From Catajapyx aquilonaris (Eukaryota): a stretch of 64,000 bases of DNA. The stretch spans positions 1 to 64,000 of the forward strand of contig KZ538648.1 in assembly GCA_000934665.2 (NCBI GenBank), in the 5' to 3' direction. Shown one piece after another: positions 1 to 64,000 of this stretch. Position numbers and translations under genes: made by a program. The number at the start of each line of letters is the position of its first letter. Position 1 is the first letter of the stretch. The notes beneath the pieces were generated by a model that was not told where the DNA came from, searched no databases, and saw only the letters and a program-made list of their open reading frames with translations.

Positions 1-83
1 CAACCCCCCCACGCTCTTCTTTTTTCCTCAATTATTCTCAACGTCATACCCACATTTTTTCATGCAGGTTCTACAGCCTTCAA

Positions 84-217
84 CATCGCAAATGCCAGCC
101 AAGTGTAGCGTTGGAAATAAGTGGACTCACTATACAAAACAGCTGACCAGAAATCATCGATAATTCCAACCTTGCAACATCCGCGAACTGTGGTGCGCAC
201 TCGGTTTCGTGCGCAAA
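84..217 (-). mobile_element. MITE family A fragment (left TIR plus internal part; empty SINE target site at 161-176)
   Basis: Reverse complement reads ACCGAGTGCGCACCACAGTTCGCG...GGTTGGAATTATCGATGA...CACTTATTTCCAACGCTAC, matching copies at 1541, 1781, 19375 and 23922. Confidence 0.8.
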
Positions 218-615
218 GCTGGATTGATTTTGCAGAGACTCCCAATAATTTTGATTGGAAGGTGTTCATCATATAATTATTATAATACCTATTAAATGAA
301 AAATGAAAAAAAGTGAAACTCAGTTTTTAAATATTTGTCCACCTGAGTAGTGAAAACCTGGGTTCAGGTATCGACAATTTGGAAATTAATTTTGATATAA
401 ATTTTGTAGACAATATAGTTGAATATGACCATTTTTTGAGCCACATGTTGTTCAAGAACGACAATATTATTAAAATTTTTTTAGCTGCGCACAAGCATGA
501 TCGCCGAGATGATCGCACAGTGTAATATCCAATATGCAGTGTTGCCACATTGTGCAACTACCACTTATTTTTAATTAAATAATAATTTTTGTGAACAATA
601 TGGGATACAAATTGT

Positions 616-865
616 GTGTGTGGAACGCCAACGAGGTATAAATAGGGTACAGGCAAAAATAGGGTCCGCCTTCTTTGATGATTGTGGTGGCCATGGCAAC
701 TACATGGCAAGAATCAAAGATGGCAGACCCTATTTTTGCCTGTACCCTATTTATACCTCGTTGGCGTTCCACACACTTCAAAATGGCCGCCAGCCTTGGC
801 AACTCCCCAAACAGAGAGACGCAAAAATCGAATGTTTGCGCCTCTTATGTAGTATATGCTCCATG
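616..865. mobile_element. MITE family B, left-truncated copy (internal palindrome plus right TIR)
   Basis: Inverted arms GTGTGTGGAACGCCAACGAGGTATAAATAGGGTACAGGCAAAAATAGGGTC (from 616) and its complement (to 776). The right end ...GTAGTATATGCTCCATG matches the full copy at 55464-55823. Confidence 0.85.
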
Positions 866-1540
866 ATTCGGTAGTGTGTAAAATGACGTCTGATTGGTGC
901 CTAACTCGGGGTGGATCAGATTTCCAAGCAACCGCCTTGGACCTGTCCTCTTTTCACGGCTCATTTTCGGGCAGTGCCTAAAAAAGTGAGCCGGAAAACT
1001 AGTAATTAAATTCCTAACGAGGGTAGGCCAGGCGAGTGATTGATGCTCATCAGCTGGAAGCTGTGCAAGTCAGTAATCGGACCAGGGATTAGGATTAGCC
1101 CCCCACTCCATATTATAACCACCCCTTTGGCTTGGGTCTCTCATATCTATCTCTCAGGGCTCCAATACATATTTTTTGGGGGGGGAGGGAGGGGAAAGTG
1201 GGAAAAGAGGACGTCGTCGTCCATGTTTGGAAAAACAGCGTTTAGCCATATTCGGCCCGGGGTCGAATTTAGTGCTGCGAACGCGATAATGTAGCTGGGA
1301 GCTATACCGTGTTGATGGGGGCTGCGACGTGAGTGCGATATGGAATGGGAAAGTGTAAATCATCCGAGAGAGGAGGGGTGGTAGTAGGGGAGGTGGGATC
1401 AACAGCACTGGATCTACTATAATATGTGAGAGTGTGTAGACTATAGCCAAGCCTGGCTGCCAGATGCCACGGGGGAACCATCATCAGTTGGAACCCATTC
1501 ATTCATGGCCTGCTGACCAATTAATCACTCTATATGATGG

Positions 1541-1753
1541 ATTTTTTTTTGTACGAACGCAACCAAGTGCGCACCACAGTTGGCGCAGCATGCACGGTTG
1601 GCATGATCAATGGCAGTTGGCTAGCTCTGCACTTATTTCCAACGCTACGCCGAGATAAAATGGCCGACGTTTGCGACGCTGCCAAAGCTCTGGAACGAGT
1701 CTCACTGTACGTGGAAGTGTAGCCTAGTTTTTAAACATTTTCTCTACAAAAAA
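1541..1753 (+). mobile_element. MITE family A, partial copy, tandem duplicate of 1781-1990
   Basis: CAACCAAGTGCGCACCACAGTTGGCGCAGCATGCACGGTTGG...CACTTATTTCCAACGCTACGCCGA...TGGCCGACGTTTGCGACG...GTTTTTAAACATTTTCT is repeated about 240 bp downstream. Confidence 0.8.
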
Positions 1754-1969
1754 GTCATATACGAAACAAGTCGTTCATGATTTCTTTACGAGCACAACTG
1801 AGTGCGCACCACAGTTCGCGCAGCATGCAACGGTTGGCATTGCCAATGATAGTTGCCAAAATCTGCACTTGTTTCCAACCCTACGCCGAAACAAAATGGC
1901 CGACGTTTGCGACGTTGCCAATGCTCTGGAACGAGTCAGAGGCTATGGGTGTGTAGCATAGTTTTTATA

Positions 1970-2285
1970 AACATTTTCTATACAAAAAACAATGTAGAAC
2001 GGCTCTGTCCGTCCGTCTGTCCGTGGACAGGTGTCAGGGCCTAAGCTGTAAGAGATGTCCACAAACGGTTTTCGGATTCGGATTCAGCGTATCCTAAATA
2101 GGTTTCATGGTGACCTGCCACTTCCGGTTTTCCTGGGCCACTCTATCCGCCAAGGTCAAGTGTAGGGCCGCGTGACCTTCGATTCCTTGGTAACCAGAAA
2201 TGCGACTGACAATAACAATATGCCAGCGTTGTCCAGTTGGAATTTACTAGGCAATAAGAAAAAGTCTACCAGAATCACATTTGTT
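1970..2285 (+). mobile_element. DINE-1/Helentron-associated-like non-autonomous element
   Basis: TAGAACGGCTCTGTCCGTCCGTCTGTCCGTGGACAGGTGTCAGGGCCTA head with a GTCC/GTCT microsatellite, and a GGCAATAAGAAAAAGTCTACCAGAATCAC tail. Both are shared with 16226-16436. The repeat is seen directly; the classification is by resemblance. Confidence 0.6.
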
Positions 2286-2331
2286 TGGCTCCTGGGGAGT
2301 AACGCTGTCAACGTTGTTGTCAGAACACACA

Positions 2332-2593
2332 GGCGCGCATTCCTATCCTTGTGAGGTTTTTCCAAAATTTAAAATTTAAAACTAACATAACCTAACCTAA
2401 CTTACAAGGAAACACGAAATTTTGGTGAAATATATTTTTACTGTCTTTATGAGGTATTTTTCGATTTTACCCTATCCTTGTGAGGCGTGTGTTCACTATG
2501 AGGTACAGGAAAACGACCTCGTAATGACAAAATTCCTCACAAGGATAAGGAAAAACGCGTCAAAAATTCCTCACAAGGATAGCAATACACGTC
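2332..2593. mobile_element. MITE (family G) with doubled subterminal CTATCCTTGTGAGG motifs and a short CCTAA run
   Basis: CCTATCCTTGTGAGG at about 2342 and 2471, inverted CCTCACAAGGATA at about 2536 and 2568. Termini GGCGCGCATT / AATACACGTC. TSD unclear. Confidence 0.65.
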
Positions 2594-3769
2594 CACATTG
2601 GCTGCGCGAGTGTATGTGCGCACTCGGTTGTGCTCGTAAAAAAAAGTTCATCTACAGACGATCCGCCCAATTTTTTAGGTAAAAAAATATTTAAAAATAT
2701 TCATGTTTTCCATCCAGTGAGACTGATCCCAAGGATAGATGGGGAAATTTTGGAAATATACGACAGCTAATTGTGAGTTGAAAAAAAATGAAAGATGGGC
2801 AAAGGAGGAGCTAGATGGGGTAAAGTGTGTGTTGACATTATTAATAAAGTCTTCGGCAGCTTCTCTGCCTTTCGCTTTTCCAAGTTGGGTAGACAGGAGC
2901 CTGATTTGCTTGCTCTAACGCTCCAATTAACCCGGGTCTTGGGCTCCGATACTCTGGCCCGGAAACCAAATATCCGGATTAAGGAGGTAGGAGGAATGGC
3001 ACGCAAAAAAATATGTATTAGAATTTGGCAGGTAGGAGATGGAATTCAAATTATAGAGAAAAAATAAATTATCTGGAGTTCTGCATGAATTCCGGATTTT
3101 AGGGATTACTTTTGTTTAATGAAGAGCGATTTGCCCATGGTTTTTTTTTATTCCTCTTGAGTACTGCTGGTTTGCGTAAAATCTGCCATTTTTTGACCAG
3201 TTTGGACATAATCCGGTTTTCAGCGATCTCCCCCGCAAAAATTTTCTGCCATTACACTATTTCACGGGGAGGGGTTGAAAATCATGGTTGGGGAATTTAA
3301 CGTAGCTTGACCCTAAGCTATGTCATGCCAGTTAGCTCGATTGCAGAGAGGGTGGGGAGGGTAGTGTGGGAGGAGGGGGGTCAGAGGGGCATGAAATGAA
3401 ATTAAAACCTGATCGAACCCGAACGATTAATTTAATTCCCGAGGATTAAATCTATTTGTTAGTTGGATTATCCCCCCCCCCTCTATCCCGCCTCCCCTCC
3501 CTCCACCCCCTACTACATGTCTGCGATTTTCCATTGCCCACTAATTGCCCACACGCTTCCATGTCACTTCTCGCAAAAAAAAAATCGTAAAAAAAGTTCG
3601 CAGTTAATCACTAATGACACTAATTTTTTTACTGGCGAGTCAAGAACTAAATTCATATACGGTTGTAAGTTGTCCTATTTCCAGCACTGGTGTAAAATCT
3701 CATTACTGTCATTTCGGTGCTATTTTCGATCAAAATCTTTTCACACAATATGCTCAGGAAAAAGTTATT

Positions 3770-4640
3770 AATACGACTATAACAGCTATTGAAAAGCCAT
3801 AAAAATTATTAATAAGGCTATATCAGTTATTGAAAAGTTAGAATATTTTTATCTAGTACGTCGTAACTGTTAATATAACAGATATGCCTTAAATAACTCA
3901 GGAGAGGCTGCAACGTTGCTATAACAGATACAACATTAGGTGTTGTAACAGCTATAATACTGATGTAACAGCAGTCATTAATGCTTTATAATAGTGATAA
4001 TAGGGATAATATTAATTAATTAAGAATAGTTATATTTATAACAGTTATAATATTTATAGCAGTTATGATATTTATAACAGTTGTGATATTTATAACAGTT
4101 ACGATATTTATAACAGTTGCGATATTTATAACAGTTACTATATTGATAATGGCTACAATATTTATGATAGGTACGATATTTATAACAGTTACGATATTTA
4201 TAACAGTTACGATATTTATAATAGTTACGATATTTATAATAGTTACGATATTTATAATAGTTACGATATTTATAACAGTTACGATATTTATAACAGTTAC
4301 GATATTGATAATGGTTACGATATTTATAACAGTTACGATATTGATAATGGTTACGATATTTATAATAGTTACGATATTTATAACAGTTACAATATTGATA
4401 ATGGTTACGATATTTACAACAGTTGCGATATTTATAACAGTTACGATATTTATAACTGTTGACGTGTTAATAAAACAGCTGTGCTTAAAATAACTCTGGA
4501 GAATGCAACATTGTAACAGCTAGATCAAATATGTGACTGCTGTAACAGCTATAAATGTTGCTGTAAAAGTCATTAATAAGTTATAAAAGTTATTAATGGG
4601 TGGAATATTTATTGTATAGTGATAACAGTTAACAGAACAT
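3770..4640. repeat. AT-rich degenerate satellite field with a homogeneous 18-bp minisatellite core at about 4027-4460
   Basis: Tandem GATATTTATAACAGTTAC units, more than 20 copies. Flanks are built of decayed TAACAGCTAT/TAACAGTT motifs. Confidence 0.9.
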
Positions 4641-5176
4641 AATTATACGCTTCAAAATAGCTCAGGAGGCTGCGGCGTTGCCACATTTAATTTCTCGTGT
4701 TGCGACAAGCATAGAGTTTATGATTGTGTTGACTGTTCTTTCTTGTGTGTATGTGTGTGAGGCCACGTAGGTTCAAATTGAGAGTCAGCACCACCCCCAC
4801 ATTGGCCCACCCTCCACCTAAATCCATCCAGTCCGCCAGAAAAAAAAGCGATTCCCTCTGGAGAAGAAAGACTCTTTAACTTGCAATGAGGCAACCGGAC
4901 AAGGGAAAACAACCTATTTGAAGTTATATCAAAGTTTCACCCCACAAAATCTAATGCGGGCTTTTGGAAGGTGGAGGTGGGGAGGGAGGGAGGGAGGGAG
5001 GGAAGGAAGGAAGGAAGGAAGGAAGGAGGGGGGGGGGGACTGTGCCTTGTTCCCAAAGTCTGTTAGCATTCAAGCTGGCTTCTGGAAAAAAGCAGAAATG
5101 ATGTTTGGAAGCCCATCAAAAACTCAGAAAAAAAAGTTTTCGTGTGTGTCACGCAGGGTGGGGCAGTCGCAAGGTA

Positions 5177-5238
5177 ACCTGAAGCTCAAATGAGCCTCCA
5201 AGACAGGCTTCTCTTGCAGGCTAATTTGAGCTTCAGGT
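5177..5238. repeat. Inverted repeat (27-bp arms), probable MITE remnant
   Basis: ACCTGAAGCTCAAATGAGCCTCCAAGA versus TCTTGCAGGCTAATTTGAGCTTCAGGT, with two mismatches and an 8-bp loop. Confidence 0.7.
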
Positions 5239-7709
5239 CTGCCACTGTGCACTAAATGAGGAGAAACAACATACAGTGTGTGTCCACTCTCATCGTATGA
5301 TCCCAGCTGTAATTATATAGTAATTTTGCTCCCGAACTTTACCGCCATATTAATTGTGGCTTGTGATACGGGACTAACGTGTACACAAACACGGCCGCCA
5401 AATTACCGGAACAATGCGATAGTTTGTCCGCAATCGTGTTTAATGAATCGCACTGTTTCAATGGGGCGCTGCAAATACGTCATAAAAACCCCTCTTTTTT
5501 AAAAATCGATCCAATTAAGAGGAACAGTATAAGATATTAATTGGCGAATCTGCATATTATTATTATTACTATTATCACAGTAACCAATCAGCATCCAGGG
5601 GGGCATGTAGCTGATTGCTATTATTATAATACATGATGCAACTATTGCACGACAGGTCACATCATCCATGGGCAAAACTAGTAGTTTTAAGCCTGGGTTT
5701 GTCCGCCGTGAGTCATCAGAGATGCGTCATTTATGTGCTACGTACGGTACGCGTCCACTGCCGGAAAGTGTTGCCAAATTTGATTTCCTATATGCATCAA
5801 TTGGACTTATTTTGGGGGGTGTACACTGTACATCGACTGATAACGGCTCTTTTTAAGTTTCTAGCCCATTGTTGCTACTTTTCACACCTTAGCAGCTACA
5901 TTTATTTGTTTTCCTTCATCCCATGTTTGAACCTTTAGTATCAACAGAGAATGGGATTTTTTGTATGTGTGTCCAGAAGTCCATCTGCTGAAAGAAGTTT
6001 GTTTTAATGCCAGCTGACAAGGCAATATTGTGGTGGACCAGAGTTTTTTTTTTTCGGGGAGTGGGTGGGTTTGTCCAGCGAGGATTGGTTGGTGGACCGA
6101 GGGGGGTTGACCACAGAGAGGTTTGTCGGGTAGATTTTTCCCCCCTCCGTTGTTTTATTTTTTTTTGGAAAGGGCCAAGAGGGGGGTTCAGTATTGTTCC
6201 ACAGCAGTAACTTTTGATACGGACTAGCCAGCGGGGGTTGGCAATACTAGAACAAAAAAAAATTATATAAAGCAGAGTTTGGTAAACATGCTTCACTCTA
6301 GGGTTCTTATGCTGTCTCATTTTTCTATGCTAGTTGAGCTTGACTCGATGTAAAACCGCAATTTTTTTTTGTACTACTGTAGTACTGTGCTCCGGATTCC
6401 AAAGCAAAAGTTGCATCCGGGATGCACGCAACTGGACTTCTCGTGTGGCAAGAGGCTCCGGATTATAAGAACGTCCGGATTATCCAATGCTTTGCGAAAT
6501 GTAGCGTCGACGTCCATTATGGCGAATTCCACCAAATTTCCGTGATTTAAAATAAGCCAGCTTTAACACTAGAATACGGTACACAAGAAGAGACATTTTA
6601 ACTATGATTTCTACCAGGTAACCTCGAGAGAGCTTAATTCTTCACTTTGTGTTCACACATTATTAGGGGGAAAAAACTGAAAACGGCACGAAACATGGCC
6701 AAGAATTACCAGCATTGAAAGGTAAATTCGACAGTAACTTTCTGGGTGGTTTCTGTACTTTGGTGAGAAATTTCTACTGTTTGTACTAGCGATAAGCCGA
6801 ATTTAACTGTCTACTGTGGTAAAGCATGTTCTTAGCTATGTTTCTTGCTTGTCGCTTTTTTTAAAAGAATGAATGTGAACTGAGATAATTGAAGAAAAAA
6901 AACAGCTGTTCTGGCAACACGTCACGCGACGTCACACTGACGTGATTCCCAGCCAACTTTAAAACGGCATATCTCCCATTCGGTTAGGCCTAGAACAACC
7001 GGACTTTGATCCTCACGTTTCATTCCCTTCCAGCTCCACGCTCGGGCATTAATTCCGCAGTCTGCTCGCGTAAAATCCGCGTCAGAAAAACCGCTTCCCG
7101 CCTTATCAGGGGGCAACTGTGGAGCTCGTCTCCAACCCTTTAGCAAGCGAGTGTTCCACCGTGTGTTGTCCCCCGGTGCAATCTTAGAAACTGCGGGCAT
7201 GCTCATGAAGCACTCCTGGAAAGGAAGGGAGAAGGAGACGCTTTGAAATGGTAAAGACCTAGAGGGAAACCGGATGAGATGGAGAGAGGATGAGACGAGT
7301 TTCCTCTTGGCCGCCTTTGTTCCTCAAACTCCTCGAGAGGAGCCTTCTCACCTTTCCCTTGCTCTGGCTCCTTCAGGATTCCCCAGGATTTTCGTGTCCT
7401 TGCGTCCATCAAGTCGAGCGAATTAGCACGTAGTTCGAGCTATATAGTCAGGTCGAGTGTAAAGGTAAAAGGGGGTGAAAGAAGGGGGGGGGGGGGTAGT
7501 GGAAAAGTCTGGGGTTTGCCAACGCAGAGTACTCGACCTCGAAACTATATAAGCGCCAACTGAGGCTTCCCTGATGGCCCCCTTTTCAGCTCGCAAAAGT
7601 TTGCACGTAAAAAAGTTTTTTTTTGCACCGTCCTCCAGTTTTTGGTTTTCATAAAATAGTCGGTTGAAGGAAACATGTACCCAGAAGTGACATCACCGCA
7701 CAAATAAAC

Positions 7710-7965
7710 CTAGTTCCTAATTTTGGCAACACTGCTTGGCCCACTCCCCAACTTGGACATAGTACGATAGGCCACTACCAGTTGGCGCATAGGCTCTTCC
7801 TCTGCACACTCCTGCCACTCTCAGAGAGAAATCGGTACTGCCTGCACGTTGGTGATGAGTCACTTCGCAGACAAAGTCCACCAGGGCGCTATCTTAATTG
7901 TTGAACGAGGAAAGTGAAAGCTATGGTAACTACTACCTAGGTGATGAGTCAATTTGTTTACGGTG
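7710..7965 (-). mobile_element. Non-autonomous Helitron family E, partial
   Basis: CTAG at 7710 followed by TTTTGGCAACACTGC...GCACGTTGGTGATGAGTCAC...TAATTGTTGAACGAGGAAAGTGAAA, collinear with 32493 and 48276. Confidence 0.75.
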
Positions 7966-8096
7966 GATTGTGAAAATGGCAACGCCGCACTTTTAACCGG
8001 CCGTTTAGGACTGTTGGTGACTTGGTGCAACCGGTTCGGTTTCTGACCAACTTTTTTTTCTTGTTTTAGGAACCGGGCTTAGGTGTGGTTCGTATA

Positions 8097-8098
<2 letters not shown>

Positions 8099-8159
<61 letters not shown>
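8099..8159. repeat. (TC)n microsatellite
   Basis: About 30 perfect TC units. Confidence 0.98.
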
Positions 8160-8164
<5 letters not shown>

Positions 8165-8479
8165 CTGGGTGGTCGAAGGCAAGGTAATGAAGGCGTTAAA
8201 TCAGAAGGATGGCAGGTGGAAGCGTCGAGAGCGCCCCGGGAGAGCACCACGCTTCATTCCCTTCGCCCCGAGACTTCTCTCCCCCTCTCCCCATTTGTCC
8301 TGCCTTGCCTGACGTTGGGGGTGTAAAAGGGGTGGTGGTGGAAGGATGTGGGGGTTGCGTCTCCCCCCAAAAAAGTTGGGCCAGAAATCCCCAATGAGGA
8401 ATCACCAATTTGGTCCAGGAAAATTCATACCTGCTGGTCTATAGTCGAGAAGTTGGCATCCTTGGTCGTAGGATCGAAT

Positions 8480-9520
8480 AACAGTAGCTGAAATATTTGG
8501 AGTAACTGCTACTATAATAGCAGTGAGCAACTAGCAGTTCTCGGAGTAACTGCTACTATAATAGCAGTGAGCAACTAGCAGTCCTCGGAGTAAGCTGCTA
8601 TTAAGAACAGTTAACGAATATCAGTTCTTCTATCTATAGAGTAACTGCTGTTGATAGTAGTAGTAATTGCATAGCCGTTCTTGAAGAAAACTGTTACCGA
8701 AAGCAGTTAACGAATAGCAGTTCTTCTATCTCTAGAATAACTGCTGTTAATAGTAGTAAAATCACAGCAGTTCTTGAAGCAAACTCTTACCAAAAGCAGT
8801 TAACGAATGGCAGTTCTAGTAGCTATACAGGGTGGACCAACTTCAAGTGTCGTTTTATAACGGCTATTAATAGAAGCGCTTTACGATTGACGTAGCAGCG
8901 ACGTGTAAAATGACCCACTTCGGCGCCATCGAAAATATTAGCTGCCAATTAGCTGCCCTATTGGCAGCTAATATTTTCGATGGCACCGAAGTGGGACATT
9001 TTACACGTCGCTGCTACGTCATCGCAAAATCATTGCTATTAATCGCCGTTATAAAACGACACTTGAAGTTGCTCCACCCCTCGCTCCACCCCTGTACAAT
9101 AACTTCCATTGATAGAAGTGAGATAATAGCAGTTCTTTGAACAAGATACTATTAAGAGCAGTTAACTAATAGCAGATCTTGTAGCGGTTACAGAGTAGCT
9201 GCTATTTAAAGCAGTTAGGGAATAGCAGTAATTGGAACCAGATGCCATTAAAAGCAGGTAACGCGTAGCTGTTCTCGGAGCTGTTACAGAGTAGCTGTAT
9301 TTAGAACAGCGACTATCAGTTATTGGAACAAGCTGTTATTAAGAGAAGTTAACGCTTAGCAGTTCTTGGAGGTATTACAGAGCAGCTGCTATTTAGGAAA
9401 TTTAGCGAATAGCAGTCCTTGAAACAAGCTCCTATTAAAAGCAATTAACGCTTAGAAGTTCTTGGAGCTGTTACAAAGTAGCTGCTATTTTGAACATATA
9501 GCAACTAGCAGTTCTTGGAG
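8480..9520 (+). repeat. Degenerate satellite field (AGCTGCTATTAA / AGCAGTT / CAGTTCTTGGA motifs, about 21-bp subunits)
   Basis: The motifs recur throughout. There is a near-exact 42-bp tandem duplication GGAGTAACTGCTACTATAATAGCAGTGAGCAACTAGCAGT at about 8499-8590. The field is interrupted by MITE D at 8828-9094. Confidence 0.8.
8828..9094 (+). mobile_element. Tc1/mariner-type palindromic MITE family D, copy 1 (longest)
   Basis: TA|CAGGGTGGACCAACTTCAAGTGTCGTTTTATAACGGC ... GCCGTTATAAAACGACACTTGAAGTT..CACCCCTG|TA. Almost entirely self-complementary. Confidence 0.9.
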
Positions 9521-10584
9521 CGTATATGTATAGGCTGGTTTCTGGAGGCGACAAAGACGGATGGTCGTCGTCTATGTGTGCTCCAGCGTGACAGGGATAT
9601 TTGGTATGGTGGTTGGTGGGCGTCGGAGGGTGGGGGCGTCGGAGGGTTGAAGGCGCGGTGGCATATGAGAATCACTTTGATCGGAAGCAGGGAGTCATGA
9701 ATGGATGCGATTTTCCACTCCATTGCTGCTGTAAGGGGGAGCAGAGGTTGGCGAGCAAAAGAGCCCACCAGACCCAACCAAAGAAGTCTTCTGCTGGTGG
9801 GTGGAGGGTGGGGTTGGATCCAGGGGGAGCTTACAACCCACCCACCCACCCACCCACAGCCGCAGGATCGCAAAAATTTCTGCTGACTTGTTGGGACAAA
9901 TATCTCATCATTTGCATGGAAAAGAAGAGCCCCCTCAGTATATAGCTGGGCGAGCTGAAAATGTAATTTTGGCAACACTGGTAGTCACGTGATGTCAATG
10001 GTCCAATAGCAGCACTTTCCGATTCGATGAGTGTGACCAGCCAATGCTAAATATTAAAAAATTCGGGGGCAAAAACCGTGTCTAATATTGGATTTAAAAT
10101 TTTGATGCCATCTTGGAGGAGTTGAGAATCCAATATTTTCCAAGTCAGCACCCTTTTTGCCATTGGACCGACTTTTCCTCCCCTCCTTCCCCCACCCACC
10201 CGCCCACCCACCACTCCCTGAAAGTATACTTGATTAATATTCCTACCACATTCGTTAATCGATTAGTAAGGCCTGGGAGTGGCTCCGAACAAATCAGGGC
10301 TCTGGACGGAAGAGTGATTTGGGAGCCATTTCTCCAAACTTTGAGAGATATTGTCGCAAGGAACCGGGGGAGAGGCTGGGGGGTTTGGTTGGGTGGGGTA
10401 AGGGGGAGGGGGGGTGGTAAAGGAAAGGAAAGGAAGGAAGGAAGGAAGGAAGCAGGAAAAGGAAGTTGGTGGTGGAGACAAATTAACCCAAAATTCCCGA
10501 TTGATTAAATCTGAAAGCGGTCCTGATTGAAGCACACTTTTTTTTCCTTCTTATTCAATTCGGTCCACCAGGACATGCTGGTCT

Positions 10585-11342
10585 CAATAGAAGCTACTTC
10601 GCGAGCTGCTACGCTTTCACTGCTATAAATAGCGTACTCTATAGCCACAGGAACTGCCTTTAACAGCAGCTACTTCAAACGGTTCGAAAGCGGCTATTCT
10701 TCACTGGTATAAATAGCAGTTATAATGTAGCTGCAAAACTGCTGTTTGTTAACTGCTTGTAATAGCAGTTACTCTGTCGCTACAAAAACCTGCTGTTCAT
10801 AGCAACTATGTTGTACGCTCCAAGAGCTGCTGTTTCAAGTGCCGTTTTCATCACTCATAGCTACAAGAACTGTTTTTAACAGCAGCTACTTCATACGTTT
10901 CAAGAGCTGCTTTGCTTTCACTTCTATAAATAGCAGTCACAATATAACTGCAAAACTGCTCTTTGTTAACTGCTTTTAATAACAGCTTGCTCCAAGAACT
11001 GCTATTTGTTCACTGCTTGTAATAGCAGTTACTCTGTTGCTACAAAAACTGCTGTTCATAGCAAACTACGCTGTATGCTTCAAGAGCTGCTGTTTCAAGT
11101 GCTGTTTTCACTTCATAGTTACAAGAACTGCTTTTAACTGCAGCTACTTCATACGTTTCAAGAGCTGCTGTGCTTTCACTGCTGTAAATAGCGGTTACCA
11201 TATAACTGCAAAACTGCTGTTTGTTAACTGCGTTTCATAATAACTTGCTCCAAGAACTGCTATTTGCTCGATGCTTGTAATAGCGGTTACTATACAGTAT
11301 AGCTACAAGAACTGATATTCGTTAACTGCTCTTAATAGCAGT
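10585..11342 (-). repeat. Same degenerate satellite family as 8480-9520, inverted, with a higher-order period of about 260 bp
   Basis: AAGAACTGATATTCGTTAACTGCTCTTAATAGCAG (about 11307-11341) is the reverse complement of about 8595-8629. The block starting at 10751 recurs at 11011, and the block at 10944 recurs at 11202. Confidence 0.8.
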
Positions 11343-11351
11343 TTGGTCGTG

Positions 11352-11519
11352 CAGTGTTGGTCATATATCGAGGCAACCGCCAGCGACATTATCCGAAGCG
11401 GCAGAAGAAGGAATCTTGCTCGCCCGGCTTGTACGTAATACGTATGCTTATCTTCCATTCCTTCTTCTGCCGCTTCGGAAAATGTCGCTGGCGGTTGCCT
11501 CGATATATGACCAACACTG
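11352..11519. mobile_element. Young fold-back MITE (family H), 63-bp TIRs
   Basis: Arm 11352-11414 (CAGTGTTGGTCATATATCGAGGCAACCGCC...AAGAAGGAAT) pairs with 11457-11519 with one mismatch; 42-bp spacer. Flanks are TG and TA. Confidence 0.85.
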
Positions 11520-12332
11520 TACAGTGTACACTGCCCAAGTCTACGTTTGGTGGATCGTCTAGCAAATATATTCGAAAAAGAAGGCAATAATCAGGGTGGA
11601 ATTATTAGAACAAAGCCAATCACGACCTGCGACGTCATGGCCAATCGTGGCGCTCAGGACGTGACCCTGGAATATCGATATATCGATACTTGGACAAGCG
11701 CTTCCGCCTAGCTGCTATGCTTCTTTTTTCTGCTTATTCCGGAGCTTATCTCCGGATTAAAGCTGGTTCCTTGATTCCCTGTGTGTGCGGTAATGAAAAT
11801 CCGGATTGAAGCCCAGCAATTAGGCCTATCATGGGCGACCTTGACGACTGCCGAATTTGCATTTGGCGGTGGTTTCTGCTGAAGGGAGAGTCGCAGCAAT
11901 TCTCTCTCTTTCCCCCTCCCCGCTCCTCCTTTCCCCCATCTGGGATTCAAAGAGCATCTTTCCCGCTAGCGTAATCGGCATTAAGAATGAGATTAATCCA
12001 CCGCGCTCGCTCTTATTAGCCGTGGCCCGGACTCATCCGAGAAGCAATTTCAAGCCCCGAATCCCGGAAAAGGGAAGCTGGGAATCCGGAGTTAGGTGAA
12101 GGGAAAGGGAGGAGGAGGAGGAGGAGGAAGGAAAAGCTGGGGAGCGAGAACAGGGCCCAGAAACCCGGAACGACGACGCGAGGGTCGAACCCAGGACTTC
12201 ATTTCCTCCGGGCCCGACTTGCCTTCCGGATTAATCGCCTTATAGCTATGTACCAGACAACCAAGCGAAAAGACCTGGTTTTTATCATGTACGCTAACAA
12301 CAACAACGACAGCAACAGCAGAAATGGCTGTG

Positions 12333-12495
12333 CCTCTGTTTGTCCGGGGTGAGTCATCTCAGCTCACATAGGTGGTAGTAGTGTGCAGAGAGGTAGGATG
12401 CGCCATCTGCGACAGAAATATGCAACTATGTGAACTGATGCTGTGGCGCCATCTCTGTGAGGAATATGGTACTACGTGGCGTTTTGCCAAATTCT
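12333..12495 (+). mobile_element. Helitron family E-related short copy
   Basis: CCTCTGTTTGTCCGGGGTGAGTCATC...GTAGTGTGCAGAGAGG..GATGCGCCATCT...TTTTGCCAAATT. The head is shared with 21450 and 63301. Confidence 0.65.
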
Positions 12496-14582
12496 GACTC
12501 TCCGATCACCAAATTAATATCGTTTTAGATTAATAATTGATCTAAAAATGAGGCTTCATCTCGTGCTAACTAACAATGCAGTGGGACTAAAAATGGACCC
12601 TTGATTAGCAACAGTAATTAGCCTGGTGGCGGTGCAACATTAAGAGGCATCACCATAAATAGTCCAGGCTGGTTCAACAATCGAGATCCATTGAAGTTGA
12701 CACCGGCCCTTTAATTATCAAAAATAACATCAAACCCAGTGGGTGATTGCATCTAATTGATTCATAGCCAGCCTCAAATGGTAACATTAGATCCACGCAC
12801 AAAAGTTATTTTTATACGCAATTTGTTAATTTTGCAAAAAAATTTTGCAGATAGCGATTGGAATATTTTTGGGGCCTTCCACTTTTGGGAATTGGCGAGG
12901 GGCATTCAATACTTTTAATGGAGTGGTTAATGAGCTGCAGTGTCCACACACATCCTCATTGAAAATATTGCACCAGTCCCTAACAAACATCAATGTCACT
13001 TGCAAAAAAAAAAGTGCGTTTTAAATATGTTTTTATAAACGGGACGAATATAGGGGTTGAGAGCTCTTCACACACACACAAAAAAAACTGAACACAGCTT
13101 TTTAAAACCCAAGTGTTGTTTTATGCCAGGTTTTTCATACATGTCTCTCTCTATTAGTGCATGGAAACGTGGCCTTAATTAGACTGATAGTGGCGATCCA
13201 CCCCCTAAATTATGAGCATGTGTACAGGAATAACTAGAATCTGAAACAAGCTCCATATCATTATTCGCTACGGGTTAAAAAAAAATCTGCTGGACGTTTA
13301 TCAGCCTGGGAACAAACCTCCAAAAAAAAAATCTGCTAGTTTTTTTTCCCTCCAGCAGCATTGTAAACTCGTATTTATTGCCGCGGACTCTCCCCCCCTC
13401 CCCCCCTCATTCCCCCCCTCTTTTTAGCCCGTCCATTAAGCTTTACAAGTCATGCGCACTTGAGCAAATAATTGCTTCATGAATGTTTTTCACGCTAGAA
13501 AGTAGCCTAACCGACCAAATAAGTTGCTTTCATTGTTAGCGGCAGGGGATGGTCCGCTTTTGACCGTCGCGATTTTTTTTGCGGGGTCTGATATGCAAAA
13601 AATATAATACTGTATTGTGTCAATACATAACAAGTCTAATTTAGCTGAGAAATTAACTGCAAATTAAATCACCACCATTTCTTAAAAACGGTTGATTTTT
13701 CGTCTGAATCATCTTAAATCAAATCGGGGGCATAAACGCAATTAAATCCGCCTCGACTCACATTAAAATCTGATGCACCAAATTTTGGAAGCTGTTTTGG
13801 CCCCATTCTCCATTCCCGCTTTACGATAGCCCCCACAGTAATATCTGCGCGTTGTCCTAATTACGATGCGATAATCTGATTGCAAGATTATTATTTGAGA
13901 ACCGTAGTAGTTAGACATGGCATGATAATCCGGTTTTATGGCGCAATTGCATTAGCGGTAATTCCTGTACTAACAAGCTGAGCAGTAGCGAAGTGCGAAC
14001 AAGTAAAATATGTAATTACTCCCCCCCCACGCTTTTTGCATTACGCCAACACTGGCATTGAGATGTAAATGTTCACTTCGGTCCAAACTGCCCGTTTTGT
14101 TTAATTTTTCATGATGCCATTTTTTTTCGTCCTTTCAATTAATGCATAGAGCTGTGTAGTGCACTTCAATTATTGCAAATTTTCTGTGATTTTCAGCCAT
14201 GGAGATGTCTATGATTGAATGTTTGTGCCCCCGACTCTAAAAGCCTTAAGGGAAATAGCAAACAGTTTTTAAGCCTAAAAAGAGTAATGGTTGCACTTGT
14301 ATTTGCACAGTTAGTTGATGCATTAGCCTGCTTTTTCATATAAAGTATTTATTTGCAAATATTCGAGCCTAATGGGTAAAGTGGAGGAATTGCCAAAAGG
14401 GGACCCCCGGTTTAAAAGAGTAGAGCCAAAGCTTAATGCGACATTTTGTGCCCATTTAATTATTTTATAATGTATTACTTTGCAGGTCAGTTGTTACGTC
14501 AAACGTAATTAAGCAATTGAGACTTCTGATACGTTCTACATGTCAATGCTGCAACGTCCATTAACGATGACATTTTTTGGGT

Positions 14583-14679
14583 GGTTAGGTTAGGTTAGGA
14601 TGGGTTAGGATAGGTTAGGATAGGTTAAGAGAGGTTAGTTTTGGTTTCGTTTGGTTAGAGGTGAGGTTAGGTTAGGTTA
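14583..14679 (+). repeat. Interstitial degenerate (TTAGG)n telomere-type repeat
   Basis: GGTTAGGTTAGGTTAGGATGGGTTAGGATAGG...GTTAGGTTAGGTTAG. Confidence 0.85.
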
Positions 14680-16225
14680 GAGAAACCGGCTTGAAGTCTG
14701 AACATACTGGAGACAACCAGGCCAACAAGTTTCCGTAGATGCGCATCATGGCGCAGAATCCTGAAGGTAATTCCTCTCTCACCATCCCCAGCATCCCCCT
14801 GTGGACCACCCAATTAGCTCCTGAGGCCATCTCCCTCGGGCAAGAGAGATTCATAACAGCCGCGAAACCGATTTACTGCAGCTATCCCCGCGCTTTGCTG
14901 CCTCATTCCGGGCTTGTTGGAATAGGGTGTATTTATCGCAAGTGTTGTGAAGATGGGTTATATGCAATGGAAGGGGGGGGGGGTAGTACTACAGGGGGGT
15001 GAGAAATAAATCATTCCTGTTTTGTAATATTTCGATAACGGGTTGGGGTTGGGGGCAACCGCGCTCACTGAAGCGATAAATCACAAGGAAGGGAGAGGCT
15101 ATGGGGGTATATTCCTCGTCAATAAAACCCTGCCAACGAGGCCTTCCTTGGATTACTTTTTATGTAGTTGTAAAAGCGTGGCATTATTTCATGCAAATAA
15201 ACACCCGGGAAAAAGCAATTTATCACAGTCTTCCTCTCCCCTATACCCAAAACCTTCCAATCTCGGTTAGTTGAGTCCGAGTTGGTGCAAAAGCGGATCG
15301 TCATCGTCGCAATTTGTTAGAAGCAAATGAAAGATAATTTTCGGCGGAGAGAATGATTGCGGAGGCGCCCACGCAAAAAAAAAAATGTGGAAGGGAGGAA
15401 TTTGCTGGATGAAAAATGTGGCAACGTTGCCCTTTGAGGGTACCAGACGATTTGTGTGTTTAAAGAGACGCACTCTGGCCAATTGCATTTTTTTCCACAA
15501 AATAAAGACAGTGAAATTTATGGTAATGAGAGCCACGTTTTGTGCATTACGATTAATTAATCTGAAGGAATATCACTCTCAGTAATTAGCACAATTATGA
15601 CGTTTTAGGATGCCCAGTTGTATAGCCTTCAATGTTTTGACGGGAAACACTGCTGCAATTAATACGTGCACGTGGTCATTGCGGCATTGCATGTTTGTTA
15701 ATTTGGTATGATAATGGCAGCAAAACTGTTAACACGAGTTGTCACTAATAACGATATAATTGCGCAACTTGCACCATAAATTAAACGCTCTTGTTAGTAG
15801 TACGTCCAGTTGTTTTGCTTGGAAACAAACAAGTGGATACAACCTACGACACTTCCATCGTCGTTTAAATGAAATAATTTTGCAAGTGCATCCGATTGCC
15901 CTTGGCACGTACCAGTAGTTGATGAGAACTAATGATATTCCACCGAGATGAAAGTTGGGTTAGCAGGTTGCGTCGATGGGGAGTGACAGGTGGATACCAC
16001 TTTTCAGTCGGTGTTCGACAGGCGTAACGGAAGCTGCATGGCGCCGGACAAATGCCACTCTCTCCATGTGTCTACCCCCCAAAATAGCCCCACGGTGGCA
16101 GTTAGATCTGTTTCCACTCATACTCCACTAAACACACATCCCCATACGCACAATATCCGATCCATATACAGCATCAATATCTGGCTAGAGTTCTCTGAAT
16201 CGACTTTTTCTCATTAAAAAAGGGT

Positions 16226-16436
16226 CTTATACGAATAGAACGGCTGTCCGTCCGTCTGTGGACATGTATCAGGGCCTACACCGCAATAGTTATTATGTTA
16301 AGGTCGAGTCTACATGATTTAGAATTTTTTTAAAGGTTACTTGGCAACAATAAATAAGACTAACAACATTCTATGCCATTGTTGTCTGAATTTCATTGGC
16401 AATGAGAAAAAAAGTCTACTCGAATCACGCTTTGCA
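16226..16436 (+). mobile_element. DINE-1/Helentron-associated-like element, second copy
   Basis: TAGAACGGCTGTCCGTCCGTCTGTGGACATGTATCAGGGCCTA head and GGCAATGAGAAAAAAAGTCTACTCGAATCAC tail match 1970-2285; the middle differs. Confidence 0.6.
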
Positions 16437-18099
16437 AATCTTATTTACATGTTAATGTTTCAATTTTGCCCCCCAATTTTATAGTAGAGGTCAAATGAAC
16501 CTCCGAGCAAATTAAAATCTCTAGGGCTAATCCAAGAGCCCCACTGATGAAAACCTGCCCCCAAACTTTTTATCTCCGATAGCATGTGCAGGAGAGATTG
16601 ATGCCAGCGAGAACTTTTTTTCCTCTCTCTTTTTTATATTCCACGTGCAGACGGATTAGAGAAGAAGTCAATCTAAGTCACACGTCTCTCACACCTATCT
16701 AAAGAAATGAATTAGGGGTGACAAACTCTGTCCGGGTCCTTCTCCCAGTTCCAGATGACGTCTTCATCTCGGTTGAAAAGGGGTCTCTCTCTCTCTCTCT
16801 TTCTTAAGACACCTCCACGTACTTCCGGAATTTTTTTTCCGCCCAAAAATTTTTAGTAGAGAGAGAGAAAAAAATGTCCTGAGGGAGGGTAGTAAGAGAA
16901 GAGCACTCCCATTTGGGTTCTGTGATTGAATCATCCGACTTTTGTGGCTTTCCACCCGACTTCTTCTCCCCCCCCTGCTTCCTTCTCATTTGTGGAATTA
17001 GGCGGCTTTTGCCTCTTCTGCCAACATGCAGATTGAAGTGCCGAGAGAGGGAAAGGGAAAGGCCTCATCAAAATGATGAAGGCTTGTCCATGCGATGAAA
17101 AGAACCCTGGTTGCTTGAAGAAGAAGAAGAAGAAGACGCCCTGAAAGAAAAAAAAAACTGACGAATCGCAGGAGCCGAGAAGCATTTACTCGGAATGTCA
17201 ATATCTAAATACGTACTCTGGCGGGTCGAAAAGAGGATCCGTGACAAGAAGAGAGAAAAAGGTGGAGCTTTCTCCTCCTCCTTTCACATCCAAACCACCC
17301 CACTTTTTTTTAAACCCCTTCCCCAAACCTTGCCATCTTCAATATCCCCACAGGTCCAATCTGCCCCCACCAAAAGTGGAACCTTTCGCTGCAAAATCGG
17401 GCATCAAATCAAGTTTACAACCCCCCTTTTTTTCACGCCTTCTCCCTGAGCTGAATCCGACGAAAATTCCGTCCCAAGGAGAAACGCCATATCTTCTGGC
17501 TTCGGAGATAGGTCGTTTATCCTTGGGACCGGAATTTTTTGTCTGATTTCGTCGGTTTTTATAGATAGGGCAGATGGTGCCTATTAGACTATTAGCCCTA
17601 TTAGCCCTATTAGCGAACAATGTAACAGGCCCAGTAACTCATTCTCTCGTTTAAGAAGAAGAAGAAAAAGATGGAGAAAGAAGCTTGAAAGGTCAGGGCG
17701 GGTTGTGGGCAAGCAGTGACTGGTCTCCAGCATTCCGAGGGGGGCAAACCAAAACAAATGGCTTTTAATATGGGCCCAGAAAATTCCTGGATACGACTCC
17801 GGACGACGGTCTTTTCCGGGGCCCAGGGAAAGAGGGAGAGAGAGAGAAAAAGACATTGCCTTTTTTTCCTCCCCGTTTGCTCTTAAAAGGAGAAGGAAAA
17901 GGAAAAAGAAGAGGAAAAGAAGTAAAGGAAAAAAAGGTCTTTCCCCGCGGGTGATATTTTGCTGCAAGGGACATCTGGTCTCTTGCGAGGACCTTTTATA
18001 CTCGACCCGGATAAAAAAAAGGGGGAAGAATACGGAGCCAGTAATGCCAACCTGACCAGAATATCGAAACTCACTTGCTAATTGATTCTTTTCATCGAA

Positions 18100-18465
18100 T
18101 GTATAGTTAGTATTGTCTCTGTAAAAAAAAAAATCGAGAGAAAACTTCACTTATTTTTTGAGCGAATGTCACCTTGTAAAAATTTACTTTCACTCAAATC
18201 CAGTGGAAAAACAGCTATTAGGTATGTCTAAAAAAAATCGAGCAAAACATTAGCTCAAAAAATGAGAAATTCCGCCAAATGATATTTTTGAGTGAATTTC
18301 ACTCTGCAAAGATTTGCTTTAACTCAAATTGAGTGGAAAAACAGCTATTATTATCTCTAAAAACATTCGAGCAAAACATTCACTCAAAAAAATGAGAAAT
18401 TTCGCCAAATGCTACGTTTGAATTAATTTCACTCTGCAAACTCAAATTGAGTGGAAAAGCACTCG
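18100..18465. repeat. Tandem repeat, unit about 130 bp, roughly 2.5-3 copies
   Basis: GTGGAAAAACAGCTATTA at 18203 and 18333. TCGAGCAAAACATT..CTCAAAAAATGAGAAAT..CGCCAAATG repeats with the same spacing. Confidence 0.8.
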
Positions 18466-19374
18466 AATTTAAAAAAAGAGTGTACCAAGATTGTATAATT
18501 AGGAGCATTAAAAATTCAAGTGTTTGCTCTACTTTACAATGTTCATGACCTGGTTTTCACTCTAGATTTTCGCAAACGACATTAGCGCCAATGACAAATG
18601 AGGGGGCAGGTTAGTAGTGTCGTAACTGGAGGAAGATTGATCAACCCTGAACTATTTATATACCCGGAATACTATCAGGGAATAATACAGGGTGGCACAA
18701 CAATACATAACACTGTTTAGAAATGAAGGTCTTGGGAGAGAAACATGTTAACCGACTATGTTTTTTCTCCCGATTCTATTGAGCTGACAGAAAAAAATAT
18801 GTCTGAACAGTCACGAGATCTGAAGCGAAACCATAAATTCAGTTTGGCACGATAAAATCCTACCGCAATTTTTCCCTTATTGCGAATTTTCCTCGCTTGA
18901 TCCTCTTTTGTAATTGGAATACGAACAGGATTTTTTCCTTATAAGATAATGGACAGGTAGTTGAATTCGCATCAATCGCTAAAAAAAATTAGAGCGTTGA
19001 GTGTTTTTTTTTTTGCTGAATCACATACAAAAAAAAATCTGCAAGCAAAGCTCTGCAGTCTCATTCCGCATCACCGCAGCGTCCAGGTGCGGTCTGGTCC
19101 TTTTAATTTATTTCGGATTAGCTCGTATCTGTTTCTGAACGATTTGGACCCACAAAATCCCCTCCTCCACCCCCCTTTTCCCCTATCCCGTAACATTTCT
19201 CCTAAAAGTTTAGATATTATTTCTTGGCCAGAAGCTATCAACAAAAGTGGCGAAAAGTTTCCGAACTTATTTTTTTTAGCTGGTGACTAATGGCTCTCTT
19301 GGTGATGTCATGTAGACATTACAGAAACGCGGATAAAGTGTAGCAATTAAAATAACTACTCATCAATAAAAGTA

Positions 19375-19770
19375 GATGAATTTTTAACGAACGAGTGCGC
19401 ACCACAGTTCGCGCACCGTGTAGGGTTGGAATTAATAATAATAATAATTTGTACCCCGTGCCATAGGCCCTCTTAGGGGGGTGGGATACCACCACATTTT
19501 TTTCTGGAACTCTTACTTTCGTTTTTACTTCTCTTATATGGGGATGGGATAGGGACGAAAGGAAGCGGCTGTGGCCTATAATTACGGACACAACCCCGGA
19601 ATTTTCCTGGTGAGACCATGGAAAACCACAGGGTCGGCGGCCCCCGGGATTCGAACCCAGGACCTCCCGATTAGCAGTCGGATACCATATCCCCTCCGCT
19701 ACCACTGCTTCGGTTGTAGGGTTGGAATTATCAATGATCGTGGTTACTGCCCTTATTTCCAACGCTACTC
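19375..19770 (+). mobile_element. MITE family A copy hosting SINE copy 1
   Basis: TA|GATGAATTTTTAACGAACGAGTGCGCACCACAGTTCGCGCAC, then the SINE, then family A resumes with TCAATGAT...CTTATTTCCAACGCTAC. Confidence 0.85.
19435..19714 (-). mobile_element. tRNA-derived SINE, copy 1 (full length), perfect 16-bp TSD
   Basis: Minus strand has A-box-like TAGCGGAGGGG, anticodon-like stem-loop TCCGA-CTGCTAA-TCGGG, B-box GGTTCGAATCC, a body shared with copy 2, and an (ATT)n tail. TSD TGTAGGGTTGGAATTA at 19419-19434 and 19715-19730. Confidence 0.92.
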
Positions 19771-20872
19771 TTAAAGTGGCAGTATAGTTTGCACCTTTAA
19801 TTGCCCGTGTCTTCTTTTTTTTTCTCACGTCGTTTTGGGCAACAGCCACTTAAGAGGACACCCTCCCAAGAGTGGTCTCCTGGAAAATTCTCAGACCTCA
19901 AGCTTTACCCCTGCATCTCACGCACACTTTCTTCTTCTTCCACATCCCCCACCCCCTTTCTTCCACCCCCACCCACCAGACACTCCAACCCATCCCATTG
20001 CAATAAAAATCCGAGTCGAGAGCTGCGGTGCGGAAAACACAAACATCCGATCTAATTAAATAGTTCCAACGCCTGGAGAGGGGGAGGTCTAGAGATGGAG
20101 GAGGAGAGAAAAAAAAGAGAACGTAATCTCCTTTTTTCAAAGAGTTCCAGATATAAAAAAAGAGAGGAAAGAAGAGTGGTACAACTGAAAAACGAAACAC
20201 AAGCCGAAAAAAGGAATTGGCCAGTAAGGAATATGCTTGGGTTTTCTTCTGATACTTCCCCCGCATATTTCTTTTTTTAAATACTCGTGGGACGAATTGG
20301 ATCTTCGTTTCGGGTTTTTTTTTGGGTGCATTTGCCAAATAGAAATAACTCCTATGCGCAATTCGGATGGAATTGCACTTTTTTTTATAAAAAAAATTAC
20401 TGGCGTGTAATTTTCTGTAATGGACGACCTTGTGTTTTGGGTGGGAAATAAATTCGATACAAATTCACTGCCTAATATTTACAAAGTTGTAAATATTAGG
20501 CAGTGAATTTGTATGGCTTATTAGTTCTAATAAGCCATACGTTGCTACAAAATAAGCTCAATTTGATATTACTGCTACAGTGTTGTAAGTATGTAGTAAA
20601 ATTTGGCCACCACTTTCGACAGCTGCTTTCAGCTCCCATTTGACTCGGACAAAAATAATGTCGCGTCAGTAGTTGGATAGATTTCGACGTAAGAAGATGG
20701 GGGCCAAGACGTGTACTGCATACATTGCCATTGCCACGTAAGTTATGATAATTACACATGCTTCATTGTTGGCAAAAGTTCCTGCATGTTCAGACAGTAA
20801 TACTTTAGAGCAGCACTTTAGCGACCGAAATTATGCAAGTCCGGTCCAACAATTCGAAGGGGGGGGGGGGGG

Positions 20873-21096
20873 NNNNNNNNNNNNNNNNNNNNNNNNNNNN
20901 NNNNNNNNNNNNNNNNNNNNNNNNNNNNNNNNNNNNNNNNNNNNNNNNNNNNNNNNNNNNNNNNNNNNNNNNNNNNNNNNNNNNNNNNNNNNNNNNNNNN
21001 NNNNNNNNNNNNNNNNNNNNNNNNNNNNNNNNNNNNNNNNNNNNNNNNNNNNNNNNNNNNNNNNNNNNNNNNNNNNNNNNNNNNNNNNNNNNNNNN
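20873..21096. other. Assembly gap (N run) flanked by poly-G
   Basis: Run of N with G homopolymers on both sides. Confidence 1.
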
Positions 21097-21449
21097 GGGG
21101 GGGGGGGGGTTAGAAGTAAGGGAGATGGGGGAGGGGGGCAAAAGAATGTGTCGGGGGATTCTTTAGTGCGGTGTTGGTGCCCCCGGACTCAAACTCTACC
21201 CTTTTCCGCACCTTGTTAAGTTTCAGGAGTACCTTCAGATTGAGAACATGGGCATTCCCTTTCCCTCCCCTAGTTTTGCCAGAAAGAAAAAAGAAGGGTT
21301 AAAGTGGAGAAAGGGGAAGGAGGAAGAGAATAACAGGCCACGAGATGAATCTCATATTTTTTCTTTGGAAGCCATCTTTGCTGGGGGCTCCTCCATTTCC
21401 ACTTTCAAGTGCCCCTGTGTCCGTTTATGTACAGGGTGTGTCCGAGGGT

Positions 21450-21550
21450 TCCTCTGTTTGTCCGGGGTGAGTCATCATCAGGTGCACGACCCTGAGAGTG
21501 GCAGTGTACGTCATCTATGATCATGTCACTTACGACAGTAGGCGCCACGA
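21450..21550 (+). mobile_element. Helitron family E-related short copy
   Basis: TCCTCTGTTTGTCCGGGGTGAGTCATCATCAGGTGCAC..GAGAGTGGCAGTG, matching 12333 and 63301. Confidence 0.6.
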
Positions 21551-21844
21551 CTTTAACCCTGGTAAGCTTGTCCGACTTAATGAAACACCCTGTGCACTAC
21601 CACCCTCTTCCTCCTTCCCCTACTTCCTTAGTGCAAATAGTAGGGGTGGAGGAGAAGGGGGAAGAAGAAGCCTCTTCAAAATGGAGGGAACATGAAAACT
21701 GCATTATACAATCCAAGACAATGCTCTTAGGCCCCCGAATGAGTTATCGCCCTCACAAAGCTCAAGATGTTAACGCGTATGCAGGCTTGGAGAAGGTAAC
21801 CATGGTGTTATGCAAAAAAAAAGAAGTCAAGGCCTCTATATTAA

Positions 21845-22050
21845 TTTTTTTAAATGGGCGCAACCGAGTGCGCAACACAGTTCGCGCAAATTGTTTCCAA
21901 CATTAAGCTAGAGGGTGTTACAATATGGCGGAATTTTTCGACGTTGCCAAGGCACTGAGGCTACCATGAGAAGTAAGCGTTGTCGGAACAATGGGCTTGC
22001 GCGAATGTGGGTGCGCACTCGGTTGCGTTCGTTACAAAAAAAAAATCATA
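21845..22050 (+). mobile_element. MITE family A, short subfamily (A2), both TIRs present
   Basis: GCGCAACCGAGTGCGCAACACAGTTCGCGCA ... TGCGCGAATGTGGGTGCGCACTCGGTTGCGT. The interior is collinear with 57947-58146 and lacks the GGTTGGAATTA segment. Confidence 0.85.
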
Positions 22051-23595
22051 TGTAGTAACAAGGAGAATCACATCATGTAATCCTGTAATACTGAAATAAT
22101 TTTGTCTGTTGAATTAAAATGCACTGTACTGCTTCACTTGAAAGGCCTGCTGTCATTGAGCGATATGAAGTACTGGAATGTACAGTACTTGTTTTTTTCA
22201 GTTTCCCTCGCTTCCGATAATAACATTCTTTGCCAATTTTTCGCAACAAGTACACTGTACAACCTTGGCGCAATCATCCTCCAATATTGTTACAGTTGAT
22301 AGCCTATATGTCCACTATAATTGTGTTTAAAATTCCACGCCAATTTTGGCAAAAATAAATCAGCGCAATGCAAACCCAATTGTGACTTTGGCCACATCCG
22401 AATATCTCATCCCCTCGAAAATAAGGTATACCCCGGAATATGTTTGCTGCCTTTTCCACCCTCACAAAGGGATTCACCAGGATCGAGAGGCTTGAGCGCA
22501 TGAAGATGAAGTTTTTTGCATTGAGATAAGTTTATTACCTCCCCCCCCCCCNCCCCCCCTTATACTATGCGGGTATAAGCCTCGATGCACTTCTGCATAT
22601 AGCTCCAAACCTTTCTTGTATTATTATTGCCCGCTCAGTATTTCCAACTCCGGTTTTTTTATATACTTTTTTCGAGGAGAGTCCCCCTCCCAACTTTTTT
22701 CCACCCACTCCCCCCCTTTTAGAAAAATGACATACATTCTGATCATACGGATTACAGCCTGTGTAAGAGCACAATAAATTATGCGGCCGTAATAAAATCG
22801 GACGTTTTTCGTGCTTCTTTTCTGGACTGTGACGGTACGCGCCATTGGTTCTGAAAGTTCCTCTTCCCCCACCCCTCCCACCCTCACCTCCATCTTCTTA
22901 TATATATATAACTGCATGCAGCACCTTGGAGGGCCCGAAATTCATTTTGTTATACCTGGAAAAAAAAAAAAGAATTATTGTCTGTCGAGAGACACTTTTT
23001 TTTTCTCTCCCTATATTCGCCTTTAAAAAAGGGCGTAGTTAAAATGAGCCAAGTGTAAGAAGAGATAAATTTTTGCAGCCAGAAATTGTATCTGGAGCAA
23101 GTGATAACTGGGAATATCGTCCTCCGGATTCGGGGGGAGGGGGTGTAATGATTATGTGTCACTTTTAGTCGGTTCGTTGAAAGCTGGGCGAGAGAGTTGC
23201 TCTCGGGATGATACAAAAGGGGCTGCGCACTGACAGGCGTCAAAAAAGTTCGAAAGTTGTCGGTTTTTGGACAGTGCTTCTGATACATTGTTGCTTTCAG
23301 TAGTAAATTTTAAGAAGAGTAACAATAATGCCAAAGGCTCAAAGTGTGCCAGAAAATTAGAAATTGAGATTCTGCTTTCAAAATGCTTTATATGTGCCAT
23401 GCTTAGTCACGTGCAGGATGCTCAAAGTGCCTGCCTGGTACTGAAGGTATCCCACAGATGGCTCCGGCTATATGTGCGCATGGTCTTCCCATTTAAAATA
23501 AACTCAATTATCTTCCTTCACAAATTTTTAGCACTTTGAGCCTTTGTCATTTCCACTCTTGTATCATTTATTTGTTTATTTATTTATTTATTGTA

Positions 23596-23915
23596 TCATT
23601 GATAATTCCAACAGTGCACCGAAGCAGTGGTGGCGGAGGGGATATGGTGTCCGACTGCTAATCCTGGATTCGAATCCCGGTGCCGGCAACTCTAACCGTG
23701 GTTTTCTGTGGTTTCCCACGGTTCCTCCAGGAGAATTCCGGAGTTGTTCCCTAAGCTAATAGGCCACAGCCGCCTCCTTCCTTCCCTATCCTATCCCAAA
23801 AAGCGCAGTAAAAACGAAACGAAGAGTTCCAGTCACAAAAATCCCCCCTAAAGAGCCGCCGGCTGATAACAGGGTATGAATTATTATAATTCCAACCGTG
23901 CATGCTGCGCGAACT
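23596..23915 (-). mobile_element. MITE family A fragment hosting SINE copy 2
   Basis: Flanks TCATTGATAATTCCAAC... and ...CCAACCGTGCATGCTGCGCGAACT are the reverse complement of family A AGTTCGCGCAGCATGCACGGTTGGAATTATCAATGA. Confidence 0.8.
23618..23886 (+). mobile_element. tRNA-derived SINE, copy 2, 16-bp TSD with one mismatch
   Basis: ACCGAAGCAGTGGTGGCGGAGGGGATATGGTGTCCGACTGCTAATC[8-nt deletion]CTGGATTCGAATCCCGG, body ...AGGCCACAGCCGCCTCCTTCC..., tail AATTATTA. TSD TAATTCCAAC(A/C)GTGCA at 23603-23618 and 23887-23902. Confidence 0.9.
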
Positions 23916-23921
23916 CATCTA

Positions 23922-24086
23922 TGTACGGTTGGAACTATCAATGATAGTTAGTAAGATCTCTGAATAGTGGCACTTATTTCCAACGCTACTGTTTTGGAAT
24001 GAAAACAAAATGACCGACCTTTGTGACGTTGTGGGATGCGCGAGTGTGGGTGCGCACTCGGTTGAGCTCGTAAAAAAATTCATCTA
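23922..24086 (+). mobile_element. MITE family A, right portion with right TIR
   Basis: TGTACGGTTGGAACTATCAATGATAG...CACTTATTTCCAACGCTAC...GTGCGCACTCGGTTGAGCTCGTAAAAAAATTCATC|TA. Confidence 0.85.
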
Positions 24087-25111
24087 TAGAGAACTACTGG
24101 GGAAAAATGATGTGCACTAGTTTAACAATAGTATTGACTCTCAATGCGAATAAATCACACTTTTTTCCCCCCACTGTCTACACAAAAAGGTAATTAGCTC
24201 CTGCTCTAATTATTTTCTAATGGCATTTTAGAGTGAACTGTGCAGTTCTCAGTCGCGCTCCGGCAGGTTTTCTGGGGGGGTTTGGTTGGCTCGATTCGCA
24301 AAGTGCAACACAAAAGCAATTAATAAAACCCGGAGGGTTTTAAATCGAAAGGAAGTGCTGCATGAATTTATTCGAGCTCTGTTATATACCGCGGGTTTAA
24401 TTCCGCGGACTTTGCCCATTATCACCTTCAGCCGAATAGCAGATTGCGATTCGCACAAATGCCAGGTGATACANGGGGGGGGGTAATTATTGGAGCGACA
24501 ATCAAGGCTTAGGTAACGATGTGCTCCATAACTCCACGGGGCATACAGCCACTCGGTTTTATACCCTATTAACACCATTGTCGAGTCTCAGAAGGACATT
24601 TATGTGCTCATACGTTAGAGCAAATCCACAGTTAAGGAGTAATTAACATGTCGGGTTTTGGTGTTGGGGGAAAAAAATCGGTTAGGGGGTTATATTACTC
24701 ATTAGGTGGTCAATTGTGTCTGGTGTAGCACTTTGAGAATGGCCCATTTGCGATTGCAGTAAACGATCAATGTTGTGTGTCCGGGTTAGTTTCGCGTGTG
24801 GTTTTTTTGCCAATTTCTTGACTGCTGTTTCATTGAAGGTGGAGGATAAAGAAAGAATGAAAAATAAAAATGCTCACTTTGCGCTATTCAGCCGGTTTAT
24901 CCTCTATAACTCACCCAGTTTTTTTTCCAGCTCCGCAAAATGGCTCTTTAATCCGTCCGAGGAAGGAAAAGTACCCATACTTTTTTCCGCAGAAATGAAA
25001 CAATAGCGCGAGATAAAGCTGCGAAATGTGGCTGCATTTTTTACGACTAGAATACTACTTAAACTGTACAAGGAGCACATAACAAACATGATTATGAAGG
25101 GGACTATTATG

Positions 25112-25255
25112 AGCAAAATTTATTTAAGCGACATATTTTTGTCGTTTTCTAGCTCCTTGAGCGCTTGAGGAGATTATAAAATTTTCATCCATGCGAATAT
25201 ATTTAAAATGTGCTAGAAAAACGACAAAAATAAGGTCACGTAAATTATTTTTGTT
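25112..25255. mobile_element. Degenerate AT-rich inverted-repeat element (probable old MITE)
   Basis: TATTTTTGTCGTTTTCTAGC (about 25134) versus GCTAGAAAAACGACAAAAATA (about 25212), with weaker pairing further out. Confidence 0.6.
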
Positions 25256-28164
25256 TGTTGCAAAAAAAACAGGTTGTTTAAAAAAAGATCCCTGCAACAC
25301 TTGAGCTATGTTTATTCAGTCCGGTCGGTATACAAAATGGCCAGAAACCTCGATTTTGCATCCGGATTTTCTGTGGCTTTGTAGAAAACGGTTTTCTTTT
25401 TTGCAAATATTTGTTTGGACGATTTTTACAACCGAATATGATCCCTTCCCAAAAGAGCTGGCTTTTGTGTGGAATCCTCTGGTCGCTTGACAAAACCTTG
25501 GGGAAGAGGTCAATTCCCAATTCCGTCGCCTTTCGTGTGAGGACGACTCCAGAAGCTTGCTGTCCAATTTTTCCCAAAGGGAAGAAAGTGGGGTGTCCTG
25601 TACAAAACCCTGGACCCTGCACACGATTCCATTCCTTCCACTAAGCCCTAAGCCTTCCACTGGAAAACGAGCTAGCCTTACCTTATACCTGCTGTCCCCC
25701 CCATAATGCCTTTGCTTTCCTACATCACAAAAGCCCAATTTAGACTGAGGGATTTGAGCCAAAAAAAAGGAAAAGGGCGACAGAATGTACCAATTGGCCA
25801 TGGAATATTTTGATCCAAATTCATGACCTTTTCCTGAATTTTGGGCAGGGTGGTCCAAACGTTGGCTCATTAAATCTCTCTTCCCAACTATCCCTCCCTT
25901 GTTTATGCAGGGCATTCATTTCAGAAGAGAGAGAGAGAGGGCCTTTGTTTTCCCCTTCCCAGCCTCTCTCCCCCATACCTTTGTGTGTAGCCCCATCCTT
26001 CCCGGAGAACACGTAATTTCTCGCCAGGCCAACTGGTAACGGGCGTTTTCCATGCGAGAGCTTTGGACGGATCCCGAATTAATTGCTTGTTCCTCCTATT
26101 AAGAAAAGTCTGCCAGGGGGACTGGATCTTCCGGCAGGGGATTATGTGCACCCAATCGTGGGGATTTCAAAAATGTGTTGAGTGGGTATATATAAGGGGA
26201 AGTACCGGAAAAAAGCGGACCAAATCTAATATCATTACATACTGTATATGTTTGTCCGGGCTACCTAACACACTTCCACAATTCTGAGAGCGCTTTGCAC
26301 ACAGATGGCAAACCTGCCGGTGAATGAGGGAAAAGTACGTAAACTGCACTTTTTTAAAGTCTAAATACAAAAAATTTAGGATTTTGGTGTATGTGGGAGG
26401 GAGGTTGTTCTGGTAGTTCCGGTGTACGCCACGGATGGCGGTAGCTGGCAGGGCCTAATCGGAGGCTATGGCTTCCGGGTATGCATCATAGATGGCGTGG
26501 CTGAAATGGCGTAGTAAGTTTGAAAAGTCCCAAAAACGCAATTTTAGGACAAGGTGTAGGACAATTTCCAGATGCTGTAGGTGCACCAGATGACATACTC
26601 ATGTGACACATAACCATCACTCCCGTGAACCCGCAGCATTGACATATCTTGTCTAAGTGAATATGCATATTTTATGAACGTCTTTCATTTACTCAATAAC
26701 TTCATCAATATTCCATTGCGAAGAATAGGTACCCTGCTAGTTATACGTATATAAAGCAGAAGGTTTGTATGTTCCACCTGTCTAACCCACTTTCAGACTA
26801 CTGAGAGTTCTGAGACTTGGCACACGTGCCTTTGATATAGGGAAAAGTCCGAAAATTACACATTTTTATTGTCTAAATATTCAAAATATGCTATTTTCTA
26901 ACTCCTTTCTAGATACACACATAACAGACATGATAATATTATGCAACATATTATTTTTTTCGACCCTAATTTTTATCACCAACTACATTCCATTTCCGTG
27001 GCCTACAACTAGTTGCAAAGTCGTTTGCAGCACTCTCCAGTTGAAAAATGAATCCAGTCCCATTTGGAGCTCCGAGTATACTGATGATCATTGTGTTTGA
27101 GAGAAATGAGACTAATGGGCAGTAGATCTTTTGCCCTCCCGTCTCTCTCTCTCTCCCCCCCTATACCCTCCCTTTTTAGATAGGCGTCGCTGGCGTCGAG
27201 CCCGATACACACCGGGGGCCCCCCCTTTCTCGTTCCGCTGTGCTTATTCCAGCGTCACGCCAGGTACAACAAGGAATCTCAATTCGTCGTGGAATTAGGT
27301 GGTTAGCACGGGTTATGGATGGGTCTCCTGGGAGTTTGGACCCCCCTGCAAAAGCCGAGGGCACGATGGGGGTTAAAGGGTCACGCCTGATGGCACTTGC
27401 CTTTACTTTGCTGGATGTATCTATCACACTGCCAAACAATAGATCAAAAAGCCAATTATAAACTTTGTACCAATTCCTCTCATTATGCTAGGGTTTTAAC
27501 ACCTTTTTTTTCTGGGGGTCCTTCACGTTCGTTGACTTGCAAGAAACAAAACAGATGCCTAATTTGCCTAACAAGGGCTGTTGATCCCGCTTCTTTTTCT
27601 CCCCCCTTCACCACTTGTCGTCAGCCCCATTTTGTCAACACACGAAACCCAACGAGGCGCCTCATTTCCAGATCATTCAGGAGAAAAGCCAAACATGGCT
27701 TGTTTTCATCTGCCGCTGAAGGGAGAAAATACCCGGGGTTTTAAAACACGTTTCCCCGTGAACCATCAGTATAAGAAACTTTTTTCTTCTCCACTTGCCA
27801 TAACCTTCCAGCTTTCTTTTCCTTCTTTCTTTTCCTTCTTTCCTCCCCTCTTGGTGAGAAAAAACTTTTTGATGCGACCTGAAATTAGAAAAGTTGGCCG
27901 AATCCGCATAATTGAAAATTTCCATGCGTCACTGACAGAGTGGCTTAAGACCGGCGTCCTCCTCTGGATAATTTACGTTCCAGGGAAGCAATCCCACCTT
28001 GTGGGCTTGCAGTGCTTTGGGAGGATGGGGAGAAAGGGGGGGGAGTTGGACTAACGGATTCTTCTCTGATTAAACTTGTTGTAATGAATTTACAAGGGGG
28101 CAGCGAGCGGCTTGGAGGGAAAAACGAATTAAATACAAGATATTGTCATAACTGTTATTGCTCG

Positions 28165-28504
28165 CTGCTACTTACCTAGCCGAACCTAACCTAATCTAAC
28201 CTAATCTGACCTAATCTAATGGTTAGGTCTGGTTAGGTTAGATTAGGTAGCGGACGTGAAAAATATCCTCGTCATGGTTAGGTCTGGTTAGGTTAGATTA
28301 GGTAGCGGACGTGAAAAATGTCCTCGTCATGGTTAGGTCTGGTTAGGTTAGGTTAGATTAGGTTAGATTAGGTCAGCCTAATCTAACCTAATTAAGGTTA
28401 GATTAGGTTCGATAGGCTGACCTAATCTAACATAATCTAACCTAATCTAACCTAATCTAACCTAACCTAACCTAACCATGACGAGGATATTTTTCACATC
28501 CGCT
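28165..28504. repeat. Fold-back structure of TTAGG/TTAGA telomere-like repeats bounded by unique TIRs
   Basis: AGCGGACGTGAAAAATATCCTCGTCATGGTTAGG (28249 and 28304) versus CCTAACCATGACGAGGATATTTTTCACATCCGCT (ends 28504). A 55-bp tandem period is seen at 28219/28274/28329. Confidence 0.85.
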
Positions 28505-29305
28505 GCGCTAAATTGGGCAATAGCACAAGGCAAATTCCTGGATGTCTGTTCCTTCTTAACAATATCCAGTGACAAATGTTCTTAGCACGATCCCCTCCAA
28601 AAAATTTGACCCCACTCCCACTAAACCGACTGGCGCGACACCCCCAGACAAGTAATGTCCACCCTGACGGCAATAATGCAGCCGCTTGAAATGATCTATT
28701 GTTGTCAGCACCCGGCTACTTTGAACTGGGGTCCACCACTTCCCATCTTGCACCAACAACAAGAAAAGAAGAAAAAAATACAACAACGAAAGAAGCGTCG
28801 CCCCGTGTGACCGAAGATAGATGGCAGCATTTTTCACTGTCTTCATCATCTGGAGGGGCCTGTATCTTGGCAGGTTGTGCACAAAAGGGGAGGGTTTCGC
28901 AGCAAGGTTTGCATGCCTAAGGGACATTAAGACAAGACCCTCGGAAAAGGGAACCGTCTTTCCAGAGAGAATAGAGCGGCGATTCGGAGAGTGGGAAGCT
29001 GTAAGACGAGAGAGGGGGGAGCCTGGCACAAAAGGAGAGCAATTTAGGGACACAATAGCCACCTCACCCTGTACAGCGATAGTCTGCAAAAGATAATCGC
29101 ACGAGCAGCCAGCAAGGGGTAGGTGATATATCGAGGTGCTTGTGGGCAACATGGCAACTTGTGCTTGGGTGATAAAGCACCCAGGCCCCTTTTGTGCAAA
29201 GTCTGGACAGGACTGGACTCACTTGTCATGGGAAGGTACTCTCGGGGCATACCTATATGGAGCGGACTAGTTAGCTGACCATTGTAGTCTTATAGAATTG
29301 GCTTC

Positions 29306-29428
29306 GACTCATCACCAACGTGCATGTAGCTACCACTTTCCCCGTGCGGTGGCAGTAGTATGCAGAGGATGTTCACCACCTAGTGGAGCGGGCCGGGCTG
29401 TGTTGCCAAATTTGGGTTAACTACCAGT
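29306..29428 (+). mobile_element. Helitron family E fragment (3' part)
   Basis: GACTCATCACCAACGTGC...GGCAGTAGTATGCAGAGGA...GTGTTGCCAAATTTGG is the reverse complement of the E core. Confidence 0.65.
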
Positions 29429-30550
29429 CTGGATAGTCTGAACATTGTGCAGCTTCGCTATCCGGATGCTATAGACTTGGATGAGAGGCGTACTCGGTGG
29501 CAAATTACATACGCATTCTGAGCACGCTGTGAAAGCTGCAAGCTTGCGACTTGAGCCAGAGAGCTATACAACTGTTTGAGAATCGCCCCCCTTGCATTGT
29601 CTCTCGTTCCTTCTCCTCGTCTCCACCCACGGCCACAGCCAGATTCCTTTCAGTCCATTACGTCCTTCCAGATTCCCTCCAAATGCTTGATTTGCTGGAG
29701 CTGCAGCATCCGGTAGTCTTGTGTGTATACACACAGGATCGACCAACAGTGTGTTTCATAATTCGACTGAACTGGCTCTAAAAGAAAAACGGTGCCTTTA
29801 AGGCAGTTAGCAGGAAACAAAAAAAATTAAAAGCCTTGAACGGTATAAAGTGCTGCTAAGGGCTATATGTATCGGATATCGTGTGTCTATAGCAAGTGGG
29901 AAAAGAGCTTCCAGAGAGAGAGATTAGGTCGAGTTTCCTCCCATTTTCTCTCTCAACTCCCACGAGAATGCAGGTGAGAAGATTCTCGTGTTAAACGTAA
30001 GGTCAACCCTTCCATCGATTGATGATGAGCTGAACAGACGGCTAATGGCTGCTTTTCCAAAGGTGTACATATACCTGCTCTATTTGATCCTAGATACGTG
30101 CCCGGATAGTTCTCAAGGGATAACTACTAAAAGTGTTCTCTCAAATTCCTAGCCACGAAACATGGCCTTAAGATTACGTGATGCTGAATGCCTACCATGC
30201 ACTGGGGGGTTTTATCCGGTGGATATATCCCTGTGAAAAAAATATATTTCAAAATGATTTTTTTTCTTCCTTCCGGAGGTCGGACAACCTCTTGACGCTT
30301 CTCTCTCTCTCTCGGTTGAGCAACAGGTAGGGCAGGTGAAATATTTAAACGGGGCATCGCTGAAAATTTAATCAATCTGGGCCCTTCAGCAGCCGCTTGT
30401 CATGAATAACATAGAGGGGGATATATACGCACGGATTTGTCTCTCTTTTGCAAGGGGGGTAGACTAAAGCTGAACGTCTTTTCCGGCGGATTTTGCTTGC
30501 TGTGTGGTTGCGCATAAAATTTGGGAATATCTGCAGATCTGTCCAGCCTA

Positions 30551-30612
30551 TTGCGCAGCTTGGCACGGTTGGAATTATCAACAAAATGGCGGACGTTTGC
30601 GACGTTGCCACT
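30551..30612 (+). mobile_element. MITE family A internal fragment with an empty SINE target site
   Basis: GCGCAGCTTGGCACGGTTGGAATTATCAACAAAATGGCGGACGTTTGCGACGTTGCCA. Confidence 0.7.
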
Positions 30613-31210
30613 TTTTTTCGAGCAGAGAATTCGTCCATGTTGACCTAACCCCTGTGCAACCTAATAGTGTTGACATAACTGGTGGGACACGTCCGGCTCC
30701 TGGGGTTGACTGACATGTTAGGAAATAGTATGACCGACTATGAAACGCTCTGATGCCCCCCGCTCCCTGGGCTCAAACCGGGCGTGAACCGGAGGTCATT
30801 CCGTCCGTCCAAACGACCTTCTGTGTCCGCCCCTCAGGCCTTTGCTGCTTGTCCATTCCAGACGCATAGCTCTGCAAATGGTCCGGACACCCCAGATGAT
30901 ATTAGGCGGGCACTGCTGTGCTTGCCTACAGCCAAGCCCCACGTTTTAGGCCTATTAACACCGGAATCGTCCCCACCCCCTTTTACCCGGCCTCTCTTTC
31001 AGCTGCCAAAAACTGCGAGTGTTTGTTGACTAGGAGGCCCTGCTGCATAGGTCGGTCCAGACTTGCATAGTAATTAAGAGCAAAGGATTTCAGGACAGCG
31101 TTGCCCTGTTGCTCAGTCCACACATTTTAAATTGGGCAGTCATTCAGTGGAAAATCAACAAACAAGTTTTCAGCTGACTTGGCAACGTCGCCATTTTTTT
31201 AAATGCAGTA

Positions 31211-31442
31211 AGGTGAAGTGGGGTAAGTGCATACACGGGGTAAGTGCATACACGGGCCGCCATATTGGAATGAAAATGGCTGACGACACCAAAACGCATC
31301 AGGCACTCTTCGTGTAGCTGCACATAACATCCCCGGACGCGTTTTGGTGTCGTCAGCCATTTTCATTCCAATATGGTGGCCCGTGTATGCACTTACCCCG
31401 TGTATGCACTTACCCCGTGTATGCACTTACCCCACTTCACCT
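31211..31442. mobile_element. TA-flanked fold-back MITE with 17-bp subterminal direct repeats
   Basis: TA|AGGTGAAGT(GGGGTAAGTGCATACAC)x2...(GTGTATGCACTTACCCC)x3 ACTTCACCT|TA. The inner arms CCATATTGGAATGAAAATGGCTGACGACACCAAAACGC are perfectly inverted. Confidence 0.9.
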
Positions 31443-31454
31443 TATACAAATGTT

Positions 31455-31662
31455 ATAAATGATTTTTTAAAAAAATGCGCAAATGATTTCCAACACTACA
31501 CTTGAGGGGGTAACAGTATGCCCAAATTTTGCGATGCTGCTCTGGAACGAACCCAGTGAATTTGCCACATGAGGAGTAACTGTGGTAACGTTGTCGTCGG
31601 AACAATGGACTTGCGCGAGCGTGGATGCGTACTCGGTTGCTCTCGCAAAAAAAAAAAACTAT
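31455..31662 (+). mobile_element. MITE family A2 copy with a damaged left TIR
   Basis: GCGCAAATGATTTCCAACACTACACTTGAGGGGGTAACAGTATG...GTCGGAACAATGGACTTGCGCGAGCGTGGATGCGTACTCGGTTGCTCTCG, matching 57947-58146. Confidence 0.75.
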
Positions 31663-32391
31663 GAGCGAATCAGGTCGCGTACAGAATAAGGCAGTAAAGT
31701 ACACCCCCTTTTTTCCCCTCTAAACGGAATTAACTCAGGTATATTTAATCAAGAAAAATCGATGGCGTCATTAGTCTCTAATTAATTTCGCTAATTGGTC
31801 ACTAGGGCTACTAATTTTCCCAAACGCGGCGGCAGTCTCGTCAAAAAGTTTTCTCTCTCCTGCGAGAGAGAGAGTCAGAGTTTTATTAGGCCATTGGCAC
31901 CAAGTCACACTCTCTCAAGTGCTCTGAACTTTGGCGACACTTTTTTTTCCTGGTTGGTGCAAAGACAAGAGACGTCGACACGAATAAATTGCTCTTCGTA
32001 CAGTGGATGACACCCCACGAAAACCGCATTGTTTAAAATATATAACGGGTCATGTTTCGGTTTACGAGCAGACAACAGTTGCGACGTTGCCACAATTTAG
32101 CTTCCCCAAAAATATAATTGCGGATCCAACCCCAGTTTGCGTGAAGTAAAATGGTCACTTGGTATGTAGGCTGGTTAGAACGTCGCATCCACTAAACCAA
32201 ATTTGGGGCTATCTGCTATTCGACCCACCACCCCGTGTAACCCGATACCCGCTCAAATCCTATAGCTTTAGCACCCCACCACCCATCGGCCTCTTTTTTT
32301 TTTACGCGAATTTCGGGTCGGACCTTTGAAAGCACTTGTCAACGCCCCTTGTTGACTCGAGTTCAAGTGCGTCACCTCTCTCAGTAAACAA

Positions 32392-32475
32392 ACTTGGCAA
32401 CACTGCCCGGCTCTCCCGCACTTGGACGTACTACAAAGTACCATAGATGGCACCAGAGGACAAACAGTATCGCCT
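32392..32475 (-). mobile_element. Helitron family E 3' fragment in tandem with the adjacent copy
   Basis: TTGGCAACACTGCCCGGCTCTCCCGCACTTGGACGTACTAC..ACCATAGATGGCACC parallels 32518-32585. Confidence 0.6.
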
Positions 32476-32492
32476 AGTCAATTCTATATGGA

Positions 32493-33043
32493 CTAGTAGC
32501 GGATTTGTTACCAAATTTTGGCAACACTGCTTGCCCCACCCTCTAACATGGACGTAGTACGATAGGCCCCTACCAGTTGGCGCATAGGCGCTTCCTCTGC
32601 ACATGCACACTGGCACAGGCACGTTGGTGATGAGTCACCCTGCGGACAAAGCCCACCAGCACCGTGTCTCGCCTGCATTGAAGTGAGTACCACCCTCATT
32701 GACCACTACATGTCCTCTAATTGTTGAACGAGGAAAGTGAAAACGATAATGGTTATTGCTACCTATAGGCGACTAGTTGTTTATGACCGGACAAACCTGT
32801 GGACAGCGAGAACAAGGGGATTAGGTATACAGGGTGGTCCAAGTTCAAGTGTCGTTTTATAACGGCGATTAATAGAAGCGCTTAACGATGACGTAGCAGC
32901 GACGTGTAAAATCGCCCACTTCGATTGCGCCGAAGATGCGCCGAAGTGGGACATTTTACGCGTCGCTGCTACGTCATCGCAAAATCACAGCTATTAATCG
33001 CCGTTATAAAACGACACTTGAACTTGGACCACCCTGATATCGA
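32493..33043 (-). mobile_element. Non-autonomous Helitron family E, near full length, with MITE D at its 5' end
   Basis: 3' CTAG|T at 32493-32496, with hairpin TGTTACCAAA-TT-TTGGCAACA about 10 nt inside. The 5' region GGACAGCGAGAACAAGGGGATTAGGTATA matches 48827-48855. The exact 5' end is uncertain. Confidence 0.75.
32830..33036 (+). mobile_element. MITE family D, copy 2
   Basis: TA|CAGGGTGGTCCAAGTTCAAGTGTCGTTTTATAACGGCGATTAATAG ... CTATTAATCGCCGTTATAAAACGACACTTGAACTTGGACCACCCTG. Perfect terminal inverted arms; the right flank reads AT. Confidence 0.92.
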
Positions 33044-34643
33044 TATGACTAGCAGTATGCCCCGTTCTTCGCACGGGAATTGACTAATCCCTTTGCTACT
33101 GCGCAGCACTGTTGCTATGGTAAGAGGGGAATGTAGGGGGAAGAGGAATGGGACAAACCGACAAACTTTTCCCTTCATATATATATATATATAAGAACAT
33201 ACTGCTTTACCTTGCGTTTGACATCACATGTTTAATTATTGCCTATTGCTCCCTCCAGTATAATTGGTCTGATGAAGCGGGGCCGTTGATTGGGGGTGCG
33301 TACAGGTAGTTCAGGCGCCTGTGATCGTGAGTCGGTGCATTACCATAATGATGTGAGCCCCCACCAACAAAGGCCTATGATGTTGGTGGTGCCAGAGTTC
33401 CTCTCTCCCGCACAGGAATTAATCCACCTAACTATTCCCTGCAGGGCTAGATTGATGCTGGCCTCCCCCTCTTTTATAATATATTTTTAGCAACATGTAC
33501 GCAGTCTATTGAGAAGAAAAACAGGTAATTACACGCCGGCAGTATTTTTTTTGTAAAAAAAATCCCTCCCTCATCCCACCCCAAAAAATGCCAATTTTTG
33601 GTTGTCGACAGTCTTGGGACTTGTATTGCCGGTGGAACAAGAGCTTTTGTGTGTTGCAAAGCCGATACCTAGAGAACAAAGAGGCAAAGGTTTCTGCCGC
33701 TGACAGCTGCGGATGCAAAGCAACGTAGTCATCAATAAAGTGGGTGGGTTGGATGGGAGGGTGGGTATGGTTGAGGGTATGGAGTAGAGGGAGAGGAGGG
33801 GTTCCTTTGTGGCGCAGATGGGCCTCTTCAGCCTCTCATCATGTTCGAGACAAGCTCACTCACTTGGGCCCGAGTCTAAGCACTCCAGGGATGTAAAACC
33901 AAGCTCGAATCGGACAGCAAAAGTCAGCTCGCCCACACTTTTTTTTCCACAGTTTGTCAAGAGCAAAAGTGTGTTTGCTTTTTTCCCCCCCATTTTATGT
34001 TATCTGCTGAGGTCAAAGAGTCGTTGCTTCTGTCAACATTTTCACCATGTCAGTGCAACGGACGAGTCCTTCTGAGACACTAAATTCCAGATTTTCTGTC
34101 CATAAACCAAGCATGATTGGACGATTGTGACAGGGACGCTGCTTTAATTTTTGAAGTTAATTAGCTCACGAATCGATATCCGGCTTCCACTTTTCCAGAT
34201 ACAAAAAAAAAATATCGGTTGTCGTTAAAAAAAATCCGATGGTTGACCACATAGGGTGCAACCCTGGAAATGAAGTTCCCACACACACACACTCTTGTAT
34301 TTTCCTCTCTCTCTCTCTGCCCAATGCTTCCTAAGGGTTGATCCTTCCTCCAAATCGAAGAGGAACGATGGAGGATGAGAAAGCTCTAAATCTGGTGGGA
34401 GGGGGAGGATGGATTTGGAGGAAGGGGGAAGAGAAGAGAGGAAATACGGCTCGCCCAACCACGGAATTGAGAAAAATCGAATGAGGGGACAAATAAAACA
34501 TTGACAAGTTGAAGCGAGGGAGAATTTAGCTCTCGACCTATACCGATTATTGGTGCCGTTATTTTCGCCCCCCCCCCCCTCCCTCTTCCCCGCAGGCTTC
34601 CGAATCAAGAGACCTGTGGAAAGGATCGACCCAATCTTTAATA

Positions 34644-34669
34644 CAGGGTGGGCCCAACGGACCACCCTG
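34644..34669. mobile_element. 26-bp minimal derivative of family D
   Basis: TA|CAGGGTGGGCCCAACGGACCACCCTG|TA. Confidence 0.65.
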
Positions 34670-35917
34670 TAGAGCAAAAAACCTCCCAATAAACCCCCGT
34701 GTGTGGTCTCACACACAGCAGGTTTAATTGCAGTGCGGATGCCGGGAATTAATCCATAACTCATGATGAGGCTCGTGGGTATTGCGATAGCTCTCAAGAC
34801 TATTGTGGTGGAGATGCCTATACGTCCTTATAGCAAAATGAGCCAATTCATGCTACCACGGTATGGTTTCATTTCTCCAACTTATAATGACCCCCCCAGT
34901 AATAAATAGGTTGTTTTCTATACCAAGAGTGAGAAGAAGCCTTATTCAACTCCCCCAACAGCTCCTTAACAAGAAGGAAGCCTCGTGTGTTCTCTCACCT
35001 TGTACATTATGTACAGGCACATGAGGTCGTCGACTAGCTGGGGGTGACACTGCCTGCGACACTTTGCCGGATTTAATTAGCTCATTAGCCCTGAAAAGAG
35101 CCAGAGTTTGGGAGGGGGGGAGTGGATCAGGATCTACAGGGTGTCTGGGGCAAATTTGGCATCGCCGCGGGAAGTATCGGGGGGGTGCAAATGAAATTGC
35201 GAGGATGCAAGGACAGGGAGAGAGGGGTCATTGTGAGTAAGCAAATGTGTATTGATCGTGGGACGTAAGTGGTGTAGGGAAAAGTGCCGACACGCGTCCA
35301 TCGCTCATCGATTGACAGGCGATCAGTCACGATGCCCAGATGCTTACCAGGCAGCCTCTCAGTCTATAGCAAAAAAAAGCGTGGAAACCCAGCAGACGAG
35401 GAGGCTATGAATTTATAGCCGATTAAAGGGCGAGTCTGAGACACATCCGCACAACCAGAGGTGTAAACCTTCACACGACCCCACCTCTAAGCATATTCAG
35501 ATTTTGGCAATAACCGTCACCCCGACCAAGTCGGCGTTTATTATCCCCGCGTCTTAATTTGCATGTAGTCGCCTTCCCCCACCTCTATCCGATCTCTTCT
35601 TTTTTTTTGGGGGGGNGGGGGAGGTGTTGAAAAGGCATTTGGCAGGGATCAGCAATGAAATTGGGATCGGAGCTTCATACACCTTTCCATTATAATAAAC
35701 CCGGAAACCTCGCTCATTGTGCTCCGTTCACAAAAGCCGATTATATGCGTGCAGGGGGATGGTGCGACCTTCACGGGTCATTTCCCCAGGGACTGGCGGA
35801 TTCATCAACAGGAGCAAGTGCCACCTATTCGAAAAGGGTTACATTTTTAACCAGGTTACATCAGGACAGTCTGGGCCGCAGATCTTACCCCTGCTCTCAC
35901 TAACCGAAGACAACTTG

Positions 35918-36512
35918 CTCCGGAGTATCTTTACATTGGTGTATCTTTACTCCGGATTATCTTACCCCGGATCTTACTTCTGGTGTATCTTTACACCGGT
36001 GTATCTTTACCCCCCGGTGTATCTTTACCCTGTCTTTACCCCCCTGTGTATCTTTACCCCCGGTGTATCTTTACCCCCGGTGTATCTTTACCCCTAGCCT
36101 CTAGGCCCCTAGTCTGGTGACCCCGGGTAAGCTTGTATCTTTATCTTACACAGGAATATCTTTACCCCCAGTGTATCGTCTTTACTTCCAGTTTACTTCG
36201 GATTATCTTTACCCTGGTGTATCTTAACCTCGGTGTATCTTTACACAGGAGTATCTTTACCCCCAGTGTATCGTCTTTACTTCCAGTTTACTTCGGATTA
36301 TCTTTACCCTGGTGTATCTTAACCTCGGTGTATCTTTACACAGGAGTATCTTTACCCCCAGTGTATCTTTACTTCGGATTATCTTTACGCCGGCGTATCT
36401 TACCCCCGTTGTAGCTTACCCCCGGAGTATCTTTACCCCCGTTGAAAGTCTGCACCCAGTCTTACTTCTGTTCCCAATGGATGACCAACTTGCTCCGGAA
36501 TGTCTTATACCC
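35918..36512. repeat. Minisatellite of about 15-16-bp units (GGTGTATCTTTACCCC) with an internal duplication of about 95 bp
   Basis: Many GTATCTTTACCC units. The block TACACAGGA.TATCTTTACCCCCAGTGTATCGTC... occurs at about 36147, 36242 and 36337. Confidence 0.9.
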
Positions 36513-37089
36513 CGATTGATGAATCCCGTCCCCATGAGGTCGCGACCTGGTGTAGGTCATTCTTCACCTTCCCTCGTGCTCTGGGTGGCACTCCTCTCTA
36601 ATTTGGGACCCCCCCGATAGATGGTCGCCATTAGTCCAAACGACGGAGTAAGAGGAAGGGTCCGGGGGTAGAGGTAAGTAGGTAGGTAAGGAAAACGATG
36701 GGAGAGGGTGGGTCTCAGACGGATGCGGAGGGGCGGGCACTAGTCGGCAATTAGTCCTCTTGTCCGTCTGTCCTTTTAGTGCTGGGGGGTGCGCGGGGGT
36801 GGATTTATGGACGGCTATCGTGTTGTCCGCGCTTTCTCCTGCCCTGCTTACAGGAGACATTACTTTGCCTGGATGCCCATTTGGGGCAGGGGAGAAAGGG
36901 GAAGGAGGGCTGGCCGGGCACGGTTGCCAACCCTCCAAGGAACAATGGGCGGAATTTTCGTCCCACTGTAGTGCTAATAATTAGCAGTTCCAGTGCTGGG
37001 AATGGCACTACTATAAGGTCGCATTACCTAGCAGTGGGATGAAAATTCCACTCAATGCAATGTCTCAAACTATCGGCTCGATTCTCACA

Positions 37090-37640
37090 AAGCAGCTATC
37101 TGTATTACTTATCAATGAAATAGCCGCCAATTAGCTACTTACCATCAAACAGTTAGTTTTATGTGTTATCGAGAATATTATAGCTTCAACCAAGCTGCTG
37201 ATTGTCAAGCAGTTGCTTTGATTAGTTATGAAGAACGTTAGTTTCCGCCATAAGCTGCTTATTATTAATCAGTTACTCTTATTGGTTATGGAAAATATTA
37301 TTTCCATCAAGCAGATTATTATTCAGCTACTTTTATGAGCCACCAAGAATATTAGCTTCAGCTAAAATGCTGTTTATTAAACAATTATTGGCCTTGGAAA
37401 AGATTATTTCCGCCAAGCAGCTTATTAATCAGCTACTTTTATGAGCCATTAAGAATATTAGCTTCAGTGAAGCTGCTTTTTATTAAACAACTATTGGTTA
37501 TGAAGATTGTTAGTTTCCACGAAGCTGCTTATTTTTAAGCAGTTACTTTCATGAATATTTTCAAGAGAATTAGCTTCCACCAATCTGCTTATTGTTAAGC
37601 AGTTACTCCTATTAGATAAGAAGAATATTAGCTTCCACCA
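37090..37640. repeat. Degenerate AT-rich tandem repeat (AAGCTGCTTATT / CAGTTACTTT / AAGAATATTAGCTTC), unit about 55-60 bp
   Basis: AAGAATATTAGCTTC recurs at about 37345, 37451 and 37621, with GCAGTTACT motifs between. Confidence 0.7.
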
Positions 37641-39619
37641 TTATGTTATTGTATCGTGGGTTTGATCCCTTTATAAAATAATGAGAGCGGTCGACAGCGA
37701 AATGAATTATTGACATGGCTGAATTAACCATCATAATCTTATCACAATTATTCGAGGCTATAGATGAATGATTGTACTCGGCCATACATCGCCAAGTGTC
37801 GGTAAAGAGCGAGACATATTTTAGCTTTTATTAGTGGAAAACCGAGTGCATGTAAAGTGATGTCAGGCAGTTTCGGCTGTACATCCAGATGAAGCCAACC
37901 TTATGAAGATTGGCGTGATGAACGCCCAACGGTTAGTTGCCTCCATCCGGCAGCATCACTGCTGCTGCTATGCTGCCGGGCGGGCCAGAAATTATTATGT
38001 TGATTAGCTGGTTACCGCGGCCAAATAATTCAACCGGCCGGAGTACATACCAGTGCATGCAACAAAAACAAAACAAAAACTACACGTGTTATCAGAGGGT
38101 AGCAGGTCCGTTCCAACCAATGAAATCGATCCGCTCTTTCTATCCCAATATTTTGCATAATCATCATCATCATCATCATCATCACCACACGTCTAATGAG
38201 TTATCCATTTTGGCAGACTGCAGGTGATGCTGTGATTATGTGCAAGATTCATCATTCATGCAGGTGCGTTTTAGTTTGCTGGTGGTTAATTGAAAAATCA
38301 ATAATGAATGTACCAGAACCAGCCTCAGTTTGAGGAAATTGTAAATACGATGCTATGTAAAGAGAGAGTGAGTATGTACGGGAGAGGATGATGAGTGGAA
38401 ATCATGAAATAATTACCTTACGTTTTAGGCTTCAAAACCCCACTGAATGATGGGCTCTCTCCAAATATTCGGATTCACTTTGTGCATTGCCCTGTGACAA
38501 ACATACTCTCTAGGTGATGTGTGTTATACGGTCGAATCATGAGACGCGATTACACAGCCGCGACGCTTATTGACCCAGTTAGTTTAGCCATTTGACTGTC
38601 CCATTTGCAGTCAACAGAAAAATAGAGACGGATATAGCCATCCAATCTTATCCAGCAGACGCGGTCGAGACGCGGTTTATAATCGGAACGAGCTAATTGG
38701 ACTTGGAGCTGCTGTTACACTAGACGCGGTCGAGACGCGGTCCGGATGATGTACAGCTCGTTTCTTGCTATGGCCACATCAGTCTCGATCGCTTCTGGCA
38801 CTCTAAAATTGAAGCATCTCTTGGGATCTTGTAAAAAGCACCGTGTGTTACATAATTTAGCTCACATCCGTATCGGGCGTCGTTTGACCCAACTTTACCA
38901 GACCGCCAGAGCACCTGACCCCGTCGGGTCACATCTGGCTAGAGCCAATCAGGGATTAGGAGTCATCTGAGCAGAGTAGGGGGTGACAAAAACCAGGCTG
39001 CAGCAAGTGGGAATTGGGTCTTTTTCTTCCCCCAAAAGAGAGGTGTGAGTGAGGAAGGAAACAATGCTAGGCAGGGCCCATTGGTTGGATGGAAAAAGGT
39101 GGGGGAAGGCGGCGGGAAGGAAGGAAGTAGAAACCCTCCCTCCCTCCCTAGGAAGAAACAGCCGCTGATAATGGGTGACGCAGGGCTGTTAGGGTTCTTG
39201 GATGGCAGTCGAAGCAACAGCCGGCGGCCTCCTTCCCCTTCCTTCTTCCATTGCTGACTTTGACGAATGGGAGCTTCTTTATCCGGTGGTGGTGGGAGGA
39301 AGGAGGGGGAATGAGGGGGGGGGGGACTAGTAGGGGAAGGAGAGGAAAAACCTTTAGGACCAATTCCATCCCCTCGTGCCAATCCGGGGACCCAGGAACG
39401 ATCGGAGCAAAGGCCGGGTCACATGTTCTGGGTCTCAATTCGTAGAGGTCTGCTGTAGTTGCTCGGGGATACAGGGTGTGTCATAACGAACCAGACAAAA
39501 CTTGCAGGATCGACTCGAGGCCACCAGAGGATCACTTTATGTACACGCGTCATTTCCTCTCCGCACCTTCATTGCCAAGATAACGAGCTTCAAACGCAAG
39601 GTGTCAAATTACATCTCAT

Positions 39620-40280
39620 GCAGAGCCGTTACTAATAGCAGATTTACAAGAGTAGCAGTTGTGGGTTATTTCGCTGTGCTATTAATAGCCATTGTTAACA
39701 GCCTACAAGAGTAACAGGTCTGGTACGCAAAGCCGTTATTAATAATAGCGACAAGAGTTGAGGATTTGATGTATAACTGTTATTAACAACAGTTGCAAGT
39801 CTCCGTTACCAATAGCAGCTATAAGAGTAGCGGCTGTGATACACCGGGTGTTCCAAGTTCGTGGGTAGCTTTTTGCTATCACTGATATCCTCCGAAATAG
39901 TTATTTTTGTGTAGCTTAACCTGGATCGGGGCACAAAAAGGTACAAACAAAATCACAGCTTTGAGCGAAATTTTAGATAACTTAACTACTATATATTATA
40001 AAATGCCCCACCAACTTGGAACATCATGTAACATAGCCGTTATGAATAACAGTTACAAGTGTACTGTATTATTGCGCTGTACTACGGATAACAGTTATTA
40101 ATTGCAGCTGTGCTAAATCCAGCTGTTATTGATAACAGTTATAACAGTAGCCGCTGTGCGTTATTCAGCTTTTTGCTATGCATAGCCGTTGTTAATAGAA
40201 ATTAGGCCTACAAGCGTAACAGCTATGCTTTGCAAAGTCGTTATTAACAGCAGTGCCGAGAGTTGACTGCTATGCGCTAT
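39620..40280. repeat. Degenerate satellite field (AGCCGTTATTAATAGCAG / TACAAGAGTAGCAG)
   Basis: Recurrent motifs with the same vocabulary as the fields at 8.5-11.3 kb; interrupted at 39844-40028. Confidence 0.65.
39844..40028. mobile_element. Old Tc1/mariner-type MITE inserted in the satellite field
   Basis: CCGGGTGTTCCAAGTTCGTGGG ... CCCCACCAACTTGGAACATCATG|TA imperfect TIRs. Confidence 0.6.
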
Positions 40281-41342
40281 TTCGCTCAGATTGCCACGTT
40301 TTAGCCAATGTTGCCGGATTTCCAGCCTGAGTTCAATCTGTCCCACGATCTGTCCTGATCCTCAGTGGAGCCTTTGACGAGCCATCAGAAAGGTTAGGAG
40401 AAATCCAGGCCAAATGATATTTCCTCCCACTTTTTTGTGTGTGTGTGGAAATGCGGATATCTTTTAAAATAACGGTCTGCGTTTTCCCGATGTTATTCCT
40501 CCCCCCCCCCCCCCNTCATAAACTCCACCAATTTGCAACTCCCTCACACTACCCCCCCGCCCCCTTTCCGAAAAAAAGGCTCGAAAAATCCTCGGAATGG
40601 GAAACAAGAAAAGAGGAGGGGAGGAGGGAAAAACTTTTCACAGAACGAAAACAAATTGATTGCTCTCATCCGATCCGATTTTCCTCACCCCAGTCGAAAA
40701 TTGGTCTCGCCCTCCCCCTTTCCCCTCAAAGCTCACTTCAAATCTTACCCCCCCTTTTCCACCACCCTCCCCCACCCTGTGGCGGCCATGGAGGGGTGGG
40801 TTTTATTAAATTCTCGGCATGTGACAGCTGTCACACTCTGAGAGAAGGACACCTCCAAAGCCTCCCTACCTTTTCCTGTCTGCCACCAGAGGACGTTGCA
40901 AGTGCAAAAAAAATATATAGAGTCGAATTTTAGCCCACCCTCCAAAAAAAAATTCGCCACATTTTTTGGAACACCCACCATTCCCACATTATTTAGGGCT
41001 TCTTCCTGGCACAAGGTAGAGGTGGCCCAGAATATGACGTCGAGGGAAAGGGGTATCAGAAAAAGGTTTTTACGGGCGGAAACGATCTCGCTTTGGTGCA
41101 ACCCACCACCGGAACTTGATTTATGTACTCTTTTTTTCTTACACACGTTGTTTCGAACACGCTGCAGACAAAAGGTGGGTTCAAAGTTTTGTGGAGGTGT
41201 AAGTGCGGAAGGGTGGCAAGAAGGGGAAATGTCTGGTGAGGATTACACCGTGTAGATAACTCCAGCAACCAGAGAAGCAACTAACTGAAAAATCATAGGC
41301 GTACTACCAATTCCCTTATTCTGTCTGTATGCTTATATTATA

Positions 41343-41853
41343 CTAGCTGCGTCTCCCGGCGTTGCCCGGGAAGAAATGAATGAATGGAAAACACCTGCCA
41401 GTACCCCCGTCAACTGTCTGTCTTTCTGTGTGTCCGGTCACCAATGCCATCTGTGGTCCTGCTACTCCAACTTCTTGAACCTCTCCCGCCTGTAACGGCA
41501 ACCGTCATTTGCCTGCCATCTGTAGTCAACCCCCAACACCTTCATACTCTCCCGGCCTGTGGGTGGAGCACAGATGGCAGGCAAATGACAGTTGGCAGGC
41601 GGACAGACAGACAGACAGACATACTCACAAACGGCTTTATTTATACAGGGTGGTCCAAGTTCAAGTGTCGTTTTATAACGGCGATTAATAGCAGTGATTT
41701 TGCGATGACATAGCAGCGACGCGTAAAATACTTCGGCGCATTTTCGGCGCGATCGAAGTGGGCAATTTTACACGTCGCTGCTACGTCATCGTTAAGCGCT
41801 TCTATTAATCGCCGTTATAAAACGACACTTGAACTTGGACCACCCTGTATAGA
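41343..41853 (-). mobile_element. Complete non-autonomous Helitron (family F), interrupted by MITE D
   Basis: After removing MITE D, the minus strand reads A|TCTATATAAATAAAGCCGTTTGTGAGTATGTCTGTCTGTCTG... and ends ...CCCGGGCAACGCCGGG-AGACGCAG-CTAG|T. This gives 5' TC, a 3' GC hairpin, CTAG and insertion between A and T. Confidence 0.85.
41646..41847 (-). mobile_element. MITE family D, copy 3 (opposite orientation to copies 1 and 2)
   Basis: TA|CAGGGTGGTCCAAGTTCAAG...CTTGAACTTGGACCACCCTG|TA. The asymmetric segments GCAGTGATTTTGCG and TTAAGCGCTTC are swapped relative to copy 2. Confidence 0.93.
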
Positions 41854-44800
41854 TGTCCGTGTTGATATCTGACTACTTATTGACTCGATCCTTTCAGATT
41901 GATGTTTGTCCGACATAGCAGTGCCTCTACCCCTCACACGAGTCTGAGTGGCAGCACTGCTCAGGAGGATGTGCCATTTATGAGACAAGTGAGCTACTAA
42001 TTGACTCGAGTCTTTCCCTATTATGTCTGAAAATCATCCGATTCTGAGCTCATTATTGCAAAAAAAAAATGGCGACAGCAACACGCACTAAAATCGCAGT
42101 AAGTTAAACAGTGTCAAAAACATGGCCTGCAAAATGGACAAGGCTCTTTTCGCGAAAAGAAAACCGCAGGCAAAACCCCGCGGTTTCTCTCTCTCGCCCA
42201 CTTGCTAAAACCGCATTTTCGCAAACCGCATCCCACGGCCTTTACCTTTTAATCCCCATGTTGCAGAAAATTACCATTTTCCCAACACCTGAAGCTTTTT
42301 GCAAAAAAAAAAAAGAAGTCAGGTGCGCTGATTCAATGTTTGCGGCGGGTCATATTTTGAGCTTACACCAAACTGTCGACTAATCCTAGCCCCCCCAACA
42401 TGACTTGTTCAGCTTCAATATTTCGGGCCAACATTTCGCCCAGCCAAGAAAACGTATTTTAAAGCATTACGTTGGAGCCAAGCTTTCCCCCTCTAATTGG
42501 AGTTGGTAAAAGAGGCCCCCGCTTGTTGTTGTTGCTTCCATTTTTTTGGAGGGGGGTGTGGGTGGAGAGTTAGCCCTCCCGGCAGGCTAACTAATAACCC
42601 ACTGCGGAGAGATTTAATCAAACTGTAGCGCGGCAGAAAATTTGCTCAGCAGAGAGGAATGATAACACAGTTAGCCCAACCTCCCCATGAGTCTCCCCTT
42701 AAAAAGAGCCATCTGTAAACAAGTGTAATGGAAACGCTTTTTTAAAGGGGTTTAAGTATAACTAAAATGATTTTTTTTTCATGGTTAATAATAGCCGTTT
42801 GAGTCATCACGGGGCTTGCCAAGGGGATGTTGTAGTAGTAGTGTGAAGCAAACCTTATCTCCAAAAAGGGTCATGGAGACCAGAACCTGGCGATCATTAT
42901 CCATTAGGGCCTGCACCCGCTGGGGGGGCCACCATTACGAGCTTGTCAGCTCCAGCCGGTCGGTTCAGGATGAAACAAGATTTCGGATATGTAACTACCG
43001 CCTATGCCTGCAGCATCTGGAGCGATAATAATAACAGTAATATTATAAAACTGTTTGCATAGTAGGCTTTGGATGTGCGCTTTCCTAATTGTGCAAAAGG
43101 TTTTTGTTTATTCTGGCGTGACACTTTGTAACTGTGTTTTAGGCCACCTTGCTTTGCACTACAGTGTGGGGTCCAAATTCTATCTAAACAGAAGCCCCGA
43201 AGAATGGAGATTCAGCCCAGGATAGTTAATGGGAGGCCAGGAATATCTGTAAACATGTTTATGCCCCTCCGTGCATTATTTGGACAAGACGTGTATTCAT
43301 AGCCAGAAGGTCCTTGTGTAGAGAAAACGGGGTAAGAGGATGTTGTCAAAAGCAACCAGACAAAATTTTAATGATCACTATAGTATAATCAAAAGGGCAA
43401 GTAAAAATATGCAAAAAAAAAAATTAATCACGAATCAGAATACTTGGACAAATAATCCTGCTCGAGCATTTCACACTTCATCACAGGTCCAATCCCCCCA
43501 AAAATTACAGACCGGAGATTGATGTAGAAAAAAATAATCGGAATAAGTAATGAGAGGAGGGGGGACATGAAGTGATTAACAAGCTGGAAAGATTGAAAAA
43601 CCAACGCACTTCATTTCCTCCGACCAATCAAGCCTTCCTGCAATTGCTGATGGCTGGAAAAAAGGCAATCGAATGATACGGACGTTTCAGGGGGGGAATC
43701 ATAATGAGCAATAAGGAAAGGATCATCCCCATCCCCTCAAAAAAAAAGAAGAAGCCAATATGCCGTTTTTATTAAGCTTAATAAACGCACCTCTGGTGAA
43801 CGATTGAAATGAAAGAATAATTTAACTGAATTTTTCCACACACACATACATTCCAACAAGTCGGTGGAGTCCATTTACTTCTAAACCGTATTAGCAAGCG
43901 ACTTTTGGCAATATTGGGAACATCCTCCATTTGAGCAAGCTTCAGAATACAAAATGTAGTCCACTTGTTTTGAATACAAATGAAGCTCGTTTTAGGAGCG
44001 AAAAATATATATATATATACTATTTCACCATCCAGACTTTATAATAAGACTTTGTTTACCTCCGGATTCTGCAGCTGAGCCACATGCCGAAAATCATCCA
44101 ATCAAATTGATCCGGATCACTGCTTCGTATCAATAAACTTTTGCAGGGTTTATAAGCAAACATTTTTTTCCTTGGCTGGTACTTGGCTGGAACAACAAAG
44201 TTTCATCCTAACTTTGTAGGCAACCGCATCCTTGTAGTACAAAAAGGGTAACCGGCAGGCGCTCAACTTGTTTTTTTTTCGGGGGCAACTATAAATGGCT
44301 TCATTTTTGAAGGCAATAATCGGGCTGTAAAAAAAAGCACACTGCACAGAGAGAGAGGTTTGAGTGTGCGTTTTTTTGCATTATTACCTTGGAAGGGCCG
44401 GCTCTCTCTCCTTTTATCTGTAGCAATTCGGTTGGAGGTCCCGGAACTAGAAAGCGTTCCGGTGACAAGTTCCGGGAGGAGATAATGATGAGAGGAGGCT
44501 CGAAATAAACCCGAGACATTTCCTTCGCTTTTACTTCCTCCGGATTCCCTTATTACGGCCGATTCTGCACACACAGAGAGAAAGCTTGATGTTTATGGGT
44601 CTGAGGGGCGTTACATGGGGCCTCCGCTTTTACAGTCTAATGGGTTCGAATGGTCACTCTTAGCCTGGACCAAATCTGCAGGAAATTTCCTATATATTCA
44701 GGAGAGAGAGAGAGGGAACACCAACTCTGAACATTTCCGGTGATGTTTGTCCTGAACAAGTGATGCAGCACTTTCTGCTGCATCATCTCCACCAAAACCA

Positions 44801-47800
44801 CCAGTGTTTGGTTGACCTTGGAAGTCTCCAGAGAATTTACTTCCTTTCCCCCCTCCATTCCCCCCTCGGTCCTTAGGGCCCTTCCCAGGTAATTAAGGCA
44901 TATTGTTATCTCCTCTTCTCCTTCGCCGCTTTGTTTGTCTTCCCAGAAAGCCGTGAGTAATATTAGTGTTTACTTTCGAGCTTTGGGGGGTAGGCCCCGA
45001 GGAAATGGAGAGCTTGCAGGCGATGAAGGTAAAATTGTGAGAGGTCTGGCCAGCATCAAAACTCTCAGGAATGAAGCCTAATGGGTCACTCCATCAATTG
45101 ACTTAAGAAGCTTCCCTTGCTACTCTCTCGATATATCATATGCTGCTTTTCCCCCAATGTTGAGGTTTGGGAGGGTCCATCTTTTTTTTTCGACCAGCTT
45201 TTGCTTGCTTTGCTCACCCCTGAGGACCCTTCAGCTTCCGGGCTTTTCGTCCCTCGAGGGCTTATTGGCGAAAAGAATAGAGACCCCAGGTCTCTCTAAC
45301 CGGACTTTGCTTTATATGTGATGAATTGACATAAGGGGGTTGCGGGTGGACCACTGTTGCCTTTACTTACAAAGCTCAAACAATGGGCCAGTGCTTGCAG
45401 GGTGAAGATTAGAAATGGACCACTCTTGAGGAACTTTGTTGCTATGGACGGACACAGTTTGCGTTTTACACTAATTTGCACAAACTCATTCATGACTAAA
45501 ATGCATTTTTTTCATTTTACACAAAAAAAATTGGCAGATGCTCGTCAGCAGGAACATTCGCGATTAATTAACAGCCATGCATAAATCGATACCCCCCAAA
45601 TGTGCACAGTTTCAATACTGGCGGGATGACTTACAGAGAGCCCAATCCTCTCTAATAATAATAATTGAATGGGGCTAAATATTTTCGCAACAAATTCTTG
45701 AAAACGAATATGTGGCAGAAACAGCGATTGCTATTAGTCAAAAAAAGGGGCACTCCGGCTGTACATTGAGCCAAAAGTACTGCGATGCAACGTGAATAGT
45801 AAAAAGGCCACACAAAAAATTGAGTACTCCCATGGGTAGATTACTTCCCCCGCAAGCTGATGTACACTTGCAAGGAAAATAAGGGATGTTTCTGGCAGTC
45901 AGAACAGGAAAGAGAGAGACGGGTGCAAAAAAATATATTCCGAGAGAATGGAAACAGAGTCATTGAGAATTGAGTGAGAGCAGGGCCTGTGTTCTATTGT
46001 CCATAAAAGAGATGGGGGAGGCTGCTGGAAGCGGAGTGTAAACTGCGTAGAGAAATCTCTGTCGGTGTGTTTTTTTTTTCGGAAAAAAGACGGATATCCG
46101 GGCTCGTCTTTTAGCCCGTGTCTCTCTTTCGGCATCCAAAAATAGCTGAATCCAACGAGGGATTTCGAAAGGCCAGTTTGCCACGGATAGACTCTGGAGC
46201 GTGCCAAACGTCCCATAAAATATAGAAAGGTGTAGCCTATCCTATTGGAAATGGCCCTGCTTAAACCCCTCTAGACATTCGCCACTTGTAAAAGCTTCCT
46301 GTGGGCTGCAGACAACTCCAAGTGTCGAGAGATGTCCTGGAATTTCGGATCACTCTTGTTTTATATGTCCAGCTCGTAAAACGCTTCTCTGTTGATTTCC
46401 TATTTTTCGTAAAGACGCTGCAGCAAATGTGTGCAAGCGATGACAGGTGATGTCCACATATATGACGAGGGGGGAAACGTGGCGCGGAAAATTAGCTATC
46501 AAAGTGCGCTAATCATGGTATCAAAAATTAGTTGCCAGAGGCGACCCATTTAGTAGGTGTAGCAGGTAGGGGTGATGGAGCGATATTGTTTATTAAGCAG
46601 GCGTCAAATTGGGCTTGATTTGTGAGCTTCCAACACTAATGGTTATTATCCAGAGCAAAGGACGCTCCTAGAGAAAGTGGGTCAGTAGCATGTGGAAAGG
46701 TGAGACTGTACTGCGGAAGATTTCTGAAGAAGGAAAAAAAAAGTTGGTCTACAGGTTATCATAAATCGCCTGGAGCTTTAGGGAAGGCGAGCTGCAGACT
46801 CATCGGGCAACAGATCATTGGCAGTGGCTCCTTGCCAGCCATTTTTCTCTCTTCTCTTGCCCCCCCCCCCTCCACTAGCTTCTTCCNCCCTACTTTTTTT
46901 TAAACTCTCCACAGGACCATCCTCCAACTTTTGCCCAAACGATCTCCAGATGAGGTCGAACGCTCGTAGGACGTTATCGCTTACGCTTCGCAGTTCCAAT
47001 CGATAACCTTTTGCGTATGCGGAATGTGCAAAAAAAAAACTAAGGCCGGAAAAAGCTAGAAAGATAGAAGCTGTGCCTTTTTTGGTATGTGCAGAAGGTT
47101 TTTTCCAATATGTTTCACGTGCCGAATCTATTTCTAAGCAAATATATTGAATAGCTCAGTATGAATATTACATGTTTGAAATCAATAGTGAAATCAACTA
47201 GTTGCGGCCGCGTTAAGTAAGTTAACGTTGTGGGGGTGTTAACAGACTCTTGCCATCAAGCAGTGTTATGGGAGGGCAAACTTGCAGACAATTAGGAAGT
47301 TGCCACTACTAGCAATCTGCTTACACTAATAGCCTATTTATCGAGGCAAAGTCAAAAGCTTTGGGCACGGTCGCAAGGCAGCAGCTTGGCTTTTGCCAGG
47401 TGCACTTTGGGACACTTTTTTTTTTTTTTGGACCCCATCCAAAATTTTGGGAGGGGCCAAGAGCCTTGCTTTATTCAGACTCTGGGTCTCACTCCTTTTT
47501 TTTTTTTTAACTCCCAGCTTCTCTCCCAGAGTCCCCGTGCTCACTTCTCTCATTAACGGATTTCGCCAGGATTATTGGGCTCCCGGGGCGCGTAAGTCAC
47601 CTCCCTTCCTTCTGACTTGCCAAAAAAAAGAAGAGGGGAAAAAAAGAGGCGGAACATTTTCTGGAGGGTGGTTCTGCATGTGTGACAAAATCTAGGAGAC
47701 ATAGAGCATCATGAGTAACACACAAAAAAAATATTCTCACCTTTTTTAAAAGAAGGATCGCTTTTTTTTTGGTGCAGTGAACGGGCGAATTCCCTTCTGT

Positions 47801-48389
47801 TTCTTCCAAGCCCCCCCTCTCTTTTCAAGTGATGGATTGGACAACAATGCTTAAATTTTCTGGACGGCGGATGATTTATTGTTGCTGCTGGGCATTGTTA
47901 AGTGAAGCGTGTGCGGAAGAAAAGATGCGGAGCGCGTCGTCTCGGCAGCAGCAGGTTTTCGGAGCAGAGAAAAGAGCCGGGCTGAAAATTTCGCTCGCTA
48001 ACCTTCAAGGAACTTGGCAAACTGTTTAAAAAAAAACTCCAGAGAGAGAAAGAGAGAGAGAGAGAAAAAAAAACAGACAGAGGTATAAGTGTGGAGAATG
48101 AGAGCCATTAATTTGTTCGCCTGAAGGGCACGTAACACCATGATAAACAGCATTGTCGTGAAGCAATTAATAACTGCCTGGGAATGAACTGGAAGGTCAG
48201 GGAAAAGGTCACGCAATATCTGTCCATTTGTTTTTAACACCATATAACCGCTCCTTTTTTTCTTACAAATATATACTAGTAGCGAGGATTGCCAAATTTT
48301 GGCCCACCCCACCAACTTGGACGTAGTACGATATGCCACAACCAGATGGCTCGCATCCTCTCTGTACACTCCTGCCACTATCAGGGGTA

Positions 48390-48390
<1 letters not shown>

Positions 48391-48442
<52 letters not shown>
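48391..48442. repeat. (GTA)n microsatellite expanded inside Helitron E
   Basis: About 17 perfect units; absent from the other E copies. Confidence 0.97.
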
Positions 48443-48613
48443 CCTGCACGTTGGTGATGAGTCACCGCGCGGACAAAGCCCACCAGGGTGATATAACCAG
48501 AGCCGCCGCGTTGAAGTGGATCCCACCCTCTCTGACCGCTGTCCTCTAATTGCTGAACGGGGAAAGTGAAAACTACTACCTAGGAAATGAGTATCACGGA
48601 CAAACTTGTGGAC

Positions 48614-48821
48614 GGGTCTCGGACATTTCGCCCCCGCCGTTTCGCCCTCGAACTTTTAGCCCCCGGCATATTGGCCCCCGGGACAATTCCGCCCCCGGCC
48701 AGGCTACACACAAGGCCAGATCCTTCTCTATGAATGCCCAGCCGAATACTTCAAAGTGGAATATGTCACTGGGGCCAATGTGCCGGGGGCTAAAAGTCCG
48801 GGGGCGAAAATTCCGGATCCC
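48614..48821. mobile_element. MULE/Mutator-like MITE with a 9-bp TSD
   Basis: TSD CTTGTGGAC at 48605-48613 and 48822-48830. TIRs GGGTCTCGGACATTTCGCCCCC / GGGGGCGAAAATTCCGGATCCC, with internal GCCCCCGG subrepeats. Confidence 0.88.
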
Positions 48822-49851
48822 CTTGTGGACAGAGGAATAAGGGGATTAGTAGTATGAATTGACTGCAATAGATTTATTACTTTTTTGCAAGCATGGCAAT
48901 GGTTTGCCCATTTGTTTTTAAAGCTAAGACCTGACTGAAAAGGATGGGGTCGACTAGAGAATTAGGTTGCAATCTACCCTCTCTGTGGGTCCCCCCCGTC
49001 GAATTTGCGAATTTCCCTGGTAGTAGGAGAGTCCGGGGCGTGAGGCATCGTTTCCAGTCGACTGAGGGAGAGAAAAGAGGAGAGACCCGTACGTCCCGCT
49101 TCTTCTGGGCGCGATCCATCCCAAAGGCAGCCGAGCGAAGCCACCAGAGAAGGCAAAGTAGGCGAAGTAGTCGATGGGGGTTGAATTGGGTTGGGGGTGT
49201 GCGGAAGGGGGGGGGGGGGACAGAACCCAGAGAGAGAGAGAGAGAGTTTTCCCGACCCCCTCCTCTACTACCTTTTCCGGGAGACGCAACTTTGGCACGA
49301 GTTCAGCTCCAATTACTGTTTGTGCGCTGCCGGAGACAGATCTTTATTTCCGTTTGCCCGCTTTCACCAAACATGCAATCAGGCAGTTAAAGGTGTTTTC
49401 CACGGCGCCCACAGATCCTCATTCGTTTCCTTTTTTGGTCGGTAGGACGAAGGAGAGTGCTGCCTCTCTAGCGGCAGACCTCAAATGGAGTGTAAGCAGT
49501 GAGTAACCGCAGAAGAGGTTCTCTCCGTGTTGGTGCGGTTTTTCTCGAGGTTCCACCCCCCACATAAATCCATCCACAGCAATTCTGTACTTAGAATGGT
49601 TCTCTCCATGTTGGTTCAAGTTTTCTCGGGAGTTCTCTCGCAATCTGAGCTTAGATGTTTCGTGGCCATGTCCGATGATGTCATCACCAAATCCTTGATT
49701 AGTTCTGGCAGCATCATCGATTTCCAATTTGCAGATGGTCCTGCTTCCGCAGCGTTTAGTGATTGTCTGCTCCGATCTTTTCCTTCATCATCCATCATTC
49801 GGTCGACAGGAAACAACTACGCAACTTGTGCGACACATGTACGATCTGCTC

Positions 49852-49933
49852 NNNNNNNNNNNNNNNNNNNNNNNNNNNNNNNNNNNNNNNNNNNNNNNNN
49901 NNNNNNNNNNNNNNNNNNNNNNNNNNNNNNNNN
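49852..49933. other. Assembly gap (N run) adjoining poly-C
   Basis: Run of N. Confidence 1.
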
Positions 49934-50156
49934 CCCCCCCCCCCTCAAAAAAAATATATGGTTGGTCCGGGGATTCGCGAGAAAGAAAGGCTTTAAGCTC
50001 TTTTATGTAGGTTGGTGTCTCGTTACCCATCAAATGGCAGATTAAATTATGACCATGTTAAATAATGTGTTAATTTATCACCTCAATTCCCGTGACATAA
50101 CGATGCGGTTTTGTTAAATTATTTAGACACCTGCAATATGCGGTAAAGCCTTGTTT

Positions 50157-50309
50157 GTACTGTTCGCAAAAAGCCCGTGTGGTGTCCGCGACTTGTTGTT
50201 TATCCTAGGTGTTGCCAGGTGGCGCGATATTCCGGAAGCCACCTGGCGACGTCCAGGATAAACAAGAAGTCGCGGACACCACACCGACAATCTTTTAGCT
50301 GTGGTGTAC
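50157..50309. mobile_element. MITE family C, copy without the family B insertion
   Basis: GTGTGGTGTCCGCGACTTGTTGTTTATCCT...AGGATAAACAAGAAGTCGCGGACACCACAC palindrome matches 55824-55948. Termini are decayed (GTACTGTTCGCAAAAAG / GACAATCTTTT..GTAC). Confidence 0.8.
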
Positions 50310-53074
50310 TTTCTAACGTAATTAACATGCGGCGTGCAGGATACATTTTGATCTCGTTTCTCTTCCCTTTTTTTTTCATGCTGGCTGGCTCCCATCATCA
50401 TCCTTTGGGGCGATGCATCCGGAGGTCCGGAGATACTCCACTTTTCCAGCCGATTAATTAGGATTGAGGCCTCTCCCATCTCTTCCCCCCACCAGCTTCC
50501 AGCATCACCTAGCTCTCTCTCTCCCACCCCCTCTTTACACTGTTCCTTCCAGACGAACAGTCGCCAAGTGGAAGAAGGCTTGTTGCATTTAGATTGCTTG
50601 ATTTTCCACCCCCTTTTTTCCGTGCGGATGGTCCTCTACCTCACCTCGGACTACTCTTTGCTTCTGCTCATGTAGATTCTCCCATCTTCCTTATTTTTCC
50701 AGCACGTTTGTTCCTCGAGGATTTTTTTTGGTGGCACCGTTGCGTGATTTGTTGCATAAGTGAACGTGTAATGCACGTTGGAGTAAGAGTCTGAACCATG
50801 CCGAATTATTATCAGAGAGACAAAAGGATTGGTGGGTCTGACCCCCTGCAATGGAGGAATGACTTTGCCTTAGATTTACGGCCTCGAATTGCGGAGAAAT
50901 CGGTCCGAGAGAAGAACGTGAAATATTCCAATAGCTAAAGAGTCCCAGGGGACCGGGCAAAATATGGCGCGACATTTTTTTTACGGCCTCTTATCCTATA
51001 ATTTTGCTTCCTACCCATCCTCCCGGGGGGGTCTCTGCAGGAATGGACCAGATTTATGCGTTTCCTTTCGACTTGCTTTTGGGAATACCTCTGACTTTGT
51101 GAGCGGGGGAAAAATGTGTTGCTGCTTCTGTTTCTGTCGTTTGATGTCGTGATTCGAGTTACGACCGGTCAGCAAAAGGTCATTAAAAGTATCCTGCAGA
51201 AGTGAGAGCAGGTCACGACTACTTTGTTTGCAGGGGGTGCAGATGGTTCCTGTTTGCACCCACTTCTTCTTATAAACTGTTTGCCGTCTGATGCTGGCTG
51301 CTAGGGGAAGGGTGTTTGCCCGGATGAGGATTACTGGTGTTTGCCAACAAGTCCGGAACCGCTTTTCTTCTCTCCTGGGGAAGAGGAACGTGGGTTGGGT
51401 CCGCAAAAAGATTGGTGAATCATCCAGTCCCCCGGATCATCAAGTGTCCACTGAGGGTTGGAACCCGATGAAGAGGCCTCGAGGACAGACAACCCGCATC
51501 GACTGATAGTGGGCAGTGGGCAGTCGGCACAAAAGGGTGGTAGGCTACGCGTCCCTCGAGCAAACATCCCAAAGATCTGGTCCTATTCAGCAACACACTC
51601 ACTTTGAACTTTCCCCAACCATCCATCCATCCACAGTCCGCTTCAAGGGACACACCAACTCTCAATTAGCGGCCACTTCGGACCCTTATTGACTACTTCC
51701 AACAATCGGGTCGGAAGTAACAGCAAGAGGGTCGCTGGGGGAGATGCTGAAGAGGGAAATTTTTTGGGGTAATAATTTTAGTGCAACTAATTGGCATGTT
51801 CGCAATATTCAGCCCCCCGGTATCATTATTTTGGCATCACACAAAAAAAATTGTTACGCCAATCATCTCCTGCTCTGCTTTTTCCACTTTGTCCGATGCC
51901 TAGCATGGGAACCATCCAGCCAAGAGTGGCCATTTTGTTGCAAAACAGCCCGCAATTTGTCCTCTCCTGGTTTTTTTCTCTCTATATATGAAACACACAC
52001 AAAAATACACTACCGTCCCCTCCCCATAGCAAATTATTTCAGCTGAAAGAGCAGTTCTTTGAGCCGGGTTGATCAGCAGCTCCAAACATCCAGTGTATCT
52101 AGACTCGTTAGACTGAAAAGGAGAGGCTGTGAAAAGAGGATAAAAAACGCACACATATTGCCAAAACGCGCGTTACGCACCCAATGGCCTACCCAAAGAT
52201 TACTTTGGTACATATATATATTTTTTGAATAGGCTCGAACAGCATCAAACTTTGAATAGAGGGGGGGTGACCTCCGCTTCATTGGCAACCGGTTGAAGCA
52301 AGCGGATTAAATCCTGAGCCTCATCGACTGTGGCAAATTGACAATTGGGCTTCACTTTGCCTCGCTAAATCTCGATGAATGGGGTACCCTGCATGAATCC
52401 ATTTTGAGGCGCCATAAAACGTGCACGTGGTATGTGTGTGTATGGTTAATGGGCACTTTTTGAGGCCTCATCCAATAGGAAAAAGAGATGACCATGTTGG
52501 GTTTGCTACTACTGTAGTAGTACTAAGCTGGAGAGAGTTGGCGTCCCCCAACTACTCACGTCAGGAAATGGAAAGCAGTTGTTGGCGTCACTTTAGCTGC
52601 GGCCATCACGACTTTGACAGAGACAACTTGGTGTGTGCGACTGTTGAATATTAAATGCCTGGGAGTAGAGAACGGACTGCTGTCGGGACACACTCTCTCT
52701 CCTCTCTCTCTAGGGGAGGGCCAAAAGGGGTTGGAGGAAATGGGAGGGGATGGTGTTGGCCAGTTAGGCCAACTAACTGGGTTGATGAGGCTTATTTCCT
52801 CCACTTGATGACTCCCAGAAATTGTGGTCGCTCACTTGCGGTTTTGTTTTCACGTTTTTCGGGGAGGCCAGACTGTTTATAAATTCGGTCCGCATCAATG
52901 TAAAGTATACTGTGTATGCAGGACCTAAGCACATGTCATTCGGGGGCTTACAGCGGTAATAATAAATGACACTGTACTGTAATTAGTGGGAAATAGGTCA
53001 TACCATTTTTGTTTGGAGGGACAAGCTGTAGCTCTGGACGTACCGGTTGAGCAGGTAGAACAGTCTTATAAATA

Positions 53075-53409
53075 CAGTCAATTGGGGTGAGATTGTGCCA
53101 GGTGGGGTGAGATTGTGCCAGGTGGGGTGAGATTGGGCCAGGTGGGGTGAGATTGGGACAGGTGGGGTGAGATTGTGCCAAATGGGATGAGATTGGGCCA
53201 AATGGGATGAGATTGGGCCAGGTGGGGTGAGATTGTACCAGGTGGTGAGATTGTGCCAGCGCATTTTTGGACAACAGTATGCCCTGCTGGCAGCAAGCGA
53301 ATTTAGGCATGTTTCACTACAAGGTGATCAAGGGTTGGCAATGACGAGTAAAATTCGCGGTAGTTGTCCCCCCAAAAGAGTGCTGGCACAATCTCACCCC
53401 AATTGACTG
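53075..53409. mobile_element. TA-flanked MITE (pogo-like CAGT terminus) with a 20-bp tandem array expanded from its left TIR
   Basis: TA|CAGTCAATTGGGGTGAGATTGTGCCAG ... CTGGCACAATCTCACCCCAATTGACTG|TA. About 9 copies of GGTGGGGTGAGATTG(T/G)GCCA at 53081-53258. Confidence 0.9.
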
Positions 53410-54111
53410 TATATAATTTGAAATTATACTTGGGGGGTTTATCCTGGAGGCATTTCAATAAGCGAGTCGGAGCTCCTGAAATTATTATTCTGGATTTCAG
53501 CTGAGTGGAATCAACGTGACGGACACCAATCCCAAGATAGCAGTGTCTCTAAACGGAAGCAGCTTTCAAAATTCCTCCCTCCAACCCCCTGCTATACTAC
53601 TCAAATTGTGATTGACGCTCCGGAGTATTACGCCCCGGATTGGGGAATATGAAGAAAAGCAGATGCACGGGCCTCTCTTTTCATAATATACCTACGTCAT
53701 GTATGCCATCCCGGTTTTGCAAATTCCACACTCCACTTTTGCAGGATATAAGCGACGTGGCTGGGCCTCTTATTTCCTTTTTCGGCAAAAGCAGCAGCAG
53801 CGGCTCTCTCCGACGGTAGGGTATAGTATTTGCATGGAGCCAGGCACAAGACCGGATTTACGCCAATTGAAGATTTGCATTCCGGAGATGCATGATTTAT
53901 TATGATCCGGTTCCCACACAAGGCACCGGAATCAAATAATTGGATTGCCTTGTATTCATTCAGGATTCCAGGAGACGGGTAATTAGGGATTGCGCGCTTC
54001 CTCGTTTGCCACCGAGACAAGAGGAGAGAAGGAGGAGAAGAGAGACACCGGTTTGGGAGATGAGATATAGTCTCTACAGGGTGGTGCACCGCTCAAGTCT
54101 CCAACACCACA

Positions 54112-54275
54112 ATATAGATGGAGCACCCACCCTCTATGTGCAGTGCTGCCACTCCAGATGTGCGAGGGGTAGTGGGTACTACATGCACCTTATCTGAGCC
54201 AAGATGATGACTTACCCCGGACAATTGCTGGCAAGTACTTGATGAGTGACCCACCCTGTTGCCACACAGAGGAGG
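54112..54275 (-). mobile_element. Helitron family E-related degenerate copy
   Basis: ATAGATGGAGCA..CCTCT..TGCTGCCAC..GATGACTTACCCCGGACAA..ACAGAGGA is the reverse complement of the 12333/63301 type. Confidence 0.55.
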
Positions 54276-55425
54276 AAAAACCATGTCCTAGTTCTACTAG
54301 TGTCTATATATGGAAAGGACGGGTTGTCCTTCATCATTTGACTGCATCGCGAATCTTTTTGACAAGACGTTAATGAAGAGGTACCCACCGAGGATATATG
54401 AAGCTCATGACTTTTCATGAGGAGGGAAGGGACGGGGAGGGGTGGAGGAAAGGTGCATTTTAATCAGAGCCTCTAGAGAACGAGACGTGATTTTATGCGC
54501 ATCAAGCGAATAGACTATTACTACTGCGTATCCTGGCAAAATATTCGCAAAATTCGGGTCAGGTCCAGGAACTGGTTGCGGTTATTTGGTACGACTATAT
54601 TCTTACCAAAAACGAGTGTCCATTGTTGCCTTAACGACCTTAAGGAAGCAATTTCTGAAAGAATGCTCAACAACCCTGGGAGGTAAAGTAAGTTCATCTG
54701 TTCCGCGTCCAATTAAGATGACCGCTTGGGACGGCGAGAATGGGACAACATCAGGTGAAGACTAGAGGTCATCACCAGCACCCCCTCCCACAAAATGGTT
54801 ATTTCGAGGGTGGGGGTGTTGGAAATATGATCCTCTTAAGACGATGCCCACCTTGAGAGGCTTGCTGCTGCCCGGACTCTAATTCTCTGCTAATTTGGGA
54901 GCCGACACAAACTGAGTTAATCTCTGCCATTTTGCAGCTTAATGGACTACTTAACCAGGGAGCGGGTCGCATGCAGTATTCAGGTGGGGGGGAGGAAGGC
55001 TGGGAAGGGAGGGAAGGTACTGCCAACTTCAGAACAGTCGGGGTAAACCTTAAGCCGAGGCCGCGAATAAACAGATCCGCGGTTGGAAACAGGTTTATGA
55101 GAGCAATTGAATTACACGGACAATATGATGAAGGGAAACTGTTTTTGCCCCCCTCTCCAACTTCTCTCACCCCTCCACCATATCCAAGGCTCTTGTCCCA
55201 CCCTCTCAGGCGATGTTACATTTCATTACCATAAACGCTGCCCGCTTGTACTGGATCTGCTTCTGATGAGTTTATGTGCCCCGTTTCCAGCATCCAGTTA
55301 TGGTCCTTTTGCCCAGGTGCTATTCAGGTTTTAGTGTGACGGTTTCCAACTGTAGTTAATGGTCAGCCGTAACTGTGGACGTCCTTGCAATGGTTACCGG
55401 TTGAGCAGGTAGAGCAGTTTGTGTA

Positions 55426-55948
55426 CTATAACACGCAAAAAGATTGTCGCACTGTATCCGTGTCAGGGAGCATAATTATACTACGTATAAGAGGCGCAAA
55501 CTTCTGTCGGCGCCATTGATGTCCGCGTCTCTCTGTTTGGGGCCGTTTCCAAGGCTGGCGGCCATTTTGAACGCCAACGAGATATAAATAGGGTACAGGC
55601 AAAAGTAGGGTCCGCCATATTTGATGGTTTTGGCGGCCATGGCAACTATACATGGCAAGAACACGCACGAATCAAAGATGGCGGACCCTATTTTTGCCTG
55701 TACCCTATTTACACCTCGTTGGCGTTGCCCGCACTTCAAAATGGCCGCCAGCCTTGGTAACGCCCCAAACAGAGAGACGCGGAAATCGAATGTTTGCGCC
55801 TCTCATGTAGTATATGCTCCCTGTCCGTGTGGTGTCGGCGACTTTGTTGCCAGGTGACGCGATGAAAGCCACCTGGTAGCGCCCAGGATAAACAACAAGT
55901 CGCGGACACCACACGGATACAGTGAGACAATCTTTTTGCGTGTTATAG
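55426..55948. mobile_element. MITE family C (TA TSD) with family B nested in its left TIR
   Basis: TA|CTATAACACGCAAAAAGATTGTCGCACTGTATCCGTGT ... ACACGGATACAGTGAGACAATCTTTTTGCGTGTTATAG|TA. Confidence 0.9.
55464..55823. mobile_element. MITE family B, complete 360-bp fold-back element with a 7-bp TSD (P-element-like)
   Basis: CAGGGAGCATA...TATGCTCCCTG, TSD TCCGTGT at 55457-55463 and 55824-55830, long imperfect inverted arms. The superfamily is inferred from the CA(G/T)GG termini and the 7-bp TSD. Confidence 0.88.
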
Positions 55949-57524
55949 TACTTATACCAGTTGAGCTTGTGTCACGTTGCGTTGGATTAATTTTTCACTC
56001 CTGCCCCTGCCAGGTTCAATCCTCGACTTCATTCTCTCTCCCCATGCATTGTTAACGACGCATACTAAATTGGCGTCCGCAAATTTGTGACGTAATTTTA
56101 TCCACCTCCTACTCTAGGGTTAGGCTTTTAGAGGGACTCCGACCCCCAATTTTTTATTATTAAAAAGGAGGTAACGTTGTTGGTGACACCAACAATGGCG
56201 GTCCAATGTGTCATCCGGACTGTGTTTCATGCTCCAGATGATATTTTAACCTCCAAAACCGCAGCAAGCAGATACAATCGTGGTTTGTGCGGCAGAAGGG
56301 CTGAGGCCTAATAAATGAGGGACGGAGGTGAGGCTCATTGTTGCGGAAAACAATTGGAGAGGGAGAGTAGATAGAGGGTCTGACCCAGCACTTGCGGTCC
56401 TGTAGGTTGCGCAGGAAATTAAAAAAGAAGTGCCACATGTTGACGGAAAATTTGCGGGTGTTGCTCGTTGTTGCGGAGTCGCTGGACTGAAAAGTGTGTA
56501 GTGTGGTCACATGGAGAGGTGGGGAGCATGCATTATGTATTACGCTGTGGGAGAGAGAGAGAGAGACGGAGGGGGGTGGAATTTACACGCATAAACTGCA
56601 CACAGCCCCATCAAGTTAAGTTAGTTACATCGCGGGCACAGTTTCCGGCTTTTCTTCCGAGTGAGCCGACGCATCCGGTGCGTTGTTGTCAGTAACTATC
56701 ACAGCATAACGCGCAGCACTCCCCCGGAATGTACTGGTCATGCTAAACATGGCTGGTGCTCCATTTTAGCATAAAACAACACAGGTTCCAATGCTGCTGG
56801 TGCGGTCCAGTCTAACATTGAACAGCAGAGGACGGATCCTAGACGATCAAAACCCTGCTGGGCACAGGTCCAAAATCCATCTTATACAAGGGAGGTGTAC
56901 AGGGTGCTCGAAAGTGCTGTAGATGTATAACGAAGGTTGGAGAGTCTATGAGATATTGAAAGGAGACCCTGGAGCAAGAATCCGGCCAGATCGTTTTATA
57001 TGCAAAGTGATAGGAGAGAGAGAAAAAAAACAACCAAAATTCTAAAGATGTGTATAGTTTTTTCGGAAAGCGAATATTTTTGTTGTGAGGGAAGACAGGC
57101 CGAAAATTGACTTTTTGCTTGTTTTTTTTTGGGGGGGGGGGGTCGAAAAAAATGGAGTGAAAACCTAATAAAAGATTCAAAAGCAGCTGTGAAGAGTTTC
57201 TGGTGGAGGCGNCCCCCCAAAAAAAAATGATGTGACCTTCCCTCCCTCAAAAAAATATTGTGAAATCGCAAGTTTGCATTTTGAGTCACGTTCCCATCCG
57301 GCCACGTCTGGGCATCCACGCTCTGGCTTTTGTGACTTGCAAAACGCAATTTCCCAAGCCGTATCAAAACTTTACTGCCAAATCTTCGTCAACGACGTCG
57401 CGCCAAATTGTAGAGTGATGGCCCGGTTTACACCCAAGTACCTTCAGCTGTTCTTAAACGTCATTATCGGTGTAACCAATTTGTGTACTGCAGGAAAATG
57501 TAAGCGCATTCCTTGGCTAGGTAG

Positions 57525-58200
57525 ACTCTGTCTGTCCGCGCCGACTCATCACCAACGTGCTTGTAGTACCACTTTACCCCTGAGGATGGCAGCAGCGTGC
57601 TGAAAGCGTCATTATCGGTTATGGCAGGGAAAATAATTATAGGAGTAAGTAAATAAATAAACAAAGGAAAATATCATATACTTCGCCCGCTTTTTTCCAG
57701 GCCTGCGTCCTGCGGTGTAGACCTTTGTCCTCGGTGGATGTGTAGTACTGCTTTCATCCTGTGAGAGGCAGTAGTGTGCAGAGAGGATGCGCTCCATCTG
57801 TTAGTGGCGCATTGATTTTTTTAAATGAGCTTAACCGAGATGTAGACCTTTGTCCTCGGTGGATGTATAGTACTGCTTTCATCCTGTGAGAGGCAGTAGT
57901 GTGCAGAGAGGATGCGCTCCATCTGTTAGTGGCGCATCGCCCTGTAGATTGATTTTAATGAGCTCAACCGAGTGCGCAACACAGTTCGCGCAAATTGTTT
58001 CCAACACTAAGCTTGAGGGGGTAACAATATGGCCGACTTTTGCGATGTTGTCGAGGCTCTGGGACGAACCTTAGAACGTTGTTGTCAGAACAATGGGCTT
58101 GCGCGAATGTGGGTGCGCACTTGGTTGAGCTCGTAAAAAATTCATCTATACCGCCCAAGTTGGGAGCAGGCCGGGCAGTGTTGCCAAGTTTTGTCAACTG
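57525..58200 (+). mobile_element. Fragmented Helitron family E region with a 125-bp tandem duplication and a nested A2 MITE
   Basis: GACTCATCACCAACGTGC at about 57543. Duplicated TGTAGACCTTTGTCCTCGG... at 57716 and 57841. The E 3' part CCAAGTTGGGAGCAGGCCGGGCAGTGTTGCCAAG resumes after 58148. Confidence 0.7.
57947..58146 (+). mobile_element. MITE family A2, complete, TA-flanked
   Basis: TA|GATTGATTTTAATGAGCTCAACCGAGTGCGCAAC ... GTGCGCACTTGGTTGAGCTCGTAAAAAATTCATC|TA. Confidence 0.9.
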
Positions 58201-59394
58201 GCTCACGCTCGTATGAAATTGTCGTGATATTGTCGGAAATCACTTGTAACCCCACGGAATTACCTCGATCCCCCGAACACTTCCTGGTCCTCGAAAGCCA
58301 CGCCATTAGCGACAGTTGTTGACCAATCACCTGGCTCTAACCTTCCGAAAAGAAAATCCCGGAAATGAAATCACGTCCAACTCATTGGCCGGAGCGCAAT
58401 CAACACTCTAGTGATGCCGAACCAGACAAGGCAGCAGAACATCTATAGGTCTCCTGCCCTCTGCAAGAAAATTCCAACACCGCGGAAATTCCCTCGACTT
58501 GTGTGTTGCCTTTGGCAGCGACTTTTACAATGTTATTGGCAAGAGGAAAGGGGGGTGTGTGGTGGTGTGGAGGGTGGATTGATTGATGAGTTTAATTTCT
58601 TTGGACCGGGGGGGAGAAAAGGGGAGGAAGATTTGGACGCTCTCTGAACCCCCCCTCCCTTCTTCTTGCCTTACAACCAACATTTCCGCCCCCAAAATCC
58701 TGCTTTTCTGGTCTGCGAGGTATGGCGCCCTATAGCCTCCACCAGCAGCCAGCCAAGGCAATGGGCTGTTTAATTGGAAATCACCCCCTTCTCCTACCCC
58801 TTACCTCCCCATGGAAGTCCCCCCCCCCCCCACAAAAAAAAGAAAGTTTGACACTGGCTTGGAGGGGTTGAAATTATTTCGCGCGGGTTCCAAATGTACG
58901 ACGACAGGGGCCGACTTTAGGGGTTGGCCCCCAAAATGACAAGCGCAACTTAGGAAATTACCCGAAATCCCCGTCAAGGTTCGGGACCATTTGGAAAGGG
59001 TGGAGGGGGGGGGGGGAAGGCAATCACATGCACTTGATGAGCGTGTCGGATCACGATTAGTTGCTACCTTTTCTAATTAGCAAGGGTTGCAAATTTATGC
59101 CACGAATTTGAACTGCGAATAAATTTGCCTGGCCAAAAGAATGGGAAAAAACTTCATGCAGATAAATAAACAGTGGTGTCTAACACGTGCCGCAATTATA
59201 TATTTTAATGTCATTATGTATTAATTGCACATTTGCGTATGTAAAGCTGAGATGCGGCAACATATATGGACGTAAAAAAGTTTCAAGATTGTACCTGATT
59301 GTATACCATCAGTTTTTGCTCATTTTGCAACCAGTTTTTCCTAGTGTTCTTGTCTTCAGTAATCTGTGGGACCGGAAGTATGTGTTTTTACTGT

Positions 59395-59610
59395 AACTGT
59401 GGGGACTACTGTCCCCCACAATTTCTCTTGTGGGGACATTTTGGGTCCCCACATCTTTACACACTAGAACGGTACAGTTATAGTGGGGACATGTCCCCAC
59501 AATTTCGATTTGCATGGTTTCACAAAAAGTCAATTTCTCTCAGCCTAGGTAAGGGTAGGTAATGGTAGGTTAGGTTAGGTTAGGTTAGGTTAGGTTACAC
59601 TTGGTTACAC
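59395..59610. repeat. Cluster of short TGTGGGGAC/GTCCCCACA palindromes followed by (TTAGG)n; probable TE end
   Basis: Three GTGGGGAC..GTCCCCAC hairpins at about 59398-59503. GGTTAGGTTAGG run at about 59568-59597. Confidence 0.65.
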
Positions 59611-62310
59611 TAGCTTCGAAAAGATGAGTTTTCAACGTCCCCATAGCTTATTGAGCGCAAATCTGTGTGGACTTGACTGTTTGTGATCTCACAATCAGAC
59701 CCCTCAAAAGTTCAATAATTTTTTAAACTGGTTAGTGACACGTTTACCTGTAGAGCCATAAATTGCAGTGGAGCTTCAATTGCGCATAAATAACTGTTAT
59801 TGTATAAATCTGAATCGCAGCTCAATCCAGCTCTTGGTTCAAATTGGCTATTAATCTGGCCAGAAGGCTCGCCATATAAATGAACAAAAAAGTATCTCAG
59901 TCTAGGAGGTTGATTAATTTTTTTTTCTCTGTTGTTTCGTGCGTGTGTTATATGTTCTGGATGCTCAATGACCCCGAACAAGCAAGCTGCTACCAAAGCA
60001 AAAAACCACAAGGGGGGGGGGGGGTCAAATTGAGGCGTCAAAGAATGGCTTCATACGCTGGGTATACTCTATACAACCGTCGTTTTTTTTTCAAAAGGTT
60101 TCTATTTGTGAAGTTCCGTGTGTATATATTCGCGCACACAAAAGTCGCCGGCTCTTTTTTTCCGTCTCTCCGTGTGTCTCTTGTTGGAGTCGGTAAAAGG
60201 TCATGCTGAAATGAGCAAGCCAGCAGTCTGGGATATTCCAAAATGATTCTTCAGTCAATCGGAAAGAGGCAGGAAATGGCAATGGAAATCTAATGGGCGT
60301 GACAATTAGTTCCAGTTTAGATGTCAGGCTTTTGTTTTGCTGTCTTGTCCCTTTGTCTAGCTGTTCCTTGCTCTGTTAAGTGTGTGCAACTGTTCAAAAC
60401 AGCACAAACTAGGCCAATCACCGAAATACTGAGCTCATAGTGCTCAAAACAGCAACGAATGGATTTATGTAATTTTTTTTTAGCTTTCGTTCCAACGAGC
60501 GTCCCATTTTTTCTTTCCGCAAATGCAGGCTTACTTGAAGTAATGCCCCGCGATATTCTTAACACAGGCTGAGCAGGATCCTTCCTAGGAGCATTTCATT
60601 TGTATAACTGCCAGCTGCACCAGAAACCGCAGGCAAAGACCCAAACCCTCTCTGGAGTCTACATGCAAAAAAAAGAGGAAAGGAGAAAGCATCGTTTATG
60701 GGCGGCGTCCCCGAAACAGATGCAGAAATAAGGCATCCTGAGTGCATATAAAGCGAGGGAATATTGTGGGGAAGAGGAAGTGGATGTAAATCCGGGGCAC
60801 TAAAGAGCAATGCAGAGGGTCGTAGCCAGACTGAGGACACAGGGTGGCTAATAAACAGGAAGATTGTCGCCTCCTTGGCGATGCGACGCCAGCCAGGTTT
60901 TATTAGCTTCATTTCCAAGTCGGATGGGAGCGTTAAAGAGGCGGCGGCAGGTGCGGCCTCGCTTCAGCCCTCCAGATGGAAAGGAGATAGAGGTGATGAT
61001 GGGCCCCGGGGCCACCTGCCCCTGGGCCTAGGGTCAAACGAGCCCCTCTTTCCCATCTCCACAAAAAAAAACCTTTTGAAGGACTACTTGTTGCAGCCCC
61101 CGAAAAAAAAAAAACCTCTCAACTTTTGACAACGACCCCGGACGCTTTCAAGCTGGGGCTTAAGAGGACACGATTTGCTATCATGCCATGGAATGTTGCT
61201 ATTTCGCTTCGAGGGCACCTGAGACCCAGGGCACAATGGAAGCCGACTCTCCCCACAAAAAAATGGGTCCAATCAATGGAACCTGACTTTGCACCTGGAT
61301 ACATTTGCCGAGAAGTTATCTATCGGCTGGCACATAAGTCCTGTAGTACTCAGGAAAAAAGTCACATCTGCACTTCATGGCTTCCCCTGCCAACAGCGGT
61401 CAGCTGCTAGTTCTAGCATAAAAATTAATCCCGATTCGAGACAGTTATGGGCAACTTTACCATGGCGCCAACCTTTTGTCAAAGGCTACCAGGAATATGA
61501 AAAAAATAATATATTTCAAAAGCAAGGGCTAAAATTGCATGACAAAGGCCTGCTTTTGTGGCTTGCCTTTTCTCTCTTCCTGGCCTGCACTTTCATTTTA
61601 TATACATATACGAGCGTGTACTGGAAAAGCTCCGCCATTGCACTTTGTTGCAAAGCATTAGCATACTGTACTTATCAGACGCACATTCACGTGATTATGT
61701 GTCCAGCGCCGGGGCCCTCTGCACTTCATAAAATATGTCCGCTTTTGTAATATTTAGTGGCCCTACTGGAAAAGGTGGGGTCTCAATGGGCTCCATTGCC
61801 GATTCCAGTTAACCATTGGCCGCTCGGTAATAAAAATACATAATAATGTTGTATAGAGAGAAAATCCGGGTTTTGAAAAGGGCGGCCCCCGCAGGTAAAT
61901 GTGATGTTCAGTAATTTTTTGAGTGCAAATTACGCAATGAATCGTTAATATTTCGAAGGTTATTCGAATCGCAGGTTACACACCATGCGTTTCAAAAGTT
62001 AATCTCAATTTTGCATCGATGGCTTCAAGTTTGGCCTATACCGGTAATTATAAACACATACCGTACTCTACAATTTTTTTTTCTAAATTAGCGGGGTCAA
62101 ATTGCAAATATTCCAGATTATCTAATTTTAATATCATGTTGCTCCTTCTCAGTGCAAAGCCTACTTACAGTGCATCCTGTAGGCTATCAAAAGCTGCGTA
62201 GGACAGGTTCCACTGTACTCAGTTATTCAAACAAAAACCTAAGCAGTACTTTCAGTAACTGATCACAAATTATTATTAACATAAACCACGAAAATTAAAC
62301 GATTACATAA

Positions 62311-62410
62311 ATCCAAAATGGCGGCTTTGACGTCATCAATTCAATGTGGCAATCCCTGACGTCATCAATCCAAGATGGCTTCCGATGACGTCACGAATCC
62401 AATATGGCTT
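62311..62410 (+). promoter_or_regulatory. Short tandem array (about 29-bp period) containing three TGACGTCA palindromes and CCAA(A/G/T)ATGGC motifs
   Basis: TGACGTCA at 62328, 62357 and 62386; ATCCAAAATGGC, ATCCAAGATGGC and ATCCAATATGGC. Function is not shown, and the array may be TE-derived. Confidence 0.4.
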
Positions 62411-63300
62411 CTTTTTCACATCACCTTTTTGTTGCCAAGTTTGCTCCGCAACATGGACCAAGCAGCCTTTTATTCGCTAACGAGCCGCCTTCTTTGGCAA
62501 ACTGTTTCCCTGGCAGTAATGAAATCAGTGGTTTCCCGACCGCAGCATCATCCGCAGGGTTCTGCGTGTGATGTAATGGCTTCCCCCTCCCCCAACTCCT
62601 ATCAGGGGCTAGCAACAACCCATGGCGCGCACTTTATAACGTCTACTATACACCCCGCACGTACGATGCGCCATTAGCGGCTACGGGGGCCTTCATTAAT
62701 TTTAAGCTGCGGATTGGACATTAGGCTTTCCTCGCAGGATGTAATGGTTATATCTTGTACAGCCGCGAAAGAAAAAAAAGCACACCTCATTTTTTTAAAA
62801 AAATACAGTATTTTCCACCCTGTAGCATCGCCAAGGTTTGCAAAAATCTTTGGTTGCAAAAAAAAAAAGAAGTGATGGCGGTGCTTGAGGCTAGCTTGGG
62901 AGTTTTCCGATTGCAGCATGTATACCCTCAGCACATCCAACTACTTTTCTTCTTCTTCTTCTTCTTCTTCTTTGAGGAGTTACCACTTTTGACTTGGAGT
63001 AAGAGGGAGGGTGGGGAGGTTTAGGAATAGCCCGCAGACTTGCTGGAGACAAGCAGGAAATGGCAAAACGCGATGAGTTGAGTACTTAGTGCCTTGCAGC
63101 CCTTTCGTTTTCCGGCGCCTAAACTGCGAGTCCAATCGGACTGTTGCTGGCAGCATCTATGCAGAAACCGGGTCCACTTTTTTCGCGTGCAAAAAAAAGG
63201 AAAGGAAAAAGGAAAAGTTTTCAGGCGGGGGCGGGTATAGTTGCGGAGTTTGGAGCCCTAATTATAACGCAGAAAATTGCAACCGGACAAAAGTGCGATA

Positions 63301-63412
63301 GATCCTCTGTTTGTCCGGAGTGAGTCATCACCGCTCAGCTATAATAGTACAACTACCAGCCACGTGGCAGCACTGTGCAGAGAGGTTGAATGCGCCATCT
63401 ATGTGACGTATG
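63301..63412 (+). mobile_element. Helitron family E-related short copy
   Basis: A|TCCTCTGTTTGTCCGGAGTGAGTCATCACC...TGTGCAGAGAGGTTGAATGCGCCATCTATG. Confidence 0.65.
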
Positions 63413-63927
63413 GGGTTGCATAATTTGCTGCGGCAAAAACGGGCCTTTCGTCACCTCCAAGGTGGCCAACCGCAGCAAATTATCTCCGCCCCCCCCCCCC
63501 TTCGAAAAAGTCGATAAGGAAACTTTTAGCAAAGTCTGAACTGGATGGAGGTGGTGGTGCGAGGGGGGCGGCCCAACAGCACATCCAATTCGGAATGCAA
63601 ATGGCAGCCCGGCTCAAAAGGAAGGGGGTAATTAACTGTTGCTCTCTGATTCACCCCCAGAGGATAACCAGACCCCGGATTCCGTCTCTTCCGTGTCAAG
63701 ATTAGAATTAGCTCTCTCTAAACGGCCCAAAGTGATAAGAATATAATTAGTCGCACCCCCCCGCAACAAACAGCAACCGCATCTAGGTAGAACCCATCCC
63801 AGTGGAAGAAAATCCAATAAAATCTGGATTGCATTCTTTCCAAGTAATTACACCTGGTGCAAGTTGGACTTCCTTGCACAATCCACATCAAAAGAATTAC
63901 CTTAGGGTAAGAGCTAGAGCAGAAGCA

Positions 63928-64000
63928 TAACCTAACCTAACCTAACCTAACCTAACCTAACCTAACCTATCCTAACCTGACTTAACCTTACCTAACCCTA
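63928..64000 (-). repeat. (CCTAA)n telomere-type repeat running off the window end
   Basis: TAACCTAACCTAACC..., degenerating toward 64000. Confidence 0.9.

Follow-up and report, generated by a model that had tools for sequence, protein, structure and literature searches.

Independent insertion of two diverged SINE copies at the same base of a mariner-type MITE suggests a sequence-defined landing site

In the window, by which we mean the whole 64-kb stretch of DNA analysed here, two SINE copies lie at the same base of two copies of a MITE (family A). This raises the question of whether the shared position reflects a preference of the integration machinery, descent from a single nested unit or chance. 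When each copy was compared by BLAST with the window, no copy other than these two was found (n = 2); the sample is thus two copies, and the window was chosen because of them.

SINE copy 1 (19435-19714, minus strand, 280 bp) consists of a tRNA-like head, a core domain, a 3' hairpin and an (ATT)n tail, and SINE copy 2 (23619-23886, plus strand, 268 bp) ends with a short ATTATTA tail. With the RNA polymerase III consensus sequences TRGYNNARNNG for box A and RGTTCRANTCC for box B, as quoted in PMC9191728, copy 1 matched exactly for both box A (position 14) and box B (position 58); in copy 2, box A was exact at position 13 and box B had one mismatch. The Rfam tRNA model matched copy 1 only, with 28 bits (E = 0.0086), under the gathering score of 29, and ARAGORN called no tRNA. 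The hallmarks of a tRNA-derived SINE (SINE2 type) are present: internal promoter, short non-coding body, repeat 3' tail, target site duplications (TSDs) and many dispersed copies. In the alignment of the two copies, 201 of 249 ungapped columns are identical, and a further 50 columns contain gaps, the longest run being 13. They are thus about 19-24% diverged, yet the 3' terminus GGGTAYRAATTATTA is kept in both and was found nowhere else in the window.

The target element is a TA-flanked MITE; the window contains 11 TIR cores, and each readable outer end (9/9) is directly bordered by TA. TIRs, TA duplication, lack of coding capacity (no Pfam domains among the window ORFs) and multiple copies are those of a Tc1/mariner-type (Stowaway-like) MITE. 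At locus 1, the left TIR and the TIR-proximal arm (19375-19418, plus strand, TIR core GAACGAGTGCGCA) follow a TA at 19373-19374 and align with the other copies. Beyond the insertion, the MITE resumes at 19731-19783 (plus strand) with TCAATGA and the conserved block CTTATTTCCAACGCTAC, with no right TIR, and the depth of the reads, which are contigs of four public runs (X1 to X4) from one sample, drops to the single-copy level from 19784. At locus 2, the head side of the SINE adjoins a remnant of 7 bp, TCATTGA (23596-23602, minus strand), with a (TTTA)n-like microsatellite upstream, and the tail side adjoins 19 bp of the TIR-proximal arm (23903-23921, minus strand), TGCTGCGCGAAC followed by TCATCTA, about 33 bp of TIR being missing. 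Because these 7 and 19 bp are the only MITE sequence beside the TSDs, locus 2 must have been rearranged after the insertion. A second family A copy (23922-24084, plus strand), without left TIR and with a right TIR followed by TA, is located head-to-head with the SINE-bearing remnant.

Read in the SINE orientation, both loci show TCATTGA | TAATTCCAAC-N6 [SINE-(ATT)n] TAATTCCAAC-N6, then nnn-TGCGCGAAC, and because of this common layout both SINEs are antisense to the TIR-proximal arm of the MITE. The TSD of locus 1, TGTAGGGTTGGAATTA, is located at 19419-19434 on the tail (3') side, where it reads TAATTCCAACCCTACA on the SINE strand (minus), and at 19715-19730 on the head (5') side (also minus), with 16/16 identical positions. 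At locus 2 (plus strand), the TSD is TAATTCCAACAGTGCA on the head side (23603-23618) and TAATTCCAACCGTGCA on the tail side (23887-23902), with 15/16 identical positions. At both loci the TSD begins with T, and only locus 2 has a T-rich stretch upstream. The initial sequence-only reading of this DNA had described both copies as antisense insertions at one site with 16-bp TSDs, and this stood with coordinates shifted by about 2 bases. An assembly artefact at the junctions was ruled out with independent public-run contigs, which span 19280-19461/2 and 19689-19880 with 0-2 differences.

We then compared the TSDs between loci. Positions 12 and 14 differ between the two loci and are alike in both halves of each locus, and the within-locus mismatches amount to 1 in 2 x 16 positions (none at locus 1, one at locus 2). 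The TSD of locus 1 also bears the private changes of its own MITE copy, CCTACA+CGG instead of the family CGTGCA+TGC. In a TSD covariation test, a single-origin model gave P values of 2.9e-5 to 6.9e-5 for pairwise divergences of 0.10-0.24. Such a model corresponds to one ancestral composite, in which a single insertion of a SINE into a MITE was followed by multiplication of the joint unit as DNA, through transposase, local duplication or break-repair copying, so that the shared position would be identity by descent. Site, orientation and TSD length would be explained at no cost; the loci are inverted and only 4 kb apart, a tandem pair of MITE arms is present at 1548-2000, and family A is clustered, with about 5 copies of the conserved block in the window versus about 30 copy-equivalents in the reads (bin 19742-19762), which fits local duplication. 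However, under this composite both TSD halves would have had to acquire the same two changes in parallel, and the TSD pairs would have stayed nearly perfect although the SINEs became 19-24% different. Moreover, neither locus is transposable, locus 1 being without right TIR and locus 2 being reduced to MITE pieces of 7 and 19 bp. The loci resemble each other only over 19406-19738 versus 23915-23595; within about 2 kb on either side no further similarity was found, and beyond the SINE and TSDs only 8-13 bp of flank are common. Because the similarity is confined in this way, the loci do not belong to a larger local inverted duplication, which had been named beforehand as one of the observations that would tell against the proposal. 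The composite is strongly disfavoured, and we regard it as very improbable. That the two insertions were independent and took place in previously diverged MITE copies, as had been proposed from the letters alone, is well supported by the covariation (P about 3e-5 to 7e-5).

To describe the target, we searched for the 17-mer TCATTGA|TAATTCCAAC with up to 3 mismatches and obtained 8 occurrences in the window, where shuffled sequences lead one to expect 0.24; the tail/TSD junction of locus 1 accounts for one of these occurrences. Of the 7 target sites, only the two perfect 17-mers are occupied. The five empty sites carry 1-3 mismatches: 154-170 (plus strand, 1 mismatch), 1597-1613 and 1833-1849 (minus strand, 3 mismatches each, in the first and second units of the tandem MITE-arm pair), 30568-30584 (minus strand, 2 mismatches, within a MITE fragment) and the variant site of the second family A copy at 23928-23944 (TCATTGATAGTTCCAAC). 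All except 1833-1849 had been reported before and were found again here. A random choice of two of the 7 sites yields perfect-only occupancy with P = 1/21, and the perfect 17-mer at both occupied sites may simply mark a common MITE subfamily.

If placement is assumed to be uniform, a second insertion at one of the 7 sites in the same orientation has a P of about 5e-5. This value bears on a coincidence under a generic AT-rich preference, in which a LINE nicks any AT-rich patch, ATTGATAATT is the sole such patch in a GC-rich MITE, and two chance insertions fell into this open region. Most SINE 5' flanks in the reads are indeed AT-rich, and a fixed nick spacing, not the sequence, may set the TSD length. 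Nevertheless, the window contains thousands of AT-rich patches, the same base (within 1 nt) was used on both strands, and single-mismatch sites are empty, so that a coincidence of this kind seems to us hardly credible.

The explanation that we favour, with a probability of roughly 0.55, is that LINE-mediated target-primed reverse transcription placed two diverged copies from an abundant superfamily of tRNA-derived SINEs, in separate events, into two diverged Tc1/mariner-type MITE copies at one and the same base, and that the site is a sequence-defined hot spot and not the only home of the family. The endonuclease of an unseen partner LINE would nick the bottom strand at 5'-GGTTGGAATTA^TCAATGA-3', and the (AUU)n-tailed SINE RNA, with a short hairpin just before the tail, would be copied from the nicked 3' end. 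The top strand would be cut 16 bases off, after ...CA, leading to the 16-bp duplication. Under this proposed mechanism the integration machinery would favour the site because of its sequence. Microhomology does not account for this choice of site, since the primer end ...AATTA pairs with only about 2 bases of the (AUU)n tail. The two copies with their TSDs, their common position and orientation, their independence and the spread of the superfamily are results of the analysis; the nick positions, the setting of the preference by the endonuclease and the question of which LINE acts as partner are matters of inference. Reverse transcriptase, endonuclease and transposase domains were absent above Pfam cut-offs from the 241 window ORFs screened (40 of at least 130 aa and 201 of 75-129 aa), and scans of public collections for the partner LINE gave nothing relevant.

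The reads place the two copies in a genome-wide context. In run X1, the summed contig depth, which is not a copy number, was 22.4 for the single-copy flank and reached 803,020 for the tRNA head and 260,463 for the core. Overall, the summed depth of the SINE modules was 10^2 to 10^4.5 times that of single-copy flanks. The last SINE bin of X1 (19700-19720) had a depth of 35,370 and the adjoining MITE bins 323-664, and by summed depth in the public-run contigs the SINE modules are about 10^2 to 10^3 times commoner than the MITE arm. The SINE 5' end runs into varied AT-rich DNA in at least 32-39 contigs per run in three runs. The SINE superfamily as a whole is dispersed, mostly beside AT-rich DNA. 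The contigs with varied 5' flanks differ from both window copies at SINE positions 12-17 and may belong to a sister subfamily with another partner. Unrelated flanks, which the sequence-only reading had itself named as counting against a SINE specialised on family A, are what the head-sharing superfamily shows, its commonest 5' flanks being varied AT-rich DNA. The specialisation is only partly supported: it is not supported for this dispersed superfamily, and of the window copies 2/2 lie at the site. MITE family A copies without SINE are also present in the public-run contigs; among the joints listed, 13 skip 303-331 bases across the SINE, with at least 26, 28, 25 and 27 contigs in X1 to X4, respectively, and these joints are empty MITE sites elsewhere in the genome.

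A stricter form of specificity would be a dedicated subfamily, i.e. a small SINE lineage with the 3' terminus GGGTAYRAATT(ATT)n, most copies of which lie at the MITE site, with an equally strict partner LINE of Tx1 type, R1 type or another clade. In the window, both copies occupy the site and no imperfect 17-mer is filled, and the 3' terminus is common to the two copies despite about 19-24% divergence elsewhere. This terminus also looks rare in the reads: in the individual runs, the all-depth ranges over 345-462 at 19460-19462, corresponding to about 12-17 times the depth of the single-copy flank, and rises to 6,219-10,072 at 19465, three bases further in. The drop at 19463-19464 may however come from alignment clipping or contig ends. 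In X1, a depth of about 260 over the right TSD and TCAATGA (19721-19741) is unexplained among the joints listed and could correspond to more occupied sites, but 17 further joints beyond those listed could supply it. A published parallel is SINEU-3, with 90% of copies in one mariner family according to the available part of PMC4494074. Against such a subfamily, the head-sharing superfamily is clearly dispersed, the window ORFs contain no LINE, and no further occupied site was shown directly. We regard this reading, which is that of the initial sequence-only reading, as possible but rather unlikely. It is similarly doubtful that an arthropod SINE lineage (tRNA-derived, with a stringent-type hairpin and an (ATT)n 3' end) and its unseen LINE are both specific for the 17-bp sequence of a low-copy, locally clustered mariner-type MITE, with about 1/3 of the available sites filled.

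We finally compared the locus with known systems, as far as the available parts of the cited papers describe them. Crocodilian SINEU elements and their partner Tx1-Mar LINEs insert into Mariner-N4_AMi, running opposite to it and flanked by a 16-bp TSD (Kojima 2015, PMC4494074). The likeness to the present loci is close, with repeated independent insertion at one position of a non-autonomous mariner-type element, in opposite direction and with a 16-bp TSD, and it weakens the earlier statement that a SINE specialised on a MITE would be unusual. SINEU elements differ in having U1/U2 snRNA-derived heads and poly(A) tails, where the SINE described here combines an (ATT)n tail with a tRNA-like head that contains A and B boxes, and in having the partner Tx1-Mar, where we have two copies and none of 241 window ORFs is LINE-like. 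The SINEU preference is graded by family, with 90%, 23% and 13% of copies at the target, and a family counts as target-specific in the Methods if one target sequence flanks more than 20% of its copies (PMC4494074). By this measure, 2/2 window copies are at the site (n = 2), and the head-sharing superfamily in the reads lies below it. The two independent insertions at one base thus speak for a preferred landing site such as is known from crocodilians, and not for a new principle.

Tx1L, which inserts into Tx1D in Xenopus laevis (Christensen et al. 2000, cited in PMC4494074), likewise involves a non-LTR endonuclease targeting a sequence inside a non-autonomous DNA transposon; Tx1L is however an autonomous LINE with a piggyBac-type target, whereas we observed only a SINE, in a TA-flanked target. 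R1, R2, TRAS/SART and related elements are autonomous site-specific non-LTR elements in rDNA, telomeric repeats or snRNA genes (PMC4640811). In these elements, as proposed for the present site, fixed nicks on both strands lead to a constant TSD at a multicopy 'safe' target, but they are autonomous and nothing at the window loci points to exclusivity. SINEs with microsatellite-like 3' tails are mobilised by RTE-clade LINEs, the signature being a 3' end common with the RTE LINE and a T stretch that precedes the TSD, whose first base is T, by about 10 bases (Nishiyama and Ohshima 2018, PMC6007223), and the insect SINEs Sbg1-9 of Blattella have STR tails and 10-15 bp TSDs (PMC9191728). They resemble the present SINE in three respects: the head is tRNA-like, a short tandem repeat replaces poly(A), and the TSD measures 10-16 bp and starts with T. 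The available text of these papers, in contrast, reports no sequence specificity, or only the T stretch about 10 bases upstream, which is present here at locus 2 and not at locus 1.

A weak preference would make this an ordinary nested-repeat locus, mainly of use as a clean worked example of telling independent insertions apart from an amplified composite by the covariation of TSD halves. If the preference proves real and strong, the locus is a compact natural example of a retroelement landing in a selfish element and not in genes, and the specificity of the unseen LINE endonuclease becomes directly testable, because the target is a defined 17-bp sequence from which single-base variants appear to escape. 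A truly site-specific lineage would be a second, independent origin of transposon-in-transposon targeting of the SINEU/Tx1-Mar type, and the first such case in which the SINE has a tRNA head and a tail other than poly(A). A strong preference would also extend the phenomenon from crocodilian snRNA-headed SINEs to tRNA-derived SINEs of an invertebrate. Arrays of (TTAGG)n are present as well, a motif that we take to be arthropod, and the host is probably an arthropod.

When the window was searched by BLAST with the candidate SINE, exactly two copies came back: copy 1 at 19435-19714 on the minus strand (280 bp) and copy 2 at 23619-23886 on the plus strand (268 bp). Of the 249 ungapped columns in their alignment 201 are identical, and a further 50 columns carry gaps. 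Their tRNA-like head showed an exact box A in both copies and a box B that was exact in copy 1 and had one mismatch in copy 2. Rfam gave no match at gathering thresholds over the whole window; under a relaxed threshold, copy 1 matched the tRNA model with 28 bits, just short of the gathering score of 29, and beyond this near-threshold match only low-scoring miRNA-like hairpin noise was found in the window. The core of both copies includes GGCCACAGCCGC, and at both 3' ends a predicted hairpin lies directly before the terminus GGGTAYRAATTATTA, which is followed by an (ATT)n tail. Such a repeat tail with a hairpin is typical of the 'stringent' SINE/LINE pairs described in PMC6007223, for example the RTE-mobilised SINEs. 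An internal TTTT run (GTGGTTTTC) is also found in both cores, at 19523-19526 and 23702-23705 (SINE positions 90 and 84), where it would act as a weak RNA polymerase III terminator within the SINE.

The host of both copies, family A, has terminal inverted repeats (TIRs) of about 45 bp with TA directly outside 9 of 9 readable outer ends, which identifies it as a Tc1/mariner-type MITE. Next to the left TIR, on its inner side, the family has ...TTCGCGCA-GCA-TGCACGGTTGGAATTA/TCAATGA...; along the SINE strand, each of the two insertions runs TCATTGA/TAATTCCAAC-N6-(SINE)-TAATTCCAAC-N6. BLAST and reading of the junctions confirmed the observation of the sequence-only reading that the two SINEs lie at the same MITE site, both antisense to the MITE, within 16-bp target site duplications (TSDs). 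The TSD halves are identical at 16/16 bases around copy 1 (locus 1, 19419-19434 and 19715-19730) and at 15/16 around copy 2 (locus 2, 23603-23618 and 23887-23902). Seven target sites in the window are marked by the 17-mer TCATTGATAATTCCAAC, against a chance expectation of 0.24 matches; a SINE is present at the two perfect sites only, and none at the five that have 1-3 mismatches. Contigs from public sequencing runs reproduced the locus 1 junctions on both sides with 0-2 differences, which rules out an assembly artefact as the source of its structure.

We then considered whether these are one insertion event or two. The TSD halves agree within each locus; between the loci, positions 12 and 14 differ in both halves. 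For one ancestral insertion whose composite was later copied, a simple independent-sites model puts P at 2.9e-5 to 6.9e-5, depending on the divergence assumed; such an origin is improbable because the same change would be needed in both halves at each position, and because the halves are near-identical while the SINEs have diverged by about a fifth. The locus 1 TSD also carries private changes of its own MITE copy, which continue into three bases outside the TSD. Over about 2 kb on each side, nothing is common to the two loci but 19406-19738 versus 23915-23595, which comprises the SINE and its TSDs with MITE stretches of 13 and 8 bases. Locus 1 is without the right TIR, locus 2 retains only 7 and 19 bases of the MITE, and neither is a mobilisable composite. 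Two further routes were weighed and rejected. Retrotransposition of a read-through transcript with its MITE flanks would bring the inner 16-bp repeats from the source copy, so that they could not covary with the locus; and the view that the empty sites derive from an ancestral composite, by a deletion running from one of its 16-bp repeats to the other, is ruled out by the same covariation test. Two independent insertions into diverged MITE copies, as had been proposed, at a sequence-defined hot spot, are well supported.

In terms of mechanism, the TSD geometry suggests that the bottom strand is nicked first, at GGTTGGAATTA^TCAATGA, and the top strand second, at a distance of 16 bases and after ...CA. 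Microhomology of the (AUU)n tail with the primer end was rejected as an explanation for why this site is chosen, since only about two bases can pair; recognition of the site by the endonuclease of a partner LINE is most likely. No reverse transcriptase, endonuclease or transposase was found when 241 window ORFs, 40 with 130 aa or more and 201 of 75-129 aa, were scanned with Pfam. None of them reached a Pfam cut-off; four matches (Rsm22, DUF3915, Atrophin-1 and DUF4408) were below threshold and disregarded.

The genome-wide evidence came from contigs of four public runs of one sample (X1-X4), placed on 19280-19880 with at least 80% likeness; their summed depth is not a copy number and is to be read in orders of magnitude only. 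For X1, this depth was 22.4 in the single-copy flank, peaked at 803,020 in the tRNA head and 260,463 in the SINE core, was 6,009-18,541 in the SINE 3' region and 35,370 in the last SINE bin (19700-19720), and amounted to 323-664 in the adjoining MITE bins (19721-19783); in X4 the depth was 0 at 19784-19880, a stretch without listed contigs from which nothing is concluded. At least 13 joints in the X1-X4 contigs skip 303-331 bases across the SINE, carried by at least 26, 28, 25 and 27 contigs in X1, X2, X3 and X4, respectively, with a summed depth of at least 518 in X1; the MITE-arm depth comes mostly from empty sites. Among the X1 SINE-skipping contigs listed, at least 11 end exactly at 19434, the last TSD base; as Logan contigs are simplified graphs, contig end points were not taken as near-identical paralogous junctions. 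The 5' end of the SINE continues, in 32-39 contigs per run in three runs, into varied AT-rich sequence and not into TGnnnGGTTGGAATTA. Together with a SINE depth far above that of the MITE arm, these flanks show that the superfamily sharing the tRNA-like head is dispersed, with at most a handful of copies adjoining this MITE arm. The unrelated flanks of most of the superfamily are the very pattern that the sequence-only reading had named as speaking against a SINE specialised on family A, and exclusive specialisation is not supported at the superfamily level.

At SINE positions 12-17, the AT-rich-flanked 5'-end contigs are unlike either window copy, and may thus represent a sister subfamily. 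Depth at 19460-19462 was 345-462 per run, or about 12-17 single-copy equivalents, compared with 6,219-10,072 at 19465; the 3' terminus common to both window copies looks rare in the reads, a drop that could also be due to alignment clipping. In X1, the right TSD has a further depth of about 260 units beyond what the listed joints account for. The data would fit a small lineage specific to this site, with perhaps one in three of some 30-45 sites occupied.

SINE targeting of a MITE is not a new idea, the SINEU/Mariner-N4_AMi pair being already described. According to Kojima 2015 (PMC4494074), crocodilian SINEU families are inserted in the mariner-type Mariner-N4_AMi, oriented opposite to it and near one position of the element, with an expected TSD of 16 bp; the share of copies found there is 90% (313/347) for SINEU-3, 23% for SINEU-1 and 13% for SINEU-2. 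The partner Tx1-Mar LINEs have the same preference, and Tx1L in Tx1D is cited there as an older LINE example. Transposons are also named among the targets of site-specific non-LTR elements in the overview PMC4640811. Among insects, SINEs that end in STR tails and have TSDs of 10-15 bp have been described, and PMC9191728 reports that they integrate at random. The open-access literature searched for target-specific SINEs and for SINE/MITE target preference yielded no tRNA-derived or invertebrate case, and searching the literature by short sequence motifs gave unrelated papers only. Scans of viral and prokaryote genome collections for the SINE gave 0 matches. A SINE-specific gapped pattern matched four metagenome loci, regarded as chance matches because they lie on GC-rich, bacterial-looking contigs without BLAST similarity to the SINE.

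Family A itself looks low-copy but clustered, its block CTTATTTCCAACGCTAC reaching about 30 single-copy equivalents in the reads (bin 19742-19762) and about five copies in the 64-kb window. At 1548-2658, two left arms stand in tandem (1548-1782 and 1783-2000) with no matching right TIR before about 2600-2651; the structure has the look of a longer, roughly 1.1-kb relative that carries an internal tandem duplication. Locus 2 (23596-24084) is arranged head-to-head, a tiny SINE-bearing MITE remnant missing about 33 bp of TIR abutting an inverted family A copy without left TIR; the two make up TCATTGATAATTCCAACCGTGCA ... TGTACGGTTGGAACTATCAATGA, an imperfect palindrome with a 19-bp spacer at its centre, which could have arisen by foldback duplication or from two nested copies.

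Small repeats are abundant in the window, which is eukaryotic and non-coding. A further MITE-like family starting with TATACAGGGTGGTCCAAGTTCAAGTG is present at 8824-9081, 32826-33036 and 41642-41852, with long inverted arms 86-98% complementary, and a palindromic family occurs at two distant places, 616-776 and 55570-55823, with arms of 56-69 nt that are 92-94% complementary. An 18-bp-period tandem array of about 25 or more units (3924-4571) gives long spurious ORFs on both strands. Interstitial arrays of (TTAGG)n/(CCTAA)n, which we take to be the arthropod telomeric repeat and thus a hint at an arthropod host, are located at 14563-14672, 28157-28504, 59528-59632 and 63908-64000, some as inverted pairs inside repeat units. 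Assembly gaps are found at 20858-21110 (224 N), bounded by poly-G on both sides, and at 49852-49945 (82 N); the single N bases elsewhere in the window sit within homopolymers, which suggests homopolymer-related assembly breaks.
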